Virus record (IMG/VR): IMGVR_UViG_3300045988_163070 | Reading direction: 5' to 3' (one strand) | DNA from: a virus | DNA: 64,000 nucleotides | In this document: in pieces, positions 1 to 64,000 of the stretch | How positions within the stretch are numbered: the first letter of the stretch is position 1 | How the letters are laid out: each line of letters starts with the position of its first letter | Notes under the pieces: generated by a model | What the model was told of the DNA's origin: nothing | The model's input: the letters and a program-made list of their open reading frames with translations, nothing else | The model's database searches: none | Position numbers and translations under genes: made by a program

Positions 1-1081
1 CAACACCTTTCAACAAGATTTGACGGTCATTCATCTTGATAATAGGATTCGCTTTATTCAAGTCTGTCACAACAGCAGCATTGGTAAATGTAATAACCAT
101 ACCATTGAGCATTAAGTCATACGGTTTCGTGAACTCAACAATAGTGTCTTTACCTCCATTATGGCTTTCAACAGATTTCACACTACCAGCTTCCCCTTTA
201 ATGATAGTATCTTTGATGATACTTTCAACAGGAAGAACACCGGTATGATTAGTGATACCCAGCAAATTCTCACCGTTTCCATCACCAAACAACATATTCC
301 AGTCTTCCGCAAGCCATACAGCCTCCGGTAGCATATTCAGAATATAACTTCTGATGAAAACACGACTCTTCAACATACGCTTGGAAATTCTGATATGAGT
401 ACCAAGTCGTTTCGTACCTGTCTGAATTTCCTTCATCTTAATGCTTGATTCCGGTAAACGACCGTTTTCAGTTACGTACCGTGCATTCCTGTCGAAGTCA
501 TACACCTGTGTAAAGGCGAGCTGCGTATATGTAGGATCACCCTGCAAAGTCGTAATGACATTACGCATATGAATTTTCTGATTACTTACCTGGCTAACAA
601 CACGGTTCTGCTGTTGGGTAATCATGATTTCACCGCTGTAATTGTCGGTCATGGACACAATATCTTTCAAGCTGAATCCCTCAAAAGAACCTGTTTTACG
701 GCTGTGACCGGCTGCAAACTCCTTGAACTTCTCACTATCAAGCATTTCGCTCAATTTCTCGTCGAACTTATTGATAGTATCCATAGATAAGCCTTTTTGC
801 TTCATTTTCTCGATACTTTCACCCAAGTTCTTAACTTGATCGACAAGTTGCTCATTGTCTCTCACAAGCTGCTTGAATACTTCACTATCATAAGATTTAA
901 GTAAAGCATTGACATCTTTGAACTTTTCAGTTACTTCATCCGGAGTAAGCATTCCCTCAAGAGATTTGTTCATTACATCACACATCATATTTGCGATGTT
1001 TTCCATAAAGGACTTTTGCTCTGCAGGAAGTCCGTCCATTTTCAGACTCAAATCTGATACTACAAATTTTTTAATAGGCAT
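1..1081 (-). CDS. major capsid protein, HK97-fold type (5-prime part; gene continues beyond window start)
   Basis: Minus-strand frame starts at ATG 1079-1081 (MPIKKFVVSDLSLKMDGLPAEQKSF...) and appears to stay open to the window edge (translated by eye, frame spot-checked at 541-601). It is absent from the ORF track because it has no stop in the window. An N-terminal coiled-coil region is followed by ...TLQGDPTYTQLAFTQVYDFDRNARYVTENG.... It lies directly downstream of the prohead protease, as in HK97-like head modules. Confidence 0.7.
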   Translation of the reverse strand, partial: MPIKKFVVSDLSLKMDGLPAEQKSFMENIANMMCDVMNKSLEGMLTPDEVTEKFKDVNALLKSYDSEVFKQLVRDNEQLVDQVKNLGESIEKMKQKGLSMDTINKFDEKLSEMLDSEKFKEFAAGHSRKTGSFEGFSLKDIVSMTDNYSGEIMITQQQNRVVSQVSNQKIHMRNVITTLQGDPTYTQLAFTQVYDFDRNARYVTENGRLPESSIKMKEIQTGTKRLGTHIRISKRMLKSRVFIRSYILNMLPEAVWLAEDWNMLFGDGNGENLLGITNHTGVLPVESIIKDTIIKGEAGSVKSVESHNGGKDTIVEFTKPYDLMLNGMVITFTNAAVVTDLNKANPIIKMNDRQILLKGV

Positions 1082-1098
1082 AAAATTCAAATTTTAAG

Positions 1099-2172
1099 TT
1101 ATTTATTCTCGAAACAACTATTCAGACTTTTGAAATCGAATAAAGTGCCATTATTAGCGGCTTTAGTCGTTACTCCACCGTTACCATTTTCCCGGTCATT
1201 CTTTTCTTGAGTGTCAACAAACGGCTCATTCTTTCTGGTAGTATCTTCTGGAGCATTTTGTAGAATAGCATTCGAACGATATACTTTTCCCCAACAATGG
1301 GGACATCTTACATAATTCATAAGGTCCTGCAGGCTCTTTTGAGTGAATTCTTTCTCCTCTGATTTTACAGAATCAATAAGAGAAATTACTTGAGTTCTAA
1401 TCTCTGGAGTGAGCTTCTCCATCTCTTCCCTTACGATGTCCTGCGTTATCCATCTTTGATAATCGGCAGCGTAATCTAATACCTGTTGTGCAAAGGTATG
1501 CTCAGTTTCTGCATCATAATCAAATTGATGCCCGCAATGAGGACATGAGACAACGGCACCACCGTTAAGACTCTTAAGCAATAAATTTAATTCCATATCG
1601 TAACCTTTTAAACGTTCATTACTATATCCATGCTGCAAGAACGCCTTTCGGACGAAATCGACAGCCTCCTTCACTTGGTCGGCAGTAGCTGATTTGATAT
1701 TTACAAGGAAAGTCTGTGGATTGCTCCCCCAACTTGTCAATGTGGAATATTCCATCATACGCCATTCAAGTACTTTACAAGGGTCTGCCAAATCTCTTTT
1801 GATAGCTTTGACTCCGATAGAGTGTTCAAGTGTTCTTCCATTCTCCGCAAACAGCTTATAATCAGCTAACGTGTCACGCCCAATCTGTTTTTCAAGATTC
1901 AACTGACCAACCATTACCAAGTTACCTTCTGTTTCTTTACCACTCAATGGAACACCTAACAATTGGTCAGGACGATGATTCAAGAACCAACGCATACGAC
2001 CAATGTTTTCCTTTAATGTCTTGTTGAATGATCCTGGCATGGATATGTCTTTCTGTGAGTCCTTCACACCGATACCGTTCACTGCAACAGTAACAATACC
2101 CTTCTCATCAACATCATTTGCCTTTGTCTTGTACTGAAGGCTTTTGATTTTCTCTTCCATTTTCAACTTCAC
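1099..2172 (-). CDS. prohead (HK97-family, S78-like) protease with C-terminal extension carrying two CPHC motifs
   Basis: The N-terminal half (GIVTVAVNGIGVKDSQKDISMPGSFNKTL...WFLNHRPDQLLGVP...LEHSIGV) matches the HK97 prohead protease pattern. It sits between the portal and capsid genes. The likely true start is ATG at 2158-2160 (MEEK...). Confidence 0.75.
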   Translation of the reverse strand: MKLKMEEKIKSLQYKTKANDVDEKGIVTVAVNGIGVKDSQKDISMPGSFNKTLKENIGRMRWFLNHRPDQLLGVPLSGKETEGNLVMVGQLNLEKQIGRDTLADYKLFAENGRTLEHSIGVKAIKRDLADPCKVLEWRMMEYSTLTSWGSNPQTFLVNIKSATADQVKEAVDFVRKAFLQHGYSNERLKGYDMELNLLLKSLNGGAVVSCPHCGHQFDYDAETEHTFAQQVLDYAADYQRWITQDIVREEMEKLTPEIRTQVISLIDSVKSEEKEFTQKSLQDLMNYVRCPHCWGKVYRSNAILQNAPEDTTRKNEPFVDTQEKNDRENGNGGVTTKAANNGTLFDFKSLNSCFENK

Positions 2173-3553
2173 TTTTTGTGTTAAGACTAAATATTTGTTT
2201 AACTATCTCTCGTTCCTGGTCCGACATTTCAAATAATGTTTTATCGAACATAGGTTCTTCAAATTTACTTTCACCGATTTGTGCACGCCAATCATTGTAG
2301 GTTATTAAGCCGCTAAGAAACTGGTCTTTGCACCTGGCATTCACATTGTTTTTAACTTCCTCGGCCTCTTTTAATCCTTCTTGCAGGCAATCTACGTCGG
2401 AGAAATCACAGTCCAAATAATATCCGCTTGATTCAAGTCCCAAAAATTGGGTAAACTCACTACAAAACTGTTTGGCTAATGGAATGATAACAGAGGAATA
2501 GACACTCTTCTCTGCCGTAGATTGATTGCTAAAAGTAGACTGGTCTTTGCGAGGAACCAATACAGCAGGAATACCATATGCACCTGCAATACTAATTGCA
2601 TCAGCAAGTGTTTCCTCAAAAGGTTGAAGTTCTGCAATAGTAAGATTCGTACGTACAAAGCTTAATGGAATATCAGACAGTCCGTATGGTAATTGATTCT
2701 TGCCTACACCATATTTACCATAATGCTGTTCCAATATTTCTTTCTTCTCATCAGATGTCATAGCAATAGGACCGGATTCATCTTGCTTCATATTGATTAG
2801 AAATCCTAATCCACCCCGTTTTACATAAATCACATTACGAGCTTCATACACAGCTATAAGGTTTGATATCGGCTTCATTTGCGAAAAAAGACGACTTCGC
2901 GATTTCATAAATCCACTTCCTGAATAATAGTTCACATGCCCATCCCTATCATGCCATATTTGATATGCGGGAATGTTCACTGTGCTTAATATACCATAGC
3001 CTAAGCGGTAGCCGTCGATTATTTCATCCTGATCGGCTATGCCAAACAACGGAATACTACTACCTAAAACAGGAAGCACTTCTACACAATCAGCAGGAAG
3101 CTCCCAATAATTTGAGCAATAACGCCATTTTTCTACATTCGAAAAGCTATCAGACATTGCAGCACGTATAAAGCTGTTACCAAGACATAGTTTGTACACG
3201 AAATGCTGATAAACATTCTGTCTCCATGTCATCAGGCAATTAGGTCTAAGAAGTATCTGATTTAAATTCTTATTATTCCAAACAATACTATCATCTTTCA
3301 CTTTCTTGAACTGGAAGTTGGCATTGGCAATACGGGATGCAATATAATCTATCGGAAAAAAAACTTCCGGAACAGATTCAAAAAGAGATAGTAAGTTCCG
3401 AGAACAAACAAACGGAGAAGAAAATAAATCTTCAACAGTTATTTTGATCCCTTCAGGAAGTTTCTTTTCCTCGCCCGTATCACTAATAACTTCTACATTA
3501 GTCTCCTGTACAGGCTCTTCTTCTGACTTAGATTTTTTACGAAACCAGCTCAT
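2114..3553 (-). CDS. portal protein
   Basis: 479-aa ORF immediately downstream of the large terminase and upstream of the prohead protease. The size and position are typical of HK97-family portals. Confidence 0.7.
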   Translation of the reverse strand: MSWFRKKSKSEEEPVQETNVEVISDTGEEKKLPEGIKITVEDLFSSPFVCSRNLLSLFESVPEVFFPIDYIASRIANANFQFKKVKDDSIVWNNKNLNQILLRPNCLMTWRQNVYQHFVYKLCLGNSFIRAAMSDSFSNVEKWRYCSNYWELPADCVEVLPVLGSSIPLFGIADQDEIIDGYRLGYGILSTVNIPAYQIWHDRDGHVNYYSGSGFMKSRSRLFSQMKPISNLIAVYEARNVIYVKRGGLGFLINMKQDESGPIAMTSDEKKEILEQHYGKYGVGKNQLPYGLSDIPLSFVRTNLTIAELQPFEETLADAISIAGAYGIPAVLVPRKDQSTFSNQSTAEKSVYSSVIIPLAKQFCSEFTQFLGLESSGYYLDCDFSDVDCLQEGLKEAEEVKNNVNARCKDQFLSGLITYNDWRAQIGESKFEEPMFDKTLFEMSDQEREIVKQIFSLNTKSEVENGRENQKPSVQDKGK

Positions 3554-3668
3554 TCATTTTTTATTTGAAACAAATGTAGGAATATGAATAATCGGTTTCT
3601 CAAAGCACTTAAATCTTGAAAAATGAGAAACACGAAAAGCCAGCCTTAACAAACTATATAACAACCAA

Positions 3669-5699
3669 TTAAACTACTGATAATTCGGGAAACGATTTTA
3701 TTATATGATATGCAAGACCACTTAAAATAATGCTTGCACTCTTATTCTCGCTGTTTATGTTATAGTCCATCAGGTTAGTAATGAAATCATGGTAATCTTG
3801 AGATTCCTCTAACATCTTTGATGATAGCAAAAAGTTATTTCTTATAAAATCAGAGGTAGCAGCTATTCGCTTATCCACATCGGAGAACTCTTTCTTTACT
3901 CTTACTTCTGTGTCTTTCACAAGTTCTCTCAACTCACGTACAGTCTGATAATAGGCAGATGAACATTCAAAGAGACACGTATTGGCCTTGTGCTCTAAAC
4001 ATGCAGTCTTAATTTCCTCTATGGAAGATGTCTCTCTAAACAAGGCATCAGTTAAATGCCACTTATCACCACATCGAAATGCCTGAACGAGAACAAATGT
4101 ACCATCCACATTCGGCATGACATATACAAGCCGCTGCGAGTAAGCATTTCGTGCTTCTGTATTGAAGAATCCAAGCATGCCTTTACCTCCATATAAGTTT
4201 CTCTTTCTCCGGTTACTAAATTCAGTATACTGGTCATAGCATAAGTCAAACATGATATACCTAAAACAATCTGATAAATGACCATGTTCCTCATAAGTTT
4301 GCATAGTTGTTTTATTCTTCACCTTCGCTTTAAGAATAGCACCGTTGGCATCCTTCTGCACACTCATATAATCTTCAAGAGATACAGAGCAACTTTCATC
4401 AATATAGATTTCGATACCAGGAATAATACAATCAAAGATAGCATTAATAAATTCGCCGGTCATGGCAACACTCGGATTCTTGTTACCTACCTTATCCTCA
4501 ATCTCGAATCCTTCTTTCTGCAAAGTGGATATAAACAAATCCATCCATGAACGCTTTTCGTCATCAAAACTATTAGCAGCTTTCGTGGAAGCGTCGCCAT
4601 GGACATAAAGTTTTTCACTGTATTGAATAGATTTCAAATACTTAGCAACAAGTTTAGAAGCTTTCTTGACCGTATTGTTCGGGCTTTCAGCACACGTCTC
4701 ATGGAATTGCCAAATTTTGGTACCGATAGTGAAATCAACTTGCCAATAGGATATACTGATATATGGAAGGACGTTATTATCAACAGAGATATGAATAGGT
4801 AGGCCCGGAACATAGTTGTGCTCACAGGAATGTTTGCCACGATTGAAGGAACCGAAGAACTCGCTACCGGTACGAATGACACCCCATTCCCCTAACGCAT
4901 ACACATTGTAATAGTCCGGATCATTGATACGGTCTTTTTCAAAATCGGCAACACATTGTTCATCGTAGTAACCGTATGTACCATCAGGAGAACCGACTAC
5001 CCAGAAGTTGTTTAAATACGTAGACTGAATCAGAACTGTATCACTTGGATGCTCTACAATCTTCTTTGTCCGGGCATTCATTATCTGTTTTGGCTCATTC
5101 ATCCGGAGCGATTTCACCTCTGTTAGCTCACTGGGTATCTTCTTCCCTCCCAGTATAACTTCCATAGGAACATCATGGAACTTATCCTTATCAAAGATTT
5201 CCTTTTTAATCCAGTGTGTAATCTTGATCGGATTGAACGAACAGATAATTTGCTGGCCATGCTTACCACGCAAACGTTTTCTGATCTGTTTAAAATCCCC
5301 ATGTTCAAAATCAGAGAACTCTTCCAGGAACACACGTTTATAATTTTCCAAACCTTTGATCTTCTCTGAGTCATCTAATCCGGAGAAGGTTATCTTAGCA
5401 CCATTGAGCAAACAGATAATACGTCTTTCTTTGAAATCAAATAAATCGTAGACATTCAAAGTTTTTGCAGCTTCCTTGAAGGCTTCATAAATAGAGTCTT
5501 TTAGGGCAGAACCGACCTTACGAAATACCTTCGTATTCTCTCCATCCTGCAAAGTCATGATCAAGATAGATTGAGCAATACTAAAAGACTTAGCAGAAGA
5601 AGAACCACCATATAGGATAATAAAACGTAATGTAGCATCCTGTAGATACTTCAACAGGTAAAACGCATTTGGATTTAATTTCTTATGGTTTATAATCAT
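3669..5699 (-). CDS. terL: terminase large subunit
   Basis: Walker A-like ILYGGSSSAKSFSIAQ near the N-terminus, 676 aa, sitting between the small terminase and the portal. Confidence 0.85.
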   Translation of the reverse strand: MIINHKKLNPNAFYLLKYLQDATLRFIILYGGSSSAKSFSIAQSILIMTLQDGENTKVFRKVGSALKDSIYEAFKEAAKTLNVYDLFDFKERRIICLLNGAKITFSGLDDSEKIKGLENYKRVFLEEFSDFEHGDFKQIRKRLRGKHGQQIICSFNPIKITHWIKKEIFDKDKFHDVPMEVILGGKKIPSELTEVKSLRMNEPKQIMNARTKKIVEHPSDTVLIQSTYLNNFWVVGSPDGTYGYYDEQCVADFEKDRINDPDYYNVYALGEWGVIRTGSEFFGSFNRGKHSCEHNYVPGLPIHISVDNNVLPYISISYWQVDFTIGTKIWQFHETCAESPNNTVKKASKLVAKYLKSIQYSEKLYVHGDASTKAANSFDDEKRSWMDLFISTLQKEGFEIEDKVGNKNPSVAMTGEFINAIFDCIIPGIEIYIDESCSVSLEDYMSVQKDANGAILKAKVKNKTTMQTYEEHGHLSDCFRYIMFDLCYDQYTEFSNRRKRNLYGGKGMLGFFNTEARNAYSQRLVYVMPNVDGTFVLVQAFRCGDKWHLTDALFRETSSIEEIKTACLEHKANTCLFECSSAYYQTVRELRELVKDTEVRVKKEFSDVDKRIAATSDFIRNNFLLSSKMLEESQDYHDFITNLMDYNINSENKSASIILSGLAYHIIKSFPELSVV

Positions 5700-5795
5700 C
5701 TTCTGACACTTTGCTTTTACTCACAGTCGGAATAACAATCATTTTTGCTTGTTTTTCCTATCTTTTTGTAATAGTAGAAACATTCTATCTAAATG

Positions 5796-6329
5796 CTACT
5801 TATCTTCATCATCAAATCCGATGCGTAACTCACCGATCTTCTTTCCATCACCACCGTTCAAGGTGACGTTTTTGTCCGCCTCCCATCCATTCCAAGCCCC
5901 TAATAGCCGGGCCGCTTCTGTTTTACCATGATATTCATAGATGACTTCTCCCCTTTTATTTTGTACCTTCTTCAATGCATTCCGGGCACGCTTCGGAAGT
6001 TGAGACGGGCTTCTCATCTTTATTTTTCCGGTTACAGGATCAATATAATGCAAATCATCAGTATCAGCCTGAACAATATCCATAAGCACTTTCTCGACAG
6101 CCAATCGTTTTATCTCAGAGTCCTTCGCTCTCTGGCTCTTTATCTCTTCTATCCTTAGACTAACCTTAGAGTTTTTAAGAAGTCTACAAGCGGTAACCCA
6201 AATGGACTCAGCTTTCATCTTCGAGGCATCATAAGCCATACGATAGGCTTCGCTTGCATTTCCTTCCGTATCTACATAGTACTTACAGAAATTCTCTTGT
6301 TTGAATGTTAATGGTTTCTCTTCACTCAT
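5796..6329 (-). CDS. terS: terminase small subunit
   Basis: N-terminus LTFKQENFCKYYVDTEGNASEAYRMAYDAS...ACRLLKNSKV matches the Terminase_2-type small-subunit pattern. Directly upstream of terL. Confidence 0.7.
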   Translation of the reverse strand: MSEEKPLTFKQENFCKYYVDTEGNASEAYRMAYDASKMKAESIWVTACRLLKNSKVSLRIEEIKSQRAKDSEIKRLAVEKVLMDIVQADTDDLHYIDPVTGKIKMRSPSQLPKRARNALKKVQNKRGEVIYEYHGKTEAARLLGAWNGWEADKNVTLNGGDGKKIGELRIGFDDEDK

Positions 6330-6420
6330 ATACTTTTATTATAAAATCCTACATGGAGAAACGATGATTGTAACTCGACATGCAGGAATAAATCAGAATG
6401 GTTGTATATCCACAGGATTC

Positions 6421-6582
6421 TTATCTCTCCGCCTCAGCATTTTTTTGAGAATTGTCTTTTCTCCGCATAGCGAATATTTTCATTACACCGTCTTCTACAG
6501 AGGTATAGGACAAAGGTACTAAATAGACATTCCGGTTTACAGATTGCTTGAAATTGTCAAAATTACGTTTTTCGTTAATCAT
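6421..6582 (-). CDS. hypothetical small protein (53 aa)
   Basis: Hand-translated minus-strand ORF MINEKRNFDNFKQSVNRNVYLVPLSYTSVEDGVMKIFAMRRKDNSQKNAEAER, below the ORF-track size cut-off, upstream of terS. No motif recognised. Confidence 0.2.
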   Translation of the reverse strand: MINEKRNFDNFKQSVNRNVYLVPLSYTSVEDGVMKIFAMRRKDNSQKNAEAER

Positions 6583-7067
6583 CTAAATTTCAAGTGGTTT
6601 ATGGTACCTAACCAGATTTGCAAAATACATAGTCGTCGCCGGTTGGATATTTGCAATGTTTATCAATGGTCGGTTACAACCTACAGCGAAGATAAGTCCC
6701 TCGATAATATCATCTAAGTAAAGCACCGGATATTCTGACTACAATTGTATAAAGAAGCCTTTTCCTCATTAAGTAGAAACCAGAGAAGAGTTCTTTCGCG
6801 GGGATCGGGTCCATATACATTATACAATCACCATCTGGTTACAATCTTACAATAGATTGAGCATACTGTTATTTAAAAATTGACTAATACCGTATAAATT
6901 TGTAGCATTCTTTAGATTTATAATCGACGAATTAAAACGGATAAATATCATCTGATATAAATACTAATAATACATGTTCAAATTAATATTATCTTTTCAA
7001 ATAACCATTAAATAAAATGATTTTTATCACTACATTATAAAATAGAATGATCTTTAAAATATTTCAT

Positions 7068-7075
7068 TATCTTTG
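7068..7075 (+). promoter_or_regulatory. candidate Bacteroides -7 promoter box (TATCTTTG) upstream of zorA
   Basis: Exact TAnnTTTG match about 90 nt upstream of the zorA ATG in an AT-rich non-coding stretch. No clean -33 TTTG seen. Confidence 0.3.
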
Positions 7076-7163
7076 CAGCCATTGATACATACTCTTAACA
7101 AGATAAATTGTATTCAATATAAAGTTTGCAAATATAAAACATAAATATAAAATACAATATTAA

Positions 7164-8753
7164 ATGGACTTTTCACTTGACAAATCAACAATCATATGGC
7201 TTATAGCAATTGTTGCTGGTACCTGTTCTCTATATCTATATATCAAAAAGCTAAAGGACAAAAACAAATTAATATCAAATCGTCGCTTAGTCGAAAACAT
7301 CCCTTCAATTATTTCTACAATCGGTGTACTAGGTACTTTCTATGGGATTACCAGTGGACTTCTTTCATTTAATTCTGATGACCTTGATACAAGTATTCCC
7401 GCATTATTAGATGGTTTAAAAACAGCCTTCTTTACTTCGATTGCTGGTATGGTATGTTCATTAATTATGTCTAAGATAATCAATTCTTATTTTGATAAAG
7501 CTGATGATGGCATTTCAGATGCAAATCAAGCTGCATCACAAATATGTAAAGCAGTACAAGAAATGAGCCAAAAGAACATAGCTATCCTTAATGCCTTAAA
7601 AGAACAATCCGAAAACCAAGCTAAAAATCAAACAGCCTTTTATCGTTCAGTTGGTGATATCCTTATTGCCCTTCAAACATCCCATACCAACACTGAATCT
7701 GCTATTAATTCTATGGTGATTCTATCACGTAGTCAAGAAACTACAGTCAATGATCTGAGAAGCAAAGTTGAAAGTATGACTCTATCCCTTGGAGCGGTAG
7801 AAGAAAACTCTACCATTCAAACAGCCACTCTTTCAAACATTCAACAACAAACAAAAGAACTATCCAATACAGATCGTAATATCAGTGAAATGCTTGACAT
7901 TCTTTCTGGTATGAGTAATATACAAGAGGAAATATCAGAAGAGACCAAGGCTTTTGGTGGAAAACTCCATTCTGAAGTTGTCGAGATTGAAGATAAGATG
8001 GATGCTACTAATCAACTCTTAACTTCCAAATTTGACGAATTTTCTGAGCTTCTGAAAAAAAGCAATACTGAAGCTCTTGTTGAAGTAATGAAGACTGTGA
8101 CTGAAGAGTTCCAAAAACAGATGAACTCACTTATTAATAAACTTATTCAAGAGAACTTTGATCAACTTAACAAGAGTGTAGAAAAACTTAATACTTGGCA
8201 ACAAGAGAACAAAGCAATGATTTCTTCACTCACTCAACAGTATAAAGAAATGGCTAGTAACTTTGAGAGTACTTCTACTACACTCTCACAAGTTGGTGAC
8301 GATACAAGAACTCTTGTTAGTGAAGGTGGTAAACTCAAACAACTTATTGATTCTCTTAATCAAGTTATCGTTGAAGACCAAAAATTCATTGATGTTTCCA
8401 ACAAACTCCAAGAAACAGCAAACATATCAAAAGAAAATATGGAGAAATTTGATGAATCAACGAAAATTCTTAATGATTGGGTTCGTAAACAACGTAATTT
8501 TGTGGATGGCGTCCAACTTCTCATTGAGAAACTAGATGAATTAAATAAAATCCGTGATTATAGTGAACAGTTTTGGAAAGGTACAAAAGAAAAGATGGAA
8601 GAAGGAGTTAGTATAATAACACAGGGTTCTCAGACCCTTAACTCCCAATTAACTTCACTTGATCGTCAATTTTATAATCGATTAGGCGCTACGCTTGCTG
8701 AGCTTGATAACTGTATCACTAAAATGGTCGAACACGTAAATAATCGCAAATAA
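7164..8753 (+). CDS. zorA: ZorA-like protein (MotA/ExbB-type membrane domain plus long coiled-coil tail)
   Basis: N-terminal TM helices with MotA/ExbB-like motifs (IISTIGVLGTFYGITSGL, AFFTSIAGMVCSLIM), followed by about 400 aa of heptad-rich, Q/E/K/L/S-rich sequence. Immediately followed by a MotB/OmpA-like gene and an HNH gene. Confidence 0.75.
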   Translation: MDFSLDKSTIIWLIAIVAGTCSLYLYIKKLKDKNKLISNRRLVENIPSIISTIGVLGTFYGITSGLLSFNSDDLDTSIPALLDGLKTAFFTSIAGMVCSLIMSKIINSYFDKADDGISDANQAASQICKAVQEMSQKNIAILNALKEQSENQAKNQTAFYRSVGDILIALQTSHTNTESAINSMVILSRSQETTVNDLRSKVESMTLSLGAVEENSTIQTATLSNIQQQTKELSNTDRNISEMLDILSGMSNIQEEISEETKAFGGKLHSEVVEIEDKMDATNQLLTSKFDEFSELLKKSNTEALVEVMKTVTEEFQKQMNSLINKLIQENFDQLNKSVEKLNTWQQENKAMISSLTQQYKEMASNFESTSTTLSQVGDDTRTLVSEGGKLKQLIDSLNQVIVEDQKFIDVSNKLQETANISKENMEKFDESTKILNDWVRKQRNFVDGVQLLIEKLDELNKIRDYSEQFWKGTKEKMEEGVSIITQGSQTLNSQLTSLDRQFYNRLGATLAELDNCITKMVEHVNNRK

Positions 8754-8755
8754 CT

Positions 8756-9457
8756 ATGGCTAAGTCTAATGTTTGGATGTCAGTTTCCGACCTTATGACG
8801 GGTCTTATGGTTATATTTCTTTTTATAGCCATTGCTTACATTAGTCGTGTAAAACAGAATCAAACTGTATTAACTGACTATATTGAAACCAAGAATGAAC
8901 TTCATAACAAGCTTGTTAATGAGTTTGCAGGAGATACCTTACAATGGCAAATGGCCATTGGCAAAGATCTTTCTATGAAATTCAAAGAGCCTACTGTTCT
9001 TTTCGCCTCAGGATCAGCTGATCTTACTCCTCGATTCTGTCAAATCCTCAACAATTTCTTACCAAGATACTTCAACATCTTACTTAATGATAGTTTGCGT
9101 ACAAACATTCGAGAAATTCGTATCGAAGGACATACAGATAATGTGCCAATGCCTAGTTATGATACAGACTCCTATATTGCCAATGTCATTTTATCTCAAA
9201 AGCGTTCACTTAGTGTTCTAAAGTATTTTCGTAAAATGGAAGTTTTCAAAAAATACACATCAGAACAACAACGACTTCTTGAGTTCTGGTTTACAGCTAA
9301 TGGGCTTTCGTATGGAAAATCACTTGACAACAATGGTGATTACACAATTGTAACGGGAAATGATATTGATAAAAATAAATCCAGACGTGTTGAATTTCGA
9401 ATAGTGACGAGTGGTGATGAGATACTTGAAAATTTCGTAAATAAGAATAAAAACTAA
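8756..9457 (+). CDS. zorB: ZorB-like protein (MotB-type TM segment plus OmpA-like peptidoglycan-binding domain)
   Basis: WMSVSDLMTGLMVIFLFIAIAY resembles the MotB TM/plug region with its conserved Asp. The C-terminus IRIEGHTDNVP...LSQKRSLSVLKYF...RRVEFRIV is OmpA/MotB-like. Starts 3 nt after the zorA stop. Confidence 0.8.
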   Translation: MAKSNVWMSVSDLMTGLMVIFLFIAIAYISRVKQNQTVLTDYIETKNELHNKLVNEFAGDTLQWQMAIGKDLSMKFKEPTVLFASGSADLTPRFCQILNNFLPRYFNILLNDSLRTNIREIRIEGHTDNVPMPSYDTDSYIANVILSQKRSLSVLKYFRKMEVFKKYTSEQQRLLEFWFTANGLSYGKSLDNNGDYTIVTGNDIDKNKSRRVEFRIVTSGDEILENFVNKNKN

Positions 9458-9462
9458 GCTCT

Positions 9463-10299
9463 ATGGACAGTGAGGATCCTATTTATCAGTTTGACCATTT
9501 CAAATCTTTACTTTCCACTATGGGGATTGAAGTTGGAGAAGCCTCAGCTTGGTCTCCTGTCGGTACAATCGAAGTTCTTTCTGAAAATATCGGTAAGAAA
9601 ATAAAATTTGAAAGTAATGGCATATTTTACATTGATGACAATGGAAGTGAACATCAAGGTTTTATGTATAAAAGAGATTTTTATTTTCACGATTATGGAG
9701 AGAGAATGCCCAAATTCCATATAAGATACTGCCATACACTTGAGTGTTTTGGAAAAGAAGCTTATCGCTTTGCTAATAATGAACCTATCAAAGTTTTTGC
9801 ACGAGATAAAGCAATACGTCATGAAGTAGAAGTCTCCGGATTGCATCTATGTACCTATTGTTCTCAAATACTTGCAAATGAACTTGAGAATGAAATTCAT
9901 AATTCTACAGATTTCGTAGAATTCTTAAAACAAGCAGAAGGAATCGATCCCAATGATAACAGAGATACTGAAATTGATATTTTCGGGTATACCAAAAATT
10001 GGGAACAAATAAGTCAAGCATACAGATCCATTCACCAATTTACATGTGAACGTTGTGGTCTCCAGATCACTGAACCTTTTGATCAACATTTTATGCACAC
10101 ACACCATAAAAATGGAAACAAAACAGATAATAGAGAAGCTAACCTTGAATGCCTTTGCGTTCGCTGCCATTCAGAAGTGGATGATCGACATAAAAAACGT
10201 CTTTGCACAGGAGCAAATAGGATTATACTAGAAGATTTCAACGAGAAATACCCTTCCTTTAATAAAGATAGTTTAGAAGATAATGATTTAGCTTTCTAA
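9463..10299 (+). CDS. zorE: ZorE-like HNH endonuclease (Zorya type II effector)
   Basis: HNH core HTHHKNGNKTDNREANLECLCVRCHSEV at the C-terminus. Third gene of the zorA-zorB operon, 6 nt after zorB. Confidence 0.7.
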   Translation: MDSEDPIYQFDHFKSLLSTMGIEVGEASAWSPVGTIEVLSENIGKKIKFESNGIFYIDDNGSEHQGFMYKRDFYFHDYGERMPKFHIRYCHTLECFGKEAYRFANNEPIKVFARDKAIRHEVEVSGLHLCTYCSQILANELENEIHNSTDFVEFLKQAEGIDPNDNRDTEIDIFGYTKNWEQISQAYRSIHQFTCERCGLQITEPFDQHFMHTHHKNGNKTDNREANLECLCVRCHSEVDDRHKKRLCTGANRIILEDFNEKYPSFNKDSLEDNDLAF

Positions 10300-10465
10300 T
10301 ACAATTACATTCAACCATAAAAGGGAAAAATATGTAAAAAATTTAATCAAACCCGTTTACTTCTTTAAAAAAGGAACACGAATTGTATTACCGCTTTCCC
10401 ACTAGCCCAATTTAGTTGAATCTTGTTATCTTTTCATTCACGATAAACTGTATATTGGGAAGATA

Positions 10466-10500
10466 AGAGAGAACGTGAATTTCTCTCTTTGAATGGTTTT
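10466..10500 (+). terminator. candidate intrinsic terminator downstream of zorE
   Basis: 8-bp hairpin AGAGAGAA-cgtgaat-TTCTCTCT (10466-10488) followed by the T-rich ttgaatggttttatttt. Confidence 0.4.
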
Positions 10501-10596
10501 ATTTTCTTCATCCCTGCCTTATATCTATTTTCTTTATATTAGTCGCCATACAATAACCACCAATACTTAATGCTTCAATCATATTTAATCCCTTTC

Positions 10597-11316
10597 TTAT
10601 TTATTATGAAATATTCGTTTCAACTCTTCAATGGATAAAATCTTATCTTTTCTTCGATGTAACATAGCGTGACAATTGGGACAGACAGGAACCAGCTCAT
10701 TCTCGATATTGATAGCATAATTGCCATCTTTGGTTGAAATAGGATTTATATGGTGTACATGAATAAATCCTTTACCCAGTTCTCCATATGTTTTTTCAAA
10801 GTCAAAATCACAGACGACACATTTAACCCCTTTGGCTTGAATACACTTATTGCGTGCTTCGGTATTTCTCTCATGCTTAGTTATAAAGACCTGTTCAAAC
10901 TCTCCTTCATAAAACTCAACAACTTTTACCCTACCTTTTCTTTCAGGAGATTGGTGTTTTATTAATTCATAATGCTTTTGATAGATTTTTCGTTCATTTT
11001 TTTTCTTTATATTATTGTGCTTTTTCTCATAATATATAATAAAATCCATATAAGCATTTAAGGCTGTTTCCAATTTCTTAGTACCATAATCTTCATAGAT
11101 TTGAGATAAATAAAAATCCCTTAAATCTGTACTTATCCCTCTTGTATGCAATTCTCCATCAAGCATTTTCTGAAATGCCCTATAAAAATCTGCAAAAGAG
11201 TTTTTGTTAATACCATGCGTCAAGTGAAGCTTTTCTTTACCTATGACTAAACGTTCCTCCTTGTTATATATTGCTTTTACCATCTCATAAACGGCTTTCA
11301 TTTGTTCAAAATTCAT
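10597..11316 (-). CDS. HNH endonuclease with uncharacterised N-terminal domain
   Basis: C-terminal CVVCDFDFEKTYGELGKGFIHVHHINP...NELVPVCPNCHAMLHRR is a classic CxxC...HH...N...CxxCH HNH/McrA-like core. Confidence 0.8.
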   Translation of the reverse strand: MNFEQMKAVYEMVKAIYNKEERLVIGKEKLHLTHGINKNSFADFYRAFQKMLDGELHTRGISTDLRDFYLSQIYEDYGTKKLETALNAYMDFIIYYEKKHNNIKKKNERKIYQKHYELIKHQSPERKGRVKVVEFYEGEFEQVFITKHERNTEARNKCIQAKGVKCVVCDFDFEKTYGELGKGFIHVHHINPISTKDGNYAINIENELVPVCPNCHAMLHRRKDKILSIEELKRIFHNK

Positions 11317-11320
11317 ACTA

Positions 11321-12004
11321 TTATTCTTTTGGCATTATTAAAATCATATCCCCTAAAACCACTTTATGACAAACTCGGTCTGTAACATACCAATATGGAT
11401 ATTGAGAATTATTGTTGGATGTATCTATAAAACAATTCCATTTAGCATAAATAGGTGATGAAGCACCTGGGTCAAGACATAATAATTTAATAGGAATATC
11501 ATTCTCATTATATTCAATACCAATAGCTAATAAAGCATGACTATGCAGCTCTGATTCTCCTTTCTTTGGTTGATAAACTACGGAAATTATAATAGGTAAA
11601 TCATTTTTTGTTATATTATCATCAATGAACTTCACCGCATTTTCTAAACTTTGAGGATTTTTTTGCTTTGCATCAACACACAGCTCTTTAGAACAATAAT
11701 CACGTATTTCTTTAGCTAAACATCTATAGCTATATCCATTGCGAATTAACCCCTGTTCTTCAAGGAAATGAGATAAAAATTTCCCCCGATTATACCTTTT
11801 GTTTATAGGGCTATCTATAGAAATTTCTTCTTCAGATATTTTCCTCAAAATTAATAAATTCATCATTAATGAATACACCGCACAAGCACCATCCAAATCT
11901 CCTTGTTGATGATGTATTCTAACCCATTTTCCTGAGCAATCTTTAGATACAAGTCCTTTTTGAGGATGCAATTTTAGATTACTAACAATATTAATATATG
12001 TCAT
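11321..12004 (-). CDS. putative papain-fold (C39-like) cysteine peptidase
   Basis: Candidate catalytic pattern: QQGDLDGACAVYSLMMNL (Gln...Cys), HSHALLAIGIEY (His) and LCLDPG (Asp). Ends 4 nt before the HNH gene. Confidence 0.4.
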   Translation of the reverse strand: MTYINIVSNLKLHPQKGLVSKDCSGKWVRIHHQQGDLDGACAVYSLMMNLLILRKISEEEISIDSPINKRYNRGKFLSHFLEEQGLIRNGYSYRCLAKEIRDYCSKELCVDAKQKNPQSLENAVKFIDDNITKNDLPIIISVVYQPKKGESELHSHALLAIGIEYNENDIPIKLLCLDPGASSPIYAKWNCFIDTSNNNSQYPYWYVTDRVCHKVVLGDMILIMPKE

Positions 12005-12237
12005 ATATAAGAGTTTAGACTACAAAGGTAATTTAATTATTTTTTTTGCACCCATCAATTAGTCATAATTTATAGTTATACGTCAATTGATTCATACATA
12101 TTTACCTGCGAGCTCAGAGGTTCTTAACATCTCTGCATTCTCTTCACCGAAAGCGATTAAGATGCTATCACAATCGGGAGAATCTCCGCGAGTTCCATCC
12201 AGTCGAAAGAAGCGAATCCGGTCGTAAAAATTTCATT

Positions 12238-12786
12238 CTAAAATAATTTTAACTGAGTAGACAACTCTGGTTTATAAATTCTAAATTTACGATTAAAGAA
12301 AGTATCGAAAGCTGCTACAATTTCAGAAATAGTATTATCAGTAATACCTAACAGTTTATCATCAGCAATTATCAGAGACAGAGCTTTATCAAGAGTCATT
12401 TTCTTTTCAATATACAGGGAATATACCAGGTACCTACGAGTATATGTTCTGGTTTTGAGTGCTTCTACTTCCTCAGGTGTCGCTATTCTCTTATATAACA
12501 CTTTATACCAATGTGTCTCAGCAGTACGGGCACGTTTCTGCCTTGGTATCAAATCATAAAGCACTGCAATCTCTTTTTTCTGAATGCACTTATGTTTTTT
12601 ACGAACACCATACATCACATAAGGAGTGTTCCAATCCGGATGAGTTCTCCGGTATTCAAGTTCTTTCTCCCGATCAATAAGATCTTGCACAAAGTCTTGT
12701 TTCATTAACCATTCTTCGAACCAGGCAGCACGTGCCTCTTCTTTATTATAGTAATCTTTACCATTGATATTCACTGGAATACCCAT
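12238..12786 (-). CDS. hypothetical protein
   Basis: 182-aa ORF in the minus-strand operon; no motif recognised. Confidence 0.5.
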   Translation of the reverse strand: MGIPVNINGKDYYNKEEARAAWFEEWLMKQDFVQDLIDREKELEYRRTHPDWNTPYVMYGVRKKHKCIQKKEIAVLYDLIPRQKRARTAETHWYKVLYKRIATPEEVEALKTRTYTRRYLVYSLYIEKKMTLDKALSLIIADDKLLGITDNTISEIVAAFDTFFNRKFRIYKPELSTQLKLF

Positions 12787-13115
12787 TGTTTCTTGTTTTT
12801 TGAATTTCTTTTATTATTGACCTCTGACAAGCACATACGGCACCAGGAAGAAAGGGAATGGTAAATTTTTCCGTTTCTGTTAACAAACCTGTCATAAAAT
12901 CTATTTAAGTAGAAATAATTACCGCACCGGGTACACATTTTCATTTCACTTCCGGAAGAATCATACATATGATTACGAGGTTTACGATGAATAAGCGTAC
13001 ACCCTCTACATCCAGCATCTTCTCCACGATACCGGCGACAATGCGAAAGGGATTTTACTCCACATTTCGCAAAGTTCCGGCAGTCTATCCGAACTTCCGA
13101 CCGAATAACACTCAT
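12771..13115 (-). CDS. hypothetical Cys-rich (zinc-ribbon-like) protein
   Basis: Multiple CxxC-type pairs (CRGC, CTRCGNYF, CRMC). Overlaps its neighbours by a few nt, consistent with an operon. Confidence 0.45.
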   Translation of the reverse strand: MSVIRSEVRIDCRNFAKCGVKSLSHCRRYRGEDAGCRGCTLIHRKPRNHMYDSSGSEMKMCTRCGNYFYLNRFYDRFVNRNGKIYHSLSSWCRMCLSEVNNKRNSKNKKQWVFQ

Positions 13116-13900
13116 GATTGTTCAATAGTGGATAACAATTCTTTAGCTCGGCTAATCTGCCGACGATTAAGATATGATTGCCAGCATTTATTATACCGGG
13201 ACCAGCGAAAAGCATTATACTTCAGTTGGTCTCGAATGTCCTCACTTGGAACACCACTGAAGAATAATTGTAAGCGGTTATCTTCTGTATTCTCAACAAC
13301 ACGAACATCATTGATTACGTACTCCTTTGTTTCAGTTTCTTTCAACTTCTTGGCTTTCTCCAAACGCAATTTTGCATCCCTGATTCTTGCGTTGTTATTG
13401 GTGAGCATATAAGAAGGGAAACCATAACCGTACATAGCAGGTTTTGTAAGTTCAATCGCTTTCTCTTCTGAAAATCCCATTCCCTGCAATTGTTCAACTT
13501 TTGCAACATCATTAAGTTTCTTACTCCGAAGTACTTTATTAGCTGCCTTCATCATGCTTTGAGATTTTTCTAACGCATCTATTTTTTCCTGCAGACGGTC
13601 TACTGCATCATCATCTTCAAGATAGATATTGTTATTGTTCTCAGCTGCTTCAGCCTTTCGTTCAAAATACTCAGCTTTCTCTTCCAATTTAACGGATTTT
13701 CCTATAGCATTCCAAGAGCGATCTAAAAGATTACGATGTGATCTTTCTGAATGATGCCCTACGAGTATAGGCTGTCCTAAAGGGATATGTTCAACCATCT
13801 TGTGGCTCTGATCATAGACTTTAGTCGACTGGCATCTTGCCTTTCCTGCCAGTTCTCTGTATCTATCAGCTCTGGCCTCTTGTTTTTCTTTTCTGTTCAT
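13112..13900 (-). CDS. DUF3560-like protein
   Basis: IPLGQPILVGHHSERSHRN matches the GQPILVGHHSE signature I associate with DUF3560 proteins of phages and plasmids. Confidence 0.5.
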   Translation of the reverse strand: MNRKEKQEARADRYRELAGKARCQSTKVYDQSHKMVEHIPLGQPILVGHHSERSHRNLLDRSWNAIGKSVKLEEKAEYFERKAEAAENNNNIYLEDDDAVDRLQEKIDALEKSQSMMKAANKVLRSKKLNDVAKVEQLQGMGFSEEKAIELTKPAMYGYGFPSYMLTNNNARIRDAKLRLEKAKKLKETETKEYVINDVRVVENTEDNRLQLFFSGVPSEDIRDQLKYNAFRWSRYNKCWQSYLNRRQISRAKELLSTIEQS

Positions 13901-13948
13901 AATTTTACATTACTTTGGTTTGACTTATATAAAACTGAAAGACCACAG

Positions 13949-14524
13949 CTACTTTGCCATGGTCTTATCATTAAATAATTTCGGTTCACCGATAGGAACC
14001 AGGTCATCAAACAGACCGGGAACACGGGGAATTAATGCTTCATATTCCTCACGAAAAAACTCAATTTTCGTACGCCCCTGTTTTTTACCCTTCCTGGTAT
14101 GTACATCAAAAGTATAGGGAGGAATAGGTATAGGGTAACGCCTAACATCCTCTATCCATTTCTCTATGTCCACATCTCTTCTGTCATAAATGAAGTTCTG
14201 CAAATGATCTGCATCCCGGTTTTTCCTGCATTCACAAAGAAGAATAACCGCTTTGCTGACAAATATCCGCCCCTTGGGTTCAGTAGCATTCTTGTTTACC
14301 AATTCATGACCTTGCCACAATGCTTCTATCTCTTTTGTTATGATACCGAAGCAATCTTCTGCACTAATGGTATATAAACGCTTCCACACATAGTCGCGGT
14401 ATCCACTCGCCCATAATTCCAATGCAAAAAAGCCGGCTACCCCGGTATCGGCTCGCCGGATCGCTTTTTGCATTGCAGAACTCACCTCGAAGAAATCATA
14501 TCCGCAAATTGTTCTAATAATCAT
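13949..14524 (-). CDS. stand-alone MgsA/RarA C-terminal-like domain protein
   Basis: FEVSSAMQKAIRRADTGVAGFFALELWASGYRDYVWKRLYTISAEDCFG resembles the MgsA_C helical domain (SA..KS.RGSD...A.yW...EDiG). No AAA+ domain is present. Confidence 0.5.
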   Translation of the reverse strand: MIIRTICGYDFFEVSSAMQKAIRRADTGVAGFFALELWASGYRDYVWKRLYTISAEDCFGIITKEIEALWQGHELVNKNATEPKGRIFVSKAVILLCECRKNRDADHLQNFIYDRRDVDIEKWIEDVRRYPIPIPPYTFDVHTRKGKKQGRTKIEFFREEYEALIPRVPGLFDDLVPIGEPKLFNDKTMAK

Positions 14525-14550
14525 AATTTTAATTTAATGATTTGATTTTT

Positions 14551-14622
14551 AATTGATTACATCAGTAAATTTAGCTAAAAAAGGCGGATATAGCAAACAG
14601 ATTGAACGCCATTTAAACGCCT
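14551..14622 (-). promoter_or_regulatory. conserved promoter cassette, copy A (TTTG-N20-TAAATTTA plus upstream AATGGCG-type direct repeat)
   Basis: Minus-strand -33 TTTG (plus caaa 14594-14597) and -7 TAAATTTA (14566-14573), spaced by 20 nt. Shares ttacatcagtaaa and gcaaac..cgccattt.a.cgcc with copies B and C. Confidence 0.55.
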
Positions 14623-14634
14623 TTTTACAAGTTA

Positions 14635-15387
14635 TTAGAATTTGAATTTGCAGGATATATTATACTGTACAAGCTGCTTTGTCTTGTCCTTTCCGTTGTT
14701 AGTAGCACTCTTCAGGAGAATGCTATCACCAAAACTTTTCTTGATGAAAAGAATGGATCTACGCTCCTCTTCTTGGTTCCTGATTGAGGAAAGGCCACCG
14801 GCATTTATGAAAGTATTCTTTTGCTCAAAGTTATACCGTAAATCAGTCAATATCCGGCGCTCTTTATACTTCATGTAACAGGATATCCAAAAATCTTCTT
14901 TTAAACGGATTTCCTCATTCCACCAGGTATTTTTATTGTAAATTACTCCATAACTGCAACCGGTTATCATTTTTGAGAGAGAAAGAAAAGCTGATTCGTC
15001 ATACATCACAGGTGATATCCGGGAAGTGAAACCAAAGAGATGAACATCCATCATACTGGCCATCTCAAATAACGACTGAATGATATTAGTGATTCTATCC
15101 TTATCTTTCACACGCCCCGGTTCTCCCTTTTCGGCACAGATAGCTTTACAGGCGTGCACATCATCGTCTATCATGAAGAGTTCACCAAAATATTTCGCCA
15201 TCCAGTTACGTTTAGGTATAAGGCCGATTATATCGTCTGGGTGCGTTACGATCTCACATTCCGGATTAAACTGCTGATATAAGTCTGCCTGACTCTCAGC
15301 AACACAAATAATAGGATCATTCACCAATTTTTTAGCAAACACCCGGTCATGGCGCTTATGACTTGGTATTACTATTTTGCAGGGCAT
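14635..15387 (-). CDS. putative GT-A-fold glycosyltransferase (possibly DNA-base glycosyltransferase, TAGT-like)
   Basis: KIVIPSHKRHDR near the N-terminus, DxD-like FMIDDDVH, and later LKEDFWISCY...NAGGLSSIR. From memory this pattern resembles TET/JBP-associated glycosyltransferases. Not verified by search. Confidence 0.4.
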   Translation of the reverse strand: MPCKIVIPSHKRHDRVFAKKLVNDPIICVAESQADLYQQFNPECEIVTHPDDIIGLIPKRNWMAKYFGELFMIDDDVHACKAICAEKGEPGRVKDKDRITNIIQSLFEMASMMDVHLFGFTSRISPVMYDESAFLSLSKMITGCSYGVIYNKNTWWNEEIRLKEDFWISCYMKYKERRILTDLRYNFEQKNTFINAGGLSSIRNQEEERRSILFIKKSFGDSILLKSATNNGKDKTKQLVQYNISCKFKF

Positions 15388-16018
15388 GACGGACGTCTTT
15401 TATATCAACAACATTACTCTTACTTATTTTCCCAGTTTTATAGGACTTCATGTGCTGCATATCCAGTCTTTCACGAAGCCAGTTACTATCAACTTCATTA
15501 CTTGAGGTAATGATGAATAGCTCATGCTTTTCATCATATTTGGGAATAAGAGGATAGATAGCTGTATCATCTGTGATCGTATCAAACCGCTCTTTAAATT
15601 CGTCCTCTTTCTTTTCAGGATTAAACTCGATCCCCCATTCCTGAAGTTCAGACTTATTCCACTCATTTTCCATAGCGTCCATATCATTCTCACCAAAATT
15701 GACATTATCCTTTGTAGCATACTCTCTAAGCTTCTTCACTGGAGTATCAGATGGCAAAACCTTACATGGAAGTTCTTTGTATCCAAGTTCCTTACAAGCA
15801 CGTAAACGGAGATTGCCACAAACAACAATATACCGGCCATCATTATAGGGAAATATTATAAGCTCTCTAAGTTCAAGCATTTCAGGCGAATCCTGAATAC
15901 TTTTCTTCATCGCTTCAAAGCGATAATCACGGAAAAAGCGCGGATTTTTCGGTAATCCCATGAGCTGCCCCTTATTAAAATCAAGTAGGCATACTTGAAT
16001 TGTCTCTGTCATAACCAA
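15356..16018 (-). CDS. ParB-like nuclease (ParB/Srx) domain protein
   Basis: GLPKNPRFFRDYRFEAMKKSIQDSPEMLELRELIIFP...YIVVCGNLRLRACKELGYKELPCKVL matches the ParB N-terminal domain pattern. Confidence 0.7.
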   Translation of the reverse strand: MVMTETIQVCLLDFNKGQLMGLPKNPRFFRDYRFEAMKKSIQDSPEMLELRELIIFPYNDGRYIVVCGNLRLRACKELGYKELPCKVLPSDTPVKKLREYATKDNVNFGENDMDAMENEWNKSELQEWGIEFNPEKKEDEFKERFDTITDDTAIYPLIPKYDEKHELFIITSSNEVDSNWLRERLDMQHMKSYKTGKISKSNVVDIKDVRHALQNSNTKS

Positions 16019-16115
16019 CTATATTAAAATCAACAACACTAACAGTCAGCAGGCAGACTCGAATTATCTCTGCCATAACCAACTATATTAAAATCAACAA
16101 CACTAACAGTCAGCA
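15997..16115. repeat. two-copy 64-bp-period tandem duplication spanning the start of the ParB-like gene
   Basis: 15997-16051 (gaattgtctctgtcataaccaactatattaaaatcaacaacactaacagtcagca) is repeated at 16061-16115 with 2 mismatches. Confidence 0.85.
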
Positions 16116-16127
16116 ACAACGCCTTAA

Positions 16128-16424
16128 TCACCTCTCTGACTCCTCAGAGAGCAAATCTATTGCTCTCTTAATTTCACCCTCGATATCCTTACATCCGTAA
16201 TGCTTTAGAAAGGCAACGGTAACTATTATAATATCAGCAGCTCTCTTTTTATATTCTGGATGATATGTTATATCATCGCACGGTAATTCTGATAGTTCGT
16301 CAAACCTCCTCCAAGCAGCAGATATTTTTAAACTGAAAGCCTTTTTGGAGGTGTTATCATTCAGATGAAAGCGGTGCTCTATTATTTTCGAAATCTTAGG
16401 AGCCAACTTATTCAATGTTATCAT
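16128..16424 (-). CDS. hypothetical protein (weak all-alpha MazG-like resemblance)
   Basis: 98-aa ORF. FDELSE...AADIIIVTVAFLKHYGCKDIEGEIKRAI is only loosely MazG-like. Confidence 0.35.
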   Translation of the reverse strand: MITLNKLAPKISKIIEHRFHLNDNTSKKAFSLKISAAWRRFDELSELPCDDITYHPEYKKRAADIIIVTVAFLKHYGCKDIEGEIKRAIDLLSEESER

Positions 16425-16532
16425 AAATGATTAGGTTAAATTGTTAGACTAATAATAATCTCACTCTGTTTTATACAGGCTGGTCCCTTATGTGGAACCT
16501 GTAAATGATTCTTTTGTACACACGCATGATAA

Positions 16533-16826
16533 TTAGAGTTTTTCTTGTAACTTTTCCATTGCTTCGGTTGCACAAAGCAATGCGTAATTACTATCAACAG
16601 AAATATACGTTTGAATTGTAAACCAAAGCCCTAATATCCTCACTTGCAAAAAATAAGCAGTTTGGAAATTCCTTGCCTGAAATTGCCCTTCTAAACACAT
16701 ATACTTAGAAAGACTAAAGTAAATAGCATCTACTTTTTTAATTCTTAATTTTTTCATTCTATACTTTTGGGGATGAATATATTTTTTACTGGCCATAGAA
16801 GTATTATCAAAACTCACTAAATTCAT
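16533..16826 (-). CDS. hypothetical protein
   Basis: 97-aa ORF on the operon strand; composition only moderately protein-like. Confidence 0.25.
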   Translation of the reverse strand: MNLVSFDNTSMASKKYIHPQKYRMKKLRIKKVDAIYFSLSKYMCLEGQFQARNFQTAYFLQVRILGLWFTIQTYISVDSNYALLCATEAMEKLQEKL

Positions 16827-16864
16827 GAAAGACCTTAAAGAGTTTTTTATCTGCCAGCATACAA

Positions 16865-17305
16865 TTATTTATTTAGAGGGTCCGTAGTATCCAAATATTT
16901 CCTATATTCCAATTCTGTTTTAGCAAGATTAATAAGAGTATTGACGCCTTGAAAAACCTGTTTTGCTTGATTTACTTTATTAGGATCTTCTTTCACGTCC
17001 TTTATTTGTTGAAGAACCAAGTTCCTCATATCTTGCAAAATGGTAGGATTCACGGTAGACACCTTATTCAACCGCTCATTCGCCAATATGACAACAGTGC
17101 TTGTTATTGATCGGAAACGATTCAACTTCGAAGCTAAATCAAATATACTAAATATTAGTACTTTGCCATTGTTCAAGTATATTTCAACTTCGGTACCATC
17201 ATCACCGGTACCATCACAATAGTTGAGAATTACAATTTCTTCATTCTGATAAAGGAATGGTTTATTAACCATCTCTTTTAATCTATCTATTGCATTATCA
17301 CTCAT
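16865..17305 (-). CDS. hypothetical protein
   Basis: 146-aa ORF that overlaps the upstream HNH gene stop by 4 nt. Confidence 0.5.
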   Translation of the reverse strand: MSDNAIDRLKEMVNKPFLYQNEEIVILNYCDGTGDDGTEVEIYLNNGKVLIFSIFDLASKLNRFRSITSTVVILANERLNKVSTVNPTILQDMRNLVLQQIKDVKEDPNKVNQAKQVFQGVNTLINLAKTELEYRKYLDTTDPLNK

Positions 17306-18072
17306 GATTTATTCTTTTTTGTTGCTTTATTAATCTGTCTATTCAAAGCTCCTTTCAGCTTAATTAGGTACTGAACATCTTCCGGGTACCGGGCATACAT
17401 AGAATTTTCATTTTTTAGTTGTTCCGAGCGACTAATCATGTAAAGGTTCTCAATAGAAGCATTCTGTCTATTGCCATCTTTGAACTGAATATTGTAGCCA
17501 GAAGGAATTTCACCATTATATTCAACCCATACGAGCCGATGTTTCGGCTCAAAGACATTCGGTTCAGCAGTTTTCACTTCAATATAACCGTCACGGGTTA
17601 TACGTTCATGACCAACCGGCTTATGATTCTTTGGAATGTGTCCTTTCCGGAAACGTGTAGCCTTAGTTTTTTCAATTTGGGCATCAGACATATATTCTGT
17701 TTGCTTACGTCCCTTATTCATTGGTTGATGTCCTTTGGGGAAGAAACCCTTTGAAGAATGTTCAAACAAGAATTTTGCAGACTTTCTCAATTTCATTTTA
17801 AAAGCAATGCCACTGACAGCACTTTCTGTTGAGCTAAGAATTGAAGCTATTTCAAGATTTGTATGATCTGGATAAAGTGTAATCAATTTTTCCTTTCTAT
17901 CCGGACTCCATGTTCTTACATTGGGGGAACGTTTCAATTTCCGTTTTAAAGCCTTACTCTTGATAGCCTCACGTGATTTTCCAAGACGCTCTGCAAGTTC
18001 ATTCAAATTAGCGGTTGAAAACTCACTATCAAGGATAGCGAGTTGTTCGTCAGTCCAAGTTTTCATAAGCAT
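17302..18072 (-). CDS. HNH_3-type homing-like endonuclease with N-terminal HTH repeats
   Basis: HRLVWVEYNGEIPSGYNIQFKDGNRQNASIENLYMISRSE matches the HNH_3 (AP2/NUMOD-associated) pattern. Confidence 0.65.
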   Translation of the reverse strand: MLMKTWTDEQLAILDSEFSTANLNELAERLGKSREAIKSKALKRKLKRSPNVRTWSPDRKEKLITLYPDHTNLEIASILSSTESAVSGIAFKMKLRKSAKFLFEHSSKGFFPKGHQPMNKGRKQTEYMSDAQIEKTKATRFRKGHIPKNHKPVGHERITRDGYIEVKTAEPNVFEPKHRLVWVEYNGEIPSGYNIQFKDGNRQNASIENLYMISRSEQLKNENSMYARYPEDVQYLIKLKGALNRQINKATKKNKS

Positions 18073-18093
18073 GTCAATAAAGAGAGGAAACCG

Positions 18094-19809
18094 TCAGGCT
18101 TCCTCTGTATTATCGTTATCAAGATCCTTTAATCGATCATTGAGTTTCTTTTGCTTTTTCTCCAATGAAGCATTTAGTTTTTTTCCTAATGCAAAGTACT
18201 CATCAGGATATTGTTCGTGGAACAGAATATTTTGGCATTTTTGCATATACGGATAAAACATCACATCATTAGCAGAAAGACTATTTGCGATGAAAGCCCG
18301 ATACCATTGATCCCGATCAGCTTTATTATTTTTGACGTATTCGACAAAATCTGATTTTTTATCGTACCTGCTTAATTGCAAGGTTTTCAGGTAGCCATCA
18401 TCGCAACTACGCAGAACCATCACATCAAAAACTGTCTGTTCATCAATAGAAAGCTCCTTTTTACGCTGAAAGTATGGCTTTTCTTGCGCCCATTTGCGCA
18501 TTTCCTCAGCGCTTTTCTCAATGACAATTTCTTTATTCCTCTTTAACTGAGCTTTTATTTTCTCACGTTCTATTTCTTTAACATCTGCAACTGCTGTAGT
18601 TCCAGAAGCAATATCTTTTCTAACATAGTAGAAATTAACTTTAAATTCCGGATAATAATAGCCAAAGAATGAGATACATCGATAAACATCGCCATCATCA
18701 ATCATTTTCAAAATACGTTCATCATCTTCCGAATACCAGCACTGCCCTTTAAAAACTTCATCCGGATTGACCACTGTAAACCCAAGTTGTTTAACAGCGT
18801 CTAAAGTACTTTCATACTGCTTCTTTTTTTCATCACTCCAATAAGAATCAACTTTTGCAACAATTACTGTTTTTCCGAATGAAAGAGGTTCACCTACCTT
18901 TACAAGATTTTCACTTTCAAGCAGAATCTTCCGAACTACATACGCAATCCGCTTTTTATTAAAACAAGTAGCATTAATACACCGGGCGTCTTTATTGTTC
19001 ATCTCATAGAATAGACAACCATGATTACAGGTATTAGATTCACATTGAGAACATGGTTTAAATTCTCCATTTTCCCAATTATCAGCCTCCTCTTCAATCC
19101 AATCGGCTTTTTTAAGTTCCATAAAAGAATTACTCACATAATCCCGAATCATAGCGGTCGTGCATTGTTCATCTTCTTCCTCATGAAACTCTTTTTGAGT
19201 TTCTTCGTCAAGTTTTGAAAGAATCATTGCACCGGATAATGGGATATCTCCATTTCTTACACGTTCTTTCAGTTCCGGAATAAGACTATTTAGCTTTATA
19301 CGATCAAAGACAAAACGAGCAGACTTTCCAAATTTAAGGGCAATATCCTCATAACTACGCCCTCTCTCTGACAGCTGCGCAAAAGCAAAAGCTTCTTCGA
19401 TGGGATCGACATCTTTTCTTTGAAGATTCTCAGTAATCATTGCATCGAAAGCCTCGTCATCTGTCATCTCTCTGACAATGCAAGAAATTGTTTGAAACCT
19501 TTCTGACTTTTTACGATGTGCCTTGATTTTAGCAGTATTCTCTTCATCTTCCTTTGCTTTCAAGAGTGATACAGCACGGAAGCGGCGCTCACCGCAAACA
19601 ATTTCATACGAACAGGGGATTGTTGTGACATCTCCTGTTTCCAAGTCAGTAAAGTCCTCGGATTTAGCTACCCTAACGGTTATAGGCTGCAATAAGCCTT
19701 GTTTCTCAATGTTATTTGCAAGCTCTTTCAGAGCTGCTTCATCAAAAGTCTTTCTCGGATTCAAAGGAGAAGGACTGATAAGGTCAATTCTAATGTTTTG
19801 TACTTCCAT
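18094..19809 (-). CDS. large ParB N-terminal-domain protein
   Basis: LISPSPLNPRKTFDEAALKELANNIEKQGLLQPITVR...YEIVCGERRFRA is a canonical ParB box, followed by a 450-aa C-terminal extension. Confidence 0.75.
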   Translation of the reverse strand: MEVQNIRIDLISPSPLNPRKTFDEAALKELANNIEKQGLLQPITVRVAKSEDFTDLETGDVTTIPCSYEIVCGERRFRAVSLLKAKEDEENTAKIKAHRKKSERFQTISCIVREMTDDEAFDAMITENLQRKDVDPIEEAFAFAQLSERGRSYEDIALKFGKSARFVFDRIKLNSLIPELKERVRNGDIPLSGAMILSKLDEETQKEFHEEEDEQCTTAMIRDYVSNSFMELKKADWIEEEADNWENGEFKPCSQCESNTCNHGCLFYEMNNKDARCINATCFNKKRIAYVVRKILLESENLVKVGEPLSFGKTVIVAKVDSYWSDEKKKQYESTLDAVKQLGFTVVNPDEVFKGQCWYSEDDERILKMIDDGDVYRCISFFGYYYPEFKVNFYYVRKDIASGTTAVADVKEIEREKIKAQLKRNKEIVIEKSAEEMRKWAQEKPYFQRKKELSIDEQTVFDVMVLRSCDDGYLKTLQLSRYDKKSDFVEYVKNNKADRDQWYRAFIANSLSANDVMFYPYMQKCQNILFHEQYPDEYFALGKKLNASLEKKQKKLNDRLKDLDNDNTEEA

Positions 19810-19820
19810 AATTTAATTAT

Positions 19821-19911
19821 ATTGGTTTGGCTTTTAGTTTATTACATCAGTAAAGTTATCGTAAAATGACAAGTTATGCAAACAGAGACTTCGCCATTTT
19901 AACGCCATTTT
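19821..19911 (-). promoter_or_regulatory. conserved promoter cassette, copy B
   Basis: -33 TTTG (plus caaa 19879-19882), 20-nt spacer, -7 TAACTTTA (19851-19858). Upstream direct repeat cgccattttaacgccatttt (19892-19911). Roughly 90 percent identical to copy C by eye. Confidence 0.6.
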
Positions 19912-20099
19912 CATTCGGGCTTATTCCGTATTTGGATGAAGCCACGTCTTTCCGTTTCTCGAAGAAGTTCTAAATCTTCTTCCCGTATTTCAGCAGGAGT
20001 TTCACCGTTCACACTTCGATAAGTTCCAATACCGAAACGATCTCTGATACGAGCAACCTTATCCGGGTCTTTAGTAACCCAGTAAATTGTGACTTTCAT
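19911..20099 (-). CDS. hypothetical small protein
   Basis: 62-aa ORF between the loader gene and promoter copy B. Confidence 0.4.
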   Translation of the reverse strand: MKVTIYWVTKDPDKVARIRDRFGIGTYRSVNGETPAEIREEDLELLRETERRGFIQIRNKPE

Positions 20100-20104
20100 A
20101 GCAA

Positions 20105-20893
20105 CTATATTCTACGGCTCTCGCCACATAAAGGGAGAACATTAAACGTCTTGAAACGATCTACTAATCTTGGTCCGAAACGTTTCTTAAATTCGTCTAT
20201 ACCAAGATTCGAAGTTATATGATACTTCTTACCGTATTGTTGAAAAATCTCATACCGGGCATAAAGAAATTCATCAATAACAGAATCAAGACTGGTACCA
20301 TACGATTTTTGATTCTCCGTTTCCAGGCCGATATCGTTCAAGCAGATGTTAAAGGGATTTGGTTTAAATCCTTTGGATTGATTTTCATTGTAAGTGTACA
20401 AGTCAATATGCCCATGAATTTTATAATAGTTCATCATTTGAGTAACAGACAAATTTTCAAAAGCATTCGGATTACAAGTGAGCTTCAGATAATCGGAAAA
20501 AATCTGCATTAACATTGTTTTCCCGGTACCAGGTTCACCAATAAGCAAAAGATTCTTATGAACCTTATAATCCTCTTCAGGAAACACATTTTGAGCATAC
20601 CGGCATCCATTGAAATAATACAGAAGAAACTGAATTAGTGTAGAGTTGTTGTCATCAACATCAAACTTTCTAAACTCACGTTCTGTATAATCCGCGCCAA
20701 GGTTAGAAATTAAACTCCAATGGCTGTAATACTCTTGTGTGTCGGTCAAGTCATACTCAGAAACGTCCAGAATACTTGCCTTGTGCCTTTGTATCAGATT
20801 CTCTATTTGTCGAATTGTCAGCTTGCGCTTGCCGGCTTCCTTCTCCATCAAACTTTGAAGTTGGTTTGATAGATCCTTTTCCTCTTCCGTCAT
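20105..20893 (-). CDS. DnaC/IstB-like AAA+ ATPase (putative helicase loader)
   Basis: Walker A LLLIGEPGTGKTMLMQIF. Follows a replication-initiator-like gene. Confidence 0.7.
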   Translation of the reverse strand: MTEEEKDLSNQLQSLMEKEAGKRKLTIRQIENLIQRHKASILDVSEYDLTDTQEYYSHWSLISNLGADYTEREFRKFDVDDNNSTLIQFLLYYFNGCRYAQNVFPEEDYKVHKNLLLIGEPGTGKTMLMQIFSDYLKLTCNPNAFENLSVTQMMNYYKIHGHIDLYTYNENQSKGFKPNPFNICLNDIGLETENQKSYGTSLDSVIDEFLYARYEIFQQYGKKYHITSNLGIDEFKKRFGPRLVDRFKTFNVLPLCGESRRI

Positions 20894-21623
20894 GGTCTAC
20901 TAATTCATTTTTACGCTCTTCACGTACATGATCCAATATCCAAAGGTTAGCCTTGGATTCCCAACGCTCAATTTTCACCCCATTAGCATTTTTCCACCCT
21001 ATCGAATCAAAATGATTGAAAAATATCTCTGCATGTTCGTGCCAATCAGATAACCGTTCAGGTGCATTTTGACTGATAAAGTATTGAATAACGTCATCAA
21101 GCGTAGGATTTATTAATTCTTTCGCAATCCTTTTAGGTTTCTCAAGTTTAGGAACCGGAAAAAGCTCGCCAGAGTTGCTTTCTTTCTTACCCCCTTTAGG
21201 GGGTTCTTTCTTTGTCTTAGTCTCTGTCTTATATTCTTCTTTAGGGGGTATGGGGGATCTTTCTTGTAAAGGTGTCCCTAAAGGGTGACCTAAAGGTATC
21301 CCTAAAGGTTGCCGTAAAGGTGGTATATTTTGCATACCTTTTTGTACACCTTTTATCGAATACGTTGATTTATTGCCTCTTCCATTGCCTTGTTTACATT
21401 CAATAAGACCTGCTTGAACTAATCTATTTCTGGCAGACTTGAATACTTTCACTGACACTCCCACGTCAGATGACACCTTTGTATCACTACGTGTCCAGTT
21501 ATCCTCCCAGCCTAAACGATTCGCAATTTTTAGCAAGTAAAAATAAAGCCTCGTTTCACAGCAGGAAAATTGCCAACCTTCATCAAGTTCCCAAAATCTA
21601 TTGATAAGTTCAATATAGGTCAT
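20757..21623 (-). CDS. replication-initiator-like wHTH protein
   Basis: N-terminus FWELDEGWQFSCCETRLYFYLLKIANRLGW...VSVKVFKSARNRLVQAGLIE resembles phage replication/DnaD-like wHTH domains. The low-complexity C-terminal tail overlaps the next gene by 137 nt. Confidence 0.5.
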   Translation of the reverse strand: MTYIELINRFWELDEGWQFSCCETRLYFYLLKIANRLGWEDNWTRSDTKVSSDVGVSVKVFKSARNRLVQAGLIECKQGNGRGNKSTYSIKGVQKGMQNIPPLRQPLGIPLGHPLGTPLQERSPIPPKEEYKTETKTKKEPPKGGKKESNSGELFPVPKLEKPKRIAKELINPTLDDVIQYFISQNAPERLSDWHEHAEIFFNHFDSIGWKNANGVKIERWESKANLWILDHVREERKNELVDHDGRGKGSIKPTSKFDGEGSRQAQADNSTNRESDTKAQGKYSGRF

Positions 21624-22102
21624 ATCAATTTATAATAATTCCGTAAGACATCATTTATGTAAGGCTGAGGATCGGCCCTCAAATAATTGCAGACACTATT
21701 TATGAACTCAATCAATCCATGACAAACGGCATATTCACTACCATATTTTTCAACTAACCCTTGCCACTCCTTCTGTGCTGATGATTGTATCCCGCCGCCC
21801 TTTCCTTTTATGCGAGGCGTTTTCATCTCAATACAGAGACTACATTTACCACCTCGAGGGAAAAGAAGAATTAAATCGGCAACTCCGGCAATTGCGCCTT
21901 CATACTTCCGCATAAAACCACTTTTCTTAGTTCGCGTACCACCATTGGGTATAGCAAACAATAATCCGGCAACATTGGGAAATGTGTTCCTAAACCATTC
22001 AACGCATATATGCTGAATCTTAGTTTCAGAATACTTAGCTTCCAGTTTCTTAATATCTTCTTCAGTCATTTTTCTTGTTTTTTGAGATCGTATGACATTC
22101 AT
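21620..22102 (-). CDS. VRR-NUC domain nuclease
   Basis: GVADLILLFPRGGKCSLCIEMKTP...SSAQKEWQ fits the VRR-NUC D...ExK...Q pattern. Adjacent to the SNF2 helicase, as is common in phages. Confidence 0.7.
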   Translation of the reverse strand: MNVIRSQKTRKMTEEDIKKLEAKYSETKIQHICVEWFRNTFPNVAGLLFAIPNGGTRTKKSGFMRKYEGAIAGVADLILLFPRGGKCSLCIEMKTPRIKGKGGGIQSSAQKEWQGLVEKYGSEYAVCHGLIEFINSVCNYLRADPQPYINDVLRNYYKLI

Positions 22103-22247
22103 TGAGAAGATCTACAATCTGTTTACACCTGTTCCGGCAACCGATAAAGGATATGATTGTAACCCATTCCGGCCCGAACAGCATTTCTTTTTTATATTCC
22201 TGAATATGAGTGTTACCTCCGTTCACTATTAATCGGAATGGTTTCAT
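22062..22247 (-). CDS. hypothetical small protein
   Basis: 61-aa ORF bridging the SNF2 and VRR-NUC genes and overlapping both. Confidence 0.3.
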   Translation of the reverse strand: MKPFRLIVNGGNTHIQEYKKEMLFGPEWVTIISFIGCRNRCKQIVDLLNECHTISKNKKND

Positions 22248-23980
22248 AATTTATCCCTGAATAAGTCCATTGCAAGATTTACCATATTCTCCTCGACCTG
22301 ATCATCGGTGCCAGTCACGCCATTTGCTATATTCTTTTTAGTTTGAATGACATCATACATATACTTGTCAATGGTATCTTTACCTAAGAAATAATAACAA
22401 TTCACATTGTTCTTTTGCCCATTTCGGTGTGCCCGGTCCTCTGCCTGTTCGCAATCACTGAAAGTCCAGGGAAATTCAATAAAAGCAACCCGGCTTGAAG
22501 CTGTAAGAGTTAGTCCGGTACCACCCGATTTATAATTCAAGATGATTAATTTACAATCCGGATTATTTTGGAAGGAGTCTACAGCAAATTGCTTCTGACT
22601 GATATTGTCAGAGCCAGTAACGGTAACAGCATTCGGAAACTCCTTCTTCAGCTCTGCAATAACCTCTTTCAGATAGCCAAATACGATAAGCTTCTCACCA
22701 CCATCTATAACATCATGAATGAATTCAGATACAGCCTTAATTTTCCCACGTGCAGATATTTGTTTGAGAAGCCCCATCTTCACCATCACGGCACCATTCA
22801 TAAACCGTTGTACCTGTGCATCAGATGCGTTCTTGTATTGTTTAAGATACTTCACTATATCGGACTCTGCAGATTGATATTCCTTCATGTTCGTAATATC
22901 AATCTGCAAGTACTGACGTGTTTTGTCCGGAAGCTGAGTGAGTACTTTAGATTTTTCACGCCTGAAGAAGCAACAGTTCCAAAGTCTCCAGTTCAGTTCT
23001 TTTACATTAGATGCTTGCTTTGGGCCATCACAGTATCTCTCAACGAAACGACTATACCCTCCGAAATCCTCCAAACGCCCAAGTATTTTGAGCTGTTGTA
23101 TAAGGTCTGTATTATTGTTCACAACAGGAGTACCGGTAAGTGCAAGTAGAAATCTTTTCCCTTTGCAAATACCCTCTACAAATTTCCCTTGCTGGGTTTT
23201 GCCGGATTTGCATTTATGGGATTCATCAATTATGACAGACTTGAACAGATTAACACGTTCATCGAACAGAATACCCTTCATCGTCAATTTACCACCTTCA
23301 CTCACACGCTTTACAAAGAACTTCTTAAGTGATTCGTAATTAGTAATAAACACCTCACACAAAGGGCTTCCATCAGCCTTCTTGCAATCATAAAAAGAAT
23401 GCCAGGTCTGCCGGTTACTGTCATCAAGTATAATAGCACTAAGCCCGGCAAATTTCTTGAATTCACGCTGCCAATTCACTTTCAGAGCAGCCGGGCAAAC
23501 AACTAACGTAGGAAATGATTCACCATAGATTACAGCTTCCCGGTGCGCTTTGACAACAGTGCAAATTGCCTGTAATGTCTTGCCTAATCCCGGTTGATCA
23601 CCGAGTATACACCGTTTTTTTTCTACGGCGTACTGTACGCCCTCCAACTGATATTGATATGGTTGCAGCAACATGTAATGTTCTCCCACAAAAGGCTTCA
23701 TGTCCGGTAAATCATAATTTATGTCTTCCGTGACCTCCCTCTGCTTAACAACAGAGCAGAATTGCATGTGTACGGCCCACTGGGCAAATCTTCCCACATA
23801 CCAGGCGGCATCTTTCCCGAATGGATAACGTGAATCATTAATACTAACAAGCCACGCCCGGTCAGTACCGTCGTAGCGTGGCTTGCTTGGTATCGTTTTT
23901 ATGACCTCAACCAATTTAGGATGATACTCGAACTGAATCCGGTATAGATTAGGGGTTTTAGTCACATAGATAGGTTTCAT
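22244..23980 (-). CDS. SNF2-family helicase
   Basis: Motif I DQPGLGKTLQAI, motif II IIDESHKCKS, and C-terminal SGGTGLTLTASSRVAFIEFPWTFSDCEQAEDRAHRNGQ. Confidence 0.85.
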   Translation of the reverse strand: MKPIYVTKTPNLYRIQFEYHPKLVEVIKTIPSKPRYDGTDRAWLVSINDSRYPFGKDAAWYVGRFAQWAVHMQFCSVVKQREVTEDINYDLPDMKPFVGEHYMLLQPYQYQLEGVQYAVEKKRCILGDQPGLGKTLQAICTVVKAHREAVIYGESFPTLVVCPAALKVNWQREFKKFAGLSAIILDDSNRQTWHSFYDCKKADGSPLCEVFITNYESLKKFFVKRVSEGGKLTMKGILFDERVNLFKSVIIDESHKCKSGKTQQGKFVEGICKGKRFLLALTGTPVVNNNTDLIQQLKILGRLEDFGGYSRFVERYCDGPKQASNVKELNWRLWNCCFFRREKSKVLTQLPDKTRQYLQIDITNMKEYQSAESDIVKYLKQYKNASDAQVQRFMNGAVMVKMGLLKQISARGKIKAVSEFIHDVIDGGEKLIVFGYLKEVIAELKKEFPNAVTVTGSDNISQKQFAVDSFQNNPDCKLIILNYKSGGTGLTLTASSRVAFIEFPWTFSDCEQAEDRAHRNGQKNNVNCYYFLGKDTIDKYMYDVIQTKKNIANGVTGTDDQVEENMVNLAMDLFRDKL

Positions 23981-24573
23981 GAAGCAGGTTCTAATACAAA
24001 TTCTTCGTGTTCAACAGTAGAGTATTCACCTTCTCCATCCTCTTCTTCGTCCGTTCCATCTGTTTTATCAAAAGGATCCTCACCTTCCTTAAACTCAAAC
24101 TCTCTCTGTATCTCAGAGCATTTGTTTTCAGTAACATACAACTCGGCTTCATAGAGGAATTTATGTACAGCATCCCGGAAATCCTCACAGTGTACATATT
24201 GCTCGTTGTCCGGGTCAAATCCAATACCAGGAGAACAAATATTGAGTACTTTATTCGTCATCAACGTTCTCTTTGCAGTCAGCACGCATACTTCAAAAGA
24301 AGAATCACCGCCAATACTGACACCGGTAACATCAAACTTTTTAAAAAACTCATCTTCAAGACAGGATGCAGGACGTTCCCAGTTTATATAACCGGATTCT
24401 TTTTGTTCCGTAATCTCAACCATAAATGGTATAAGATTCTGAAGCGCATTTTTTAAATCAACATGAACAGGGTTTATGCCTCTAAATACAATGTCATTGC
24501 CTTCCAAATCGGCATAAGAGACCTCTAAACAACCCTTCTTGGTCATTTTAGCTTTTGAAATCCTTAAACTCAT
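23977..24573 (-). CDS. hypothetical protein with acidic C-terminus
   Basis: 198-aa ORF with a DGTDEEEDGEGEY tail; no motif recognised. Confidence 0.5.
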   Translation of the reverse strand: MSLRISKAKMTKKGCLEVSYADLEGNDIVFRGINPVHVDLKNALQNLIPFMVEITEQKESGYINWERPASCLEDEFFKKFDVTGVSIGGDSSFEVCVLTAKRTLMTNKVLNICSPGIGFDPDNEQYVHCEDFRDAVHKFLYEAELYVTENKCSEIQREFEFKEGEDPFDKTDGTDEEEDGEGEYSTVEHEEFVLEPAS

Positions 24574-24598
24574 TATTCAATAAATTAAATAGTTATAC

Positions 24599-25018
24599 TT
24601 ACCTATGTTGATACTCACTGATAAACTCGTGATAATATTTATCAGCAGGTAATGGTAGGTTTATTCCGAATTCAGCAGCAGCATCAGCCTGAACCTTATC
24701 CATGAAATTTTTCATCTGGATCGTATTAAGTTTCGATGTACTGCCTACGACAGATATGGCATGGCCACTCACACAGATTTGGCGGGTAAGGAACTTCCTG
24801 CAGTAGAAATCATGTATATCTAACTTGTCTGTACCGGTTTCCTTCTCGATGCAAGAAAACCACAACCACATCAATGCATTTTGTGACAGTGTCCTCGGCT
24901 CAACTTTTCTCTTTATACTAATAGTATAAATACCATTTTTAAGCGTAGAACAGAGATAGTCAAACGATTTATCCATAGTGACTACCCCGTCTCTTTTTGT
25001 TAGAATAGCATCTGCCAT
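24599..25018 (-). CDS. NinB/Orf-like recombination mediator (tentative)
   Basis: RTLSQNALMWLWFSCIEKETG resembles the lambda NinB RSLDQNRKLWACLGDV segment. Sits beside SSB. Confidence 0.45.
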   Translation of the reverse strand: MADAILTKRDGVVTMDKSFDYLCSTLKNGIYTISIKRKVEPRTLSQNALMWLWFSCIEKETGTDKLDIHDFYCRKFLTRQICVSGHAISVVGSTSKLNTIQMKNFMDKVQADAAAEFGINLPLPADKYYHEFISEYQHR

Positions 25019-25021
25019 AAT

Positions 25022-25495
25022 TTAAAAAGGAAGATCAGGTAAAGGTACTGAATCTTGCTGATACGAAGAAGACTGGTATGTAGGCTTTGGAGCAGGAGAC
25101 TGGTAACTCGATGTGGGCTGTTGCACAGGAGCGGGAATCGGAGCAGGAGCAGCCGGCTGTTGAAGCTTTGGAGTGAGCATTTCCATATAATCGACAAAAA
25201 CCTCTGCAATATAATACTTTACTCCATTTTTATCATAACTACGTGTTCGCAATTTCCCTTCCAGGTATAACTTGTCTCCTTTATGTATATACCTTTCCGC
25301 AAGCTCAGCGGTTTTATTCCACATTATTACATTATGCCATTCGGTACGCTCAGGAACCTGAGTTCCGTTTGCAAGTGTATAGCCTTTATCAGTAGTGGCA
25401 AAAGTAAACGAGGCAACTTTAGCCCCCCCGTCTAACGCTCTTACATCGGGATCTTTGCCAACTCGCCCGATTAACATGATTTTATTCAAACTCAT
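25022..25495 (-). CDS. ssb: single-stranded DNA-binding protein
   Basis: OB-fold N-terminus MSLNKIMLIGRVGKDPDVR...TEWHNVIMW, a P/Q-rich linker, and a C-terminal DLPF tip. Confidence 0.9.
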   Translation of the reverse strand: MSLNKIMLIGRVGKDPDVRALDGGAKVASFTFATTDKGYTLANGTQVPERTEWHNVIMWNKTAELAERYIHKGDKLYLEGKLRTRSYDKNGVKYYIAEVFVDYMEMLTPKLQQPAAPAPIPAPVQQPTSSYQSPAPKPTYQSSSYQQDSVPLPDLPF

Positions 25496-26400
25496 TTGTC
25501 TTCCTCCCTTATGGTTACGCGAATACTATCCGCCTTGGTTGTGGACTTTACATATTTAGAATAAAGTTCCGGATGCTCCTCTTGAAATTTCTTTGAATCG
25601 AAACTCTTACTCTGTGAAGATGGAGTGTAACTAACACGCAATCTTCCGGCATCCCAAGATTTGACGCCATTCTCTCTCATAGCCGTTTTCAACTTCTCCT
25701 TATACCCTTTCTGAATTTCGGATAGACTGGAAAGCTCTTCCTCAATTCCGACTATGGTATTTACAAGCTGCATTGGGATCAGTAATTTATCATCAGCAGG
25801 AACAAGAGCATTAGATTGGTATTGTTCACCTTTTATTTCGCACTCAAGTAACTTCTTGACTTCAGAATCGGGTTTACGCTCAATCTCAACCAACTCGGAT
25901 TTATCACCTCGCAGCCAAATACCAAACAGCTTATCAACTTTTATTAGCGGATTCTGAAGTTCAAATAAATAAGCATAGATTGACAACTGCCAGCTCAGGT
26001 ATTCTAAATCCAAATTAGCAGTAGTTTTGATATCTCCAAGAGAAATTCGTTCATCCTTTTCCCATACACAATCTATATTCGATGCAAAATGCTCATTGTC
26101 TGAAACAGTGTACTCGTTGGCAAATGCTTTATAACCGGCATTCGTTCGCTCTTTCAAATAGTTTTCAGCCTCAATACTCTCAGGTGTGAATCCTGTAGAA
26201 TCGACAAACTGGCATTGTGCATGAATACGACTACCTTTTTCGGCAGCCCTCTTCAATATAAACTCAGGAATATCTTTATATTTATTCGGGAACAGCTGCC
26301 GGCTTATCATTCCTGTTATTCCCTGCAACAGTTTGTCACCTAAAAGGTACGTGTGGTTCTCTTCATTAAAAACCACAGCAGATTTAACTAATTCTATCAT
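25492..26400 (-). CDS. PD-(D/E)XK exonuclease (recombination exonuclease partner)
   Basis: NIDCVWEKDERISLGDIKTT fits D...(D/E)xK. Adjacent to a Rad52-like annealase. Confidence 0.6.
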   Translation of the reverse strand: MIELVKSAVVFNEENHTYLLGDKLLQGITGMISRQLFPNKYKDIPEFILKRAAEKGSRIHAQCQFVDSTGFTPESIEAENYLKERTNAGYKAFANEYTVSDNEHFASNIDCVWEKDERISLGDIKTTANLDLEYLSWQLSIYAYLFELQNPLIKVDKLFGIWLRGDKSELVEIERKPDSEVKKLLECEIKGEQYQSNALVPADDKLLIPMQLVNTIVGIEEELSSLSEIQKGYKEKLKTAMRENGVKSWDAGRLRVSYTPSSQSKSFDSKKFQEEHPELYSKYVKSTTKADSIRVTIREEDK

Positions 26401-26406
26401 TGCTTC

Positions 26407-27198
26407 TCATTGTTTGGGTGGGTAAGATCTTCCCATCTCCATTGTTATATTTCTAAACTCGTTATTATTTTGCATGGCCGGGTGTTTAGCCCAAACTCTT
26501 TCAAGTTCTTCCCTGCTTTTTACAGAGGTCATTTCATAAATTGCCCTATCCAGGTCAGCACCAGTGAAAACAGTACCCGAACCTTTGGTTTCAGTTTTTG
26601 TATTGGGTCTCTCATCTACTTTTTCTTTCGTCTGACCGAAAGTATAACGCACACGTCCTTTGTCATCTGAAATAGCAATACCGGTTATTTCTTTTTGCTG
26701 ATTGTAAACAATCTCCTTTACTTTAAGCTTAGTATATAAACCATAAGAGCCCGATTTACTTGAATATATCTCGCTTTTGTCCAGTTTAATCCAAATGAAA
26801 GGCCCAGTATAAAGTTCCCGACCTATACCCCAATTGAACCCCGCACGCTTAAAAGCGTCTGAAGCCTGACCTTTCTCTTTTTCCGTATTGGACTCAGTAC
26901 CTACATCCTGCTTTGAGACCCACTCTTTTTTATCATTATCCCAAATGGATAGCGTACAGAACAAATTGCCATTTACGACATCGTGGGTACGTTTCCAATT
27001 CATAGGACCGAATACCTCATCAAGCAATCGCATGTCCACCCTCGCATCTTTGTAAAGCAACAGAGAGCAACCGGAGCCATCACTCTTCATACTTCCAACT
27101 CTGCATTCAATCTCAGATGCCAAAAGAGGTCTAATAGAATTGAGTTTGTTTTCTACAGATTGCTGAACTACTGGTTCAACTTTTTTACTTGCAGCCAT
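26407..27198 (-). CDS. Rad52/Sak-like single-strand annealing protein
   Basis: QASDAFKRAGFNWGIGRELY is the Rad52/22-family signature. Confidence 0.7.
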   Translation of the reverse strand: MAASKKVEPVVQQSVENKLNSIRPLLASEIECRVGSMKSDGSGCSLLLYKDARVDMRLLDEVFGPMNWKRTHDVVNGNLFCTLSIWDNDKKEWVSKQDVGTESNTEKEKGQASDAFKRAGFNWGIGRELYTGPFIWIKLDKSEIYSSKSGSYGLYTKLKVKEIVYNQQKEITGIAISDDKGRVRYTFGQTKEKVDERPNTKTETKGSGTVFTGADLDRAIYEMTSVKSREELERVWAKHPAMQNNNEFRNITMEMGRSYPPKQ

Positions 27199-27210
27199 AA
27201 TTCTTTTTGT

Positions 27211-27303
27211 TATTGGTTTGACTTTTAGTTTATTACATCAGTAAAGTTATCGTTAAATGACGAAGTTAGCAAACGGAAACTTCGCCATTTTAGCGCCATT
27301 TTT
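27211..27303 (-). promoter_or_regulatory. conserved promoter cassette, copy C
   Basis: -33 TTTG (plus caaa 27270-27273), 20-nt spacer, -7 TAACTTTA (27242-27249). Upstream direct repeat cgccattttagcgccattttt (27283-27303). Confidence 0.6.
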
Positions 27304-27751
27304 ATAATGGGTAATATGGAGTTCTTGGTTCTCTCCCATTACTCAAGTCAAGTGTGCGATAGTCGTTCAGAAGCTGCTTACTGAAATTAATTACACGTAA
27401 GCATGTGATTTCTGAAAACATCCCAATATGGGTATAATCAGAAGGTAGATCAAGCATTCTTGAAAGCCATGCGTAAGCTTCAGTTTTTTTCATGTAACCA
27501 AGCTCCCAAATCTTATCGAAATACTCGTGAGCTTGATGCTTCATTTTACGAAGTGGCCTTCGTGCAACTCTTCCTAATGCTCTATTAGTACCCTTGTGAA
27601 CTCCTACATATGCATCACATCCAGAACACAAATAGATCATTCCGTATGACCTTCGATAAACAACAGAACTATCGACAAACTCTGTTGGATTACCGCAATA
27701 TGGACATATCTTCCCAGCGATAATTAGTTTTTGTCTTTCGGTTAATTCCAT
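27302..27751 (-). CDS. zinc-ribbon protein (DUF3268-like)
   Basis: CPYCGNPTEF...YLCSGCDAYVGVHKGTNRALGRVA...LRKMKHQAHEYFDKIW. Confidence 0.5.
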   Translation of the reverse strand: MELTERQKLIIAGKICPYCGNPTEFVDSSVVYRRSYGMIYLCSGCDAYVGVHKGTNRALGRVARRPLRKMKHQAHEYFDKIWELGYMKKTEAYAWLSRMLDLPSDYTHIGMFSEITCLRVINFSKQLLNDYRTLDLSNGREPRTPYYPL

Positions 27752-27767
27752 AATAATACATTAATTG

Positions 27768-27850
27768 TGGACGGTAGAGGAATCGAACCCCTCCCACTCG
27801 TTTTGAATTGGTTGCGCAACACGAAGCTCTAACCGATAAGCTAACCGTCC
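27768..27850 (-). tRNA. tRNA-like gene with normal acceptor, D and T arms but a 10-12 nt insertion in the anticodon arm
   Basis: RNA GGACGGT-TA-GCTT..GAGC...AGGGG-TTCGATT-CCTCT-ACCGTCC-A. Between the stem halves TTCGT/ACGAG lie 19 nt (GTTGCGCAAC CA ATTCAAA). The last 7 nt would form a loop with U33 and anticodon UCA. Confidence 0.5.
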
Positions 27851-27943
27851 GAGGAAAGATATACTATCCTCACGAACCGTACACCTTGAATTAAAACACA
27901 AATACAAAACTACATGATACTATTAATCACCTTCATGGGTTTG

Positions 27944-28106
27944 CGAAGTAGAAAGGAGTCGAACCTCTAAACTTTGCAACAGGATTTTTCGTTTCAGTGT
28001 CTGATTGTGCATATGTGGGGATTTAATAGTTTGATTTTCCCACTCGTGATGCTATTCGTGCATTGTCACCACTGAAACTAAGCGTCTACCATTCCGCCAC
28101 TACTTC
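27944..28106 (-). ncRNA. tRNA-like RNA (tRNA-Leu-like D arm, T arm and 7-bp acceptor) carrying a ~70-nt insertion closed by a 9-bp helix where the anticodon arm should be
   Basis: Acceptor GAAGTAG/CTACTTC, D region GGCGGAATGGTAGACGC, T arm AGAGG-TTCGACT-CCTTT. Helix GTTTCAGTG (28070-28078) pairs with CACTGAAAC (27991-27999). I could not fold a 5-7-5 anticodon arm. Confidence 0.45.
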
Positions 28107-28192
28107 ATTTCGTTGCCAGCCGCTGCTGGCAACTTTGATTGATTTGATTAAAATATTAACCTTTGATTGATTTCACCCTCACGGGCTACTTG

Positions 28193-28324
28193 TGCCAAGA
28201 GACGGATTCGAACCGCCGACCTCTGCTTGTGGTGCTCTCCCGTTGAGCTAAGAGTATTTCTTGAGAGACTCGAACTCCCAACCTTCCACCACACACAGCG
28301 CTCTATCCACTGAGCTATCCAAGC
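28193..28324 (-). ncRNA. composite double tRNA-like element: two D arms and two T arms, no complete anticodon arm, halves joined by a 12-position helix
   Basis: 5-prime unit: GCTTGGA-TA-GCTCAGTGGATAGAGC...GGGAG-TTCGAGT-CTCTC. 3-prime unit: GCTCAACGGGAGAGC...GGCGG-TTCGAAT-CCGTC-TCTTGGC. CTGTGTGTGGTG (28287-28298) pairs with CACCACAAGCAG (28223-28234) at 11 of 12 positions. The outermost ends pair at 6 of 7 positions. Confidence 0.45.
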
Positions 28325-28391
28325 AAATGCCCGGATTTTTATTCCGGGCTAATCTAATCACAAACGTTAAAATCATCCTCACGGACTTTCG

Positions 28392-28503
28392 TGCAAGTCC
28401 CGGCATCGAACCGAGAAGAAAGCCACTTTCCAGAAAACTAACACCTAAACAAAAACTATATGGCAAACGACCTATTATAAAACTGGAAAGCCCTTATCTT
28501 GCA
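28392..28503 (-). ncRNA. tRNA-like minihelix RNA (acceptor plus T arm) with an internal 8-bp helix and no recognisable D or anticodon arm
   Basis: T arm CTCGG-TTCGATG-CCGGG. TGCAAG (28498-28503) pairs with CTTGCA (28392-28397). Helix CTTTCCAG/CTGGAAAG (28483-28490 with 28426-28433) encloses 49 nt. Confidence 0.35.
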
Positions 28504-28513
28504 TCCTTGAATA

Positions 28514-28699
28514 CTATTCCTTTTTAGAAATTTTCTCCTCGTATACACCTCGGAACACATACATAAGAAATACCATTATAATAATGATCACAGAAGCTGT
28601 ATACTCTTTATAACTGGCATTTATGCCATCCCCTAACCAAATTGCCGCCCAAATGCCAACAATAGAAACTACATTTTGAGAAATTCTTAATGCTTTCAT
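28514..28699 (-). CDS. small membrane protein
   Basis: 61 aa with two hydrophobic segments (VVSIVGIWAAIWLG, SVIIIIMVFLMYVF). Confidence 0.35.
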   Translation of the reverse strand: MKALRISQNVVSIVGIWAAIWLGDGINASYKEYTASVIIIIMVFLMYVFRGVYEEKISKKE

Positions 28700-29010
28700 C
28701 TCTTAGATTTTTTGCTACGTTTACTTTTCTTGTTTGAGCACTTGCAATGCAGCAACACCTGAGCTGCATTGCAACGCCACTTCCCATTTTGTTTATTGAC
28801 AGGTTTATCGCTATCAATTTTACCTGCCTCAATAAGACTGATCAACTTCTTTTCACCCCCTACTATATATGCTGATTTATCTTTTCCAAATGCCTCTGAT
28901 GACATTATACGGAGTATATTATCAAGCAAAATCATAGCCATTCCAGGTGTGATAATATATCCGCGAAGAATGGATATATTATCGCTTTCTTGTAACAGTG
29001 ACGATCCCAT
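28696..29010 (-). CDS. hypothetical protein
   Basis: 104-aa ORF with a basic C-terminal tail; 4-nt overlap with the downstream ORF. Confidence 0.4.
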   Translation of the reverse strand: MGSSLLQESDNISILRGYIITPGMAMILLDNILRIMSSEAFGKDKSAYIVGGEKKLISLIEAGKIDSDKPVNKQNGKWRCNAAQVLLHCKCSNKKSKRSKKSKR

Positions 29011-29176
29011 TATTTTGATCTGATTTAATTCCCCACTTTTTGTCCGGCTCTTTATCCTTCAATCTATATGATATCAGATTGAGTATGTAGGCACGGCTGG
29101 AAATAGGGAAAATTACTTCTGCATCTTTCTCCATTTCACGGATGATGCACATAATACTTTTCTTTTTTTCTTCCAT
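28979..29176 (-). CDS. hypothetical small protein
   Basis: 65-aa ORF, first of three small minus-strand ORFs. Confidence 0.3.
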   Translation of the reverse strand: MEEKKKSIMCIIREMEKDAEVIFPISSRAYILNLISYRLKDKEPDKKWGIKSDQNNGIVTVTRKR

Positions 29177-29286
29177 ATTGATTATTAATTGATTAATAGT
29201 TTCCTCCGATTCAAGACTATTCGCTAATGACCAAGAACCGGAGGATTTTCTTATTTTTGAAGTGTCTAATTAAAAAAATAAGAAAT

Positions 29287-29684
29287 ATGAATAATGAAGA
29301 AAAAGTAGTTTCAAACTACAAAGAAACTTTAGAGAAAAAATTGAATGGACTTTCAGACTCCAAAGTAATCTACTGACAATTGCATCCGCTACTTTCGCTG
29401 TACTGGTTTCTTTAAGCAATCTTTCAACAAACAACGATTGCAGTCGAATTTTACTATTGGTGGTAGTATGTTCAAACGCACTATCCATCCTTTTTTCGTG
29501 TATAACCATATACGAGAATCGAGCAATGAGCAACGTGATGATACGCAACGCTCAAAAACAGGTAGAAGAATATATCCTCTATAGCTTATACAATTCCAAA
29601 ATGACCGCAACGCCAGCCGTACCACGCAAGAAGTTCTTCGTAGCTTGTGAATCAATTTCTTACATTTCATTTTTACACCTTTGA
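29287..29684 (+). pseudogene. frameshifted small membrane-protein gene (or sequencing error)
   Basis: ATG 29287 gives MNNEEKVVSNYKETLEKKLNGLSDSKVIY then TGA. The -1 frame continues as ...LLTIASATFAVLVSLSNLSTNNDCSRILLLVVVCSNALSILFSCITIYENRAM... to the stop at 29684. Confidence 0.3.
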
Positions 29685-30307
29685 TTTATATTTATTCTAT
29701 TTTACACTAAAAAAAATCAGATTCAATATTTTCCAAAACGATTGCACTTAGTTGTTTCATCCAATTTCAATTGCTGCCGACGGAACTTATTTATCGCCCA
29801 TTTCTCAGTTTTTTAGAACGACAATATTTTTTGCCAATTGGACAGTAGTAGTAATGTCATATACCAGTTCCTGTATATGACTCTTTCATATCTTTATAAG
29901 AAAATTCATTTATCTCAGCCGAATAGACTGGCTGCAACAACTGAAAGATGAAATCGGTGAACCAATCATACGAACATCCGATCTTTAGAATAAACAAGTG
30001 GAATTTATCGGGCAGGAAGAGATCTTCGACACACCGACTGTCTTCATAGAGCTCATACCCCTGAAATTGAGCAGCCACGAGGAGTTGGTAGAGGATATCT
30101 CCGACTATATCTACCTGGCAACAGAAAATATCAAAACAGAGTGAGCTGCGCCTGCGATTCTTGTTGCTGACGGATGACACCAGGCTCGGTGCTGACGTTG
30201 ATCAGGGTGTAAGATGTCTTTTCGCCAATAGAGTATTTGGGCAAAATATAGCGGTGAAGTATTTCACGGTTACTCAAACCGTCTCTGGCGTGTTCGTCAT
30301 AGGTGCA

Positions 30308-30347
30308 TTACAAAATAAATACCCTCAATGAAAATCCAATTGAGGGT
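30308..30347 (-). terminator. intrinsic terminator after the 32.5-30.4 kb cassette
   Basis: 9-bp hairpin ACCCTCAAT...ATTGAGGGT (30321-30347), followed on the minus strand by atttattttgt. Confidence 0.6.
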
Positions 30348-30399
30348 ATCTATATGCATTTATTTATTATAAAAAATAGCAATAATATATTATCCTAAT

Positions 30400-30975
30400 T
30401 TACATTTCCAAATCATGATCATTATTTTTATCTTTCTCACTTACAATGGAATTGAAAGATTCTATATACATCTCATCATCTGATAGGGTAATATATCCAT
30501 GTTTTATATTCTGTTCAATATACAAATTGTCCTTTTCAGTATTTGTAAACATAGACATAAAATTTACATCATCACGAAACCAATATCTTTTAGCTTCATA
30601 ATCCATTCCAAAAAGTGTTATCAGATTTCTACTACTTTGAGCCAATATCTTTGAACGTGCTTCTTCGTCTGCCCTACTTGCATCGGCAATATCATTAAGA
30701 GCCTTCCCAAAACTGTGTATAAATTTTTTACGCACCCTTCCATCTTTAAAGGCTTTTTGTATTTCATGTACAATAGAAATAGTATTTCCTTTAATCCATT
30801 TTATAGTACCCTCATGATCAAGCGGTAGAGTAAATTCTGCTCCCTTATACCTTTTATCATTCATAATTTTATGAATATGAAAACCCTTTCCCCATTTTAT
30901 CTCCTCTCTTGTACCGCTTTTATGATTATCTATTCTAACAGTCTGTTTTTTCAAAATAGTTGCCAGTGTTTTCAT
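30400..30975 (-). CDS. hypothetical protein (third gene of accessory cassette)
   Basis: 191-aa ORF; no motif recognised; 91-nt gap from the upstream membrane-protein gene. Confidence 0.5.
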   Translation of the reverse strand: MKTLATILKKQTVRIDNHKSGTREEIKWGKGFHIHKIMNDKRYKGAEFTLPLDHEGTIKWIKGNTISIVHEIQKAFKDGRVRKKFIHSFGKALNDIADASRADEEARSKILAQSSRNLITLFGMDYEAKRYWFRDDVNFMSMFTNTEKDNLYIEQNIKHGYITLSDDEMYIESFNSIVSEKDKNNDHDLEM

Positions 30976-31066
30976 TATATAATTTTTTTAGTTGATAACA
31001 GAGAAACAATAAATTTATGATACATACAATTTTTATTATTCCGTATTAAAGTCAAAAATGTAAATG

Positions 31067-31630
31067 TTATGTATTTGAATCTTCCTTTTTTTCTTTGATA
31101 TCTGTATTAATAGTAAAAGATGCGAAATTATAAATACTGATTGCTATATCCTTCATTATCCATATTGAAAATAAAATGAAATATAGCGAAATGACTAAAA
31201 GCAATGCGTTGATAATACTAAGCGGTATTATATGAAACGGCATATTCACAGTCCCTATACTATTTACTATCAGAAGATAAAGAACCCCAAAACAAATAAT
31301 CTTTATTGCAGCCGCAAAAGATGAGTTCAGCCCATTTAATAACTTATTTCCCTTTGCATTATGTTTCATCTTTTCACAAATTGGGGACCAGTACATAGAC
31401 ATTAATATAGCATAAGCAGCCAAAAGGATTGACAGCATTACAGGAACCACACTCAATCCAATCGTGATAACCTTAAACAGTTCAACAAGCATATCTTTCT
31501 CCCCTAAGTAGCTAATAACAGTTATAGTAACTGCTGCTAATACGGGAAAAATTGAATCTTTAATCAAATCATAATTCGTGTATGATCTGAACACCGAGTC
31601 CCAGCCAAATATTGAGTGTTTCTTTTCCAT
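31067..31630 (-). CDS. multi-pass membrane protein (candidate effector)
   Basis: 187 aa with 4-5 hydrophobic helices (FPVLAAVTITVISYL, ITIGLSVVPVMLSILLAAYAILM, FAAAIKIICFGVLYLLIV, IIPLSIINALLLVISLYFILFSIWIM). Starts 2 nt after the upstream gene. Confidence 0.6.
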   Translation of the reverse strand: MEKKHSIFGWDSVFRSYTNYDLIKDSIFPVLAAVTITVISYLGEKDMLVELFKVITIGLSVVPVMLSILLAAYAILMSMYWSPICEKMKHNAKGNKLLNGLNSSFAAAIKIICFGVLYLLIVNSIGTVNMPFHIIPLSIINALLLVISLYFILFSIWIMKDIAISIYNFASFTINTDIKEKKEDSNT

Positions 31631-31632
31631 TT

Positions 31633-32532
31633 TTATTCTGAACCTTTATATCTTGTAACAACTTCGTTATATACAGCCATATATATACTACCGATGCTAC
31701 TGAATCCAACTTTTATCTTTTCAATGTAATTCTCGGTGCGTATTCTATGATTTTTCCTTTTGGGTTTACTTCCTTTTTTCTTTCCTGGTATTAATTGGTA
31801 ACCAGTGATTTCAGCAGCCCCATTCCCCATTTTGGTTACAAGGTTAATTAAGGAATCAACCATTCCTCCTTCAGTTAAATTTAGATCTTCATTTTCTGCT
31901 GATGATACATCCATATTTATCAATGCGATATTACCTTCTTTGGCCAAATCACTAAACGTTTCTTCAAACCCTTCTATATCATCCTTATTTCCGTAATTAA
32001 TAGTTAGCTTAACGCGGTTAACATTGAGTTCCTTATACGCTTCTGTTATCTCATCTTTTGATGTAACGAAGTTAGAATGAACTTGTTCTGGTCCTAATAT
32101 CTTAGTTGAAGCAGCATCAATATATTTTTTTATATTCTGAATTGTAACTTCACTGCCAGATAGCAAACATAATTTATGTACTTCTGGGATAAAATAGAAT
32201 GTTGCTTTCTTTGTATTAGCATACAAATCTTCTTCACTCTCTCTACTTTCTATTTTTTTACTTTTTTGATTGAACCATGCATTATCTCTAATACCTATAT
32301 AAGTAACAATAGTTCCTTCATACATGTTCAAAGTAGCAAGTTTTTCAAACCTCAGCAGCTCAATATAATTATCTCCTCTTAATGGTATCACAAAATCCAA
32401 ATATGCCATTTTATTAAATAACTCCACATAAGAATCAGGAGCTTGATTATGTAACAAAACAATATTCAATAATTGCATTGTTCTCCATTGATGTTTTTCA
32501 GCAGTTTTAAACTGTCTAAATTTTGTTTTCAT
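31633..32532 (-). CDS. hypothetical 299-aa soluble protein (candidate sensor partner of the membrane protein)
   Basis: Long ORF with its own promoter and a structured leader; no motif I can name with confidence. Confidence 0.6.
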   Translation of the reverse strand: MKTKFRQFKTAEKHQWRTMQLLNIVLLHNQAPDSYVELFNKMAYLDFVIPLRGDNYIELLRFEKLATLNMYEGTIVTYIGIRDNAWFNQKSKKIESRESEEDLYANTKKATFYFIPEVHKLCLLSGSEVTIQNIKKYIDAASTKILGPEQVHSNFVTSKDEITEAYKELNVNRVKLTINYGNKDDIEGFEETFSDLAKEGNIALINMDVSSAENEDLNLTEGGMVDSLINLVTKMGNGAAEITGYQLIPGKKKGSKPKRKNHRIRTENYIEKIKVGFSSIGSIYMAVYNEVVTRYKGSE

Positions 32533-32546
32533 AATTCTTAGATATT

Positions 32547-32645
32547 CATGCAGAGTGCGCCCACAGCCGTTATAAAGCTGAAACCGATTTTACGATTTAC
32601 ACTCTACATGAATAGATTATAACATTATTGGGCATCGCAAATATA
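32547..32645 (-). promoter_or_regulatory. TATATTTG -7 box plus structured 5-prime leader of the 299-aa gene
   Basis: Minus-strand TATATTTG (plus caaatata 32638-32645). An 11-bp leader helix forms between CATGTAGAGTG (32600-32610) and CACTCTGCATG (32547-32557), with one G-U pair, enclosing about 40 nt. Confidence 0.45.
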
Positions 32646-32758
32646 TGAATTTCCAATAACTATGAACTATTTTTTACTTAAAATATACTTTCTCCATTTA
32701 TTTTCTTTCTGTATTAATTTGACGATTTACGCAATTCACAAAATTTTCATTTAACTTG

Positions 32759-32833
32759 AAGTGATGGGCGGACTCGAACCGCCGACCTCATGCATATTAA
32801 GACATGCGCTCTAACCAACTGAGCTACACCACC
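32759..32833 (-). tRNA. tRNA with an apparent 8-nt anticodon loop (CUUAAUAU); identity undetermined
   Basis: GGTGGTG-TA-GCTCAGTTGGTTAGAGC-G-CATGT-CTTAATAT-GCATG-AGGTC-GGCGG-TTCGAGT-CCGCC-CATCACT. All four stems pair, but the best anticodon stem leaves 8 loop nucleotides. Confidence 0.7.
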
Positions 32834-33137
32834 TGCTATATCTACTTTTTTTTAACTCACATAACTCTTAAAGCAAATACCACGATTTGCCGACATAAAT
32901 ATGCCTAACTGTTTTATTTTTACAACGATATGGTTCTGACCTTTAACCACAGCATTATATCGTTGTCAAGTTGTGCCTATTTACGTAGTCCGCTTTCAGC
33001 AGAGGATAACTTGCAACCTCTATTTTTACCAATATGTCAAAGAACTCTTCTCTGTGTTCCCAGCCTCCCTTCAAGGGCAGGCTCACTGGCCGGGCTGGGT
33101 GCCGGTTAACCGGCTATCTTGGTTTGACTTAGTGAGG

Positions 33138-33377
33138 TCAATCTTTGCCCATTCGTGCAAGCATCCGATCACATAGTTTGTAGTTGCGTTCTAAATAGGC
33201 TTCCTGAGAATTCAAATCTCTATCAAACAGTTCCTCTGATATCGCTTTTAATTTTTCAATGATCTCTATCCGTCTTTCCTCACTGTCATCAAAGCTCAAG
33301 ATATCAGCCAGCCCCTCAACTACACCGGAAATGGATGCAAGGCTCATGCCTTTTAATCTATTTGTGAATTCTTCCAT
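33138..33377 (-). CDS. hypothetical protein
   Basis: 79-aa acidic helical ORF downstream of the Cro-position gene. Confidence 0.4.
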   Translation of the reverse strand: MEEFTNRLKGMSLASISGVVEGLADILSFDDSEERRIEIIEKLKAISEELFDRDLNSQEAYLERNYKLCDRMLARMGKD

Positions 33378-33398
33378 GATTGATTTGATTTTGATTGA

Positions 33399-33719
33399 TT
33401 ACTTTGTCACATACCCCATTGCAAGATTTCCGCAAGGATCACTGTACAGGCTTGAAAGAGATAAATTCTTCTTTGGAAAAATAGATGTAGTACTTTCGCG
33501 AAATCTTATCTCTGCCTTATATTCATCCATTTTCAAGTGAGCATCTATCCAAGCTGTTTTAAGAGCAGACTTAAAAGAATAGCCGTAATTGCGAACATAG
33601 ACCCAAGTTCTTTGGATGATAGCTCTAAAATTATACTTACCATCAACGATAAGCCTATAATCTCTTTTCTTAGAGTTACTTTTCTCTGTTTTCGGTTGGA
33701 TACTTGCTTTTTTATTCAT
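33399..33719 (-). CDS. hypothetical protein in Cro/antirepressor position
   Basis: 106-aa ORF divergent from the CI-like repressor across an operator-bearing 108-nt region. Confidence 0.45.
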   Translation of the reverse strand: MNKKASIQPKTEKSNSKKRDYRLIVDGKYNFRAIIQRTWVYVRNYGYSFKSALKTAWIDAHLKMDEYKAEIRFRESTTSIFPKKNLSLSSLYSDPCGNLAMGYVTK

Positions 33720-33753
33720 ACTTTTGGAGTATTGATTGATTGATGATGCAAAT

Positions 33754-33816
33754 ATAAACGCATTTACGTTAATATCAAAACGTAAAGCCTAAATTAATAA
33801 ACGCATTTACGTTAAT
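33754..33816. promoter_or_regulatory. two identical 20-bp operator-like repeats in the divergent repressor control region
   Basis: ataaacgcatttacgttaat at 33754-33773 and 33797-33816 (43-bp period). Each contains the inverted repeat AACG-N6-CGTT. Confidence 0.6.
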
Positions 33817-33827
33817 TAACTTTTTGA

Positions 33828-34229
33828 TTGATTATGAATGATGCAAGTTTGAATGGGAAGATCAGGGAAATTATCTCTTACTATAAGCTGTCTGACAGAC
33901 AGTTCGCTATTAAAATTGGGGTAACACAATCCGTTATTGGTTCTATGTTTCAAAAAAACACTGAACCTTCAGCTAAAGTAATTAAACTAACGCTAAACGT
34001 ATTTACGAACATATCTTCTGAATGGTTACTTCGCGATAAAGGCCCTATGTTAATTTCAGATATCAAATCCGATCCAAACATTGAACGCATGGAGCGTTTA
34101 GTAGATACGATAGCCACCCTTCAAGGTACAATCAACGAACAGATGAAGACTAATCAATTGCTCACTGAGGAACTTAGAAAGGCAAAGGGAGAATTAGCAA
34201 TGTTGAAGAATGAACGTAATGCAGGATAA
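33828..34229 (+). CDS. CI-like XRE-family HTH repressor with C-terminal coiled coil
   Basis: IREIISYYKLSDRQFAIKIGVTQSVIGSMFQKNTEPSAKVI...SSEWLLRDKGPM matches the phage CI HTH pattern. Divergent arrangement beside the integrase module. Confidence 0.75.
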   Translation: MIMNDASLNGKIREIISYYKLSDRQFAIKIGVTQSVIGSMFQKNTEPSAKVIKLTLNVFTNISSEWLLRDKGPMLISDIKSDPNIERMERLVDTIATLQGTINEQMKTNQLLTEELRKAKGELAMLKNERNAG

Positions 34230-34250
34230 TCATATTGACTACATACAAAC

Positions 34251-34763
34251 ATGAAAAAAAGCTTATTATTTATTTTAGCATTTTTGCCAGTAATCTGTTT
34301 TGCTCAAAAAGTAAATACACAGATTGACGATTTTACAGGAGAAAAAGTAATTACTACCTCATGGGAAAAAATATATTCCGGCGGCGCAACTGGTAAAAAT
34401 CAAACACGCATAAGATTTAGGCACGAAGATGGTACAGACTTCATTGAATTTCGTATTTTCACTGATTGCGTAGCATCATATGATAAAGGAAAGGAAATTC
34501 TATTAAAGACGAATAGTGGTATTATAAAAGTCTATAATCTCGAATATACACTTACGAAACCAGGAGACTGGAATCCCAATGGAATTAATGACAAACTCGG
34601 AATCTATTTAACCTGCTCAAGTAACGAACTTAATAAACTCTCCAACGAAAGTGTCACAAAGATGCGAATTATGTTAAGTGATGGATATAGAGATATAGCT
34701 TTGAAGGGGAAAGATTCATCTAAACTACAAGAGTTATACAATCAATTCAATAAAGCTAAATAA
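34251..34763 (+). CDS. secreted protein (signal peptide), prophage moron candidate
   Basis: N-terminus MKKSLLFILAFLPVICFAQK is a typical signal peptide. Co-oriented with the repressor. Confidence 0.6.
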   Translation: MKKSLLFILAFLPVICFAQKVNTQIDDFTGEKVITTSWEKIYSGGATGKNQTRIRFRHEDGTDFIEFRIFTDCVASYDKGKEILLKTNSGIIKVYNLEYTLTKPGDWNPNGINDKLGIYLTCSSNELNKLSNESVTKMRIMLSDGYRDIALKGKDSSKLQELYNQFNKAK

Positions 34764-35034
34764 CAACATTGAAATGGAACTTAAATAATTAGCAAATAGT
34801 ACTAAATTCATGGTTACTGGAAATAATATGACAGTATATGATTTAGAATATAGACTATATAATACCAAATTGGAATGAAACTGCAAAAGCTTGATAGTAC
34901 GTAAGAATTTAAATGGTCAAACCATAAAAATGAAATCTCCAAACCAAATTTAAGATTTGATCAAGCAAAAGCAAATATCAACAATATTTCTTATATAAAC
35001 AGATATTTTTCAATTTATTTAATTAAGAAGTAAT

Positions 35035-35502
35035 ATGACATATTTTAGAGAAGCCAAACCTGTTGATAATAAAGTTTATCCACTAACTATTACAGCAGAA
35101 GAAAAAGACAAAATATTAAATGCAATATTAGCTGCAGCTAATGGTAGTGCAACTGCCAATATTGATTATGATGATATCTCAAACATTGAAATTAGTAAGG
35201 ATCAATACGAAATGGTACTGAAAGAGTTCAAGAAGAAAGGACTAATTGATTATATAGGATATGGTACTGAGAACCTTACGATAAATTCTGAAATTTCAAA
35301 TTTCGCAGAAAAAGGTGGTTTTACAGTTGAAAGAGATTTATATACAATCAACTTTGATGTACTTGAATTGCAACTTAAGCGATTAGAGAAAGAATTGAGT
35401 CCAGATACGACTGCAAAAGTTAATAGCGTTATCAAAAAAGCTAAAAACATAACCGAACTCATAGCTGGACTCGCAACTTTAGTAGATAGAATAAACCTTT
35501 AA
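35035..35502 (+). CDS. hypothetical protein
   Basis: 155-aa ORF; no motif recognised. Confidence 0.5.
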   Translation: MTYFREAKPVDNKVYPLTITAEEKDKILNAILAAANGSATANIDYDDISNIEISKDQYEMVLKEFKKKGLIDYIGYGTENLTINSEISNFAEKGGFTVERDLYTINFDVLELQLKRLEKELSPDTTAKVNSVIKKAKNITELIAGLATLVDRINL

Positions 35503-35858
35503 GGTTTACCCCCTGTATCAACTAACAAGAATTCTAAGATAGAAGCAGCTTGGAGTAGATATGATGCATACAAGGTCGAATCAGCAGATGGATTATAACG
35601 GTATCTTCTCGTTTTAACGTTCTTGATTTCGACATAACCATTAGCCATTTCACTCGCTAAAATTTTTAAACTTGAAATTGTATCTTTCACGTCTTGATTA
35701 TAAGATGACCCTATACGTCTAACAGCGCAAGGGTTAACTTTTTCATCATTGGAAAAAATATAGGCTTTTTCCTCAGAAGATTCATTTTTATATATCCTTT
35801 TAAGGATACTCTTTAATAACGATTTCATAAATGCATTATTTGGTTTGACAATGCGCAA
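35499..35858 (-). CDS. hypothetical protein
   Basis: 119-aa ORF, convergent with and overlapping the previous ORF by 4 nt. Confidence 0.4.
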   Translation of the reverse strand: MRIVKPNNAFMKSLLKSILKRIYKNESSEEKAYIFSNDEKVNPCAVRRIGSSYNQDVKDTISSLKILASEMANGYVEIKNVKTRRYRYNPSADSTLYASYLLQAASILEFLLVDTGGKP

Positions 35859-36178
35859 ATATAATATTTAAAACAATATATAACATGAAACACGAAAATC
35901 TTGATAGTACATAAAAAAGTTTATTTCCGTATTCTTGTCGGAAACGTCTTTATATAATTGGAAATCTATTCAAAATCAAAACAGTACAATGGTTATTAAA
36001 TAATTAGTCTAGTTTAGTTTTTGTGTTGAGTCGGAAGCCTGCAAGCGAGCATGAGCTTCCGGCTTTCTTTTTGCTGTAATTCAGCAAGTTACATTCACAA
36101 TCGAACTTTTTTTATATCTATTAGTAGCCCATATTAGAGAATTAAAACAAATCATAATGTCACTTTTGACGCTATATA

Positions 36179-36207
36179 ATGGTCGAAAAATGGTCGGATT
36201 ATGGTCG
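36179..36207 (+). promoter_or_regulatory. three phased ATGGTCG direct repeats just upstream of the integrase gene
   Basis: ATGGTCG at 36179, 36190 and 36201 (11-bp phasing), 34 nt before the int ATG. Confidence 0.5.
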
Positions 36208-36240
36208 GAAAACATGATACGATCGAAAACAGAATAAAGT

Positions 36241-37419
36241 ATGGCTACATTTTCATTGGTAATTGTCCCAGCTAAAAAACTATCAGACGGGACACATAAA
36301 ATAAGAATCAGAGTAGCACATAACTCTGATACAAGATTCATCACAACAGAAATTGTCGTTCGTGAAAACGAATTTAAGAACGGAAAGATAGTCCAACGCC
36401 CAGACAAAGATTTCCTCAACATAAAATTGCAGGAATGGTATAACACGTACTTCAAACGCTATATAGAATTAGAGCATGCAGAATCGTTAACTTGCGCCCA
36501 ATTAGTTAAGATGATAACAAACCCTATTAATGGCGAACGTAATCGCAAATTTGAGGATATCGTTGAAGAATTCCTCTCACAGATCGATGAGGATGATAGA
36601 GAAAAAACGCATAAACTTTATAAATTGGCCGCTAAACATTTTATTCGGTTTACTGGTCCAAGTACACTCATGGAACACATAACACCAATCCGGATTAATA
36701 ACTATCTAACGCATTTAAGGAAGAGCAAACTCTCTCCTACCTCAATCAAAATCTATATTACACTATTGAAAGTGATAATAAACTATGCCATCAAGATGAG
36801 ATACGTAGAATATAAGGTAGATCCATTTGTCACAGCTTCCATTCCTTCAGCTAAGAAAAGAGACACACATATCACAGTTGAACAACTAAAGATTATTAGA
36901 GATATGGTACCTAATCAATATAACGTATCAGTAGTTCGCGACATTTTCATGCTTACTTATTATTTAGCCGGCATGAACTTAGTTGATATGCTGGCTTACG
37001 ACTTCCGGACCGACATTGTAGATTACATCAGAATCAAGACAAGGAATACTAAAGATGGTGACCGGTTGACTTCGTTTGCGATTCCTGATGAAGCAAAACC
37101 TCTCATCAAGAAATATATGAATAAGAATACCGGAAAGCTCGTATTTGGAAAGTATAAAACCTATGTATCCTGTTATAATACACTCACCCGGAAAATGAAA
37201 GTTCTGAAAACAGTAGCAGGCGTTACTCACAACTTAACATTATATTCAGCTCGCAAATCATTCGTTCAACATGGATACGACTTGGGAATTCCTCTTAGCA
37301 CATTAGAATACTGTATCGGTCAGTCAATGAAAGAAGATCGTCCAATCTTCAATTATGTATCAATCATGAAAAAGCATGCTGATAAAGCGATACGCGAGAT
37401 ACTTGATAATCTGAAATAA
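36241..37419 (+). CDS. int: tyrosine recombinase / phage integrase (Bacteroides type with N-terminal arm-binding domain)
   Basis: N-terminus FSLVIVPAKKLSDGTHKIRIRVAHNSDTRFITTEIVV (arm-binding-type), a SAM-like middle region, and the C-terminal LTLYSARKSFVQHGYDLGIPLSTLEYCIGQS...IFNY catalytic region. Confidence 0.85.
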   Translation: MATFSLVIVPAKKLSDGTHKIRIRVAHNSDTRFITTEIVVRENEFKNGKIVQRPDKDFLNIKLQEWYNTYFKRYIELEHAESLTCAQLVKMITNPINGERNRKFEDIVEEFLSQIDEDDREKTHKLYKLAAKHFIRFTGPSTLMEHITPIRINNYLTHLRKSKLSPTSIKIYITLLKVIINYAIKMRYVEYKVDPFVTASIPSAKKRDTHITVEQLKIIRDMVPNQYNVSVVRDIFMLTYYLAGMNLVDMLAYDFRTDIVDYIRIKTRNTKDGDRLTSFAIPDEAKPLIKKYMNKNTGKLVFGKYKTYVSCYNTLTRKMKVLKTVAGVTHNLTLYSARKSFVQHGYDLGIPLSTLEYCIGQSMKEDRPIFNYVSIMKKHADKAIREILDNLK

Positions 37420-37481
37420 AATAGTAACTTTGCAACATCAAGATAATACGGACATAATTCGGATTATTTTGGTTTGACTTG

Positions 37482-37510
37482 GTGAGGGGGTGGTTCCCCT
37501 CACTTTTTTT
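37482..37510 (+). terminator. intrinsic terminator of the integrase gene
   Basis: GTGAGGGG-gtggtt-CCCCTCAC followed by TTTTTTT. Confidence 0.7.
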
Positions 37511-37599
37511 ATATCCTCATCGAACTTTTTCAATCGTCAATAGTAATACCCTATGTAATCCTTCTGGAAATTTGTTGATTTGTGTGCTGTTGATTGGTG

Positions 37600-37633
37600 G
37601 GATTACAAACAAAGAGGTAGCTTCGGCTACCTC
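37600..37633 (-). terminator. intrinsic terminator after the 163-aa gene
   Basis: GAGGTAGC-TTCG-GCTACCTC (37614-37633), followed on the minus strand by tttgtttgt. Confidence 0.6.
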
Positions 37634-37644
37634 TCATTATTATT

Positions 37645-38136
37645 TTACTTCTCTATCAGTTCATTAGCTTCAAGTAATTCCTGTGCATCTTCCTTTAGAT
37701 ATATAGGAATAGAAACAATAATATCTTTCACACCAATATATTGGGCTAACACAGTACGATGTCTCCCATCAGAAATAATGAAAGATTTATTTTGTGATAT
37801 GTCCCACATAGGTGGATCAACACATTCTTTATTCAACCATCTCTCTATAGTATTGGCAAATCTGGACTCATCGTGCCAAAATCCATCAAATTTTTTATTA
37901 AAGACCACATCATATAAATTGGTTGAATTCTTTATTAATTTATCAACATTACATTGCATAAAAATCCTATTTGAATACATAGGATGATTAATAGGTAGTT
38001 CCATTTTACGAACATCAGTTGCCCAAACAGGAACAATACTGTTCAATTCATCATCACTCATTTTTCGACATTTATTCCTTAATAAAATATCTTCTTCATC
38101 TAAATCTTCATCATCTGTTTTTTTCCAATCTTCCAT
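37645..38136 (-). CDS. hypothetical protein with ParB/Srx-like DGRHR motif
   Basis: SFIISDGRHRTVLAQYIGVKDIIVSIPIY resembles the ParB/sulfiredoxin-fold core. The N-terminus is acidic. Confidence 0.45.
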   Translation of the reverse strand: MEDWKKTDDEDLDEEDILLRNKCRKMSDDELNSIVPVWATDVRKMELPINHPMYSNRIFMQCNVDKLIKNSTNLYDVVFNKKFDGFWHDESRFANTIERWLNKECVDPPMWDISQNKSFIISDGRHRTVLAQYIGVKDIIVSIPIYLKEDAQELLEANELIEK

Positions 38137-38243
38137 AGTAATTATATTAATTCATTACAATAAATAGTGAGATTTTACTAAATCACAAAATATAACTAAA
38201 ATTTAGAAAAGCCCCGTTCTAAAAATACGGGGCTACATTCTAA

Positions 38244-38435
38244 CTAATAGTTTTCAGCTAATTTTTGAATAGCTTTTAGTCTTTCTTTTATAGCTGAAAT
38301 TCTTTGTTTATCACCCGAAGAAGATAAAGATTTCAACTCATCTTTAAGTAACTCGGCTTGCTGCCTTTCAAGTTCCCTGGCATCTTCTTGGCTTATCGCT
38401 CCAAAGCCAGTAATCCTGTAATTGTCATGTTCCAT
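38244..38435 (-). CDS. hypothetical small coiled-coil protein
   Basis: 63-aa ORF. Confidence 0.35.
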   Translation of the reverse strand: MEHDNYRITGFGAISQEDARELERQQAELLKDELKSLSSSGDKQRISAIKERLKAIQKLAENY

Positions 38436-38471
38436 ACGAATAATTTTTTAAATTAAACATTTGTATTCCGA

Positions 38472-38511
38472 GCAAAAAATATGCCGGAACACATTTTCTT
38501 TGTATTCCGGC
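38472..38511 (-). terminator. intrinsic terminator after the lysis cassette
   Basis: GCCGGAA...TTCCGGC hairpin (38483-38511), followed on the minus strand by atattttttgc. Confidence 0.6.
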
Positions 38512-38603
38512 ACGAAGGCACTTGTTTATACGGTGACAAATATATATATTATTTCCCAAATATTGTATTCTTTGCTATATAATTTTATCCGAAAAATGTA
38601 TTT

Positions 38604-39149
38604 TCAATGAAATGGATATTTCTTTCTCAATTTATCCCACAGCCAACTTACAATTAACAAACCTATAATACAGCAATACACATTATCTTTATGCAAATCC
38701 CACCACGAAAGTTCTACTATATTTTCCTTCTGATTTAATATAGCATCAACCTTATTACTCAATGTATCTAACATGTTAGAGAGATGTTTTAGGGTAACAG
38801 ATACTGTTTCATCAACTTCTGTTCTTTCCTGTTCTTGTTTGGATGCAGTAGTAGTACTTTCCTTCACTACGTGTTGTTTTCCGACAGAATCAGGAGCAGA
38901 CAAATAAACAGTTTTATTTTCCAACTTTAGATTACTTAGCCGGTCATTTGTTATCTTCGTTTGCTTACTAACATCCGCTCGCAGTGATTGAATAACACTT
39001 TGAATGCGATTAAAATCATCAGAGTAGTCAATCTGCTTTTGAGTCTCAATGTTCCGAGACGCCTGGCAAGAAGAACATACAAGACAACAGACTATTACAG
39101 CCAGCAGACTAATTATAGCCGTTAGGCACATCTTAGCTAAATCTTTCAT
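38604..39149 (-). CDS. spanin-like lysis protein (N-terminal Cys-rich signal/TM segment and C-terminal TM)
   Basis: MCLTAIISLLAVIVCCLVCSSCQAS at the N-terminus, a coiled middle region, and the C-terminal YCCIIGLLIVSWLW. Overlaps the amidase gene stop. Confidence 0.4.
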   Translation of the reverse strand: MKDLAKMCLTAIISLLAVIVCCLVCSSCQASRNIETQKQIDYSDDFNRIQSVIQSLRADVSKQTKITNDRLSNLKLENKTVYLSAPDSVGKQHVVKESTTTASKQEQERTEVDETVSVTLKHLSNMLDTLSNKVDAILNQKENIVELSWWDLHKDNVYCCIIGLLIVSWLWDKLRKKYPFH

Positions 39150-39640
39150 GGCTTTACAACTACATTACGTAAAAAGTTACTAAATTCACTCCTCACATCA
39201 AAACAAGGACACGCTTTGATATATTCAAGCGGTTCTACCTCTCCACTACCATCGAGATCAGGTGATGTATCCCGGTGCCCTAACAATTCAATGATAGGAT
39301 ACTCCTTACAGAGTTTTGCTACAAGATCACACAATGCGTTTTTTTGTGCATCCGTACGGGTGTCCTTTGCCTTTCCGTTCGCATCAAGTCCACCGATGTA
39401 GCAGATACCGACACTGTGTTTATTATAACTAATACCGGAAAACCCTTTCGTGTTACAATGTGCTCCGTCAATGGATAATGACCGACCGTTTTCTACGGTA
39501 CCATCTAAATCTATCACGAAGTTATAACCAATCTGGCTGAACCCTCTTTGTTTGTGCATCAGGTCAATATCCTTTGCACGTATGTCCTGTCCGGCTTTCG
39601 TTGCCGAACAATGGATGATAATTGAATCAATTGTTTTCAT
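39146..39640 (-). CDS. N-acetylmuramoyl-L-alanine amidase (Amidase_2/PGRP-type endolysin)
   Basis: IIIHCSATKAGQDIRAKDIDLMHKQRGFSQIGYNFVIDLDGTVENGR...GAHC...SVGICYIGG...LLGHRD. Confidence 0.85.
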   Translation of the reverse strand: MKTIDSIIIHCSATKAGQDIRAKDIDLMHKQRGFSQIGYNFVIDLDGTVENGRSLSIDGAHCNTKGFSGISYNKHSVGICYIGGLDANGKAKDTRTDAQKNALCDLVAKLCKEYPIIELLGHRDTSPDLDGSGEVEPLEYIKACPCFDVRSEFSNFLRNVVVKP

Positions 39641-40152
39641 ATCTTTTCCTCCTTGTCTAATTCTCCTTCAATTCTGTCGATAATACTCTGCACATGTGCA
39701 GGTGTAGCTCGCTTAAATTCAAAACGTATCACATGATAGATGATACGGAATCCTTTGTTTTTAGGATATGCAATAATCAGATTTTTGAACGCATTCTGAA
39801 GATACACATAAGAGAACACATACGTTATAGTCTTGATTACCAATAATGAGTTCTCACCGTCTCCTATTAAGGTCATAAAGGAGAAAATCACCTCAATGAT
39901 TATAAGATAGAGAACAAGTTCGACCAAGGCATTTTTAAACTTACCCCATTTGAAGTTTTTACAACGTATAATCGAAACACCATCAGCTCTCATTCCACAC
40001 CAAATATTGAATCCAAACATTATAATCAAAGCTATAAGGAAACCTTTAGTCGGTGTTAAATAAGCAAGAAGAGAGCTGAACATCGAAACGAAAATAATTC
40101 GTATCTGGTCTACATTAAATAGCTCATATAACCATTTCATAATATTAATCAT
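39637..40152 (-). CDS. putative holin (4 TM)
   Basis: Four hydrophobic helices, immediately upstream of the endolysin with a 4-nt overlap. Confidence 0.45.
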   Translation of the reverse strand: MINIMKWLYELFNVDQIRIIFVSMFSSLLAYLTPTKGFLIALIIMFGFNIWCGMRADGVSIIRCKNFKWGKFKNALVELVLYLIIIEVIFSFMTLIGDGENSLLVIKTITYVFSYVYLQNAFKNLIIAYPKNKGFRIIYHVIRFEFKRATPAHVQSIIDRIEGELDKEEKI

Positions 40153-40445
40153 AAAGTTAAAGCTATCAATATTGAAAACACAGTAATCAGTCCTGGCAAT
40201 AAGACAGTAGCTAATGCGTCAAGCCAGTCAAAGGCAAATCCACACTTCTTCTGAATGTACTCAACAATGATCGCAGCAATGGCAGTTGTCGTTAAAGAGA
40301 CAATAGCAGATTTGCAGAAATCAATGTTTAATAGAAGAAAACAGAAGGCAAGCATCACAACAAAAACGAATACTCCAGCTTTTACATGTGCTGGCCGGTT
40401 AGACTGTAAAATCCAATCATACAATACTTTTATACTCATACTCAA
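40149..40445 (-). CDS. small 3-TM membrane protein (holin/antiholin candidate)
   Basis: 98 aa with three hydrophobic segments; first gene of the lysis cassette. Confidence 0.4.
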   Translation of the reverse strand: MSMSIKVLYDWILQSNRPAHVKAGVFVFVVMLAFCFLLLNIDFCKSAIVSLTTTAIAAIIVEYIQKKCGFAFDWLDALATVLLPGLITVFSILIALTL

Positions 40446-40480
40446 AGCGTTTAATTATTAATAAAATATTCTGTATGAGA

Positions 40481-40488
40481 CAAATGTA
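40481..40488 (-). promoter_or_regulatory. TACATTTG -7 box upstream of the lysis cassette
   Basis: Plus caaatgta 40481-40488 equals minus TACATTTG, an exact TAnnTTTG match, about 36 nt upstream of the ATG at 40445. Confidence 0.45.
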
Positions 40489-40591
40489 TTGAGTATAGTA
40501 ACCGGTTTGCCAAAAGTGAAAAATCTTGGAAAGTCATTTCCTTTTAATAAGCTATTTATTAACGACTTACAAAACGGACTAATTTTATAGG

Positions 40592-40622
40592 AAATAAAAA
40601 AGGTAGTCGAAAACCGGCTACC
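40592..40622 (-). terminator. intrinsic terminator ending the DGR operon
   Basis: 8-bp hairpin GGTAGCCG-guuuu-CGACTACC on the minus strand (plus 40602-40622), followed by TTTTTTATTT. Confidence 0.7.
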
Positions 40623-40647
40623 TTACATCTATCTATTAAGAAGAGAC

Positions 40648-41130
40648 TTATTGATATAAACTTAGATCAACAGCATCTTTCTTTTTCCAACCAGCAGCTA
40701 ATGTGCGCTGAACAAAAACCATTTCCTTAGTATAAAAGTCCGTCAGATTTTCCAAGGTATTAAATTCATAGTAGACAGGTTCATCATCTGTTCCAAATTT
40801 AAATCTTACTGGTAAAGAGGTACCGTCTGTCTGCACTGCAAGATCATAGGCTGATTTATAATTGAACTGGTTTTCCTGTGATAACCATACAGGTATGCCA
40901 TTATAGGTAAATCCGGACATGATCTCGTTATTTATCTCCTGATTATACCAGTTAATAACCATAACCTTTACCTCCTCACTGGTAGGCTTATAAGAGAACT
41001 CCTCTTCCATATAGGAAGCATTTCCCTCTTGCTCACTTGGCTGTACATCCCAACGTACACGCCACTTATTTTTCACCGGATTTACACACTCAAAGAGCGA
41101 TACACCGGAACTTCCTTCTACTCGTTTCAT
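40648..41130 (-). CDS. hypothetical protein translationally coupled to the DGR RT (possibly DUF4376/XkdW-like)
   Basis: Its ATG overlaps the RT stop (TAATG). GFTYNGIPVWLSQENQFNYKSAYDLA loosely resembles DUF4376 tail-associated proteins. Confidence 0.4.
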   Translation of the reverse strand: MKRVEGSSGVSLFECVNPVKNKWRVRWDVQPSEQEGNASYMEEEFSYKPTSEEVKVMVINWYNQEINNEIMSGFTYNGIPVWLSQENQFNYKSAYDLAVQTDGTSLPVRFKFGTDDEPVYYEFNTLENLTDFYTKEMVFVQRTLAAGWKKKDAVDLSLYQ

Positions 41131-42446
41131 TAGCTAAATACATATTTTGTTCGACCTTTACCGAACGTCTCCGTCTTAATCGTTGTTTCAAACGGAAAAC
41201 CATCCGGCATACTTGAAATTTGTTGGAGGATATTTTTCATTTCCTCCGAATTGGTGAAGAACTTCTTCATTTCACCATTTTGCTCAATTGAGACAATACA
41301 ACGGTCTTCTCCCTGCTCTGTTTTAATACCCATTTCATAATCTTTCACTATGATAGGGAGATTTACCAATTCTCTTATGGAAACAACTGTGCCTGGAAAA
41401 CGCTTCTTCCCGTCTTCCGGCTTGTAAGTGACGTTTAAATCTTTGAAACTTTTCATTTTTATGCCTGTTAATTTATAAAATAGATTCTTGCAATCGGCAT
41501 GCTTTACCAAGCCATAAAAAGAGGCAATGAGTTCTTTACGACGTCTACGGCTTTTCACTTTATGAAGCCTACGAGCAAAGTTCTGTTTGTTCCTTTTGCG
41601 TACACGGGTATGATCCGGATAAATAACGAAGCCTAAGAAATCAATACCTTGCTTGGTTGGAAATACACGTTCAATCTTTTTAATCACAAGATTTATCTTA
41701 GCCACCTGCAGACACACAATATTACGCATCTTCCAAAGAACTTTTTTGCTCCCATTCAAAACACGCCCGTCGTCACAATACCGGAAATAGTGCTTCACGC
41801 CTTCCCGGTCCTTCAGGACATGGTCGATAAAAATGGATAACAGAAGATTACCAAGCCCCTGCGAACTTCTTAATCCTATGCTTATTCCCTTTTGCATCAC
41901 GTCCACGAATCCGGAAAGTAGCTGAATGAGCTTATTATCCTTAAACACCTTATTAACACAGTATTTCATAAAATCATGATCAACATTCTCATAAAATTTA
42001 CGAATATCAAAAGTGTAACAGAACTCTGTTCCTTGTGCATCATTCCCTATCGAATCACGTACATAACATAATAGATCGTGTGTACCACGTCCTTTTATAG
42101 ATGCAGATGTAGTCCGGATAAAACGACCTCGCAAATGTTCATCTACAACTTTCATAATTGCATGCACAGCAACCCGTTCTTTCAAAGAAAAAATTTGGAT
42201 GCGACGTAGTTTACCACCTTCAAAGACCTCCTTTTCAAAAAAATTACTAACTTTAAAACTGCCATTACGAATCCTTTCTGTCAATTCGTCAATGACTTCT
42301 TTTTTATGCGCAATAAGAGTTCTCCCTGAACGGCTGCGTTTACGTTTCCGACCTCGCAACACTGTCCAGAAAGACTCTTCCATATTTTCAGGAGTTATTA
42401 TCTCCTCAATGATATTGCCTTCTCTACGCATAATTTTTGCCTTCAA
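41130..42446 (-). CDS. DGR-type reverse transcriptase
   Basis: RT motifs ISIGLRSSQGLGNLL (the I/LGxxxSQ hallmark of DGR RTs) and FRYCDDGRVL (YxDD). The likely true start is ATG 42429-42431 (MRREGN...); the listed start is a TTG. Confidence 0.85.
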   Translation of the reverse strand: MKAKIMRREGNIIEEIITPENMEESFWTVLRGRKRKRSRSGRTLIAHKKEVIDELTERIRNGSFKVSNFFEKEVFEGGKLRRIQIFSLKERVAVHAIMKVVDEHLRGRFIRTTSASIKGRGTHDLLCYVRDSIGNDAQGTEFCYTFDIRKFYENVDHDFMKYCVNKVFKDNKLIQLLSGFVDVMQKGISIGLRSSQGLGNLLLSIFIDHVLKDREGVKHYFRYCDDGRVLNGSKKVLWKMRNIVCLQVAKINLVIKKIERVFPTKQGIDFLGFVIYPDHTRVRKRNKQNFARRLHKVKSRRRRKELIASFYGLVKHADCKNLFYKLTGIKMKSFKDLNVTYKPEDGKKRFPGTVVSIRELVNLPIIVKDYEMGIKTEQGEDRCIVSIEQNGEMKKFFTNSEEMKNILQQISSMPDGFPFETTIKTETFGKGRTKYVFS

Positions 42447-42651
42447 CTTTCTGGGCCCAACTTCTTCGAGAATCCCAATAAAGGGAAACCTACCAAACTC
42501 TACCCAACGATGTATGTTTCAGTTTTCCAGTCTTGCGACTGCTGTTACTGAGGCTCATCCCCCTCGGCTCAATGATGAGTAACTCGTACTCCTTATCGTA
42601 CGCCGATTAATTTCTTCAGGCACTAACGTCCAAATTCGTTTAAATTGTTTC

Positions 42652-42762
42652 CGAGCCGGGAACCGTTGTTCGCAGACGCATTCGATGAATCGTTACCGCA
42701 ATTCGCATACGAGACACCGCCGTTCGGGTTCGCGTTGTTGTTCGACCGAAAGACCACACGAG
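42652..42762 (-). repeat. DGR template repeat (TR)
   Basis: 111 nt, 105/111 identical to 43004-43114. The sense strand is rich in AAC/AAT codons (AAC AAC AAC GCG AAC CCG AAC GGC...). Confidence 0.85.
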
Positions 42763-42790
42763 TCTATGGGGGAATCCACCTACGGGGGTA

Positions 42791-42820
42791 CAAAATTAAC
42801 AATTTATTCATCTTGACAAA
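42791..42820 (-). promoter_or_regulatory. Bacteroides-type promoter driving the TR-RT transcript
   Basis: Minus strand TTTG (plus 42817-42820), 18 nt, then TAATTTTG (plus 42791-42798), about 30 nt upstream of the TR. Confidence 0.55.
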
Positions 42821-42843
42821 AGATTAAGTAAGTTATATTTTCG

Positions 42844-42891
42844 CCGGGCTTCGCCCGGATTTGTGCCGTTCGGGAAGAGCAGCACAAATCC
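42844..42891 (-). promoter_or_regulatory. two adjacent GC-rich hairpins just downstream of the fibre gene stop (terminator and/or DGR target-recognition structure)
   Basis: CCGGGC-ttc-GCCCGG (42844-42858) and GGATTTGTGC-N15-GCACAAATCC (42857-42891). Confidence 0.5.
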
Positions 42892-42935
42892 GAACATGGC
42901 TAAACGTTTTCCGATTTAGTCGCTTCGCTCCCGCT

Positions 42936-45900
42936 TTACGATTCCGATTTCAACGATTTGTACGCTTCAACGCTCTCCGCGACCTCGATTTGACCGCGGA
43001 AGGCGAGCCGGGAACCGTAGTTCGCAGACGCATTCGATGAATCGTAACCGCAATTCGGATACGAGACACCGCCGGGCGGGTTCGCGTTGCTGTTCGACCG
43101 AAAGACCACACGAGAAGCTGCTGCGCTCGGTTGGAATTCATCACAATAATAGGTTGTACTACTACCAGCCTGTGAAAAAGCAGCAATCACATCACAATAT
43201 TTTTGATGAACCATACCAGTTGCAAAACCACCGGTTGTACCGGAACGAACTTTACGTACCGTACCGTCAGGCATCTCAATATTTAACTTATACTGCTCTT
43301 GTGCATTAGTATTAGGTAAACCAACTTTATCCATCCATTCATATTTGTCACCATACCAACTTTCATAACCCATACAGTTACTTGAAGGAATACGAGTATG
43401 AACTATTCTACCATCGGCATCCTTTGAGATATACCAAGAATATTCAGTTTTATGCACACCATCTGAATCATAGCTTACAGTATCCTGCATACCGATTACG
43501 GCAGTAGTTCCGACTATCCGGTTATTTGTATTTTGACCATAACCGCATTGATCTTGTGCATCACGACGACCATATGCTGCATAGAACAAGTTAGCTACAT
43601 CTTTGTGCATCTCCCAGTCCACAAGTTGCAAATTACGTTGTTGTGCATAATAGTGAAAATCGGATTGAGACATACTACCAACACTTGCAGAAGTATTAAA
43701 AGCAGAATAAAGAGAATTACCAATAGAGATTGCTTCACCGACACCTGTCAGACAAGGCAGGTGTTCAACCCAATCCGGCTCCATATCCTCAATCTTGTCA
43801 CTGTTGGATAATACAACAAGGTCAAATTCTGCGTTATTGAAGATCGTGAAATAAAGGAAAGCAGCTCTTTCCGGAACGTCTGCAATAAGATACATTCCTT
43901 CAGCAAACTTATTGTTAAGACTCGGAACGGTCAAATCCTTTATAACATTACCGGATGCGTCTACGAAGATACTGCCAATCAAGCCGGTTCCTAACGTGGT
44001 CGGGAAACGGACACGCTTATGCTTGGAAACATCGACACCGCAAACACTATAATTCGTGTCTGAAGAATAGCTGTCCGTCAAGGTAGCACGACCAATCAGA
44101 ATCTTAGATTTCTCCTTATAAAGCCCGGATTCCCGGATATTGGAAAGATAAACTTTATCACATACCGGTATATCCGGAATTTCGGTATTGGAACTGTAAC
44201 AGGTGTACTTCTTGTTGTTAAGGTAGTCATTAATTCCTTTATACCAATAGTGAGGTTCATACATCCAAAGATCACCCTCCGTACTATCCAATTTGGCAGG
44301 AGTAGCACCGGATATTTTCTCTGAATCGGCATAATAATTAGAGTTCTCATCGTGTAGATTGCAAATCACCATTTTACCTTTCTCAGTCTGCTTACCTAAA
44401 ACACGATGACGTTTAGCCAGGATCTTAGTAATATGTCCGTTGGCTACATAGCTGTTACCGTATTTATAGCCGGTCAGATTGTCGAGGTTGCTGATATTAG
44501 CATCATCGGCAACAGTGTCATCAAACTCAATCATCGTATATTTAGGCTGAATGATGGTCAGCTCCGGGAAATGAGCAACGGCTGCTTCATATTCTTCATC
44601 AGTCATGGAACGGGTAAGACGATAGGTTCCCACCAGGCGACAGGAAGATACATTACCGCCATTCTCATCAACACCTCCCATTTCCATAAGGTTTCTAATC
44701 AGCGTACCGTCTCCTTCCATATCAATACCAGTAATACGAAGGTATCTGACAGCCGGACACGCTGTGAGCAGTCTTTGCCAGTCGATCAGTGCGCAACTAT
44801 CGACAACAAGGCGATTAGTATTAACCGTACCCTCTAATGTCAGATTGTCGTTAGATAATTTGTTCAAGTATCGTAATTCAAGCGTCTGAAGAGTAGCAGG
44901 AAGAACAGCAACGGACAAGGGAGAACCAGGTGCAAAAGATACTCCCGTTAATGCAGATTTACCAGCACGGAAAGTCTCAAGTTTGGAATTTGAAGATAAA
45001 TCCATAGAAGTAAAGTTTTCACTTTGCAACCCGGTAAGGTTCAACTCACGCAGATTCTTACACTTGTCAACTAAAAGTGCGTTCATGGTCTTTTGCGTAG
45101 CCGAACAACTGATATTCAAAACTCGCAATGCTACGCAATTGCTTAGATTTAGAGTACCGACAATAGCATGGCTAACATTAGTCAGATCAAGACCTAACAT
45201 ACGGGATGCACCGTAGAAGTATTGAGGATCATTGACTATCAAATCCGTGTCGAGCGTCAGTTCGACAATACTGCCGGCATCTTCAGCGAGCACACCACTT
45301 TGTTTCGGTTCGCCGGACGTGTACCCATAGCCGAAGTAATAACGTTCGCTGGCGGTTATCTTAACCTTACGCTTATCAGTAGAGAACTTATAACCAAAAT
45401 AGATAGGGAATGAATCCTGTCGGTATGTACCTGCAAGATATTGGCTATCCAAAAGAGCAAAACGGTTTTGGATCGTGAATGTACGGTGAGCGTAACGACT
45501 ACCTTGAAGGGCGTACAGGTAGTCATAGTATTTTGTACCCTCCGAAGTCGTAACACCCTCTGTTAAAGGCTTGATATACTTGTATTCTCCGTCCTTATTA
45601 TAAATCCTCTCGCACCAATTACCCATCAGTTGGTTATTGAAGATATCAAGTACATACTCGGTGCTCATATTACTACGGATATTCCCGGCAACTTCCTGCA
45701 ATTTCTCCGGCCAAGAGCGGACAAGTTTCCAAAGTATGGAGTCGTGACCGGCCATTGCATAGGAGCCAATAGAATCATCAAAGGTTTCCCATGTCATAGT
45801 ATAGTCATACTTCAGTACGGAGTCATTACGTCCGCCTAAAATCGTATCCATGTCATAAGGAAGAATATACCAGTGAACACCGTCCCAAGTGCAGAACATC

Positions 45901-48900
45901 ATGTTCTTTGCCCGGCTGTCAACAGCCATCAAATAGTCAGTGATTATGTACCAACCGAACAAGCTGTTTACATTAAAGTAATCGGCACATTCTGCACGGA
46001 ACCGGGCGGGGTCATTTTTTACCGAATTAATCCATGTCCAAAGGCGGGTTACAGCGTCTTTATCCTCTTGGTCGGCATCTTCCCATGTCTTATCCGGCTT
46101 AAAACGGAATTCCAAACCGTCAGCGAAGTTTTCAGCAGTTATGTTGGAAGTACCGAAGAGGCACAACGGATGAGAATTGTTCAAGAACTCAAGGCAGATA
46201 CATTTGTTACGGTCGCCATTCAAAGCGGCTAAATCATTGAATCCGGCAATACCTTCAAAACCGTAGACATTGTGAGAATCGCTCTTTTCGTTATTGAAAT
46301 TGTACTTACCCAAATAGGTATTTACACCGGTATTATCATTATCGTAGAACAAGTCCATCGGAAAACCATCAACACCGATACGAACACTGCCGTCTATTTC
46401 CTGTGGGGGTGTCAGCCAGCCACATTTCTTCCATGTGTCATTGACCAGTCTCACACCACCAGTATTGTGCGTTGATGATGAGTCGGAGAAATCAGCCTTC
46501 AAACAGAAAATACCCACACGTTTGGCGCCGGGTTTGAATGAATACATCAAGTCCGGAACATCGACACCATTCACTTCCAAAGTCGTTCCATATTTATCGA
46601 AACGTTCAAAGTAGATACGGTAGTTCTTTCGCGGATAGGTAGTAGACGATGTACCCTGTATCCGAAGTCCTGCATTACGAAGTACAAAATCATACTCCTT
46701 GCCATATGCAGAATAGAAATACACGTCAACAGGCACTTCAAACTTTTTGTTGTTCGTTGCATTAACAAGTTCGACATCACCAACAAAGCGCATGACAGAT
46801 TTACCTTGTACACGAAGCTTTTCTATATCCACATCCGAGCCGTCGTCATTCATAACATCGTTTTTCTGGAATAGAACAACCATTTCCTCTGATGTCGGAC
46901 GGTCTACCATGTAGTTGGTCAGCTCTTCATCATCAGTCAGACCACGCCGGTAGATACGCAAATTGCGCAACTCGATATCGGCTGCATCGGAAGATACAGT
47001 AATATTTACCGGAGCTTCCTGCTTCATACTTTCAGTCTGTGAGTACTGTTTCGCACCACAACGGATACCATTTACGTACAATTCTATCAAACGAGTACCG
47101 GACTTCTTGCCGATAACGAAAGCTATTTTCAGATTCAGATCGGAAGCAAAAAGTGTATTGACAGAACTTCCTCCGGAAGCGGTTATTTTCGCTTCCTGTG
47201 TTGTCATCTGGAATCCTATTCCACCGGACATACACGAAAGAATGACACCGTTACGATCAGTTACATTCGAACACTTCAATTCAAATTCATACGTAGCACC
47301 GTTCGATACGGCATCATTGGCAAGGGGTTGTTTAAGAATCTCTATTGTAGCTCCATTAGTTAACTGCAAAGAGTCACCAGTCCAACCATTACTATTCCAA
47401 TCAAACCCGGTAAACTTGGTTGTTACCTCGCCATCAGTCCAAACTGCCGGATTTTCTTCGGTGTTACTACGACCGGCAGCCGAAAGTTTTAAATCAAGGT
47501 CTGCTTGTACTTCCTCGATATCAATAGAGGATTTTGCAACGTGGACTAAGAAATCATATTCAGTGTTGCCGCAAGAGAACCGCATTGCATACTCTCCCTG
47601 CTCGGTGAACCGGTTTGTATATACCTGAACGGTACGCGGCACACTTACTGTCTGTGTTTTGGTGCCATTGTTGTACACGGACATTTCAGCAGGGGTTTTG
47701 CTCGGATCGTAAACAACAAAATCGAATTGCAGTTTCTCATATTGACCGACTTCAAGGCGTGGTGTCAAATGATCATCCGTAAAGATGCGGCCGTCCGGGA
47801 AGCGATGCATCATGCCGATACTGGGAGCAGAAGAACCCTCTTTGAATATATCCAAGTAGATACTTTCAGAGCGAACGGTAAGATCGGCAGAAGCTTCCAT
47901 TTCAGCAACCATCTGCACGGTATGCCGACCAGGTAAAAGGTCAGACATGGAAATACTGAAGCTGCTGTTCGTTTGCCCGGATTTAGTAATAGTCTTGGAG
48001 TCTTTCTGAACACCATCAACATACAACATGACAACTTTGTTGCCTGTTCCCGAAATGGTGAACGGAATGGATGCAGTTGCACCGGCTGCATAGCCGCCAA
48101 CAGGAGAAGCAATGTTATAAGTAGAACTCAAAGATAACGTAATAACTTTGACGGACGTGTATGCCTGTTTAGTCTGCTTCTTGCCTTCCGGATCGGTAGT
48201 TGTTGCCTTTACATAGATATCCGTTGTTCCCAAAAGCAAATACTTACTCAAATCAAGGGTATATGTACCCTTAGATACATCGTTAATAGTCTCTGTGTAC
48301 ACAGTTTGAGCACCTCGAAGCATCTGTATGGTAAGCGTAGCTTTCTGCCCAGTAGATTCGCCCTTGTCATCTCCGGAACTATATTGGTGATCGTAGAAAT
48401 AGGTAAGATGAGAAGAACCACCCTCTTTGATAATGCTGTTATCTACCGAAGCATTGAGGACAATCTTTGTTGCAGTACCGGTTTCTCCGCCGCCACCGCC
48501 TGTACCGCCTTGAAATTCCGTACTGGCTATTTCTGCACCGGACTTGTTTTTCAAACTTAGCTTAACAGTATTATTATCCTCGTCAACCTCGGATTCGAGT
48601 GTGAAAACAGTATTGGCTTCAATCTCATTAAATTTAGCAGTTACAGGAGCGTTCTGAATGGCATTTGTTGAGTTGGCATCCAAACTTTCATCTGTTTGAG
48701 GAATTTCGACATTGAAAGATACACCACCACTTTCATCCGGAGTATGCTTTTCACCGTTGAAAGTAATTTCTTTCACAGCTCCTGCACCACCGTATTCATT
48801 CCAAGCAGCCGGCTGATCGAAAGCTGTTATGTCGTTTGATTCAAAACGATAATCTTTCCATTTCCCAGCAGACTCCTCGAAAGTAATAATCATGCCGGGC

Positions 48901-50501
48901 TTCTCTTCATCCTTGACTTTAGCTCCAGAAACGGCTGTTACTGCTGTTTCTTTTGTATAGAAGCCAGTATTTAAAGGATGAAGTTTAGTTACGTTATAAA
49001 AGCCACTACCTGAACCGGAACCACCGGAGATTTCTTCCCACTCACTCCACTTCTCACCTGTCATCTTACGTTGTTTCAACACACCACCGGTATAATACGT
49101 AGACAGGAAGATTTGGGTAATGGCATCATCCTCACCGTACCGGGACACAACTAAAATATCACTTGAATAAGTGTCTGCATCAGCCACAATATAATAGCCG
49201 GAGTTAACAACAGAATCAATATCAGTATAAAGGACTGTATTGAAAAAATGAAGCATATCTATATTTGACAGATTCTTGTAGAAATCCTCTTCAGTACCCT
49301 TATACCCTTTGCCTTTTGCATCTTCATAGGTATTAACCTCATTCCATGAGTCCGGTACATAATCACTGCCGACATATACATAAGTATGATATTTACCTAC
49401 TTTATCTAAGAATGAACATTTGATACCAATGTTCCTTAGCTCAATAGGAACAAGGTATATAGCCTTATCTAATGTGAATCTGTTTGTATTATCACTCGGA
49501 TCGACATGATATAAAGATACATTATAGTCAGTAACGCTCGTTATTCTCCAACTACCCCACTCTCCGTTTTTTCGCTGTCTCTGATATACGAACCCACACT
49601 CATAGCGTATTTGTTCATAAATGTTCTCATCAAGTATCGTAGTAGCCAAAAGACCTTTTATATCCTTGAATTCATTTCGTTCATCTTCATTATACCGATA
49701 AGTAAACAAGCCGGCAGTACCAAACACCTCATCTAAATCTCTTAGATCGTTCAAGAAATCCAAGTCTATAACAATACTACCACAAACATTTATGGCTGCC
49801 AATAGTTTTTTCAATTCTCCCCAAACAGAGCCATCATCACTTTTAGATGTCTCTTTTGTTCCAAGAGCTTCCTGTAATTTAGCTTCGGTTGACATCCATT
49901 TCCCCCAAGTTGTGTTACCACTGGAAACAACACCACTCCGGGACAAAGTAATAACCGGTCCTACGGTTACTTCAGTAGCCGTACTGTTATTCATTGCATC
50001 AAGTTGGATGCACGATGTAAACGACTGATAAACATTATTGAGTCCCAACCGCTCTACTTGAATATTGAGAGGAATACTGGTAGAACCAGGCGCAAATACA
50101 CAACGGTAATTTCCAACAGAGGAATTACCTTCATATAAAGAATTGAGTTTTGATTTTAAGTTAGCCAGTGAATCAATCGTACCCAAACTTTTAAAAGGAT
50201 CAGTAAGAGGATTTGATTTTGTTGAAGTGCCTAATATCCTTTTCAACAGTTCAGCATCTCCTTCAGTTATACTCTTCTCTGCATCTGTAATACGATTCTT
50301 AAAATCCTCCAAATCTTTATTAATATAAGCGGATATAGCGTCAGTTAAATCCTGTACCAATATTTTCCGCCCACCACTAATCTCAACATACATATCATCA
50401 GACAAAGATTTCACGGCAGTAAGCTGCTCTATCGTGAAACTATTTGTCTTTAACGCTTGCAGCACAAGGCTGACAATCTGCTGTTTCTCCGTTTCTGTCA
50501 T
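42936..50501 (-). CDS. giant multidomain tail fibre / receptor-binding protein, DGR target
   Basis: 2521 aa. CotH-like segment (GLRIQGTSSTTYPRKNYRIYFERF...CLKADFSDSSSTHNTGG), leucine-rich repeats (LDLTNVSHAIVGTLNLSNCVALRVLNIS...LRELNLTGL...), and a C-terminal VR-encoded VVFRSNSNANPPGGVSYPNCGYDSSNASANYGSRLAFRG typical of C-type-lectin-fold DGR targets. Confidence 0.8.
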   Translation of the reverse strand: MTETEKQQIVSLVLQALKTNSFTIEQLTAVKSLSDDMYVEISGGRKILVQDLTDAISAYINKDLEDFKNRITDAEKSITEGDAELLKRILGTSTKSNPLTDPFKSLGTIDSLANLKSKLNSLYEGNSSVGNYRCVFAPGSTSIPLNIQVERLGLNNVYQSFTSCIQLDAMNNSTATEVTVGPVITLSRSGVVSSGNTTWGKWMSTEAKLQEALGTKETSKSDDGSVWGELKKLLAAINVCGSIVIDLDFLNDLRDLDEVFGTAGLFTYRYNEDERNEFKDIKGLLATTILDENIYEQIRYECGFVYQRQRKNGEWGSWRITSVTDYNVSLYHVDPSDNTNRFTLDKAIYLVPIELRNIGIKCSFLDKVGKYHTYVYVGSDYVPDSWNEVNTYEDAKGKGYKGTEEDFYKNLSNIDMLHFFNTVLYTDIDSVVNSGYYIVADADTYSSDILVVSRYGEDDAITQIFLSTYYTGGVLKQRKMTGEKWSEWEEISGGSGSGSGFYNVTKLHPLNTGFYTKETAVTAVSGAKVKDEEKPGMIITFEESAGKWKDYRFESNDITAFDQPAAWNEYGGAGAVKEITFNGEKHTPDESGGVSFNVEIPQTDESLDANSTNAIQNAPVTAKFNEIEANTVFTLESEVDEDNNTVKLSLKNKSGAEIASTEFQGGTGGGGGETGTATKIVLNASVDNSIIKEGGSSHLTYFYDHQYSSGDDKGESTGQKATLTIQMLRGAQTVYTETINDVSKGTYTLDLSKYLLLGTTDIYVKATTTDPEGKKQTKQAYTSVKVITLSLSSTYNIASPVGGYAAGATASIPFTISGTGNKVVMLYVDGVQKDSKTITKSGQTNSSFSISMSDLLPGRHTVQMVAEMEASADLTVRSESIYLDIFKEGSSAPSIGMMHRFPDGRIFTDDHLTPRLEVGQYEKLQFDFVVYDPSKTPAEMSVYNNGTKTQTVSVPRTVQVYTNRFTEQGEYAMRFSCGNTEYDFLVHVAKSSIDIEEVQADLDLKLSAAGRSNTEENPAVWTDGEVTTKFTGFDWNSNGWTGDSLQLTNGATIEILKQPLANDAVSNGATYEFELKCSNVTDRNGVILSCMSGGIGFQMTTQEAKITASGGSSVNTLFASDLNLKIAFVIGKKSGTRLIELYVNGIRCGAKQYSQTESMKQEAPVNITVSSDAADIELRNLRIYRRGLTDDEELTNYMVDRPTSEEMVVLFQKNDVMNDDGSDVDIEKLRVQGKSVMRFVGDVELVNATNNKKFEVPVDVYFYSAYGKEYDFVLRNAGLRIQGTSSTTYPRKNYRIYFERFDKYGTTLEVNGVDVPDLMYSFKPGAKRVGIFCLKADFSDSSSTHNTGGVRLVNDTWKKCGWLTPPQEIDGSVRIGVDGFPMDLFYDNDNTGVNTYLGKYNFNNEKSDSHNVYGFEGIAGFNDLAALNGDRNKCICLEFLNNSHPLCLFGTSNITAENFADGLEFRFKPDKTWEDADQEDKDAVTRLWTWINSVKNDPARFRAECADYFNVNSLFGWYIITDYLMAVDSRAKNMMFCTWDGVHWYILPYDMDTILGGRNDSVLKYDYTMTWETFDDSIGSYAMAGHDSILWKLVRSWPEKLQEVAGNIRSNMSTEYVLDIFNNQLMGNWCERIYNKDGEYKYIKPLTEGVTTSEGTKYYDYLYALQGSRYAHRTFTIQNRFALLDSQYLAGTYRQDSFPIYFGYKFSTDKRKVKITASERYYFGYGYTSGEPKQSGVLAEDAGSIVELTLDTDLIVNDPQYFYGASRMLGLDLTNVSHAIVGTLNLSNCVALRVLNISCSATQKTMNALLVDKCKNLRELNLTGLQSENFTSMDLSSNSKLETFRAGKSALTGVSFAPGSPLSVAVLPATLQTLELRYLNKLSNDNLTLEGTVNTNRLVVDSCALIDWQRLLTACPAVRYLRITGIDMEGDGTLIRNLMEMGGVDENGGNVSSCRLVGTYRLTRSMTDEEYEAAVAHFPELTIIQPKYTMIEFDDTVADDANISNLDNLTGYKYGNSYVANGHITKILAKRHRVLGKQTEKGKMVICNLHDENSNYYADSEKISGATPAKLDSTEGDLWMYEPHYWYKGINDYLNNKKYTCYSSNTEIPDIPVCDKVYLSNIRESGLYKEKSKILIGRATLTDSYSSDTNYSVCGVDVSKHKRVRFPTTLGTGLIGSIFVDASGNVIKDLTVPSLNNKFAEGMYLIADVPERAAFLYFTIFNNAEFDLVVLSNSDKIEDMEPDWVEHLPCLTGVGEAISIGNSLYSAFNTSASVGSMSQSDFHYYAQQRNLQLVDWEMHKDVANLFYAAYGRRDAQDQCGYGQNTNNRIVGTTAVIGMQDTVSYDSDGVHKTEYSWYISKDADGRIVHTRIPSSNCMGYESWYGDKYEWMDKVGLPNTNAQEQYKLNIEMPDGTVRKVRSGTTGGFATGMVHQKYCDVIAAFSQAGSSTTYYCDEFQPSAAASRVVFRSNSNANPPGGVSYPNCGYDSSNASANYGSRLAFRGQIEVAESVEAYKSLKSES
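43004..43114 (-). repeat. DGR variable repeat (VR) at the 3-prime end of the fibre gene
   Basis: Differs from the TR at 6 positions. Five correspond to TR adenines on the sense strand (plus-strand TR 42667, 42694, 42723, 42724, 42738) and one to a G (42706). They change AAC codons to AGC, CCC, TAC and TAC. Confidence 0.85.
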
Positions 50502-50523
50502 AATTATTCTTTTAATGAATTAT

Positions 50524-50961
50524 CTAATCATTATCATATACCCACGTTAACTCAATGGTCATACCAATATTATCAATATCATAGTCATACATGTAATCAA
50601 GATAAAGCTGGAATTCTTTTCCGGTACCTACATCTCCGGCATCTACTCCCTTTAAAATATAGACTCCATCTCTACTAACTACACTACCCTCAATAAGATT
50701 ACTATATGGACCACCTGTGTATAGAATGGCACGTAAATTTATCAAACTGTCATCCAAAGAACTTTTCAAGCTATCAAGTCCGGTTATCACCAGTTTACCA
50801 TAACCTTTCCTGCCAATATACTTACTGTCTATGTCAGTAGTCTTAATGGTGATTAAATCCCAATATGATTGTTCATCACCGCCCGGATGATGAATACTGT
50901 TCACTGTGATCATTGTATCACTGTTGATAGAAGTGCCAGTATTTGGAGTAGCATTAGACAT
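50524..50961 (-). CDS. tail/baseplate-associated hypothetical protein
   Basis: 145-aa ORF immediately upstream of the fibre gene. Confidence 0.45.
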   Translation of the reverse strand: MSNATPNTGTSINSDTMITVNSIHHPGGDEQSYWDLITIKTTDIDSKYIGRKGYGKLVITGLDSLKSSLDDSLINLRAILYTGGPYSNLIEGSVVSRDGVYILKGVDAGDVGTGKEFQLYLDYMYDYDIDNIGMTIELTWVYDND

Positions 50962-50984
50962 ATTGATATAAGTTCCAATTTCTG

Positions 50985-51839
50985 CTACAGGTTTTCTGTA
51001 CCAAATTTGATACTACGCATATCCCCAGTATCCGTTTTTCTGTAATTATCACCTTGTACACGTCTCATCGCAACCTGATTATTCCATTCCAAAACAGGAT
51101 CAAGCGATTTTATCTGCTGTAACTGCTGATTGAAGACAAAGCTTTTCAATCCCTCGATTTCTTGATTCAATTCAGGAACACCACCGTCTTTTCTTGCATA
51201 ACGTACACCATCAAAATAGATATAGTTACAGCATAGAATACGGTTAAGAAAGTCAGCAAACCACACTGGGCAACCAATAGAATTACCTAAAGTAAATATC
51301 TTCTGTGTAGCTTCACGGCTATACAATTCTACGATATCACCATCAGCAGTGGTAAACTGTTCGTTATCTACTGTGAATGACCAGTTATTATCTTTGAATC
51401 CACCGGGGGCACGGAAATCGAAGAAATATTGCATACCATCAATCCAAAAGATACAATCCGTCCGTTGTCGGTTATCTTTCATTGAATACTGTATTACAGT
51501 AGTCTCATTAAGTTCGGCACTATCATTCGTAACTTTGAATATCTCACTCCAGGAATCACCAATTAACACATCGTAGTAACCGCTATTCAGCCCTGTAATA
51601 ATGTGAAAGTAGATTATCTGATTATTATTCATATTCCATGTGTGCCACTCAATAGAATCCTGACGTTCATTAATTAAATCTCGTACAACCAAGGCAGGCA
51701 CTGCATCTGATTTGTCACCTATCAACTCAATGAATATGATATCAGAGCTTGCAAATTTCTGAATGTATTTACTCTTCGCACCGAACCGGTCCGTAGTAGG
51801 GTTAAAAAACAAAGGGGTAAAAGGACTTATTTTCAACAT
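50985..51839 (-). CDS. tail/baseplate-associated hypothetical protein
   Basis: 284-aa ORF in the tail operon. Confidence 0.45.
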   Translation of the reverse strand: MLKISPFTPLFFNPTTDRFGAKSKYIQKFASSDIIFIELIGDKSDAVPALVVRDLINERQDSIEWHTWNMNNNQIIYFHIITGLNSGYYDVLIGDSWSEIFKVTNDSAELNETTVIQYSMKDNRQRTDCIFWIDGMQYFFDFRAPGGFKDNNWSFTVDNEQFTTADGDIVELYSREATQKIFTLGNSIGCPVWFADFLNRILCCNYIYFDGVRYARKDGGVPELNQEIEGLKSFVFNQQLQQIKSLDPVLEWNNQVAMRRVQGDNYRKTDTGDMRSIKFGTENL

Positions 51840-51845
51840 AATATT

Positions 51846-53753
51846 TTAAGCTTTAGAGATAGATTTCACTATAAGTTCATATTTAAGCCCGTCAAACCGT
51901 TCTATTTGTCCGTCTGCTTCACTCAAAAATCCCTTATACAAATACTCATCTTTAACAAGAGTAATTATACCATCCACAGGAGAAGGAATAACTTCATCAT
52001 AGGTATTAAATCCAACTTTACCACAAGTGGCCAACTTTTCAGATATCACAAAATTATCTTTTAACGCAATGTTGTTAATCACAACATCACTGTTGCCATC
52101 AGAAGAAGTAAATTCAAGCTTATCAGCGCTAATACCAATATACTTGCTGTTTGCAAGCAACATAGCACGCTGGTTATACATCACATTAAACATCTTATCC
52201 GGATTCAACACGCCGCTGATATTCCATCCGGTTCTAATGAGTTTATAGCACATCACCCCAGACGTTAATATAGAATCAGCAGCTCCAACAAAAAACACGT
52301 CATTATCACTTTCATTATCAGTAGTATTCTTACCTCTCTTTTGTGCTAAGAACTCAATACCATAGGCATCTGCACGATAAGGACTAATAAGCTCCAGTTT
52401 ATTATCAGTAATATCTACGCCAGTCATGTATTCTGTCGTAAACCGGAATTCATCACGTCCGTTAATGGAATCATAATCCTGTTTGTCATAGCCGACACGA
52501 ACAGACGAATAAATCAGCTTCTCATCAACAGAATAAGTAAATTCAGTATGGTCGACTTCAAATTCTTTGATTATACTTGTGGAAAACAGTGTATCTCTGT
52601 GAACGAACTGAACAATATTTCCATCAATTACAGGAACAAAGCCGAACACAGATTCCATCCAGTCAACAAACTTTGTATAAGAAGTATATAACTTCGCATC
52701 TGGTATGCCACGAATACTTTCAGCAGCTACTATAACACAATTATCAAGTCTGGAATCATAATTGCTTGCAATCTTACCGGTAATGCCTTCTTTTCCTCCA
52801 TTGATACTTTTAAGCAAACAATTCAATACCCTTGTAGGTGTTATTGCATCAATGTAGATAGGATCACTGATAGAATTATAAGTTACCTTAAACTCTTTAA
52901 TCTTCTTAATGTTGATTTTTGCATAAGTAGTATGAGAAGCTTTCAAACTGATAGAAAAATACACCATCTTTCTTTGACCATAAGAATCAAATGAAGCCTT
53001 ACTCACGCTAATGCTCAATATTATTGTTTTAGTTTCTCCTTTACTGATATTCACTGCTTGAGTATTCCCACAAGAGGAAAGAGTGAATGTTGCATATTCA
53101 GCATCCCCGCTATTCTCATATTCAACATCCATTTCCACATAAGCCTTAATGCCCGATGCCGGGACACCGAGCAGATCAGCAACTACGCCTTTTTCTCCTT
53201 TGTCATATTCAAGATAGCCTCCTTTGGATATCTCATTACTATAACTGGAAACATAGACATCTGCAAGTTCAATGGGGTTTACGGTATATGTATCACCAAT
53301 AGAGAAGTTTAGTATATTTTGCATATCTAGCCTATCATAATATAGCTGATGCACTGCCTTTATTTCATCTACAAGATACTCGTATTGTGTTCCCTTGTTA
53401 GCCTTAATAAGAGTAGCAGTACTATTATCAACCGTATTCATTGATATCGTATAGCCCGAATTATCGAAGGTACCGAAATCCAGTTTACTATTGATAACAA
53501 TATCATAGGTGTGCTGATTATTGATTTCGTAAATTGCGATCCGAGCGTCTGCAAACAGATATTTTTCTACCCATTCATCGAGAAGCAACTCATAAGCTTC
53601 TCCTACAAACTCAAACTTAGATGTGAATGTTCTAATAACTCCACCGAATCCATCACGTTTGAGTGTACGTTTTATCTCATCCCAATTCCGGATACAAGAT
53701 TTAGGAAGTTCATGCGTGGTACCAGCTACTGTAAGAACATATTTGCAAAGCAT
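51846..53753 (-). CDS. tail/baseplate structural protein (putative)
   Basis: 635-aa ORF, first gene of the fibre-proximal operon, with its own promoter. Confidence 0.45.
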   Translation of the reverse strand: MLCKYVLTVAGTTHELPKSCIRNWDEIKRTLKRDGFGGVIRTFTSKFEFVGEAYELLLDEWVEKYLFADARIAIYEINNQHTYDIVINSKLDFGTFDNSGYTISMNTVDNSTATLIKANKGTQYEYLVDEIKAVHQLYYDRLDMQNILNFSIGDTYTVNPIELADVYVSSYSNEISKGGYLEYDKGEKGVVADLLGVPASGIKAYVEMDVEYENSGDAEYATFTLSSCGNTQAVNISKGETKTIILSISVSKASFDSYGQRKMVYFSISLKASHTTYAKINIKKIKEFKVTYNSISDPIYIDAITPTRVLNCLLKSINGGKEGITGKIASNYDSRLDNCVIVAAESIRGIPDAKLYTSYTKFVDWMESVFGFVPVIDGNIVQFVHRDTLFSTSIIKEFEVDHTEFTYSVDEKLIYSSVRVGYDKQDYDSINGRDEFRFTTEYMTGVDITDNKLELISPYRADAYGIEFLAQKRGKNTTDNESDNDVFFVGAADSILTSGVMCYKLIRTGWNISGVLNPDKMFNVMYNQRAMLLANSKYIGISADKLEFTSSDGNSDVVINNIALKDNFVISEKLATCGKVGFNTYDEVIPSPVDGIITLVKDEYLYKGFLSEADGQIERFDGLKYELIVKSISKA

Positions 53754-53779
53754 TTTTATAGGGTTAAAACTTTCATGGG

Positions 53780-53818
53780 CAAATATAAAGAAAAAGCCAA
53801 CCGGTTTCCCGATTGGCT
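53780..53818 (-). promoter_or_regulatory. terminator hairpin followed by a TATATTTG -7 box upstream of the tail/baseplate operon
   Basis: AGCCAA...TTGGCT hairpin (53795-53818), then TTTTTCTT and TATATTTG (plus caaatata 53780-53787), about 27 nt before the ATG at 53753. Confidence 0.45.
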
Positions 53819-53857
53819 AAATTCTTGAAAATAACACTTTGCGAAAACGTTCTATAA

Positions 53858-54046
53858 CTACCTGTCTTTCAACACCATTTCTATGCCAAGGAACAAAAAC
53901 GACTTTTCGACATTCGCCAAGCTAATTTTTCCATTGCCTTTTAAAAAGGCATTGAGAGAACTTCTATTTATATCCAAATGCCTGGCTAATTCAATCTGCT
54001 TTATTCCCCTTTTCTTGAGGGCCTCAATTATAATTTCACGTATCAT
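53858..54046 (-). CDS. small XRE-family HTH protein
   Basis: IIEALKKRGIKQIELARHLDINRSSLNAFLKGNGKISLANVEK is a typical HTH_3. Confidence 0.6.
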   Translation of the reverse strand: MIREIIIEALKKRGIKQIELARHLDINRSSLNAFLKGNGKISLANVEKSFLFLGIEMVLKDR

Positions 54047-54192
54047 AAATAGTATTTTGAGACAAATATATGATTCTTGAACGACAATTCGCCCCAGATG
54101 TGGGGCAAATGTCTAACCTCTTTCAGATTTTTGTTTCCAAAGGCACATTCTCAAAGGGTTCGCATCGAAAACTAAGCCATGCGCATTTATTT

Positions 54193-54336
54193 TTATTCTC
54201 CTAACAAATAAACAATATTTTCATCAATGGATATTTCACCTATTGCTTCGTTTGAGTGATCAGCACTTAACAGTCGAACTTCTTTTGATTTATCTTCAAT
54301 TTGAATCAGCTTATTTATTAGCTCTTGTACTATCAT
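54193..54336 (-). CDS. hypothetical small protein (47 aa)
   Basis: Hand-translated MIVQELINKLIQIEDKSKEVRLLSADHSNEAIGEISIDENIVYLLGE, preceded by AAGGGAGGAATTTAATA. Confidence 0.25.
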   Translation of the reverse strand: MIVQELINKLIQIEDKSKEVRLLSADHSNEAIGEISIDENIVYLLGE

Positions 54337-54363
54337 TATTAAATTCCTCCCTTATTTATTATG

Positions 54364-54576
54364 CTAATCAAGTTGTTTATAACTAAATATTGGCATTTTT
54401 TTAGGCCGTGGACATTCTTTTAGGTAGTTTCTATCTTTTGCAATAACATCCCGCAAAGTGCTTTTCTTTAACGCTTTCTTTTGTTTTCGAGGAAGTCTTA
54501 TTAATTTTTTGTATCCGTAAATACCACCTACAATATGCCACATAGTGAAATCAATTCTTAATCCTTCGTACATCAT
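54364..54576 (-). CDS. hypothetical small basic protein
   Basis: 70-aa ORF flanked by AT-rich non-coding DNA. Confidence 0.3.
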   Translation of the reverse strand: MMYEGLRIDFTMWHIVGGIYGYKKLIRLPRKQKKALKKSTLRDVIAKDRNYLKECPRPKKMPIFSYKQLD

Positions 54577-54684
54577 TGTTTATAGTTTTATTTGAACATT
54601 TTATGCAAAGATAAATAATAAGCGGTAAATCCAATGTAGAAAAGAGCTAATTCCTACTTAGTAAGACTCGGTTTACCTCATTTT

Positions 54685-55419
54685 CTATTCTATAATACGG
54701 TCAATCCTTTCTTGCTCTTTTTTAACAAAATCATATAATTCCTTTTCAAAAGCTTGTTTGTGACCTTGGACTTGCCTTGATATTTCTGATTCAAAAATGT
54801 TCATTACATCCTTGGCTATATCTACTATATTTGTTCTTTGTTTATGAATACCCTCTATTATCAATTTATAATTAGGATCTATCTTTTTACACTCTTCTTC
54901 CATCTGAGTTACTATATTTGCAATATTTACCTCCCGTTCCTCTGCCGTGAGTTTATCTTCAGATTCTAAAAACATATGTAGTAAGTTGATACATTTTACC
55001 CATAATCCATAAGTTTCTCTGGTTTTATTTAGGTGGACTAATAATGGATTCGCAACAGGATAGTTTTTTAGTTTTATTAGTTGAATCCTTAACCGGATAT
55101 TATTCAATTGATCTTGATCTGCCATGCGGTCAATTTTGCGTCTATCCTCTGTCGTAAATGTTTTATCTATCCACTTTGAAGAAAAGTCAAGAATATCAAT
55201 AGGCTTCATGGAGTGACTAATATCTAAAATATTATTTACCATTTCATCAAGCCTTTTTTGTTCTTGTTCTCTACGAATTAATAAAACTTGAAGTTTGCGA
55301 TTCTCTCTATTTTGTTTATTAGATACGCTTATAGACCTAAAAGCAATTATCATAGCAATTGCAGTTGCTATTGATCCTATAGCAGTCCAATCAATTGTAT
55401 ATAAATCAACATTCATCAT
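54685..55419 (-). CDS. N-terminally anchored coiled-coil membrane protein (moron candidate)
   Basis: TM segment WTAIGSIATAIAMIIAF, then about 200 aa of helical/coiled sequence. Isolated by non-coding DNA on both sides. Confidence 0.5.
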   Translation of the reverse strand: MMNVDLYTIDWTAIGSIATAIAMIIAFRSISVSNKQNRENRKLQVLLIRREQEQKRLDEMVNNILDISHSMKPIDILDFSSKWIDKTFTTEDRRKIDRMADQDQLNNIRLRIQLIKLKNYPVANPLLVHLNKTRETYGLWVKCINLLHMFLESEDKLTAEEREVNIANIVTQMEEECKKIDPNYKLIIEGIHKQRTNIVDIAKDVMNIFESEISRQVQGHKQAFEKELYDFVKKEQERIDRIIE

Positions 55420-55608
55420 ATTATAGTGTTCATTTGAATTTATTTCATAGTAGTTTCTATTTCATATTTCTACCGTATAAGTCAAGAAACTGTATAAGGA
55501 GCTTATTACAAACACAAAGGTAACAATTTAAGAGAATAATGTAGAATTATCGTTTTTATTTATTTCATTTCTATCTTTAATTACTCCTTTTCAAACATAC
55601 TAAAAAAC

Positions 55609-56208
55609 CTATATCCATTCAGGCTTTACCACTTCGTATCTTTCTTTTAAGTACTCATCCGTTCTACCATCCGGGCGTTGTTCTGAATAGATTATTTGCC
55701 CCGAATCCCATTCAATATCAGACCATCGGAATCCGTCTTTTAACGGTTCGGGAGTATAATTTCGAAATATCAACATACCGCGTTCAGTACGTTCTATAAT
55801 ACTATCAGCGGTATCATATCCATCAATGCCATCCCACCCCGGTCGATTAGTCGGTCGGTAAATTATGCCATCTTCACGTGTCGGGTCAATGTCTGTGATT
55901 ACTCCTTCATAACCAGAACAAGTTTCTATGAACTCTGCCCCAACATGAAGCCAGTATGGCAGTGTGAGCATTAGTGCGAGTTGCCGCTCTTTTTCTTCAG
56001 CAGCTTTCTTTTTCGCAAGCTGCATTGCTGCCCATCGAGCGCGTATCCTCAACACAGAGGAACTTACTTGCCGAAAAAGACGACAGGTGATTGTTTTGTA
56101 TGGATCGAAATATATATTTTTCTTGTCACAGAAATATCGTAATCCATCAACAGGTTCAGCATCGTTGCAAAACTCGCAATCAGTGCATGATTTTTTTCTT
56201 CTTGTCAT
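55609..56208 (-). CDS. hypothetical protein with N-terminal Cys cluster
   Basis: CTDCEFCND...FCDKK at the N-terminus; 199 aa. Confidence 0.5.
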   Translation of the reverse strand: MTRRKKSCTDCEFCNDAEPVDGLRYFCDKKNIYFDPYKTITCRLFRQVSSSVLRIRARWAAMQLAKKKAAEEKERQLALMLTLPYWLHVGAEFIETCSGYEGVITDIDPTREDGIIYRPTNRPGWDGIDGYDTADSIIERTERGMLIFRNYTPEPLKDGFRWSDIEWDSGQIIYSEQRPDGRTDEYLKERYEVVKPEWI

Positions 56209-56243
56209 ATTTAAAACTGTTACATTTCTTTATTTTTATTAAC

Positions 56244-56576
56244 TTAATACCTACTCAATAAGTTGTAAAACATTCGTTTCTTCTCAATGTATTTTAGTCC
56301 GTTCCTGCGAAGTCCCCTTTTAGTCCTGGACACAATCATTTGACAACCTCTAACGCCAACATATATGAAACACGAATGATGTCTTTTAGTTTCTTTAAAA
56401 GCCCACCAAATCGCTTCACGACAATATCTGTAACTATCATTTTGAACACCTTCATAGCCTTTTCGCATTATGAAATGTCCAATTTCGTTAGCTTCTTCTT
56501 TTGAATAGCAAATTGTAAATATATTATTCATATCTTTATTATTATATATGTTCACTAAAATCCTTAATACGCACAT
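56244..56576 (-). CDS. hypothetical protein
   Basis: The ORF-track start is probably too long. The likely start is ATG 56529-56531 (MNNIFTICYSKEEANEIGHF...). Confidence 0.4.
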   Translation of the reverse strand: MCVLRILVNIYNNKDMNNIFTICYSKEEANEIGHFIMRKGYEGVQNDSYRYCREAIWWAFKETKRHHSCFIYVGVRGCQMIVSRTKRGLRRNGLKYIEKKRMFYNLLSRY

Positions 56577-56688
56577 CTATCTGCTTTACCACTTCCTGTA
56601 AGATGCTAATACATTCATCAACCGGATATTCAGCTAACAGATCGTCGATATTTTGAATGATATCATTGGCTGCAATACTATTACTCAT
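56542..56688 (-). CDS. hypothetical small protein (48 aa)
   Basis: Hand-translated MSNSIAANDIIQNIDDLLAEYPVDECISILQEVVKQIDVRIKDFSEHI. Confidence 0.25.
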   Translation of the reverse strand: MSNSIAANDIIQNIDDLLAEYPVDECISILQEVVKQIDVRIKDFSEHI

Positions 56689-56735
56689 CTATTCTGTTAT
56701 TAGTTGTTTCCAAAATGGAAAACTCTGATTCATAT

Positions 56736-56951
56736 TTAAAAATTGGGGTTCTCTAATGCTTCTGTAAGTTCTTCTTCAGTAATGCTCTCACAGATGTTTG
56801 AATCATCTATGTAAACATTATATCCAGTCTCATTGCGAGACACTTCCAATACACGAACTTCACCGGTTGGTGATTCTACTCTATAAATTGTTTTCATATT
56901 TTCTGAAATTAAAAGGTTAGAACATAGTATCATCACACACAATAGCGTCAC
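56736..56951 (-). CDS. hypothetical small protein
   Basis: 71-aa ORF. Confidence 0.35.
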   Translation of the reverse strand: MTLLCVMILCSNLLISENMKTIYRVESPTGEVRVLEVSRNETGYNVYIDDSNICESITEEELTEALENPNF

Positions 56952-57192
56952 CGGCTATATAATCATCGGGAAAAATAGCACTATTCATTAATGCAATCCG
57001 AGTAGCCTCAACATTCAACTCAAAGTGGAATTTACCCTCCTCATTCATTATCATTATTTTATTAGGGCAAATATCAATGACTTGAACATAGCCATTTACT
57101 AAACTCTGCGCTTCTTTTAGGGTAAAGCAGTTCCCATTCACCGGAGAAATCTCAACTGTTTCTCCGGTAACTTTCAACAAAGTGGCTTTCAT
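56917..57192 (-). CDS. DUF3846-like protein
   Basis: KVTGETVEISPVNGNCFTLKEAQSLVNGYVQVIDI...MIMNEEGKF...N..AT fits my recollection of DUF3846. Confidence 0.45.
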   Translation of the reverse strand: MKATLLKVTGETVEISPVNGNCFTLKEAQSLVNGYVQVIDICPNKIMIMNEEGKFHFELNVEATRIALMNSAIFPDDYIAGDAIVCDDTMF

Positions 57193-57196
57193 ATGC

Positions 57197-57451
57197 TTAC
57201 CCTTCTGTGGTTAGTGTCAGGCAGATACTTTCAAGCATATCTCCCTTTTGCTTTTCCAGTTCAATACGGCTTGTTAGCTGCTGTAATTGTTGAGAAAGCA
57301 TTTTTATATTCCCAATATTACTCCCTTGATTAGTATGGGTGTTGAGGCTGTTATGTGTATCACCTATGAGCTGATTAGCTTGTGCTATGAGGGTAGCAAG
57401 CTCTTGCCTGCTATCCTCTTTTCTCTTTGAGTAGTATTCTAATGGAGTCAT
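57197..57451 (-). CDS. hypothetical coiled-coil protein
   Basis: 84-aa ORF. Confidence 0.4.
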   Translation of the reverse strand: MTPLEYYSKRKEDSRQELATLIAQANQLIGDTHNSLNTHTNQGSNIGNIKMLSQQLQQLTSRIELEKQKGDMLESICLTLTTEG

Positions 57452-57452
57452 A

Positions 57453-57785
57453 TCAATACACGGTTACAAGATTCTCAATTTTGAAGCTTCTAAACTCCTG
57501 CTTATCAACATCGAAGTAAGAGAAAGTCTTATAAGAAGGCTTTGTCATACGTTTACCCTTGTTTGTCGCACCTGCAGGCACATTTTTAAGAGTGCCGATA
57601 GCATAACGAATACTGCCATTCACTTTCTCATAGGCGAATTTAACTTCACCGCTTCTCATTCTTTTAGCAAGTCTGTAAAGCTCCCACGCTTTTAGCAGAC
57701 AATATTTCCAACTCTTTTTTGTTGTTGAAAGGAGGTGATGAGCATACTTCATCACTCTGGCTCTAAAATTAGACTTTGTTTCCAT
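57453..57785 (-). CDS. DUF2693-like (SH3-like barrel) protein
   Basis: EVKFAYEKVNGSIRYAIGTLKNVP...TFSYFDVDKQEFRSFKIENL resembles DUF2693, which is common in Bacteroides phages. Confidence 0.45.
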   Translation of the reverse strand: METKSNFRARVMKYAHHLLSTTKKSWKYCLLKAWELYRLAKRMRSGEVKFAYEKVNGSIRYAIGTLKNVPAGATNKGKRMTKPSYKTFSYFDVDKQEFRSFKIENLVTVY

Positions 57786-57827
57786 AATTCACTTTTTTTG
57801 GTTTGACTTTTATGTTATTTGGTATTG

Positions 57828-57860
57828 CAAATATAGCCATTTGTTAGGTAATAGCCTAAC
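57828..57860 (-). promoter_or_regulatory. TATATTTG promoter with an overlapping palindromic operator
   Basis: Minus TATATTTG (plus 57828-57835). The inverted repeat GTTAGG-taatag-CCTAAC (57843-57860) lies over the spacer/-33 region. Confidence 0.5.
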
Positions 57861-57912
57861 AAAATAGATATTTTTTTTCTTCAACAGCCTTTTTCAAACC
57901 ATTTTTAACGAA

Positions 57913-58386
57913 TTAATAATCAAGTTCTTGATATAACATCTTCCGACCAAATGAAATGCGGCTTCGGACTGTTCCAGTCGGGACATTCAACAGTTCACTT
58001 ATTTCGTCATAGGAATATCCCTGGGCACAATATATTAAGCTATCCATACAACATGATTTTTGGGCACACCGGCGAATGGCAGACACAACATCATTAAACA
58101 TTGCCAAATTAGAAGCATAATCAGAAGAAGCATTTTCAACTGCTGAATCATATCCAATAAAATGTATGAGAGAATTTCTATTGTACTGCGTAATATAAGT
58201 ATTCTGCATGACAGCAAGGCACCACGGTTTCAAAGGTTTTGATACATCGAACTTATCACGATTTATAAGCATTTTGTACACCGTGTCACCGGCTAAATCT
58301 TCTGCATCCTGCATAGATCGGCAGAATCTTTTCGCTACACGTAATATCCAGGGATATATTTCTGATACTTCCTTTTCAAAGTCCAT
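57913..58386 (-). CDS. ECF-type sigma-70 family sigma factor
   Basis: Region 2-like AEDLAGDTVYKMLINRDKFDVSKPLKPWCLAVMQNTYITQYNR and region 4-like YSYDEISELLNVPTGTVRSRISFGRKML. Confidence 0.75.
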   Translation of the reverse strand: MDFEKEVSEIYPWILRVAKRFCRSMQDAEDLAGDTVYKMLINRDKFDVSKPLKPWCLAVMQNTYITQYNRNSLIHFIGYDSAVENASSDYASNLAMFNDVVSAIRRCAQKSCCMDSLIYCAQGYSYDEISELLNVPTGTVRSRISFGRKMLYQELDY

Positions 58387-58663
58387 TGTCAGCCCTCCTT
58401 ATTAGGTGTATCTTAGGTTCACCATTAATGCACCTTTCCACATATTCCCGATGCATTATGCTTTGTTCGTGCATTTCTTTAGCAGAACGCTCGATAGAAC
58501 TAATGATAGTGCCTATGTCAGGGGGTAACGAGGCAATCATTTCTTTTACTGCGGATACTTCAAATGTTATCCGATCACACTTCGTTTCCAAGGTACGAAG
58601 TTCTGACAATAAAACATTGCATAAACGCTTATTTATGCAGTTTGCGTTGTTCTTTCTATTCAT
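58376..58663 (-). CDS. hypothetical protein upstream of and overlapping the sigma factor gene
   Basis: 95-aa ORF with an 11-nt overlap with the sigma gene start. Confidence 0.4.
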   Translation of the reverse strand: MNRKNNANCINKRLCNVLLSELRTLETKCDRITFEVSAVKEMIASLPPDIGTIISSIERSAKEMHEQSIMHREYVERCINGEPKIHLIRRADNGL

Positions 58664-58668
58664 AAAAA

Positions 58669-58708
58669 AGGTCGTTTGTGATTCCTAAAAAGGAGTTACT
58701 AACGACCT
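58669..58708 (-). terminator. intrinsic (bidirectional-looking) terminator between the tape-measure operon and the regulatory block
   Basis: AGGTCGTT-N24-AACGACCT, flanked by A-runs and T-runs (minus strand: hairpin then TTTTTTAT). Confidence 0.6.
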
Positions 58709-58769
58709 TCGAAAAAATTCGATTGTTATTGAGATTTAATTAATTCTATATCAATATGAAATATAACAT

Positions 58770-59348
58770 TTACGTCCTTTTCTTCTTCATGCTTATCTCT
58801 ACATCTGCCTGATGGACGATGTTTGCATAAACAGCAGCATTTATGTTCCGGACATCAATATTCATTTTAAAAAAAGTCATAAGAAAAGCTATTTCAGCAT
58901 CAAAAGAAGAACGTATCTGTTCCGGAGTAGCTTTTTCTTTCTTCTCATCAGAACGCATATCATCGCTTCTCTTTTGCTCAAATAAAGCAGATCGCAACAA
59001 TTCTTCAACTTTAGACTTAACTTGTTCATCAGACATGGATTTCGTATCATATGATAACAAAGCCAAAGTCTCCCGGACATCTTCATAAGCATCAATAGCA
59101 ATCAGAGAAATACAAACTTTAAAAAGCAAAACACGTGCCCTCTCTTTTATCATATCCTCACGATCAACTAACACAGATTTCAATCCGGACGGATTAGTTA
59201 TCTTCTTGTACTCTATTATCAAATCAGATGAACGTTTCTTTAATTCCATCTCATTAATATCCTCATCTGGTGAAAGTAATACGGAGCAATCACCACATGA
59301 AAGCTCTATAAAATCATATAGAGATAATTGGTTCAATCTTTCAATCAT
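58770..59348 (-). CDS. hypothetical protein following the tape measure
   Basis: 192-aa ORF overlapping the tape-measure stop by 4 nt. Confidence 0.45.
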   Translation of the reverse strand: MIERLNQLSLYDFIELSCGDCSVLLSPDEDINEMELKKRSSDLIIEYKKITNPSGLKSVLVDREDMIKERARVLLFKVCISLIAIDAYEDVRETLALLSYDTKSMSDEQVKSKVEELLRSALFEQKRSDDMRSDEKKEKATPEQIRSSFDAEIAFLMTFFKMNIDVRNINAAVYANIVHQADVEISMKKKRT

Positions 59349-62300
59349 AACCGGGAAAGCATATAATATTTATAATCACGGGCACACGCATCTTTATGTT
59401 GCTGCTTACCAATACTGCGTAGTTCATGACGTAAGCCCTTTATTTCATATTTCAAATCACTATAATCATTGAAAATAATAGGTTCACCAGTAGTATCCAC
59501 TCCTACAAAGGTGGGAGAAAGAGAGGGAACATCCCATTCCGGAACATCCCAATCAGGCAAATCAATAGAGCTCACATCCGGAAATACCTGTGCACCTTTA
59601 GGAAGATCCACAAGTGTAGGAGTATCGGGTGTCACCCATGCTTTACCGGCATACATGACAACCTCATGTTTACCAGCATCACCCACGAGCGCCTTACCGC
59701 CCGGATGAGCACCGTCTTTCGTTCCTTCAGCATAAGAAGGAATCGGTGTAGCGAGAATAGTTGCCACTTGAATAGCTCCCAATGCTCCTATCAAGATTGA
59801 TAACGGGATATTGGGCAACGCTTCAGTAATAGCAAGTGCAGTCGCTATTCCAGCCTGGGCAATACTCGTTGCTTTCTCCCATACAGCTTGTTTATGAGCA
59901 ATCTCTTGCTTTTTCTTTTCAAGCTCCTCATTCTTGGCTTCAGTAGCAGCTTTTGCAGAACGTTTACGGGCTTCGGCTTCCTCTTCCGATATGGCACCTT
60001 GTTCAGCCTGCTTTTCATAACGTTCTACATCTTTTTCATACTTCTCATCGTTTGCATCCTGTTCTTCCTCTATTCGGTCAATCTGACCGTCATAAACAGT
60101 ACTGACAAGACTACCGATTGCACCGACAGCTTGAGATGCAGTCTGCAACCATTTTTTGAGATTCTTTTGACGTTCTTTCTGCGCTTTTTCATCTGCCTTG
60201 GTAACACTATTGATAGCAGCAATCTCTGCTTCTGCTTCCTCTTCGGCAAGATCAGCCTTTAATTTCTGCAACTGTTCGGCAATCTTAGCCCTATCATCCG
60301 CACTAAGGTTATCAGCTTGAAGTTCCAATTCTAAGGCATCAATAGCGGCTTCGGTAGTCTTTCGAGCATAATCAAGCCGTAACCGGTATTCCTCTGCCGC
60401 ATATTCCTGCTGTGTAATTTGCTTAGAAGCCAGTTTCTTTTTCAACGCAAGCATATCCATGATGTGTTCTTCATCACGAATCTTTTGCTCATGAGATGCA
60501 TTTTCAGCGATCAATGAAATTTGATCGGAAGCATACTTCTCATACAACTCCTTTTTCTTCTTTGCATACTTTTCAGCAATGAGGAACACATCTTCACCAG
60601 TTTTCTCTGCTGCATCAATTTCACTCTCACGTTGAAGTTCCAACTGTTGAAGTTTTAAATCCAATTCCTCTTTAGAACCTTTTCTAACAACAGTAAGGGC
60701 GTTTTCAATATCCTTCTTTTCACGATCTGAATTATACTTGATGGAATATTCATCAAGAGCACGCTGCATCTCTTTAGCAAGATTCTTCCGGGTTGCAATC
60801 TCTTCCCTACTATATCCCTTAACAGCAGCTATCTTCTTTGAATACTCAATACCAATACGGGCAAGTTCTTTCTCTAATCCCTCATCCATAAGGGAAAGTT
60901 CTGATTCTTGGTAAGTCTGTTGGATTTTCAATTTCTCCTGTGCAGCTTTCTCCAATTCGCGTTTTTCCTTATCAGTGAGAGGTTTTTTGAAAGTACTTTC
61001 TGTATTTTCATTCTTTGGATTAAATTTTTCTGCAATTTTATCAAGTCCAGCATTAAATTCATCACTCGAATATATCCTAAAGAAATTTTTAGAAAACTCT
61101 AATTGCGCCCTATCAGCTTTTTGAGCTTCTTTTGTATATACTCCAAACATCTTAGCACCTGCATTTTTAAACCATGACATATTTTCAAATTCTGATGTAG
61201 AGTACAGGGCACCAGTTTTCATTCTTTCTAAAGCCTTACGTTCTTGAGCTGTCACTTCAATTCGTTTATTCTTCATTTGAATAACAGCTTTGGTATATGC
61301 TTCTTCCTCTGAATCGCCTGCATCAAGAAGTCTCTTATACTCACTTTGAAACTCTTTTTCAGCTTCCAATATTTTATTATTTGCATCCTTTTGTGCAAGT
61401 CCTCTAAAGTTTGTTTCTATTTGAGTTATTTTATCTTCGGGAGATTTTAAATCATTAGCTATGCTTCTAATCTTATCGGCCATCCAATTAAGAAACTCTT
61501 TTGCAGGACCTGTTGATTCAGAAAATGAGAGCATGAATGCTTCCCATGCAGACGAAAGATTAGCCAAAGCTCCCTGAACATTATCTCCCATTGTGTGTGC
61601 CATATTAGCAAGCTCTCCATCTACACCAGTTATTTGATCACGTAATGGAACAATCTTATCAGCGGCAGTAAGGAAAGCGTTGAAAGCTGCTACACTCCGT
61701 TTATCCGTCATTTCAAGAGTAGTATTCAAATCTACTCCCTGCTCTTTCAACTTCTGTAAACCAATAACCAATTCAGGCAATGTCTTTACAGGACCTCCCA
61801 GTGATTTTGCAAGTACACCATTAGTATCAGCTAAATTTAATAGAATATTACGTGTAGCGGTAGCAGACATAGAAGCATCAAAGCCAGCATCTGCAAGTTT
61901 TCCAACCAATGCTAAAGTATCCTCTATGGTAAAATTGAAAGCTTTAGCAACCGGGCCTACGATAGGTAATGCAGTAGCAAGGTATGAAAAAGATAAAGCG
62001 CTTTTCGAGGTTGCAACTGCCATAGCAGAAACATAGCGTTCAGTTTCTTTGGTATCTGCATTAAACATTCTCAAAGCTGCACCTGATAAAGCGGCAGCAT
62101 CTGATAATTCAGCACCAGTCGCTTGAGCAAATTTGAGTACAGCTTCTGTTGATTCTAAAATTTCTTTTCTAGTAAATCCTAATTTTGCTAACTCTATTTG
62201 TAATTCAGTAGCTTCCGAAGCAGTATATTTAGTAGTAGCTCCCAAACGTTGAGCATCAGAAGTTAATTCTTTTATTTTATTTGAAGTAGTACCTAATATA

Positions 62301-63253
62301 GCTGCAAGACGGCTATTGGCATATTCAAACTTAACGATATCCCCAACCCCTTCACGTAATTTGGTGAATAAAGCAACAACACCTGTAACAACAGCTTGTG
62401 CACCAATATATCCAGCAGCTATGCCTTTTAACCCCATGCCGACTTGACTCAAGCCTTTACCCATGTGCTGTTGAAGCATCAAACCGGAATTTCGAGCAAT
62501 AATACCCATGTTTTTCATAGATCTATTGCCATTCTCTAATTCAATGATAGCAGCTTTGATTTCTTCCCGATATGCACCTACTGTCATCTTCTGCTGTGTG
62601 TACCGGTCGGAGTTACGTTTCACATAATCGGTATTAATACCTATTGTGGAGTTAAGGCGTGCAAGAGTCCGGATATAGTTCTCATCAGTATCTTTCAATA
62701 CATCTACAGCCTTTTGAAGCTGTTTATTCATTTCTTTTGCTTGTGCCTTACTATGTACTTCCTGATTGGTTAGAGTGATAGCTGTCCGGATGAGCTTTAA
62801 CCGTTCTTCCTCTGTCAATACAGTTTTCTTACGAGTACTATTACCTGCATTTTGAGCTTTGGTTAAGTTGGCTTCTGCTTTAGCACTTTTTTCTAAAGAA
62901 GAAGCATTATCAGCACTCGCCTTAGTAAGTTTCTTGATTTCAGCAGTGGAAAGCTTTTCTGTATTCAACTTTTCCTCTATACGTTTTGTCACAGTCTGGG
63001 ATATTTCCGACTGTTTTCTAAGAGCTTCGGTCAATTCATTAGAAGCGGAACTCGCATTTTTAGATTGAGTAGTATATATAGAGCCTAACTTTTCAAGATC
63101 GGCAATTCCGTCCACATTAATCTTTAACCCTTTTGCAAGATCTTTGGCCGCATTGGCATACGTTGCCCTTACACGCTCAATAGTATTATCCAGTTCAACC
63201 AATGTCTGAATCTCACCATCCTTTACAAGTCCTTCTATTACTAATTCTGCCAT
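59345..63253 (-). CDS. tail tape measure protein
   Basis: 1302 aa, largely coiled coil. The TP901-type core is recognisable (LGATTKYTASEATELQIELAKLGF...ALPIVGPVAKAFNFTIEDTLALVGKLADAGFDASMSATATRNILLNL). Confidence 0.9.
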   Translation of the reverse strand: MAELVIEGLVKDGEIQTLVELDNTIERVRATYANAAKDLAKGLKINVDGIADLEKLGSIYTTQSKNASSASNELTEALRKQSEISQTVTKRIEEKLNTEKLSTAEIKKLTKASADNASSLEKSAKAEANLTKAQNAGNSTRKKTVLTEEERLKLIRTAITLTNQEVHSKAQAKEMNKQLQKAVDVLKDTDENYIRTLARLNSTIGINTDYVKRNSDRYTQQKMTVGAYREEIKAAIIELENGNRSMKNMGIIARNSGLMLQQHMGKGLSQVGMGLKGIAAGYIGAQAVVTGVVALFTKLREGVGDIVKFEYANSRLAAILGTTSNKIKELTSDAQRLGATTKYTASEATELQIELAKLGFTRKEILESTEAVLKFAQATGAELSDAAALSGAALRMFNADTKETERYVSAMAVATSKSALSFSYLATALPIVGPVAKAFNFTIEDTLALVGKLADAGFDASMSATATRNILLNLADTNGVLAKSLGGPVKTLPELVIGLQKLKEQGVDLNTTLEMTDKRSVAAFNAFLTAADKIVPLRDQITGVDGELANMAHTMGDNVQGALANLSSAWEAFMLSFSESTGPAKEFLNWMADKIRSIANDLKSPEDKITQIETNFRGLAQKDANNKILEAEKEFQSEYKRLLDAGDSEEEAYTKAVIQMKNKRIEVTAQERKALERMKTGALYSTSEFENMSWFKNAGAKMFGVYTKEAQKADRAQLEFSKNFFRIYSSDEFNAGLDKIAEKFNPKNENTESTFKKPLTDKEKRELEKAAQEKLKIQQTYQESELSLMDEGLEKELARIGIEYSKKIAAVKGYSREEIATRKNLAKEMQRALDEYSIKYNSDREKKDIENALTVVRKGSKEELDLKLQQLELQRESEIDAAEKTGEDVFLIAEKYAKKKKELYEKYASDQISLIAENASHEQKIRDEEHIMDMLALKKKLASKQITQQEYAAEEYRLRLDYARKTTEAAIDALELELQADNLSADDRAKIAEQLQKLKADLAEEEAEAEIAAINSVTKADEKAQKERQKNLKKWLQTASQAVGAIGSLVSTVYDGQIDRIEEEQDANDEKYEKDVERYEKQAEQGAISEEEAEARKRSAKAATEAKNEELEKKKQEIAHKQAVWEKATSIAQAGIATALAITEALPNIPLSILIGALGAIQVATILATPIPSYAEGTKDGAHPGGKALVGDAGKHEVVMYAGKAWVTPDTPTLVDLPKGAQVFPDVSSIDLPDWDVPEWDVPSLSPTFVGVDTTGEPIIFNDYSDLKYEIKGLRHELRSIGKQQHKDACARDYKYYMLSRL

Positions 63254-63255
63254 AA

Positions 63256-63444
63256 TTATAGGTAATGTCTATATTCGATAATCTTTCCTTTAATCTCATT
63301 CCCAACCTTATCAAAAGCATAGGTACCGTCCTCTTTTTGATAAACAACATACATACAGCCATCTAAAATAGCTGCTTTCTTCGCCAGTTCACTGATACGA
63401 TCCAGTTCACTTTGCATTTTCTTTATCTCGCATCCACAAGCCAT
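63256..63444 (-). CDS. small protein in tail-assembly-chaperone position
   Basis: 62-aa ORF directly upstream of the tape measure. Confidence 0.4.
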   Translation of the reverse strand: MACGCEIKKMQSELDRISELAKKAAILDGCMYVVYQKEDGTYAFDKVGNEIKGKIIEYRHYL

Positions 63445-63447
63445 AGC

Positions 63448-63969
63448 CTACCGGTACCCACATTCAGAAAAGAAACGCTCTAACCATGGACGAAGATACA
63501 TGATGTTGAAATACTCCTTTGCAGTATCTCCAACGCCAAGAACCTGCTCACCATACTTTCTTTCAATGGATGGCCCCTCTTTAAAACCTTTTGTTTCAAA
63601 GCGTAATCCGGAATCTATTTTTTGCGCAAAAATGCTATCATAAAAAGTACCAGTGATAAAAAGGTTAGGAACCTCAACGGGGCGTGGTGGCAAATAAAGC
63701 ATCTCTCCCCTAAGAGGTGGGGTTATCTTCTCTTTCCAATGTTTATACCTTTCTGCTTGATTTTGCCAGGGACCGGGTTCATTGAAATAGGTATCGTTAT
63801 CATAAGTAGGATTCAATAAATGTTCAGTACCATCTATACCACTATATAACTGTTCCTGTATGCAGTCAATAAGCACATTCTTATTTTCCTCCATACATTT
63901 GACACACTCTCCCTTAAACCCGGAAGCAATGGAATGAATCACATCATAAACTTTATCAAAATCTGCCAT
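63448..63969 (-). CDS. tail-assembly-region protein (hypothetical)
   Basis: 173-aa ORF, second gene upstream of the tape measure. Confidence 0.45.
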   Translation of the reverse strand: MADFDKVYDVIHSIASGFKGECVKCMEENKNVLIDCIQEQLYSGIDGTEHLLNPTYDNDTYFNEPGPWQNQAERYKHWKEKITPPLRGEMLYLPPRPVEVPNLFITGTFYDSIFAQKIDSGLRFETKGFKEGPSIERKYGEQVLGVGDTAKEYFNIMYLRPWLERFFSECGYR

Positions 63970-64000
63970 ATAATAAATAATGAAATGGGCCGGGCTGCAA

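Follow-up and report, generated by a model that had tools for sequence, protein, structure and literature searches.

The window, i.e. the whole stretch of 64 kb of DNA that was analysed, belongs to a temperate Bacteroides phage, and within its early recombination operon an array of tRNA-like genes is located on the minus strand (positions 27768–28503). A sequence-only reading had listed four units in this block, and the features were found where it had placed them. On the same strand the array is bordered by small early genes on one side and by the genes for DUF3268, Erf, RecE and SSB on the other. The DUF3268 gene is a true one (PF11672, E = 1e-40); its ATG is located 16 nt beyond the end of unit 1, and in many phages a DUF3268 gene lies directly downstream of such arrays. 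An AlphaFold model of the DUF3268 protein had a pLDDT of 96; it had neither a sequence match in the PDB nor a fold match and gave no functional clue. Some 50 of the window's ORFs, among them each of the nine with at least 400 aa, were compared with Pfam and PHROGs; no Ro/TROVE protein, RtcB, RNA ligase, splicing endonuclease, CCA enzyme, synthetase or other enzyme related to tRNA or RNA was found.

Units 1 to 3 have true tRNA cores, consisting of an acceptor stem, a D arm and a T arm. The Rfam tRNA model (RF00005) reached scores above threshold on units 1 and 3, but only when 19 nt and 70 nt, respectively, of the anticodon arm were skipped. Its gathering score was also reached by a fifth tRNA-like gene outside the block (t5) and by homologues of 98–158 nt in other contigs, with the anticodon arm skipped in every case; positions 1–71 of the model were aligned in units 1, 3, t5 and the long homologues elsewhere. 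An acceptor stem, a D arm with G18G19 and a UUCRA T loop were present in units 1, 3 and t5 according to Rfam, and in unit 2 according to our own scan. A 5-bp anticodon stem with a 7-nt loop (U33, anticodon, purine 37) was absent from the ARAGORN default output and from the Rfam alignments. ARAGORN with default settings returned no canonical tRNA in the entire 64 kb, only 'tRNA-???' entries with 4-base anticodons. The Rfam skips and the ARAGORN default results support the claim that these are tRNA-like genes with long helices in place of the anticodon arm, i.e. anticodon-less mimics, and in these runs neither tool gave an ordinary cloverleaf with a 7-nt loop. The core of each RNA comprises a 7-bp acceptor stem, U8, a D arm with GG, a UUCRA T loop and a discriminator base followed by an invariant C; position 74 was C in all 156 distinct elements, long and short. 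Two scaffolds are in use, one of the tRNA-Leu type and one of the ordinary type-I.

Unit 1 (27768..27850, minus strand) is a tRNA-like RNA of 83 nt on the type-I scaffold (GGACGGU UA GCUU..GAGC), with the discriminator A at 27768 and C74 at 27767. It was recognised by the Rfam tRNA model at 39.9 bits (E = 6e-5 for the window), in an alignment that agrees with the earlier count of 19 nt between the halves of the anticodon stem, and was returned by ARAGORN default as 'tRNA-???' with a 4-base 'anticodon'. The extended anticodon arm contains a conserved GUUGCGCAACCAAUU. Compensatory changes in the acceptor and T stems were seen in five distinct homologues, the acceptor variants being GGACGGU/ACCGUCC, GGAUGGU/ACCAUCC and GGAUGAU/AUCAUCC.

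Unit 2 (27944..28106, minus strand; family U2a) has a length of 163 nt and is built on the tRNA-Leu-type scaffold. All that had been read from it was found: a D arm of the tRNA-Leu type (GCG GAAUGGUAGA CGC), a 9-bp helix (GUUUCAGUG/CACUGAAAC) closing an insertion of about 70 nt, and a GUGGG...CCCAC hairpin. The acceptor stem pairs at 7 of 7 positions and a T arm is present. The long helix, formed by 28070–28081 with 27988–27999, closes a 70-nt module (28000–28069) which is modelled as a pair of hairpins with loops able to form a kissing contact (GAAUAG x CUAUU), and a small hairpin with a UUGCAA loop (27971–27983) occupies the position of the variable arm. The discriminator of this Leu-type unit is G73 in the window, and copies with A73 exist. 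By blastn, unit 2 is approximately 78% identical to sequences in LoVEphage and other Bacteroides/Phocaeicola phages; the U2a core was found in 39 viral contigs and the U2 scaffold in 82. Within the U2a alignment 93.9% of the cells pair, and 12 pairs have changed on both sides. Family U2b has the scaffold and closing helix in common with U2a and differs in its insert, and compensatory changes occur in the inserts of both families. The LoVEphage homologue was recognised as tRNA by Rfam at 29.5 bits and is annotated in one LoVEphage GenBank record as a two-piece 'tRNA-His/Undet'. By eye, a frame resembling a tmRNA tag (GCA CGA AUA GCA UCA CGA GUN .., ending at UAA) could be read in unit 2 of both the window and LoVEphage; it was dropped, as it begins inside a conserved stem and had no other support.

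Unit 3 (28193..28324, minus strand; family U3) is 132 nt long and consists of an outer tRNA body (acceptor stem, D arm and T arm) and a closed inner module, so that two D arms and two T arms are present, as had been noted. The Rfam tRNA model matched it at 39.0 bits with a skip of 70 nt. The anticodon stem extends as an 11-bp helix, 28288–28298 with 28223–28233, which contains an invariant G.A mismatch. The outer ends pair at 6 of 7 positions, as counted before; the anticodon-side strands were found to pair at 10 of 11 positions, around the one mismatch, where 11 of 12 had been counted before. In the inner module (28234–28287) the order is T arm, 4-bp capped hairpin, D arm. According to this model, unit 3 presents two tRNA elbows linked by a single 11-bp helix. 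U3 was detected in more than 118 viral contigs and in 10 Bacteroides genomes of several species. Among 33 distinct U3 sequences, 96.7% of the cells pair and 11 pairs have changed on both sides (all 7 acceptor pairs, 3 of the 5 T-stem pairs and 1 pair of the long helix), a covariation score reached by none of 500 shuffles. Between phages that differ at all 7 pairs of the acceptor stem, the inner module hardly varies.

The arrangement of this inner module is that of the closed tRNA-like domain of YrlA (RF02553) and is kept in the 33 sequences; in the cmscan alignment the two arms and the acceptor-like hairpin between them are in register with YrlA, the sole non-tRNA family of Rfam to match (22.8 bits, E = 0.055 in a 1.5-kb search). 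The RNAs could be Y-RNA-like, of the YrlA type, and would then bind a Ro60/Rsr protein and tether it to an exoribonuclease; some phages encode Rsr together with YrlA (PMC4201824). However, the score remains far below the gathering score of 69, and the helix of the 5' and 3' ends to which Ro binds is absent, a full tRNA body with acceptor stem being present there instead. In addition, units 1 and 2 have no resemblance to YrlA, and a TROVE-domain protein was not found among the ORFs scanned. We consider a Y-RNA-like function very improbable.

Unit 4 (28392..28503, minus strand) is a doubtful member of the array. It had been described as a minihelix of acceptor stem and T arm with an 8-bp internal helix, and these parts are present: a T arm (CUCGG UUCGAUG CCGGG) and, by folding, a 6-bp terminal helix and the 8-bp helix CUUUCCAG/CUGGAAAG. 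However, it has no D arm, so that the full set of tRNA hallmarks claimed for all four units holds for units 1–3 only; it does not follow the C74 rule and was not detected by the Rfam tRNA model. Its relatives are near-identical copies and only one diverged homologue (82% identity), in which no compensatory change was seen and the internal helix gains one uncompensated mismatch; the unit looks degenerate.

The fifth gene, t5 (32758..32833, minus strand), lies 5 kb from the DUF3268 gene. It has a perfect tRNA core (Rfam tRNA, 59.2 bits) with an 8-nt anticodon loop, CUUAAUAU, and was also returned as 'tRNA-???' by ARAGORN default. The fillings in its relatives measure 4, 5, 6, 14 and 96 nt. In the t5 family 99.5% of the cells pair and 8 pairs have changed on both sides. 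The orthologous t5 locus in contig L122 is occupied by a U3-type gene.

That the features exceed chance is shown by the Rfam E-values, by the covariation and by their conservation across over 100 independent contigs; compensatory stem changes were seen in units 1–3 as well as in t5. Folding energy was not better than that of shuffled sequence (z of -0.4 to -1.8), and the proposed folds are less stable than the minimum-free-energy structures by 2–7 kcal/mol. Almost no variation was seen in the U3 inner module, hairpin 1 of U2a and the kissing loops, and the search patterns partly fixed their sequences; because of this near invariance their structures rest on tRNA resemblance and not on covariation. 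That no anticodon is conserved, that the z-values are unremarkable and that unit 4 looks degenerate would all suit decaying pseudo-tRNAs, or chance tRNA-like fragments, without a function. Such remnants would not be expected to show compensatory substitutions in acceptor stems, T stems, long helices and insert hairpins, nor to be kept in more than 100 contigs and several Bacteroides species with near-invariant inserts and an invariant C74. The copies are not one recent clone, as is shown by their differing acceptor stems and flanks. The covariation refutes decay for units 1–3; together with the wide conservation it bears out the earlier judgement that the pairings of these units are too extensive for simple decay, and the suggestion of decayed pseudo-tRNAs is excluded for them. 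We give this explanation next to no weight.

The sequence-only reading had also suggested tRNAs with small unconventional introns. Splicing would then restore a 7-nt loop and the products would decode; in the window, unit 1 would give a tRNA(UCA) that reads UGA, and unit 2 a tRNA-Leu(CAG). The intron search of ARAGORN, which covered the window and 46 homologues, indeed returned these two with tidy 7-nt loops, the intron measuring 12 nt in the first and 71 nt in the second, where a CAG repeat borders it, and called unit 3 tRNA-Thr(GGU). The tRNA-Leu(CAG) call suits the Leu-type D arm of unit 2, and the two-piece annotation in the LoVEphage record fits an intron as well. However, anticodon, isotype and intron position differed between close homologues in the same search: the isotype was Ser, SeC, Arg or Asn for unit 1, Leu, His or Phe for U2a, Phe, Val, Ile or Leu for U2b and Thr, Val or Ala for U3. 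Because of this inconsistency the intron reading was rejected. The covariation of U2a also ran against it: where the 5' strand has gone from A to U, its partner has gone from U to A (alignment columns 35 and 112), which keeps the long helix of the precursor and, by our own reading of the alignments, would break A29-U41 of the spliced stem. At 12–71 nt, the inserts fall far short of any group I intron, and Rfam searches at E ≤ 10 gave no match to an intron or ribozyme. The 4-, 5- and 6-nt loops of the t5 relatives are beyond repair by excision, and a splicing endonuclease or RNA ligase was not found among the approximately 50 ORFs. Introns are hardly a likely explanation, and it is very unlikely that the tRNA-like units decode codons.

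The strong hairpins that had been reported to separate the units were seen on the minus strand at 28112..28133 (GUUGCCAGC-AGCG-GCUGGCAAC, ending 5 nt before the 5' end of unit 2) and at 28329..28349 (GCCCGGA-AUAAAAA-UCCGGGC, ending 4 nt before that of unit 3). At the position before U2a, contigs of the LoVEphage type have a hairpin of different, compensated sequence. The recurrent motif CGTGAGG proved to be real: its copies at 27868, 28177 and 28377 make up three of the six in the 64 kb (both strands), and the others fall within ORFs. A larger conserved leader element around the motif had been missed. In variant A (27858..27885, minus strand) a stem GGUGUA/UAUAUC carries a 16-nt loop, CGGUUCGUGAGGAUAG, which contains CGTGAGG, and the 3' end is reached 7 nt before unit 1; the same element, with a covarying 5–8 bp stem and the loop consensus YSGUYYGUGARRAUMG, is located 21–29 nt upstream of tRNA-like 5' ends in dozens of different phage contexts. 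Variant B occurs twice on the minus strand, at 28174..28188 (UAGCCCGUGAGGGUG, beginning 5 nt past the 3' end of unit 3) and at 28373..28384 (CCGUGAGGAUGA, beginning 7 nt past unit 4). The motif of this variant, RUAGCCYGUGARGGUG, is also found 59–60 nt upstream of tRNA-like genes in contigs L009, L010, L015 and L190; in the first two it is followed downstream by a GCCCGG hairpin analogous to the one before unit 3. Judged by eye, CGTGAGG does not fit the standard promoter of Bacteroides (TAnnTTTG / TTTG).

The units may serve only as punctuation, that is, as sites at which RNase P and the 3'-processing enzyme cut the early polycistronic transcript, the excised RNAs having no role of their own. 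In that case the hairpins that end 4–10 nt before most units would shield the newly made 3' end of the upstream fragment. Such cuts would free the spacer RNAs with their 5' motif and 3' hairpin and leave the DUF3268 mRNA with a leader of 16 nt. This possibility agrees with the short distance between unit 1 and the DUF3268 start codon, with the fact that in many phages the arrays immediately precede a DUF3268 gene, and with the finding that every family keeps only the parts recognised by RNase P and RNase Z (acceptor stem, T arm, elbow and C74). However, it has no need of inserts that are strongly conserved and structured (the near-invariant inner module of U3, the compensatory changes in U2a and U2b), and three or four units in tandem without an intervening ORF are more than any operon needs. 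As the only role of the units, punctuation therefore seems unlikely to us; it can coexist with the explanation that we prefer, given below.

The consistent location upstream of DUF3268 genes could also mean that the RNAs are cis-acting leaders of the riboswitch or attenuator kind which control the downstream DUF3268 gene. An unrelated structured RNA, the DUF3268 RNA motif (k-junction), occupies a like position in other genomes (PMC10573300) and is suspected of such a function. That motif (Weinberg 2017) had no Rfam match in the window or in 30 related loci. However, the tRNA core suggests no expression platform, and U3 and U2a also occur at loci without an adjacent DUF3268 gene, while t5 is 5 kb away. 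A leader function is a quite unlikely alternative.

The other neighbourhoods in which U3 and U2a occur include the LoVEphage locus and many U3 loci, and clustering of the flanking ORFs at 78 loci revealed no constant partner gene for U3. Genes of this kind are carried, for example, by a prophage of Bacteroides xylanisolvens XB1A and by the phages BS-TP2 and LoVEphage. At one and the same locus in related phages, flanks and scaffold are shared and the filling is an 8-nt loop, a 96-nt insert or the YrlA-like inner module of U3. The long elements that were fetched fell into 27 clusters of insert similarity, of which a few are artefacts spanning two adjacent genes. Apart from tRNA, no Rfam family exceeded its threshold, with the window searched at gathering score, the region at E ≤ 10 and 30 related loci included. 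The suggested large structured phage RNA (GOLLD-, ROOL- or HEARO-like) found no support, there being no match between 27400 and 28900 even at E ≤ 10, and further RNA family matches were absent from the ORF-free gaps 29671–30399 and 32533–32929.

Based on these comparisons of sequence, the block is predicted, with a probability of roughly 85%, to be a tandem array of phage genes for modular non-decoding RNAs on a tRNA scaffold, in which the anticodon loop has given way to a family-specific module; units 1–3 are taken as certain members and unit 4 as a doubtful one. The array would be transcribed with the early operon, and host RNase P and the 3' tRNA-processing enzyme would excise the units, which the CCA-adding enzyme would complete to stable RNAs; the ends of the flanking RNAs would be defined at the same time. 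We regard this course of transcription, host processing and CCA completion as fairly probable. The RNAs would then stay out of translation, and tRNA core and inserted module would together bind a protein. Most plausibly they would sequester or misdirect a host factor that binds tRNA, e.g. a tRNA-targeting defence nuclease or a transferase, although such a decoy role can be proposed only tentatively. The explanation as a whole, with non-decoding scaffold RNAs, their processing and an action based on the modules, is in our opinion rather likely to be correct. A more speculative extension would be a modular 'tRNA display' of temperate Bacteroides phages, in which a few scaffolds provide host processing and stability, and interchangeable modules serve as counter-defence or host-manipulating agents, each directed at its own host protein; with two tRNA bodies, unit 3 would then act as a bivalent decoy. 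If true, it would be the RNA counterpart of the arrays of protein anti-defence genes in early regions of phages.

The presence of tRNA genes in phages is usually explained by codon usage or by the replacement of tRNAs cut by host defence nucleases. Here, widespread Bacteroides phages of the human gut keep tRNA-shaped genes which are almost certainly non-decoding and are under clear selection, in many versions that differ only in the filling at the place of the anticodon loop. This raises the questions what uses the tRNA body has outside translation, how the modules are exchanged and which host proteins they engage. A description of these RNAs was not found in a literature search. For annotation they pose a problem, as pipelines miss the genes or call them intron-containing tRNAs of arbitrary isotype. 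They also offer natural, pre-tested tRNA scaffolds for the expression of structured RNAs in Bacteroides.

Among known systems, YrlA is a bacterial Y RNA with a tRNA-like domain, of which some copies are encoded by phages (RF02553; Chen et al. 2014, PMC4201824). The resemblance lies in the non-decoding nature, a tRNA-like body with a loop-capped acceptor end and the order T arm, hairpin, D arm, and in the joining of this body to the rest of the RNA at the position of the anticodon stem. In YrlA the joining helix leads to the Ro60-binding stem and the gene lies beside rsr, whereas in unit 3 it leads to a second, open-ended tRNA body and no rsr was found in the window. Furthermore, the score of unit 3 is one third of the Rfam threshold, and units 1 and 2 have ordinary tRNA topology.

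With tmRNA the units share an acceptor/T-arm domain in which a long structured insert takes the place of the anticodon side. A full D arm is absent from tmRNA, which is charged via G3.U70, binds SmpB and contains a tag reading frame. In the U3 alignment, unlike in tmRNA, the 3:70 acceptor pair varies freely; ARAGORN found no tmRNA, and Rfam (RF00023) gave only an 11-nt fragment of a T loop at 6.6 bits. Group I introns interrupt the anticodon loop of the tRNA-Leu(UAA) of cyanobacteria and of the tRNA-Ile of Azoarcus. The insertion in the anticodon loop and the tRNA-Leu-type body are similar to what was found here. However, bacterial group I introns in tRNA genes measure some 200 nt at least, contain a group I catalytic core and leave behind a canonical tRNA that is conserved; the inserts here are of 12–96 nt, no intron model matched them, and no conserved anticodon would remain without them.

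The tRNA cluster of phage T4 encodes 'species 1' and 'species 2', small stable RNAs which are co-transcribed with it and matured by the tRNA-processing enzymes of the host. Both cases concern small phage RNAs from a gene cluster of the tRNA type, and for the array described here a like co-transcription and maturation by the host are predicted. Species 1 and 2 are two single RNAs of one phage group; we know of no modular family at the anticodon arm and of no double tRNA body among them. In 2007, Ponchon and Dardel reportedly engineered a tRNA scaffold in which a foreign RNA replaces the anticodon arm and the chimera is processed and stabilised like a tRNA. The TMERs of murine gammaherpesvirus 68 consist of non-aminoacylated tRNA-like bodies followed by hairpins, from which small RNAs are released by host tRNA processing. 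To our knowledge, a natural counterpart of the tRNA scaffold with many insert families has not been described in bacteria or phages. The engineered scaffold is man-made and the TMERs are eukaryotic and driven by polymerase III, whereas the array described here is natural and belongs to a phage.

The window belongs to a temperate phage or prophage of the Bacteroides type, with genes for portal, terminases, tail tape-measure protein, integrase and a diversity-generating retroelement. Sequence reading and folding recovered, on the minus strand, every feature of the four tRNA-like units that the sequence-only reading had described as anticodon-less or intron-like tRNA mimics (27768-27850, 27944-28106, 28193-28324 and 28392-28503; units 1 to 4). 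Standard tools, run as a check for ordinary cloverleaves, returned none for these units. Over all 64 kb ARAGORN detected no canonical tRNA; its two calls, both 'tRNA-???', had 4-base anticodons (27767-27850 and 32758-32833). The Rfam tRNA model reached its gathering score in units 1 and 3 (39.9 and 39.0 bits), omitting 19 nt and 70 nt, respectively, between the anticodon-stem halves. It missed unit 2 in the window and gave 29.5 bits for the LoVEphage homologue; in our own scan, unit 2 had a T arm and a D arm of the Leu type, and its acceptor stem paired at 7/7 positions. Unit 4 folded into a T arm and terminal helix, without a D arm. The inner module of unit 3 (in order, a T arm, a 4-bp hairpin with a capping loop and a D arm) forms a closed tRNA-like body of its own, so that unit 3 consists of two tRNA bodies sharing one anticodon-stem helix as a joint, with one acceptor end open. 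A fifth tRNA-like gene, t5 (32758-32833, minus strand), scored 59.2 bits with the Rfam tRNA model; its tRNA core is perfect, and its anticodon loop, CUUAAUAU, has 8 nt.

The units are conserved, structured, tRNA-shaped RNAs with no conserved anticodon. Using blastn, relatives of unit 2 were found in LoVEphage and other Bacteroides and Phocaeicola phages (one LoVEphage record labels the homologue a two-piece 'tRNA-His/Undet'), and unit 1 together with its upstream motif was matched in Bacteroides phage BS-TP2. Pattern scans located the unit 3 core in more than 118 viral contigs among the matches listed and also in 10 Bacteroides genomes, B. xylanisolvens XB1A included, the unit 2 core in 39 viral contigs and the unit 2 scaffold in 82. 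In the alignment of 33 distinct unit 3 sequences 96.7% of cells pair; both sides have changed in 7/7 acceptor pairs and 3/5 T-stem pairs of the outer body and in a single pair of the long helix, where a G.A mismatch is invariant. This covariation was approached by 0 of 500 shuffles and by no slid register. Seven distinct unit 2 sequences gave 93.9% pairing, with 12 pairs changed on both sides, located in the acceptor stem, long helix, second insert hairpin (GUGGG/CCCAC, GUCAGG/CUUGAC, GUUGGG/CCCGAC or GUAAGG/CCUUAC), small hairpin and T stem. Across the five variants of unit 1, changes in the acceptor and T stems are compensated, and the t5 family shows 99.5% pairing and 8 covarying pairs. Parts of the inserts are nearly invariant, making covariation there uninformative, neither for nor against. 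Thermodynamic folding of the units was by itself unremarkable. The membership of unit 4 appears doubtful, because in its only diverged relative the internal helix is broken without compensation.

The interpretation as tRNAs with small introns did not hold among the homologues. With intron search, ARAGORN read the units of the window as tRNA(UCA), tRNA-Leu(CAG) and tRNA-Thr(GGU). Homologues of unit 1 were called Ser, SeC, Arg or Asn, those of the unit 2 family (U2a) Leu, His or Phe, those of its sister family on the same scaffold (U2b) Phe, Val, Ile or Leu, and those of unit 3 Thr, Val or Ala; the predicted intron positions also shifted. Besides this inconsistency of isotype, anticodon and intron position, a compensatory pair in unit 2, in which A has become U on the 5' side and U has become A on the 3' side, keeps the unspliced long helix and would break the anticodon stem of a spliced form. 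Among relatives of t5, the loop is 4, 5, 6, 8, 14 or 96 nt long. The inserts matched no Rfam family at E<=10 and are far too short for group I introns. A tmRNA-like reading frame in unit 2 was dropped on inspection.

The tRNA-like RNAs are assembled from exchangeable parts, in the early operon of the phage. Two scaffolds recur, a tRNA-Leu-type body (UGGCGGAAUUGGUAGACGC, mostly A73, total length 96-176 nt) and a type-I body (GUAGCUCAGUUGGUAGAGC). U2a (163 nt) and U2b (146 nt) have a common scaffold and closing helix, including an invariant A.G mismatch, and carry unrelated structured inserts. When inserts from 140 distinct long elements were clustered, 27 groups resulted, a few of which are artefacts spanning two adjacent genes. 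The clearest case of modularity is the orthologous t5 locus, where the scaffold is the same in three phages and the approximately 100 nt upstream are near-identical; the filling is an 8-nt loop in the window, a 96-nt insert in related locus L003 and the unit 3 inner module in L122.

The CGTGAGG motif reported to recur beside the units was present as described, with three of its six copies in the window falling inside this half kilobase, and belongs to a larger leader element that is conserved. Variant A has it inside a 16-nt hairpin loop (YSGUYYGUGARRAUMG) closed by a covarying stem of 5-8 bp; the hairpin ends 4-10 nt ahead of the tRNA-like 5' end, as it does ahead of unit 1 (27858-27885, minus strand). 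In variant B, found ahead of units 2 and 3 (28174-28188 and 28373-28384, minus strand), RUAGCCYGUGARGGUG is followed by a separate small-loop hairpin ending 4-5 nt before the gene. The element is present at many loci (e.g. L013 2375-2405, L128 and L126), with both tRNA and tRNA-like genes; counting distinct elements, a loose form of the motif precedes 48 of 124 long and 5 of 32 short ones. It is absent from Rfam, and the motif looks unlike a standard Bacteroides promoter; candidates include a processing or an antitermination signal. At the other end, the first base past the discriminator is C in 156/156 distinct elements of the window and all loci, short and long, which was not imposed by the scan, and the second is usually A (N73-C-A-A rather than CCA). 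The common C fits a 3'-maturation route shared by short and long elements.

Early recombination genes (SSB, RecE-like exonuclease, Erf-like annealase and DUF3268 zinc-finger protein) lie on the same strand as the units. The DUF3268 gene (27302-27751, minus strand) has its start codon 16 nt past the end of unit 1, and in many phages tRNA-like arrays directly precede this gene. Its AlphaFold model (pLDDT 96; zinc ribbon and helical bundle) is confident, but matches no solved structure. The unit 3 family has no constant gene neighbour; at three loci (L126, L142 and L200) a small HNH endonuclease gene ends approximately 46 nt ahead of the leader hairpin and unit 3-type gene, reminiscent of homing endonucleases within phage tRNA clusters. 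No Ro/TROVE protein, RtcB, RNA ligase, CCA-adding enzyme or synthetase was found among the approximately 50 ORFs scanned in the window. Within the same early region of BS-TP2 (L002), positions 3375-3488 and 4027-4075 hold a second long tRNA-like element with acceptor stem, T arm and an insert of approximately 60 nt, and a DUF2693-FD RNA (RF02926, 75 bits).

Elsewhere in the window, the retroelement (41130-43114, with ORF 42936-50501) comprises, all on the minus strand, a reverse transcriptase gene (41130-42431), an RT-3 RNA (RF03068, 130 bits; 42452-42608), a template repeat (42652-42762) and a variable repeat 95% identical to it (43004-43114); the RT-3 motif is therefore located between template repeat and reverse transcriptase gene. 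A 2521-aa protein containing CotH and Laminin_G_3 domains carries the variable repeat close to its C-terminal end. At 7164-10299, on the plus strand and thus opposite to the surrounding phage genes, MotA/ExbB-like, OmpA-like and weak, sub-threshold HNH_3-match genes in a row look like a phage-carried Zorya-type defence cassette. An ECF-type sigma factor gene (Sigma70_r2 and r4_2; 57913-58386, minus strand) is present among the tail genes. Genes at 13112-16012 and 18094-19809 (minus strand), encoding a TET-associated glycosyltransferase, DUF3560, a clear ParB-like protein and a weak, sub-threshold ParB_N match, may form a DNA-modification module.

The RNAs would be excised by host RNase P, the 3' tRNA-processing nuclease and the CCA-adding enzyme. 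The T4 stable RNAs are likewise matured by host tRNA-processing enzymes. Such excision has also been reported for YrlA (PMC4201824). The main rival explanation is that the tRNA-like bodies serve purely as punctuation, that is, only as processing sites; this is favoured by the hairpins that immediately precede the units and by the leader of 16 nt left for the DUF3268 mRNA, whereas the strong conservation of the inserts argues against it as the whole story. Punctuation may coexist with the first reading, in which the RNAs would act by way of the inserted module, with a tRNA body as its carrier. Binding and sequestering a host tRNA-binding factor appears the most plausible role. Defence nucleases attacking tRNAs away from the anticodon exist, so a decoy would need no anticodon. 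For Septu, for instance, the cut described in tRNA-Tyr falls in its variable loop (PMC13096335).

Another RNA, known from Weinberg et al. as the DUF3268 RNA motif and studied as a k-junction (PMC10573300), occupies a genomic position similar to that of the arrays; it gave no Rfam match in the window or the related loci searched. YrlA was the only non-tRNA Rfam family responding to the unit 3 module (22.8 bits versus a threshold of 69), and its tRNA-like domain has the same arrangement of T arm, capped hairpin and D arm. The units belonged fully to none of the described families tested, and no description of these phage RNAs was found in the literature searched. They would operate like known tRNA mimics, namely YrlA, the T4 stable RNAs, the gammaherpesvirus tRNA-like units and the engineered tRNA scaffold; their unusual features are the double-tRNA unit 3 and the exchange of modules.

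Follow-up and report, generated by a model that had tools for sequence, protein, structure and literature searches.

The window analysed here (64,000 nt of viral DNA) belongs to a phage of Bacteroides thetaiotaomicron and carries a cassette whose genes all lie on the minus strand (Table 1). Read in the sense of the genes, the cassette is composed of a giant target gene with a variable repeat (VR) at its 3' end, a template repeat (TR), a structured RNA motif, a reverse transcriptase (RT) gene and a gene encoding a DUF4376 protein, and is read here as a diversity-generating retroelement (DGR). Within the tail module, the target gene follows the tape measure gene and occupies the distal end. A tail gene near the cassette is frameshifted in the window copy.

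The phage is a temperate siphovirus, very common in B. thetaiotaomicron, with a tyrosine integrase, a PBSX-type terminase, a Zorya II operon and a genome larger than 64 kb. The window spans attP and therefore corresponds to the excised form. Among INPHARED phages no megablast match was obtained, and TerL identity was at most 41%. Public assemblies contain the exact DUF4376 protein in 3606 indexed blocks, and it occurs on at least 1000 contigs.

Table 1. Position of the cassette features in the window.
Feature	Position	Strand	Remarks
DUF4376 protein	40648..41130	-	160 aa; start codon overlaps RT stop codon
DGR reverse transcriptase	41130..42431	-	433 aa from ATG; Pfam RVT_1, PHROG 1423
RT ORF	41130-42446	-
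RT-3 RNA motif (Rfam RF03068)	42452..42608	-	fills TR-RT spacer; 130.1 bits, E 6e-31
TR	42652..42762	-	23 adenines, 10 AAY codons
Bacteroides-type promoter-like site, TTTG-N18-TAATTTTG	42791..42820	-	about 25-30 nt upstream of TR
Two strong stem-loops	42841..42894	-	after target stop codon; fold of 42830-43020
DGR target, giant tail-fibre-like protein	42936..50501	-	ORF, 2521 aa; VR at 3' end
Conserved segment, VR to stop codon	42936..43003	-	68 nt; candidate target-recognition element
GC-rich hairpin	about 42976-43000		DNA fold
Candidate IMH, A-free GC-rich VR 3' end	43004..43017	-	14 nt; common to TR
VR	43004..43114	-	encodes aa about 2463-2499 of target
TR>VR differences (TR/VR positions)		-	A>G 42738/43090; A>C, A>C 42724-42723/43076-43075; G>C 42706/43058; A>T 42694/43046; A>T 42667/43019
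Tape measure gene	59345-63253

Organisation of the cassette

A repeat search of the window returned one two-copy direct repeat of 111 nt (95% identity), corresponding to the TR and the VR, and no third TR-like copy was found within the window. As claimed in the sequence-only reading, the two copies agree at 105 of 111 positions and five of the six differences fall on TR adenines in AAC codons, a distribution with a chance probability of P = 0.0014 (hypergeometric, at least five of six differences on A for a TR of 23 A in 111 nt). The resulting amino-acid changes are N>S, N>P, A>P, N>Y and N>Y. The sixth difference, G>C, which gives the A>P change, was correctly described as not adenine-derived, and the window VR is indeed near the template state, with 5 of 23 TR adenines changed plus this single non-adenine change. 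The theoretical repertoire of the TR amounts to 7e13 DNA and 9e12 peptide variants.

Homology between TR and VR stops after an A-free, GC-rich stretch, CGGTTCCCGGCTCG, which by analogy with BPP-1 may serve as the IMH, the role initially suggested for it. The 68 nt that separate the VR end from the target stop codon are strongly conserved, with 1 variable column of 68 vs 18.9% of the columns in the part of the target gene that precedes the VR; part of this conservation may be exerted at the protein level since the segment also encodes a conserved LAFRG motif. The GC-rich hairpin predicted in this segment begins 4 nt past the end of the homology and may participate in target recognition, the hankyphage hairpin being different. 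The two stem-loops located after the stop codon are likely to form a terminator that keeps transcription of the fibre gene apart from that of the TR, a site that a consensus terminator scan did not call because the T-run is missing. The promoter-like site reported just upstream of the TR was found on the minus strand, with TTTG at 42820-42817, an 18-nt spacer and TAATTTTG at 42798-42791. Both boxes are unchanged in seven relatives of 88-94% overall identity, and their sequence suggests that they act as a promoter.

The RT-3 motif was the sole Rfam match, neither intron RNA domains nor retron msr/msd being detected by Rfam. RT-3 is also present at the equivalent position in hankyphage (Bacteroides phage p00, BK010646; 146.6 bits), in BS-TP4 (74.5 bits) and in relatives of the window phage, with compensatory changes seen in hankyphage and in one relative (L008). 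By analogy with RT-10, the structured RNA found between TR and RT in BPP-1 (PMC5737381), RT-3 is probably the spacer RNA of the DGR, with a part in recruiting or priming the RT.

The true start of the RT is likely to be the ATG at 42431. The protein carries the DGR-type motifs IGLRSSQ (aa 190-196) and YCDD (aa 223-226) already recognised from the letters alone, shares 68% identity with the hankyphage DGR RT and is colinear end to end with bRT of Bordetella phage BPP-1 (BLASTP, E 5e-24). The top PDB sequence match was a 328-aa RT, which outscored group II and retron RTs. NCBIfam scores were far under the cut-offs for group II (62.7 vs 300 bits), retron (37 vs 235) and Drt3a (40 vs 200) models, and PADLOC returned weak, generic RT matches only. 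The RT sides with DGR RTs and not with group II intron, retron or Abi RTs. Relative to bRT it has a C-terminal extension of ~110 residues (aa about 325-433), and aa 331-436 of the ORF match phrog_19665.

The diversified protein

Pfam identified two central domains in the target, Laminin_G_3 (aa 1064-1192) and CotH (aa 1474-1573). The last 250 residues were modelled with AF2 (pLDDT 83.5) and compared with known structures by Foldseek. The top match, of moderate strength, was TaqVP, the Thermus aquaticus DGR variable protein (PDB 5VF4; E 7.5e-4, TM 0.47, probability 1.0, 11% sequence identity), which is a small protein that stands alone rather than forming the end of a giant fibre; later matches comprised FGE/EgtB proteins, which have C-type-lectin folds, and Mtd. 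In agreement with the fold expected for this region, the modelled C-terminus resembles a C-type-lectin/FGE-like variable domain.

In sequence, the target did not match any characterised tail fibre; it belongs to PHROG 14959 and 24896, both of unknown function. Its place after the tape measure gene and the chaperone-like DUF4376 gene downstream lead us to infer that it is a tail fibre, and it may be the receptor-binding one. Alternatively, the DGR could operate as described on a protein other than a host-receptor fibre, such as a virion-surface adhesin for another ligand (host glycans, mucus) or a protein that affects the cell via its CotH-like kinase segment. The missing match to known fibres, the CotH-like segment together with the Laminin_G_3 lectin domain, and the mucus adherence proposed for the hankyphage homologue by Benler et al. 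(PMC6199706) would fit such a protein. We consider this unlikely, however, as the gene lies past the tape measure and tail genes, the TR-RT insert is followed by a gene for a fibre-chaperone domain (PMC7289586, PMC10579305), earlier work regards the homologue in hankyphage as the tail fibre (PMC12135933) and most targets of viral DGRs are tail proteins (PMC8144416).

Adenine-specific variation of the VR among related genomes

VR variation was examined among 18 related genomes, which contained 17 distinct VRs. As predicted, nearly all of it was located at TR-adenine positions: across the 17 distinct VRs, substitutions were found at 135 of 391 TR-adenine sites vs 2 of 918 non-adenine sites (p about 4e-76). 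In eight phages that are 88-94% identical, the varying VR columns corresponded to 19 of 23 TR adenines and to 1 of 88 other positions, while a single TR column of 111 varied and the flanking regions varied at 9-19% of columns. The TR was identical in 13 of the 17 relatives where it was recovered and three others carried a single A>T at index 80; in the remaining scaffold (L013) the TR is the same as its own VR, which is probably due to assembly collapse. A pattern search leaving 77 positions free returned the same seven viral contigs and four metagenome contigs.

Prophages 99.8% identical to the window differ from it over ~14.6 kb at 9-10 VR bases alone; for one integrated prophage (L016), the differences across 36403-50995 amount to 10 bases, all in the VR. 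Near-identical prophages that differ in the VR alone require very recent VR turnover. The VR has diversified adenine-specifically between near-identical genomes while the TR stayed near-invariant, which corresponds to a one-way flow of information.

These data bear on whether the element is still functional. A DGR that was once active and is now dead, for want of Avd or for another cause, would leave VR differences as old polymorphisms spread by recombination, and the failure to find Avd in the window, the near-template VR with its one non-A change and the frameshift in the neighbouring tail gene could be read in this way. Such a decayed state is nevertheless very improbable in view of the VR-restricted differences between the 99.8%-identical prophages, of an RT ORF, motifs, TR, RT-3 RNA and promoter that are all intact and conserved, and of the homologous hankyphage cassette, also without a recognised Avd, whose activity was demonstrated experimentally in culture (PMC12135933). 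That the RT might instead belong to another retroelement or defence system (group II intron, retron, Abi/DRT), the 111-nt repeat being an unrelated duplication, is hardly credible: the weak generic matches to group II, retron and Drt models are opposed by the sub-threshold scores, the best matches to DGR RTs, the SQ-type motif and the lack of Rfam hits other than RT-3, and a plain duplication cannot yield adenine-site variation across 17 VRs.

We therefore consider, with high confidence, that the locus is an active hankyphage-type DGR in a temperate B. thetaiotaomicron siphovirus. In the mechanism that we propose, the Bacteroides-type promoter would drive a transcript of the TR, the RT-3 spacer RNA and the RT, probably including the DUF4376 gene. 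The RT, which may be primed by the spacer RNA, would copy TR RNA into cDNA with random bases opposite template adenines. The cDNA would then replace the VR at the 3' end of the giant gene, the shared A-free GC-rich stretch presumably setting the 3' bound. Up to 10 Asn codons, one Tyr and one Asp on the predicted ligand-binding face of the C-type-lectin-like domain could be recoded in this manner, without any stop codon being able to arise, and the outcome would be a phage population with differing receptor-binding tips.

Relation to known DGRs and the Avd question

The cassette is closely related to the hankyphage DGR. Both have the same order of giant target with C-terminal VR, TR, RT-3, RT (~433 aa) and a DUF4376 gene overlapping the RT stop codon, with homologous TRs in the same register and a conserved sequence just past the VR (GCCTTCCGCGG). 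Both also have a Bacteroides host and lack a recognisable Avd. The backbones are unrelated, however, hankyphage being a 43-kb Mu-like transposable phage. The target is also longer here (2521 vs about 2245 aa), the TR comprises 111 nt with 23 A vs an annotated 116-nt repeat, and the small ORF found between VR and TR in hankyphage is missing.

Compared with BPP-1 (mtd-avd-TR-brt), the two systems share an RT with IGxxxSQ and YxDD motifs, a tail protein gene whose 3' end carries the VR within a C-type-lectin-type fold, an AAY-rich TR, a GC-rich stretch where homology ends with a hairpin (predicted here) beyond it, and a structured TR-RT RNA, although of different families (RT-3 here, RT-10 there). 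In contrast, the target is far larger than the 381-aa Mtd and the VR-TR interval holds the putative terminator and promoter in place of avd. The general description of the 'domain group 3' variable proteins among the more than 1,100 DGRs surveyed by Macadangdang et al. (bioRxiv 10.1101/2024.11.15.621889), i.e. multi-domain proteins of >2000 aa with CotH-kinase-like motifs, carbohydrate-binding modules and a diversified C-terminus, resembles our target at the level of the class.

Avd is a basic four-helix bundle (Pfam PF05635), common in DGRs but not universal. The BPP-1 DGR requires it; there, Avd holds the RT on the TR-spacer RNA and enables priming. In the 64-kb window, outside which the phage head genes lie, no plausible ORF had a Pfam match to Avd, and a phmmer search with BPP-1 Avd against the six-frame translation gave nothing credible. 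Hankyphage records give the name "Avd" to the ORF that follows the RT. Its counterpart here is acidic (pI 4.64) and has an alpha/beta AF2 model (pLDDT 84.6), for which a structure search against the PDB returned neither Avd nor any other significant match. The Pfam DUF4376 match of the protein is marginal but its homologues carry PF14301, and the gene follows the RT in BS-TP4 as it does in hankyphage. In Alteromonas phages, proteins with this domain serve as chaperones for the tail fibre, and their genes come immediately after the fibre genes (PMC7289586, PMC10579305). The product is probably a tail-fibre chaperone and not Avd, and the "Avd" label is probably a mis-annotation, which is flagged here for the hankyphage records.

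A more speculative proposal, which we hold tentatively and would not bet on, is that hankyphage-type DGRs, including this one, work without any Avd, the C-terminal extension of the RT and the RT-3 RNA taking its place and the DUF4376 chaperone capping the diversified tip. If true, they would constitute a lineage of DGRs with a distinct mechanism, independent of Avd and extremely abundant in the human gut.

Taken alone, the element is a clean and well-formed example of a mechanism already known. It raises the testable question of how an Avd-less DGR brings its RT to the template. Beyond this, it shows the modular transfer of a hankyphage-type cassette (fibre tip, TR, RT-3 RNA, RT and chaperone) to a temperate phage of unrelated backbone, whose host provides a tractable model for DGR-driven receptor switching in the gut.

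A repeat pair linking a giant tail-fibre-like gene to a reverse transcriptase

A repeat search of the window recovered a single direct repeat, present as two 111-nt copies of 95% identity, and no third copy was found in the window. All genes around the repeats lie on the minus strand. The variable repeat (VR) of this diversity-generating retroelement (DGR) is located inside the giant tail-fibre-like gene, with 68 nt left between the end of the VR and the stop codon of that gene, and the template repeat (TR) is intergenic, upstream of the reverse transcriptase (RT) ORF. Read from TR to VR on the coding strand, the six differences comprise A>G, A>C, A>C, G>C, A>T and A>T; through them four AAC (Asn) codons become Ser, Pro, Tyr and Tyr codons, and one GCG (Ala) becomes CCG (Pro). 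Given 23 adenines per 111-nt TR, the probability that at least five of six differences fall on adenines is 0.0014; the computed coding capacity of the TR is about 9e12 peptides. The sequence-only reading had claimed this repeat pair, at exactly the coordinates recovered here, five of the six differences at TR adenines in AAC codons, and the RT motifs I/LGxxxSQ and YxDD; the repeat search, the codon comparison and the motifs IGLRSSQ and YCDD bear it out on each point.

Features of the retroelement, the phage and its accessory genes in the window
Feature	Coordinates	Strand	Remarks
Target, giant tail-fibre-like gene	42936-50501	-	2521 aa; Pfam Laminin_G_3, partial CotH
VR	43004-43114	-	inside target gene
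Stem-loops, two, strong	between target stop codon and promoter-like site		fold; probable terminator
Promoter-like site TTTG-N18-TAATTTTG	upstream of TR		both motifs identical in all relatives
TR	42652-42762	-	intergenic
RT-3 RNA	42452-42608		Rfam RF03068, 130 bits
RT	41130-42446	-	opens with TTG at 42446; true start probably the ATG at 42431 (433 aa); Pfam RVT_1; IGLRSSQ aa 190-196; YCDD aa 223-226
Homologue of hankyphage 'Avd' ORF	40648-41130	-	DUF4376 family
Tail gene phrog_26568, fragments	50985-51839; 50524-50961	-	284 aa; 145 aa
Tape measure	59345-63253
ECF-type sigma factor	57913-58386	-	Sigma70_r2/r4; PHROG 'RNA polymerase sigma factor'
WYL_2 protein	57453-57785	-
DUF3846 protein	56917-57192	-
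163-aa ORF of unknown function	37645-38136
Tyrosine integrase	36241-37419	+
tRNA-like genes, three	27767-27850; 28193-28324; 32758-32833	-
DUF3268	27302-27751
SSB	25022-25495
VRR_NUC	21620-22102
TAGT (TET-associated glycosyltransferase) match	14635-15387	-	Pfam; replication arm
Zorya type II operon	7164-10299	+	complete
ZorA2	7164-8753	+	PADLOC 811 bits
ZorB2	8756-9457	+	PADLOC 275 bits
ZorE2 HNH nuclease	9463-10299	+	PADLOC 410 bits

Among deposited phages, tblastn matched the RT to that of Bacteroides phage p00 (hankyphage), carrier of a described DGR, and of its relatives with 66-68% identity over 99% of its length; Bordetella phages were also matched. BLASTP gave a colinear alignment with bRT, the RT of Bordetella phage BPP-1, over 324 residues (25% identity, E 5e-24), in which IGSLTSQ pairs with IGLRSSQ and YMDD with YCDD. 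The top PDB sequence match was a 328-aa RT (8ub7, E 4.8e-19), group II intron and retron RTs ranking below. Scores against the NCBIfam models of group II, retron and Drt RTs were far under cut-offs, PADLOC matches to defence RTs were weak and generic, and no NCBIfam model named the RT, the target or the DUF4376 protein. About 110 RT residues lie past the end of bRT and match phrog_19665, a PHROG of unknown function; a PDB sequence search of this C-terminal extension returned nothing useful.

The target gene comes after the tape-measure gene and other tail genes. Giant CotH-containing variable proteins form 'domain group 3' of Bacteroides DGRs (10.1101/2024.11.15.621889). A PDB sequence search of the target C-terminus gave nothing useful. 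An AlphaFold2 model of the last 250 residues (pLDDT 83.5) had the DGR variable protein TaqVP as its best Foldseek match (5VF4, E 7.5e-4), followed by formylglycine-generating-enzyme-type folds and Mtd. A C-type lectin fold had been expected at this end of the fibre, and in the model the C-terminus takes the C-type-lectin variant that DGR targets typically show. Immediately upstream of the fibre gene, one A is missing at about 50996 relative to four near-identical prophages, which splits the 438-aa tail gene phrog_26568 in two; the missing base could be due to a sequencing error, or the gene could be a true pseudogene or contain a slippery site.

Variation of the VR among related genomes

A scan with the TR in which each adenine and the one odd G were set to N recovered eight IMG/VR contigs, these relatives being 88-94% identical to the window over 6.4 kb. 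Two matches lay 352 nt apart in seven of them, as in the window, and the eighth was cut at the contig end. In an alignment built from BLAST coordinates, independently of the scan pattern, 19 of the 23 VR columns at TR adenines were variable, against 1/88 at other bases. The TR had one variable column out of 111, and variable columns made up 18.9% of the target gene upstream of the VR, 11.4% of the RT gene and 12.2% of the TR-RT spacer. To control for pattern bias, a second scan left every one of the 77 internal positions free and required a 3' flank specific to the VR; it returned exactly the same seven viral contigs, plus four metagenome contigs. Neither the TR pattern nor the RT protein gave a match in scans of genome contigs.

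An exact-protein look-up with the DUF4376 protein found six integrated prophages, three of which were 99.7-99.8% identical to the window over 15.1 kb. Between the window and the integrated prophage L016, the sole differences over 36403-50995 were ten VR bases, of which nine coincide with TR adenines and the tenth is the G>C change private to the window. When 18 genomes were pooled, 17 distinct VRs were counted, none of which contained a stop codon, and within the 77-nt free zone substitutions affected 135/391 adenine sites versus 2/918 others (Fisher p about 4e-76). Adenine-position polymorphism, the test named by the sequence-only reading, is thus found across related genomes, and at the level of sequence comparison this shows VR rewriting that is adenine-specific, recent and repeated. 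The sixth difference (G>C) was considered as an argument against a DGR and rejected: non-adenine changes amount to 2/137 substitutions overall, the second being in the related locus L028, so the window's change is one of two rare events in the set and not an anomaly.

Two observations concern the TR itself. In L013, an ENA scaffold with an otherwise 99.7% identical prophage, the TR (locus 8369-8479) carries nine adenine-site substitutions identical to its own VR, corresponding either to an assembly collapse of both repeats or to a VR-to-TR conversion that would erase mutable adenines. At TR index 80 (window 42682), three related genomes (L004, L010, L014) have T for A (AAT>TAT), hard-coding Tyr. 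This T is also present in 14/18 VRs, the duplicate pair L007/L027 being counted twice, a distribution which suggests selection for Tyr at this residue.

The phage, its host and its accessory genes

The window encodes large and small terminase subunits, portal, protease, tape measure, an amidase with holin-like genes, a tyrosine integrase and a CI-like repressor, and is a temperate siphovirus. Exact-protein look-ups revealed near-identical copies in the chromosomes of Bacteroides thetaiotaomicron, where the integrated phage has a LytTR two-component system and an ABC/RND locus as neighbours. Homology to these prophages ends at about 36006 (between 35858 and 36241), beside the integrase gene, and the genes beyond (e.g. 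35035-35502) are, in other genomes, sited at the opposite end of the prophage. It follows that attP lies within the window, which represents an excised or circular form. Differences between window and prophages cluster at 36046-36402. In public assemblies, 3606 indexed blocks contain the exact DUF4376 protein, a count which indicates a phage very common in gut metagenomes. No match was obtained when 40600-45600 was compared with INPHARED phages by megablast; the phage backbone has only distant relatives there, with no close relative deposited.

A complete anti-phage Zorya operon lies on the opposite strand, in a low-GC island whose GC skew is reversed, with the terminase module on one side and the replication module on the other. 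The TAGT match hints, from sequence, at DNA hypermodification; SSB, VRR_NUC, DUF3268 and HNH genes are found nearby. ARAGORN assigned two of the three tRNA-like genes unassignable four-base anticodons (tgcg, taat), and the third, 132 nt long and detected by Rfam only, may carry an insertion. The sigma factor, WYL_2 and DUF3846 genes lie between the tape-measure and tail/fibre genes, an unusual site for a regulator. Some sister prophages have a putAbiC (abortive-infection) gene (L014 13239-14339, L018 12617-13432) in the interval from the lysis genes to the integrase, where the 163-aa ORF is found in the window; this interval looks like a variable moron slot.

A probable spacer RNA, the VR boundary and the identity of the 'Avd' gene

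Hankyphage (146.6 bits), Bacteroides phage BS-TP4 (74.5 bits) and the relatives all carry the RNA motif RT-3 at the corresponding position, and its helices show compensatory changes in the related genome L008 and in hankyphage. The BS-TP4 cassette is a more distant relative, with an RT 43% identical, RT-3 present and a downstream DUF4376 gene; its giant target gene is separated from the RT by a gene pair for a RelE toxin and an XRE regulator (10956-11616). Of the motifs RT-1 to RT-19, which Weinberg et al. described as adjoining RT genes, RT-10 is located in the BPP-1 TR-RT spacer, and the authors speculated that further RT motifs have a role in other DGRs (PMC5737381). By analogy, RT-3 is evidently one of these, i.e. 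a DGR spacer RNA.

The TTTG-N18-TAATTTTG site that had been proposed just upstream of the TR is present there, and resembles the Bacteroides -33/-7 promoter consensus. The stem-loops preceding it are, as folded, probably a terminator; the sigma-70 and terminator consensus scan is uninformative for a Bacteroides promoter or for terminators lacking a T-run. VR/TR homology stops right after the adenine-free, GC-rich CGGTTCCCGGCTCG, in agreement with the boundary first suggested. A GC-rich hairpin is possible in the DNA on the VR side, 4 nt past the homology end, an arrangement that resembles the IMH (3' homology boundary) plus hairpin of BPP-1, whereas the hairpin expected in hankyphage is a different one. 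From VR end to stop codon, one of the 68 columns is variable, but this stretch also encodes a conserved LAFRG motif.

No match to the accessory variability determinant (Avd) family was obtained by Pfam in any plausible window ORF, concatenated ORFs included, and phmmer with BPP-1 Avd against the six-frame translation of the window gave nothing credible. Hankyphage records bear an 'Avd' note on the ORF overlapping the RT stop codon, a small ORF adjoining the RT having been proposed by Benler et al. from size and isoelectric point only (PMC6199706). Its homologue in the window has a pI of 4.64, versus 9.55 for BPP-1 Avd. The protein model is confidently alpha/beta (pLDDT 84.6), and Foldseek against the PDB gave no significant match, none to Avd, just a non-significant prefoldin-like similarity; a PDB sequence search returned nothing useful. 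DUF4376 proteins serve as tail-fibre chaperones in Alteromonas phages V22 and A5, where their genes directly follow the fibre genes (PMC7289586, PMC10579305). By analogy, the simplest reading would be a TR-RT unit inserted between a fibre gene and its chaperone, which would support naming the target a tail fibre. The 'Avd' label is thus likely to have been placed on a chaperone, and the RT C-terminal extension and RT-3 RNA are candidates for RT recruitment without Avd.

Altogether, these data support an active hankyphage-type DGR in a widespread B. thetaiotaomicron phage other than hankyphage. It goes beyond the textbook only in the apparent absence of Avd, in RT-3 as an evident DGR spacer RNA and in an Avd label that was likely given in error to a DUF4376 chaperone.
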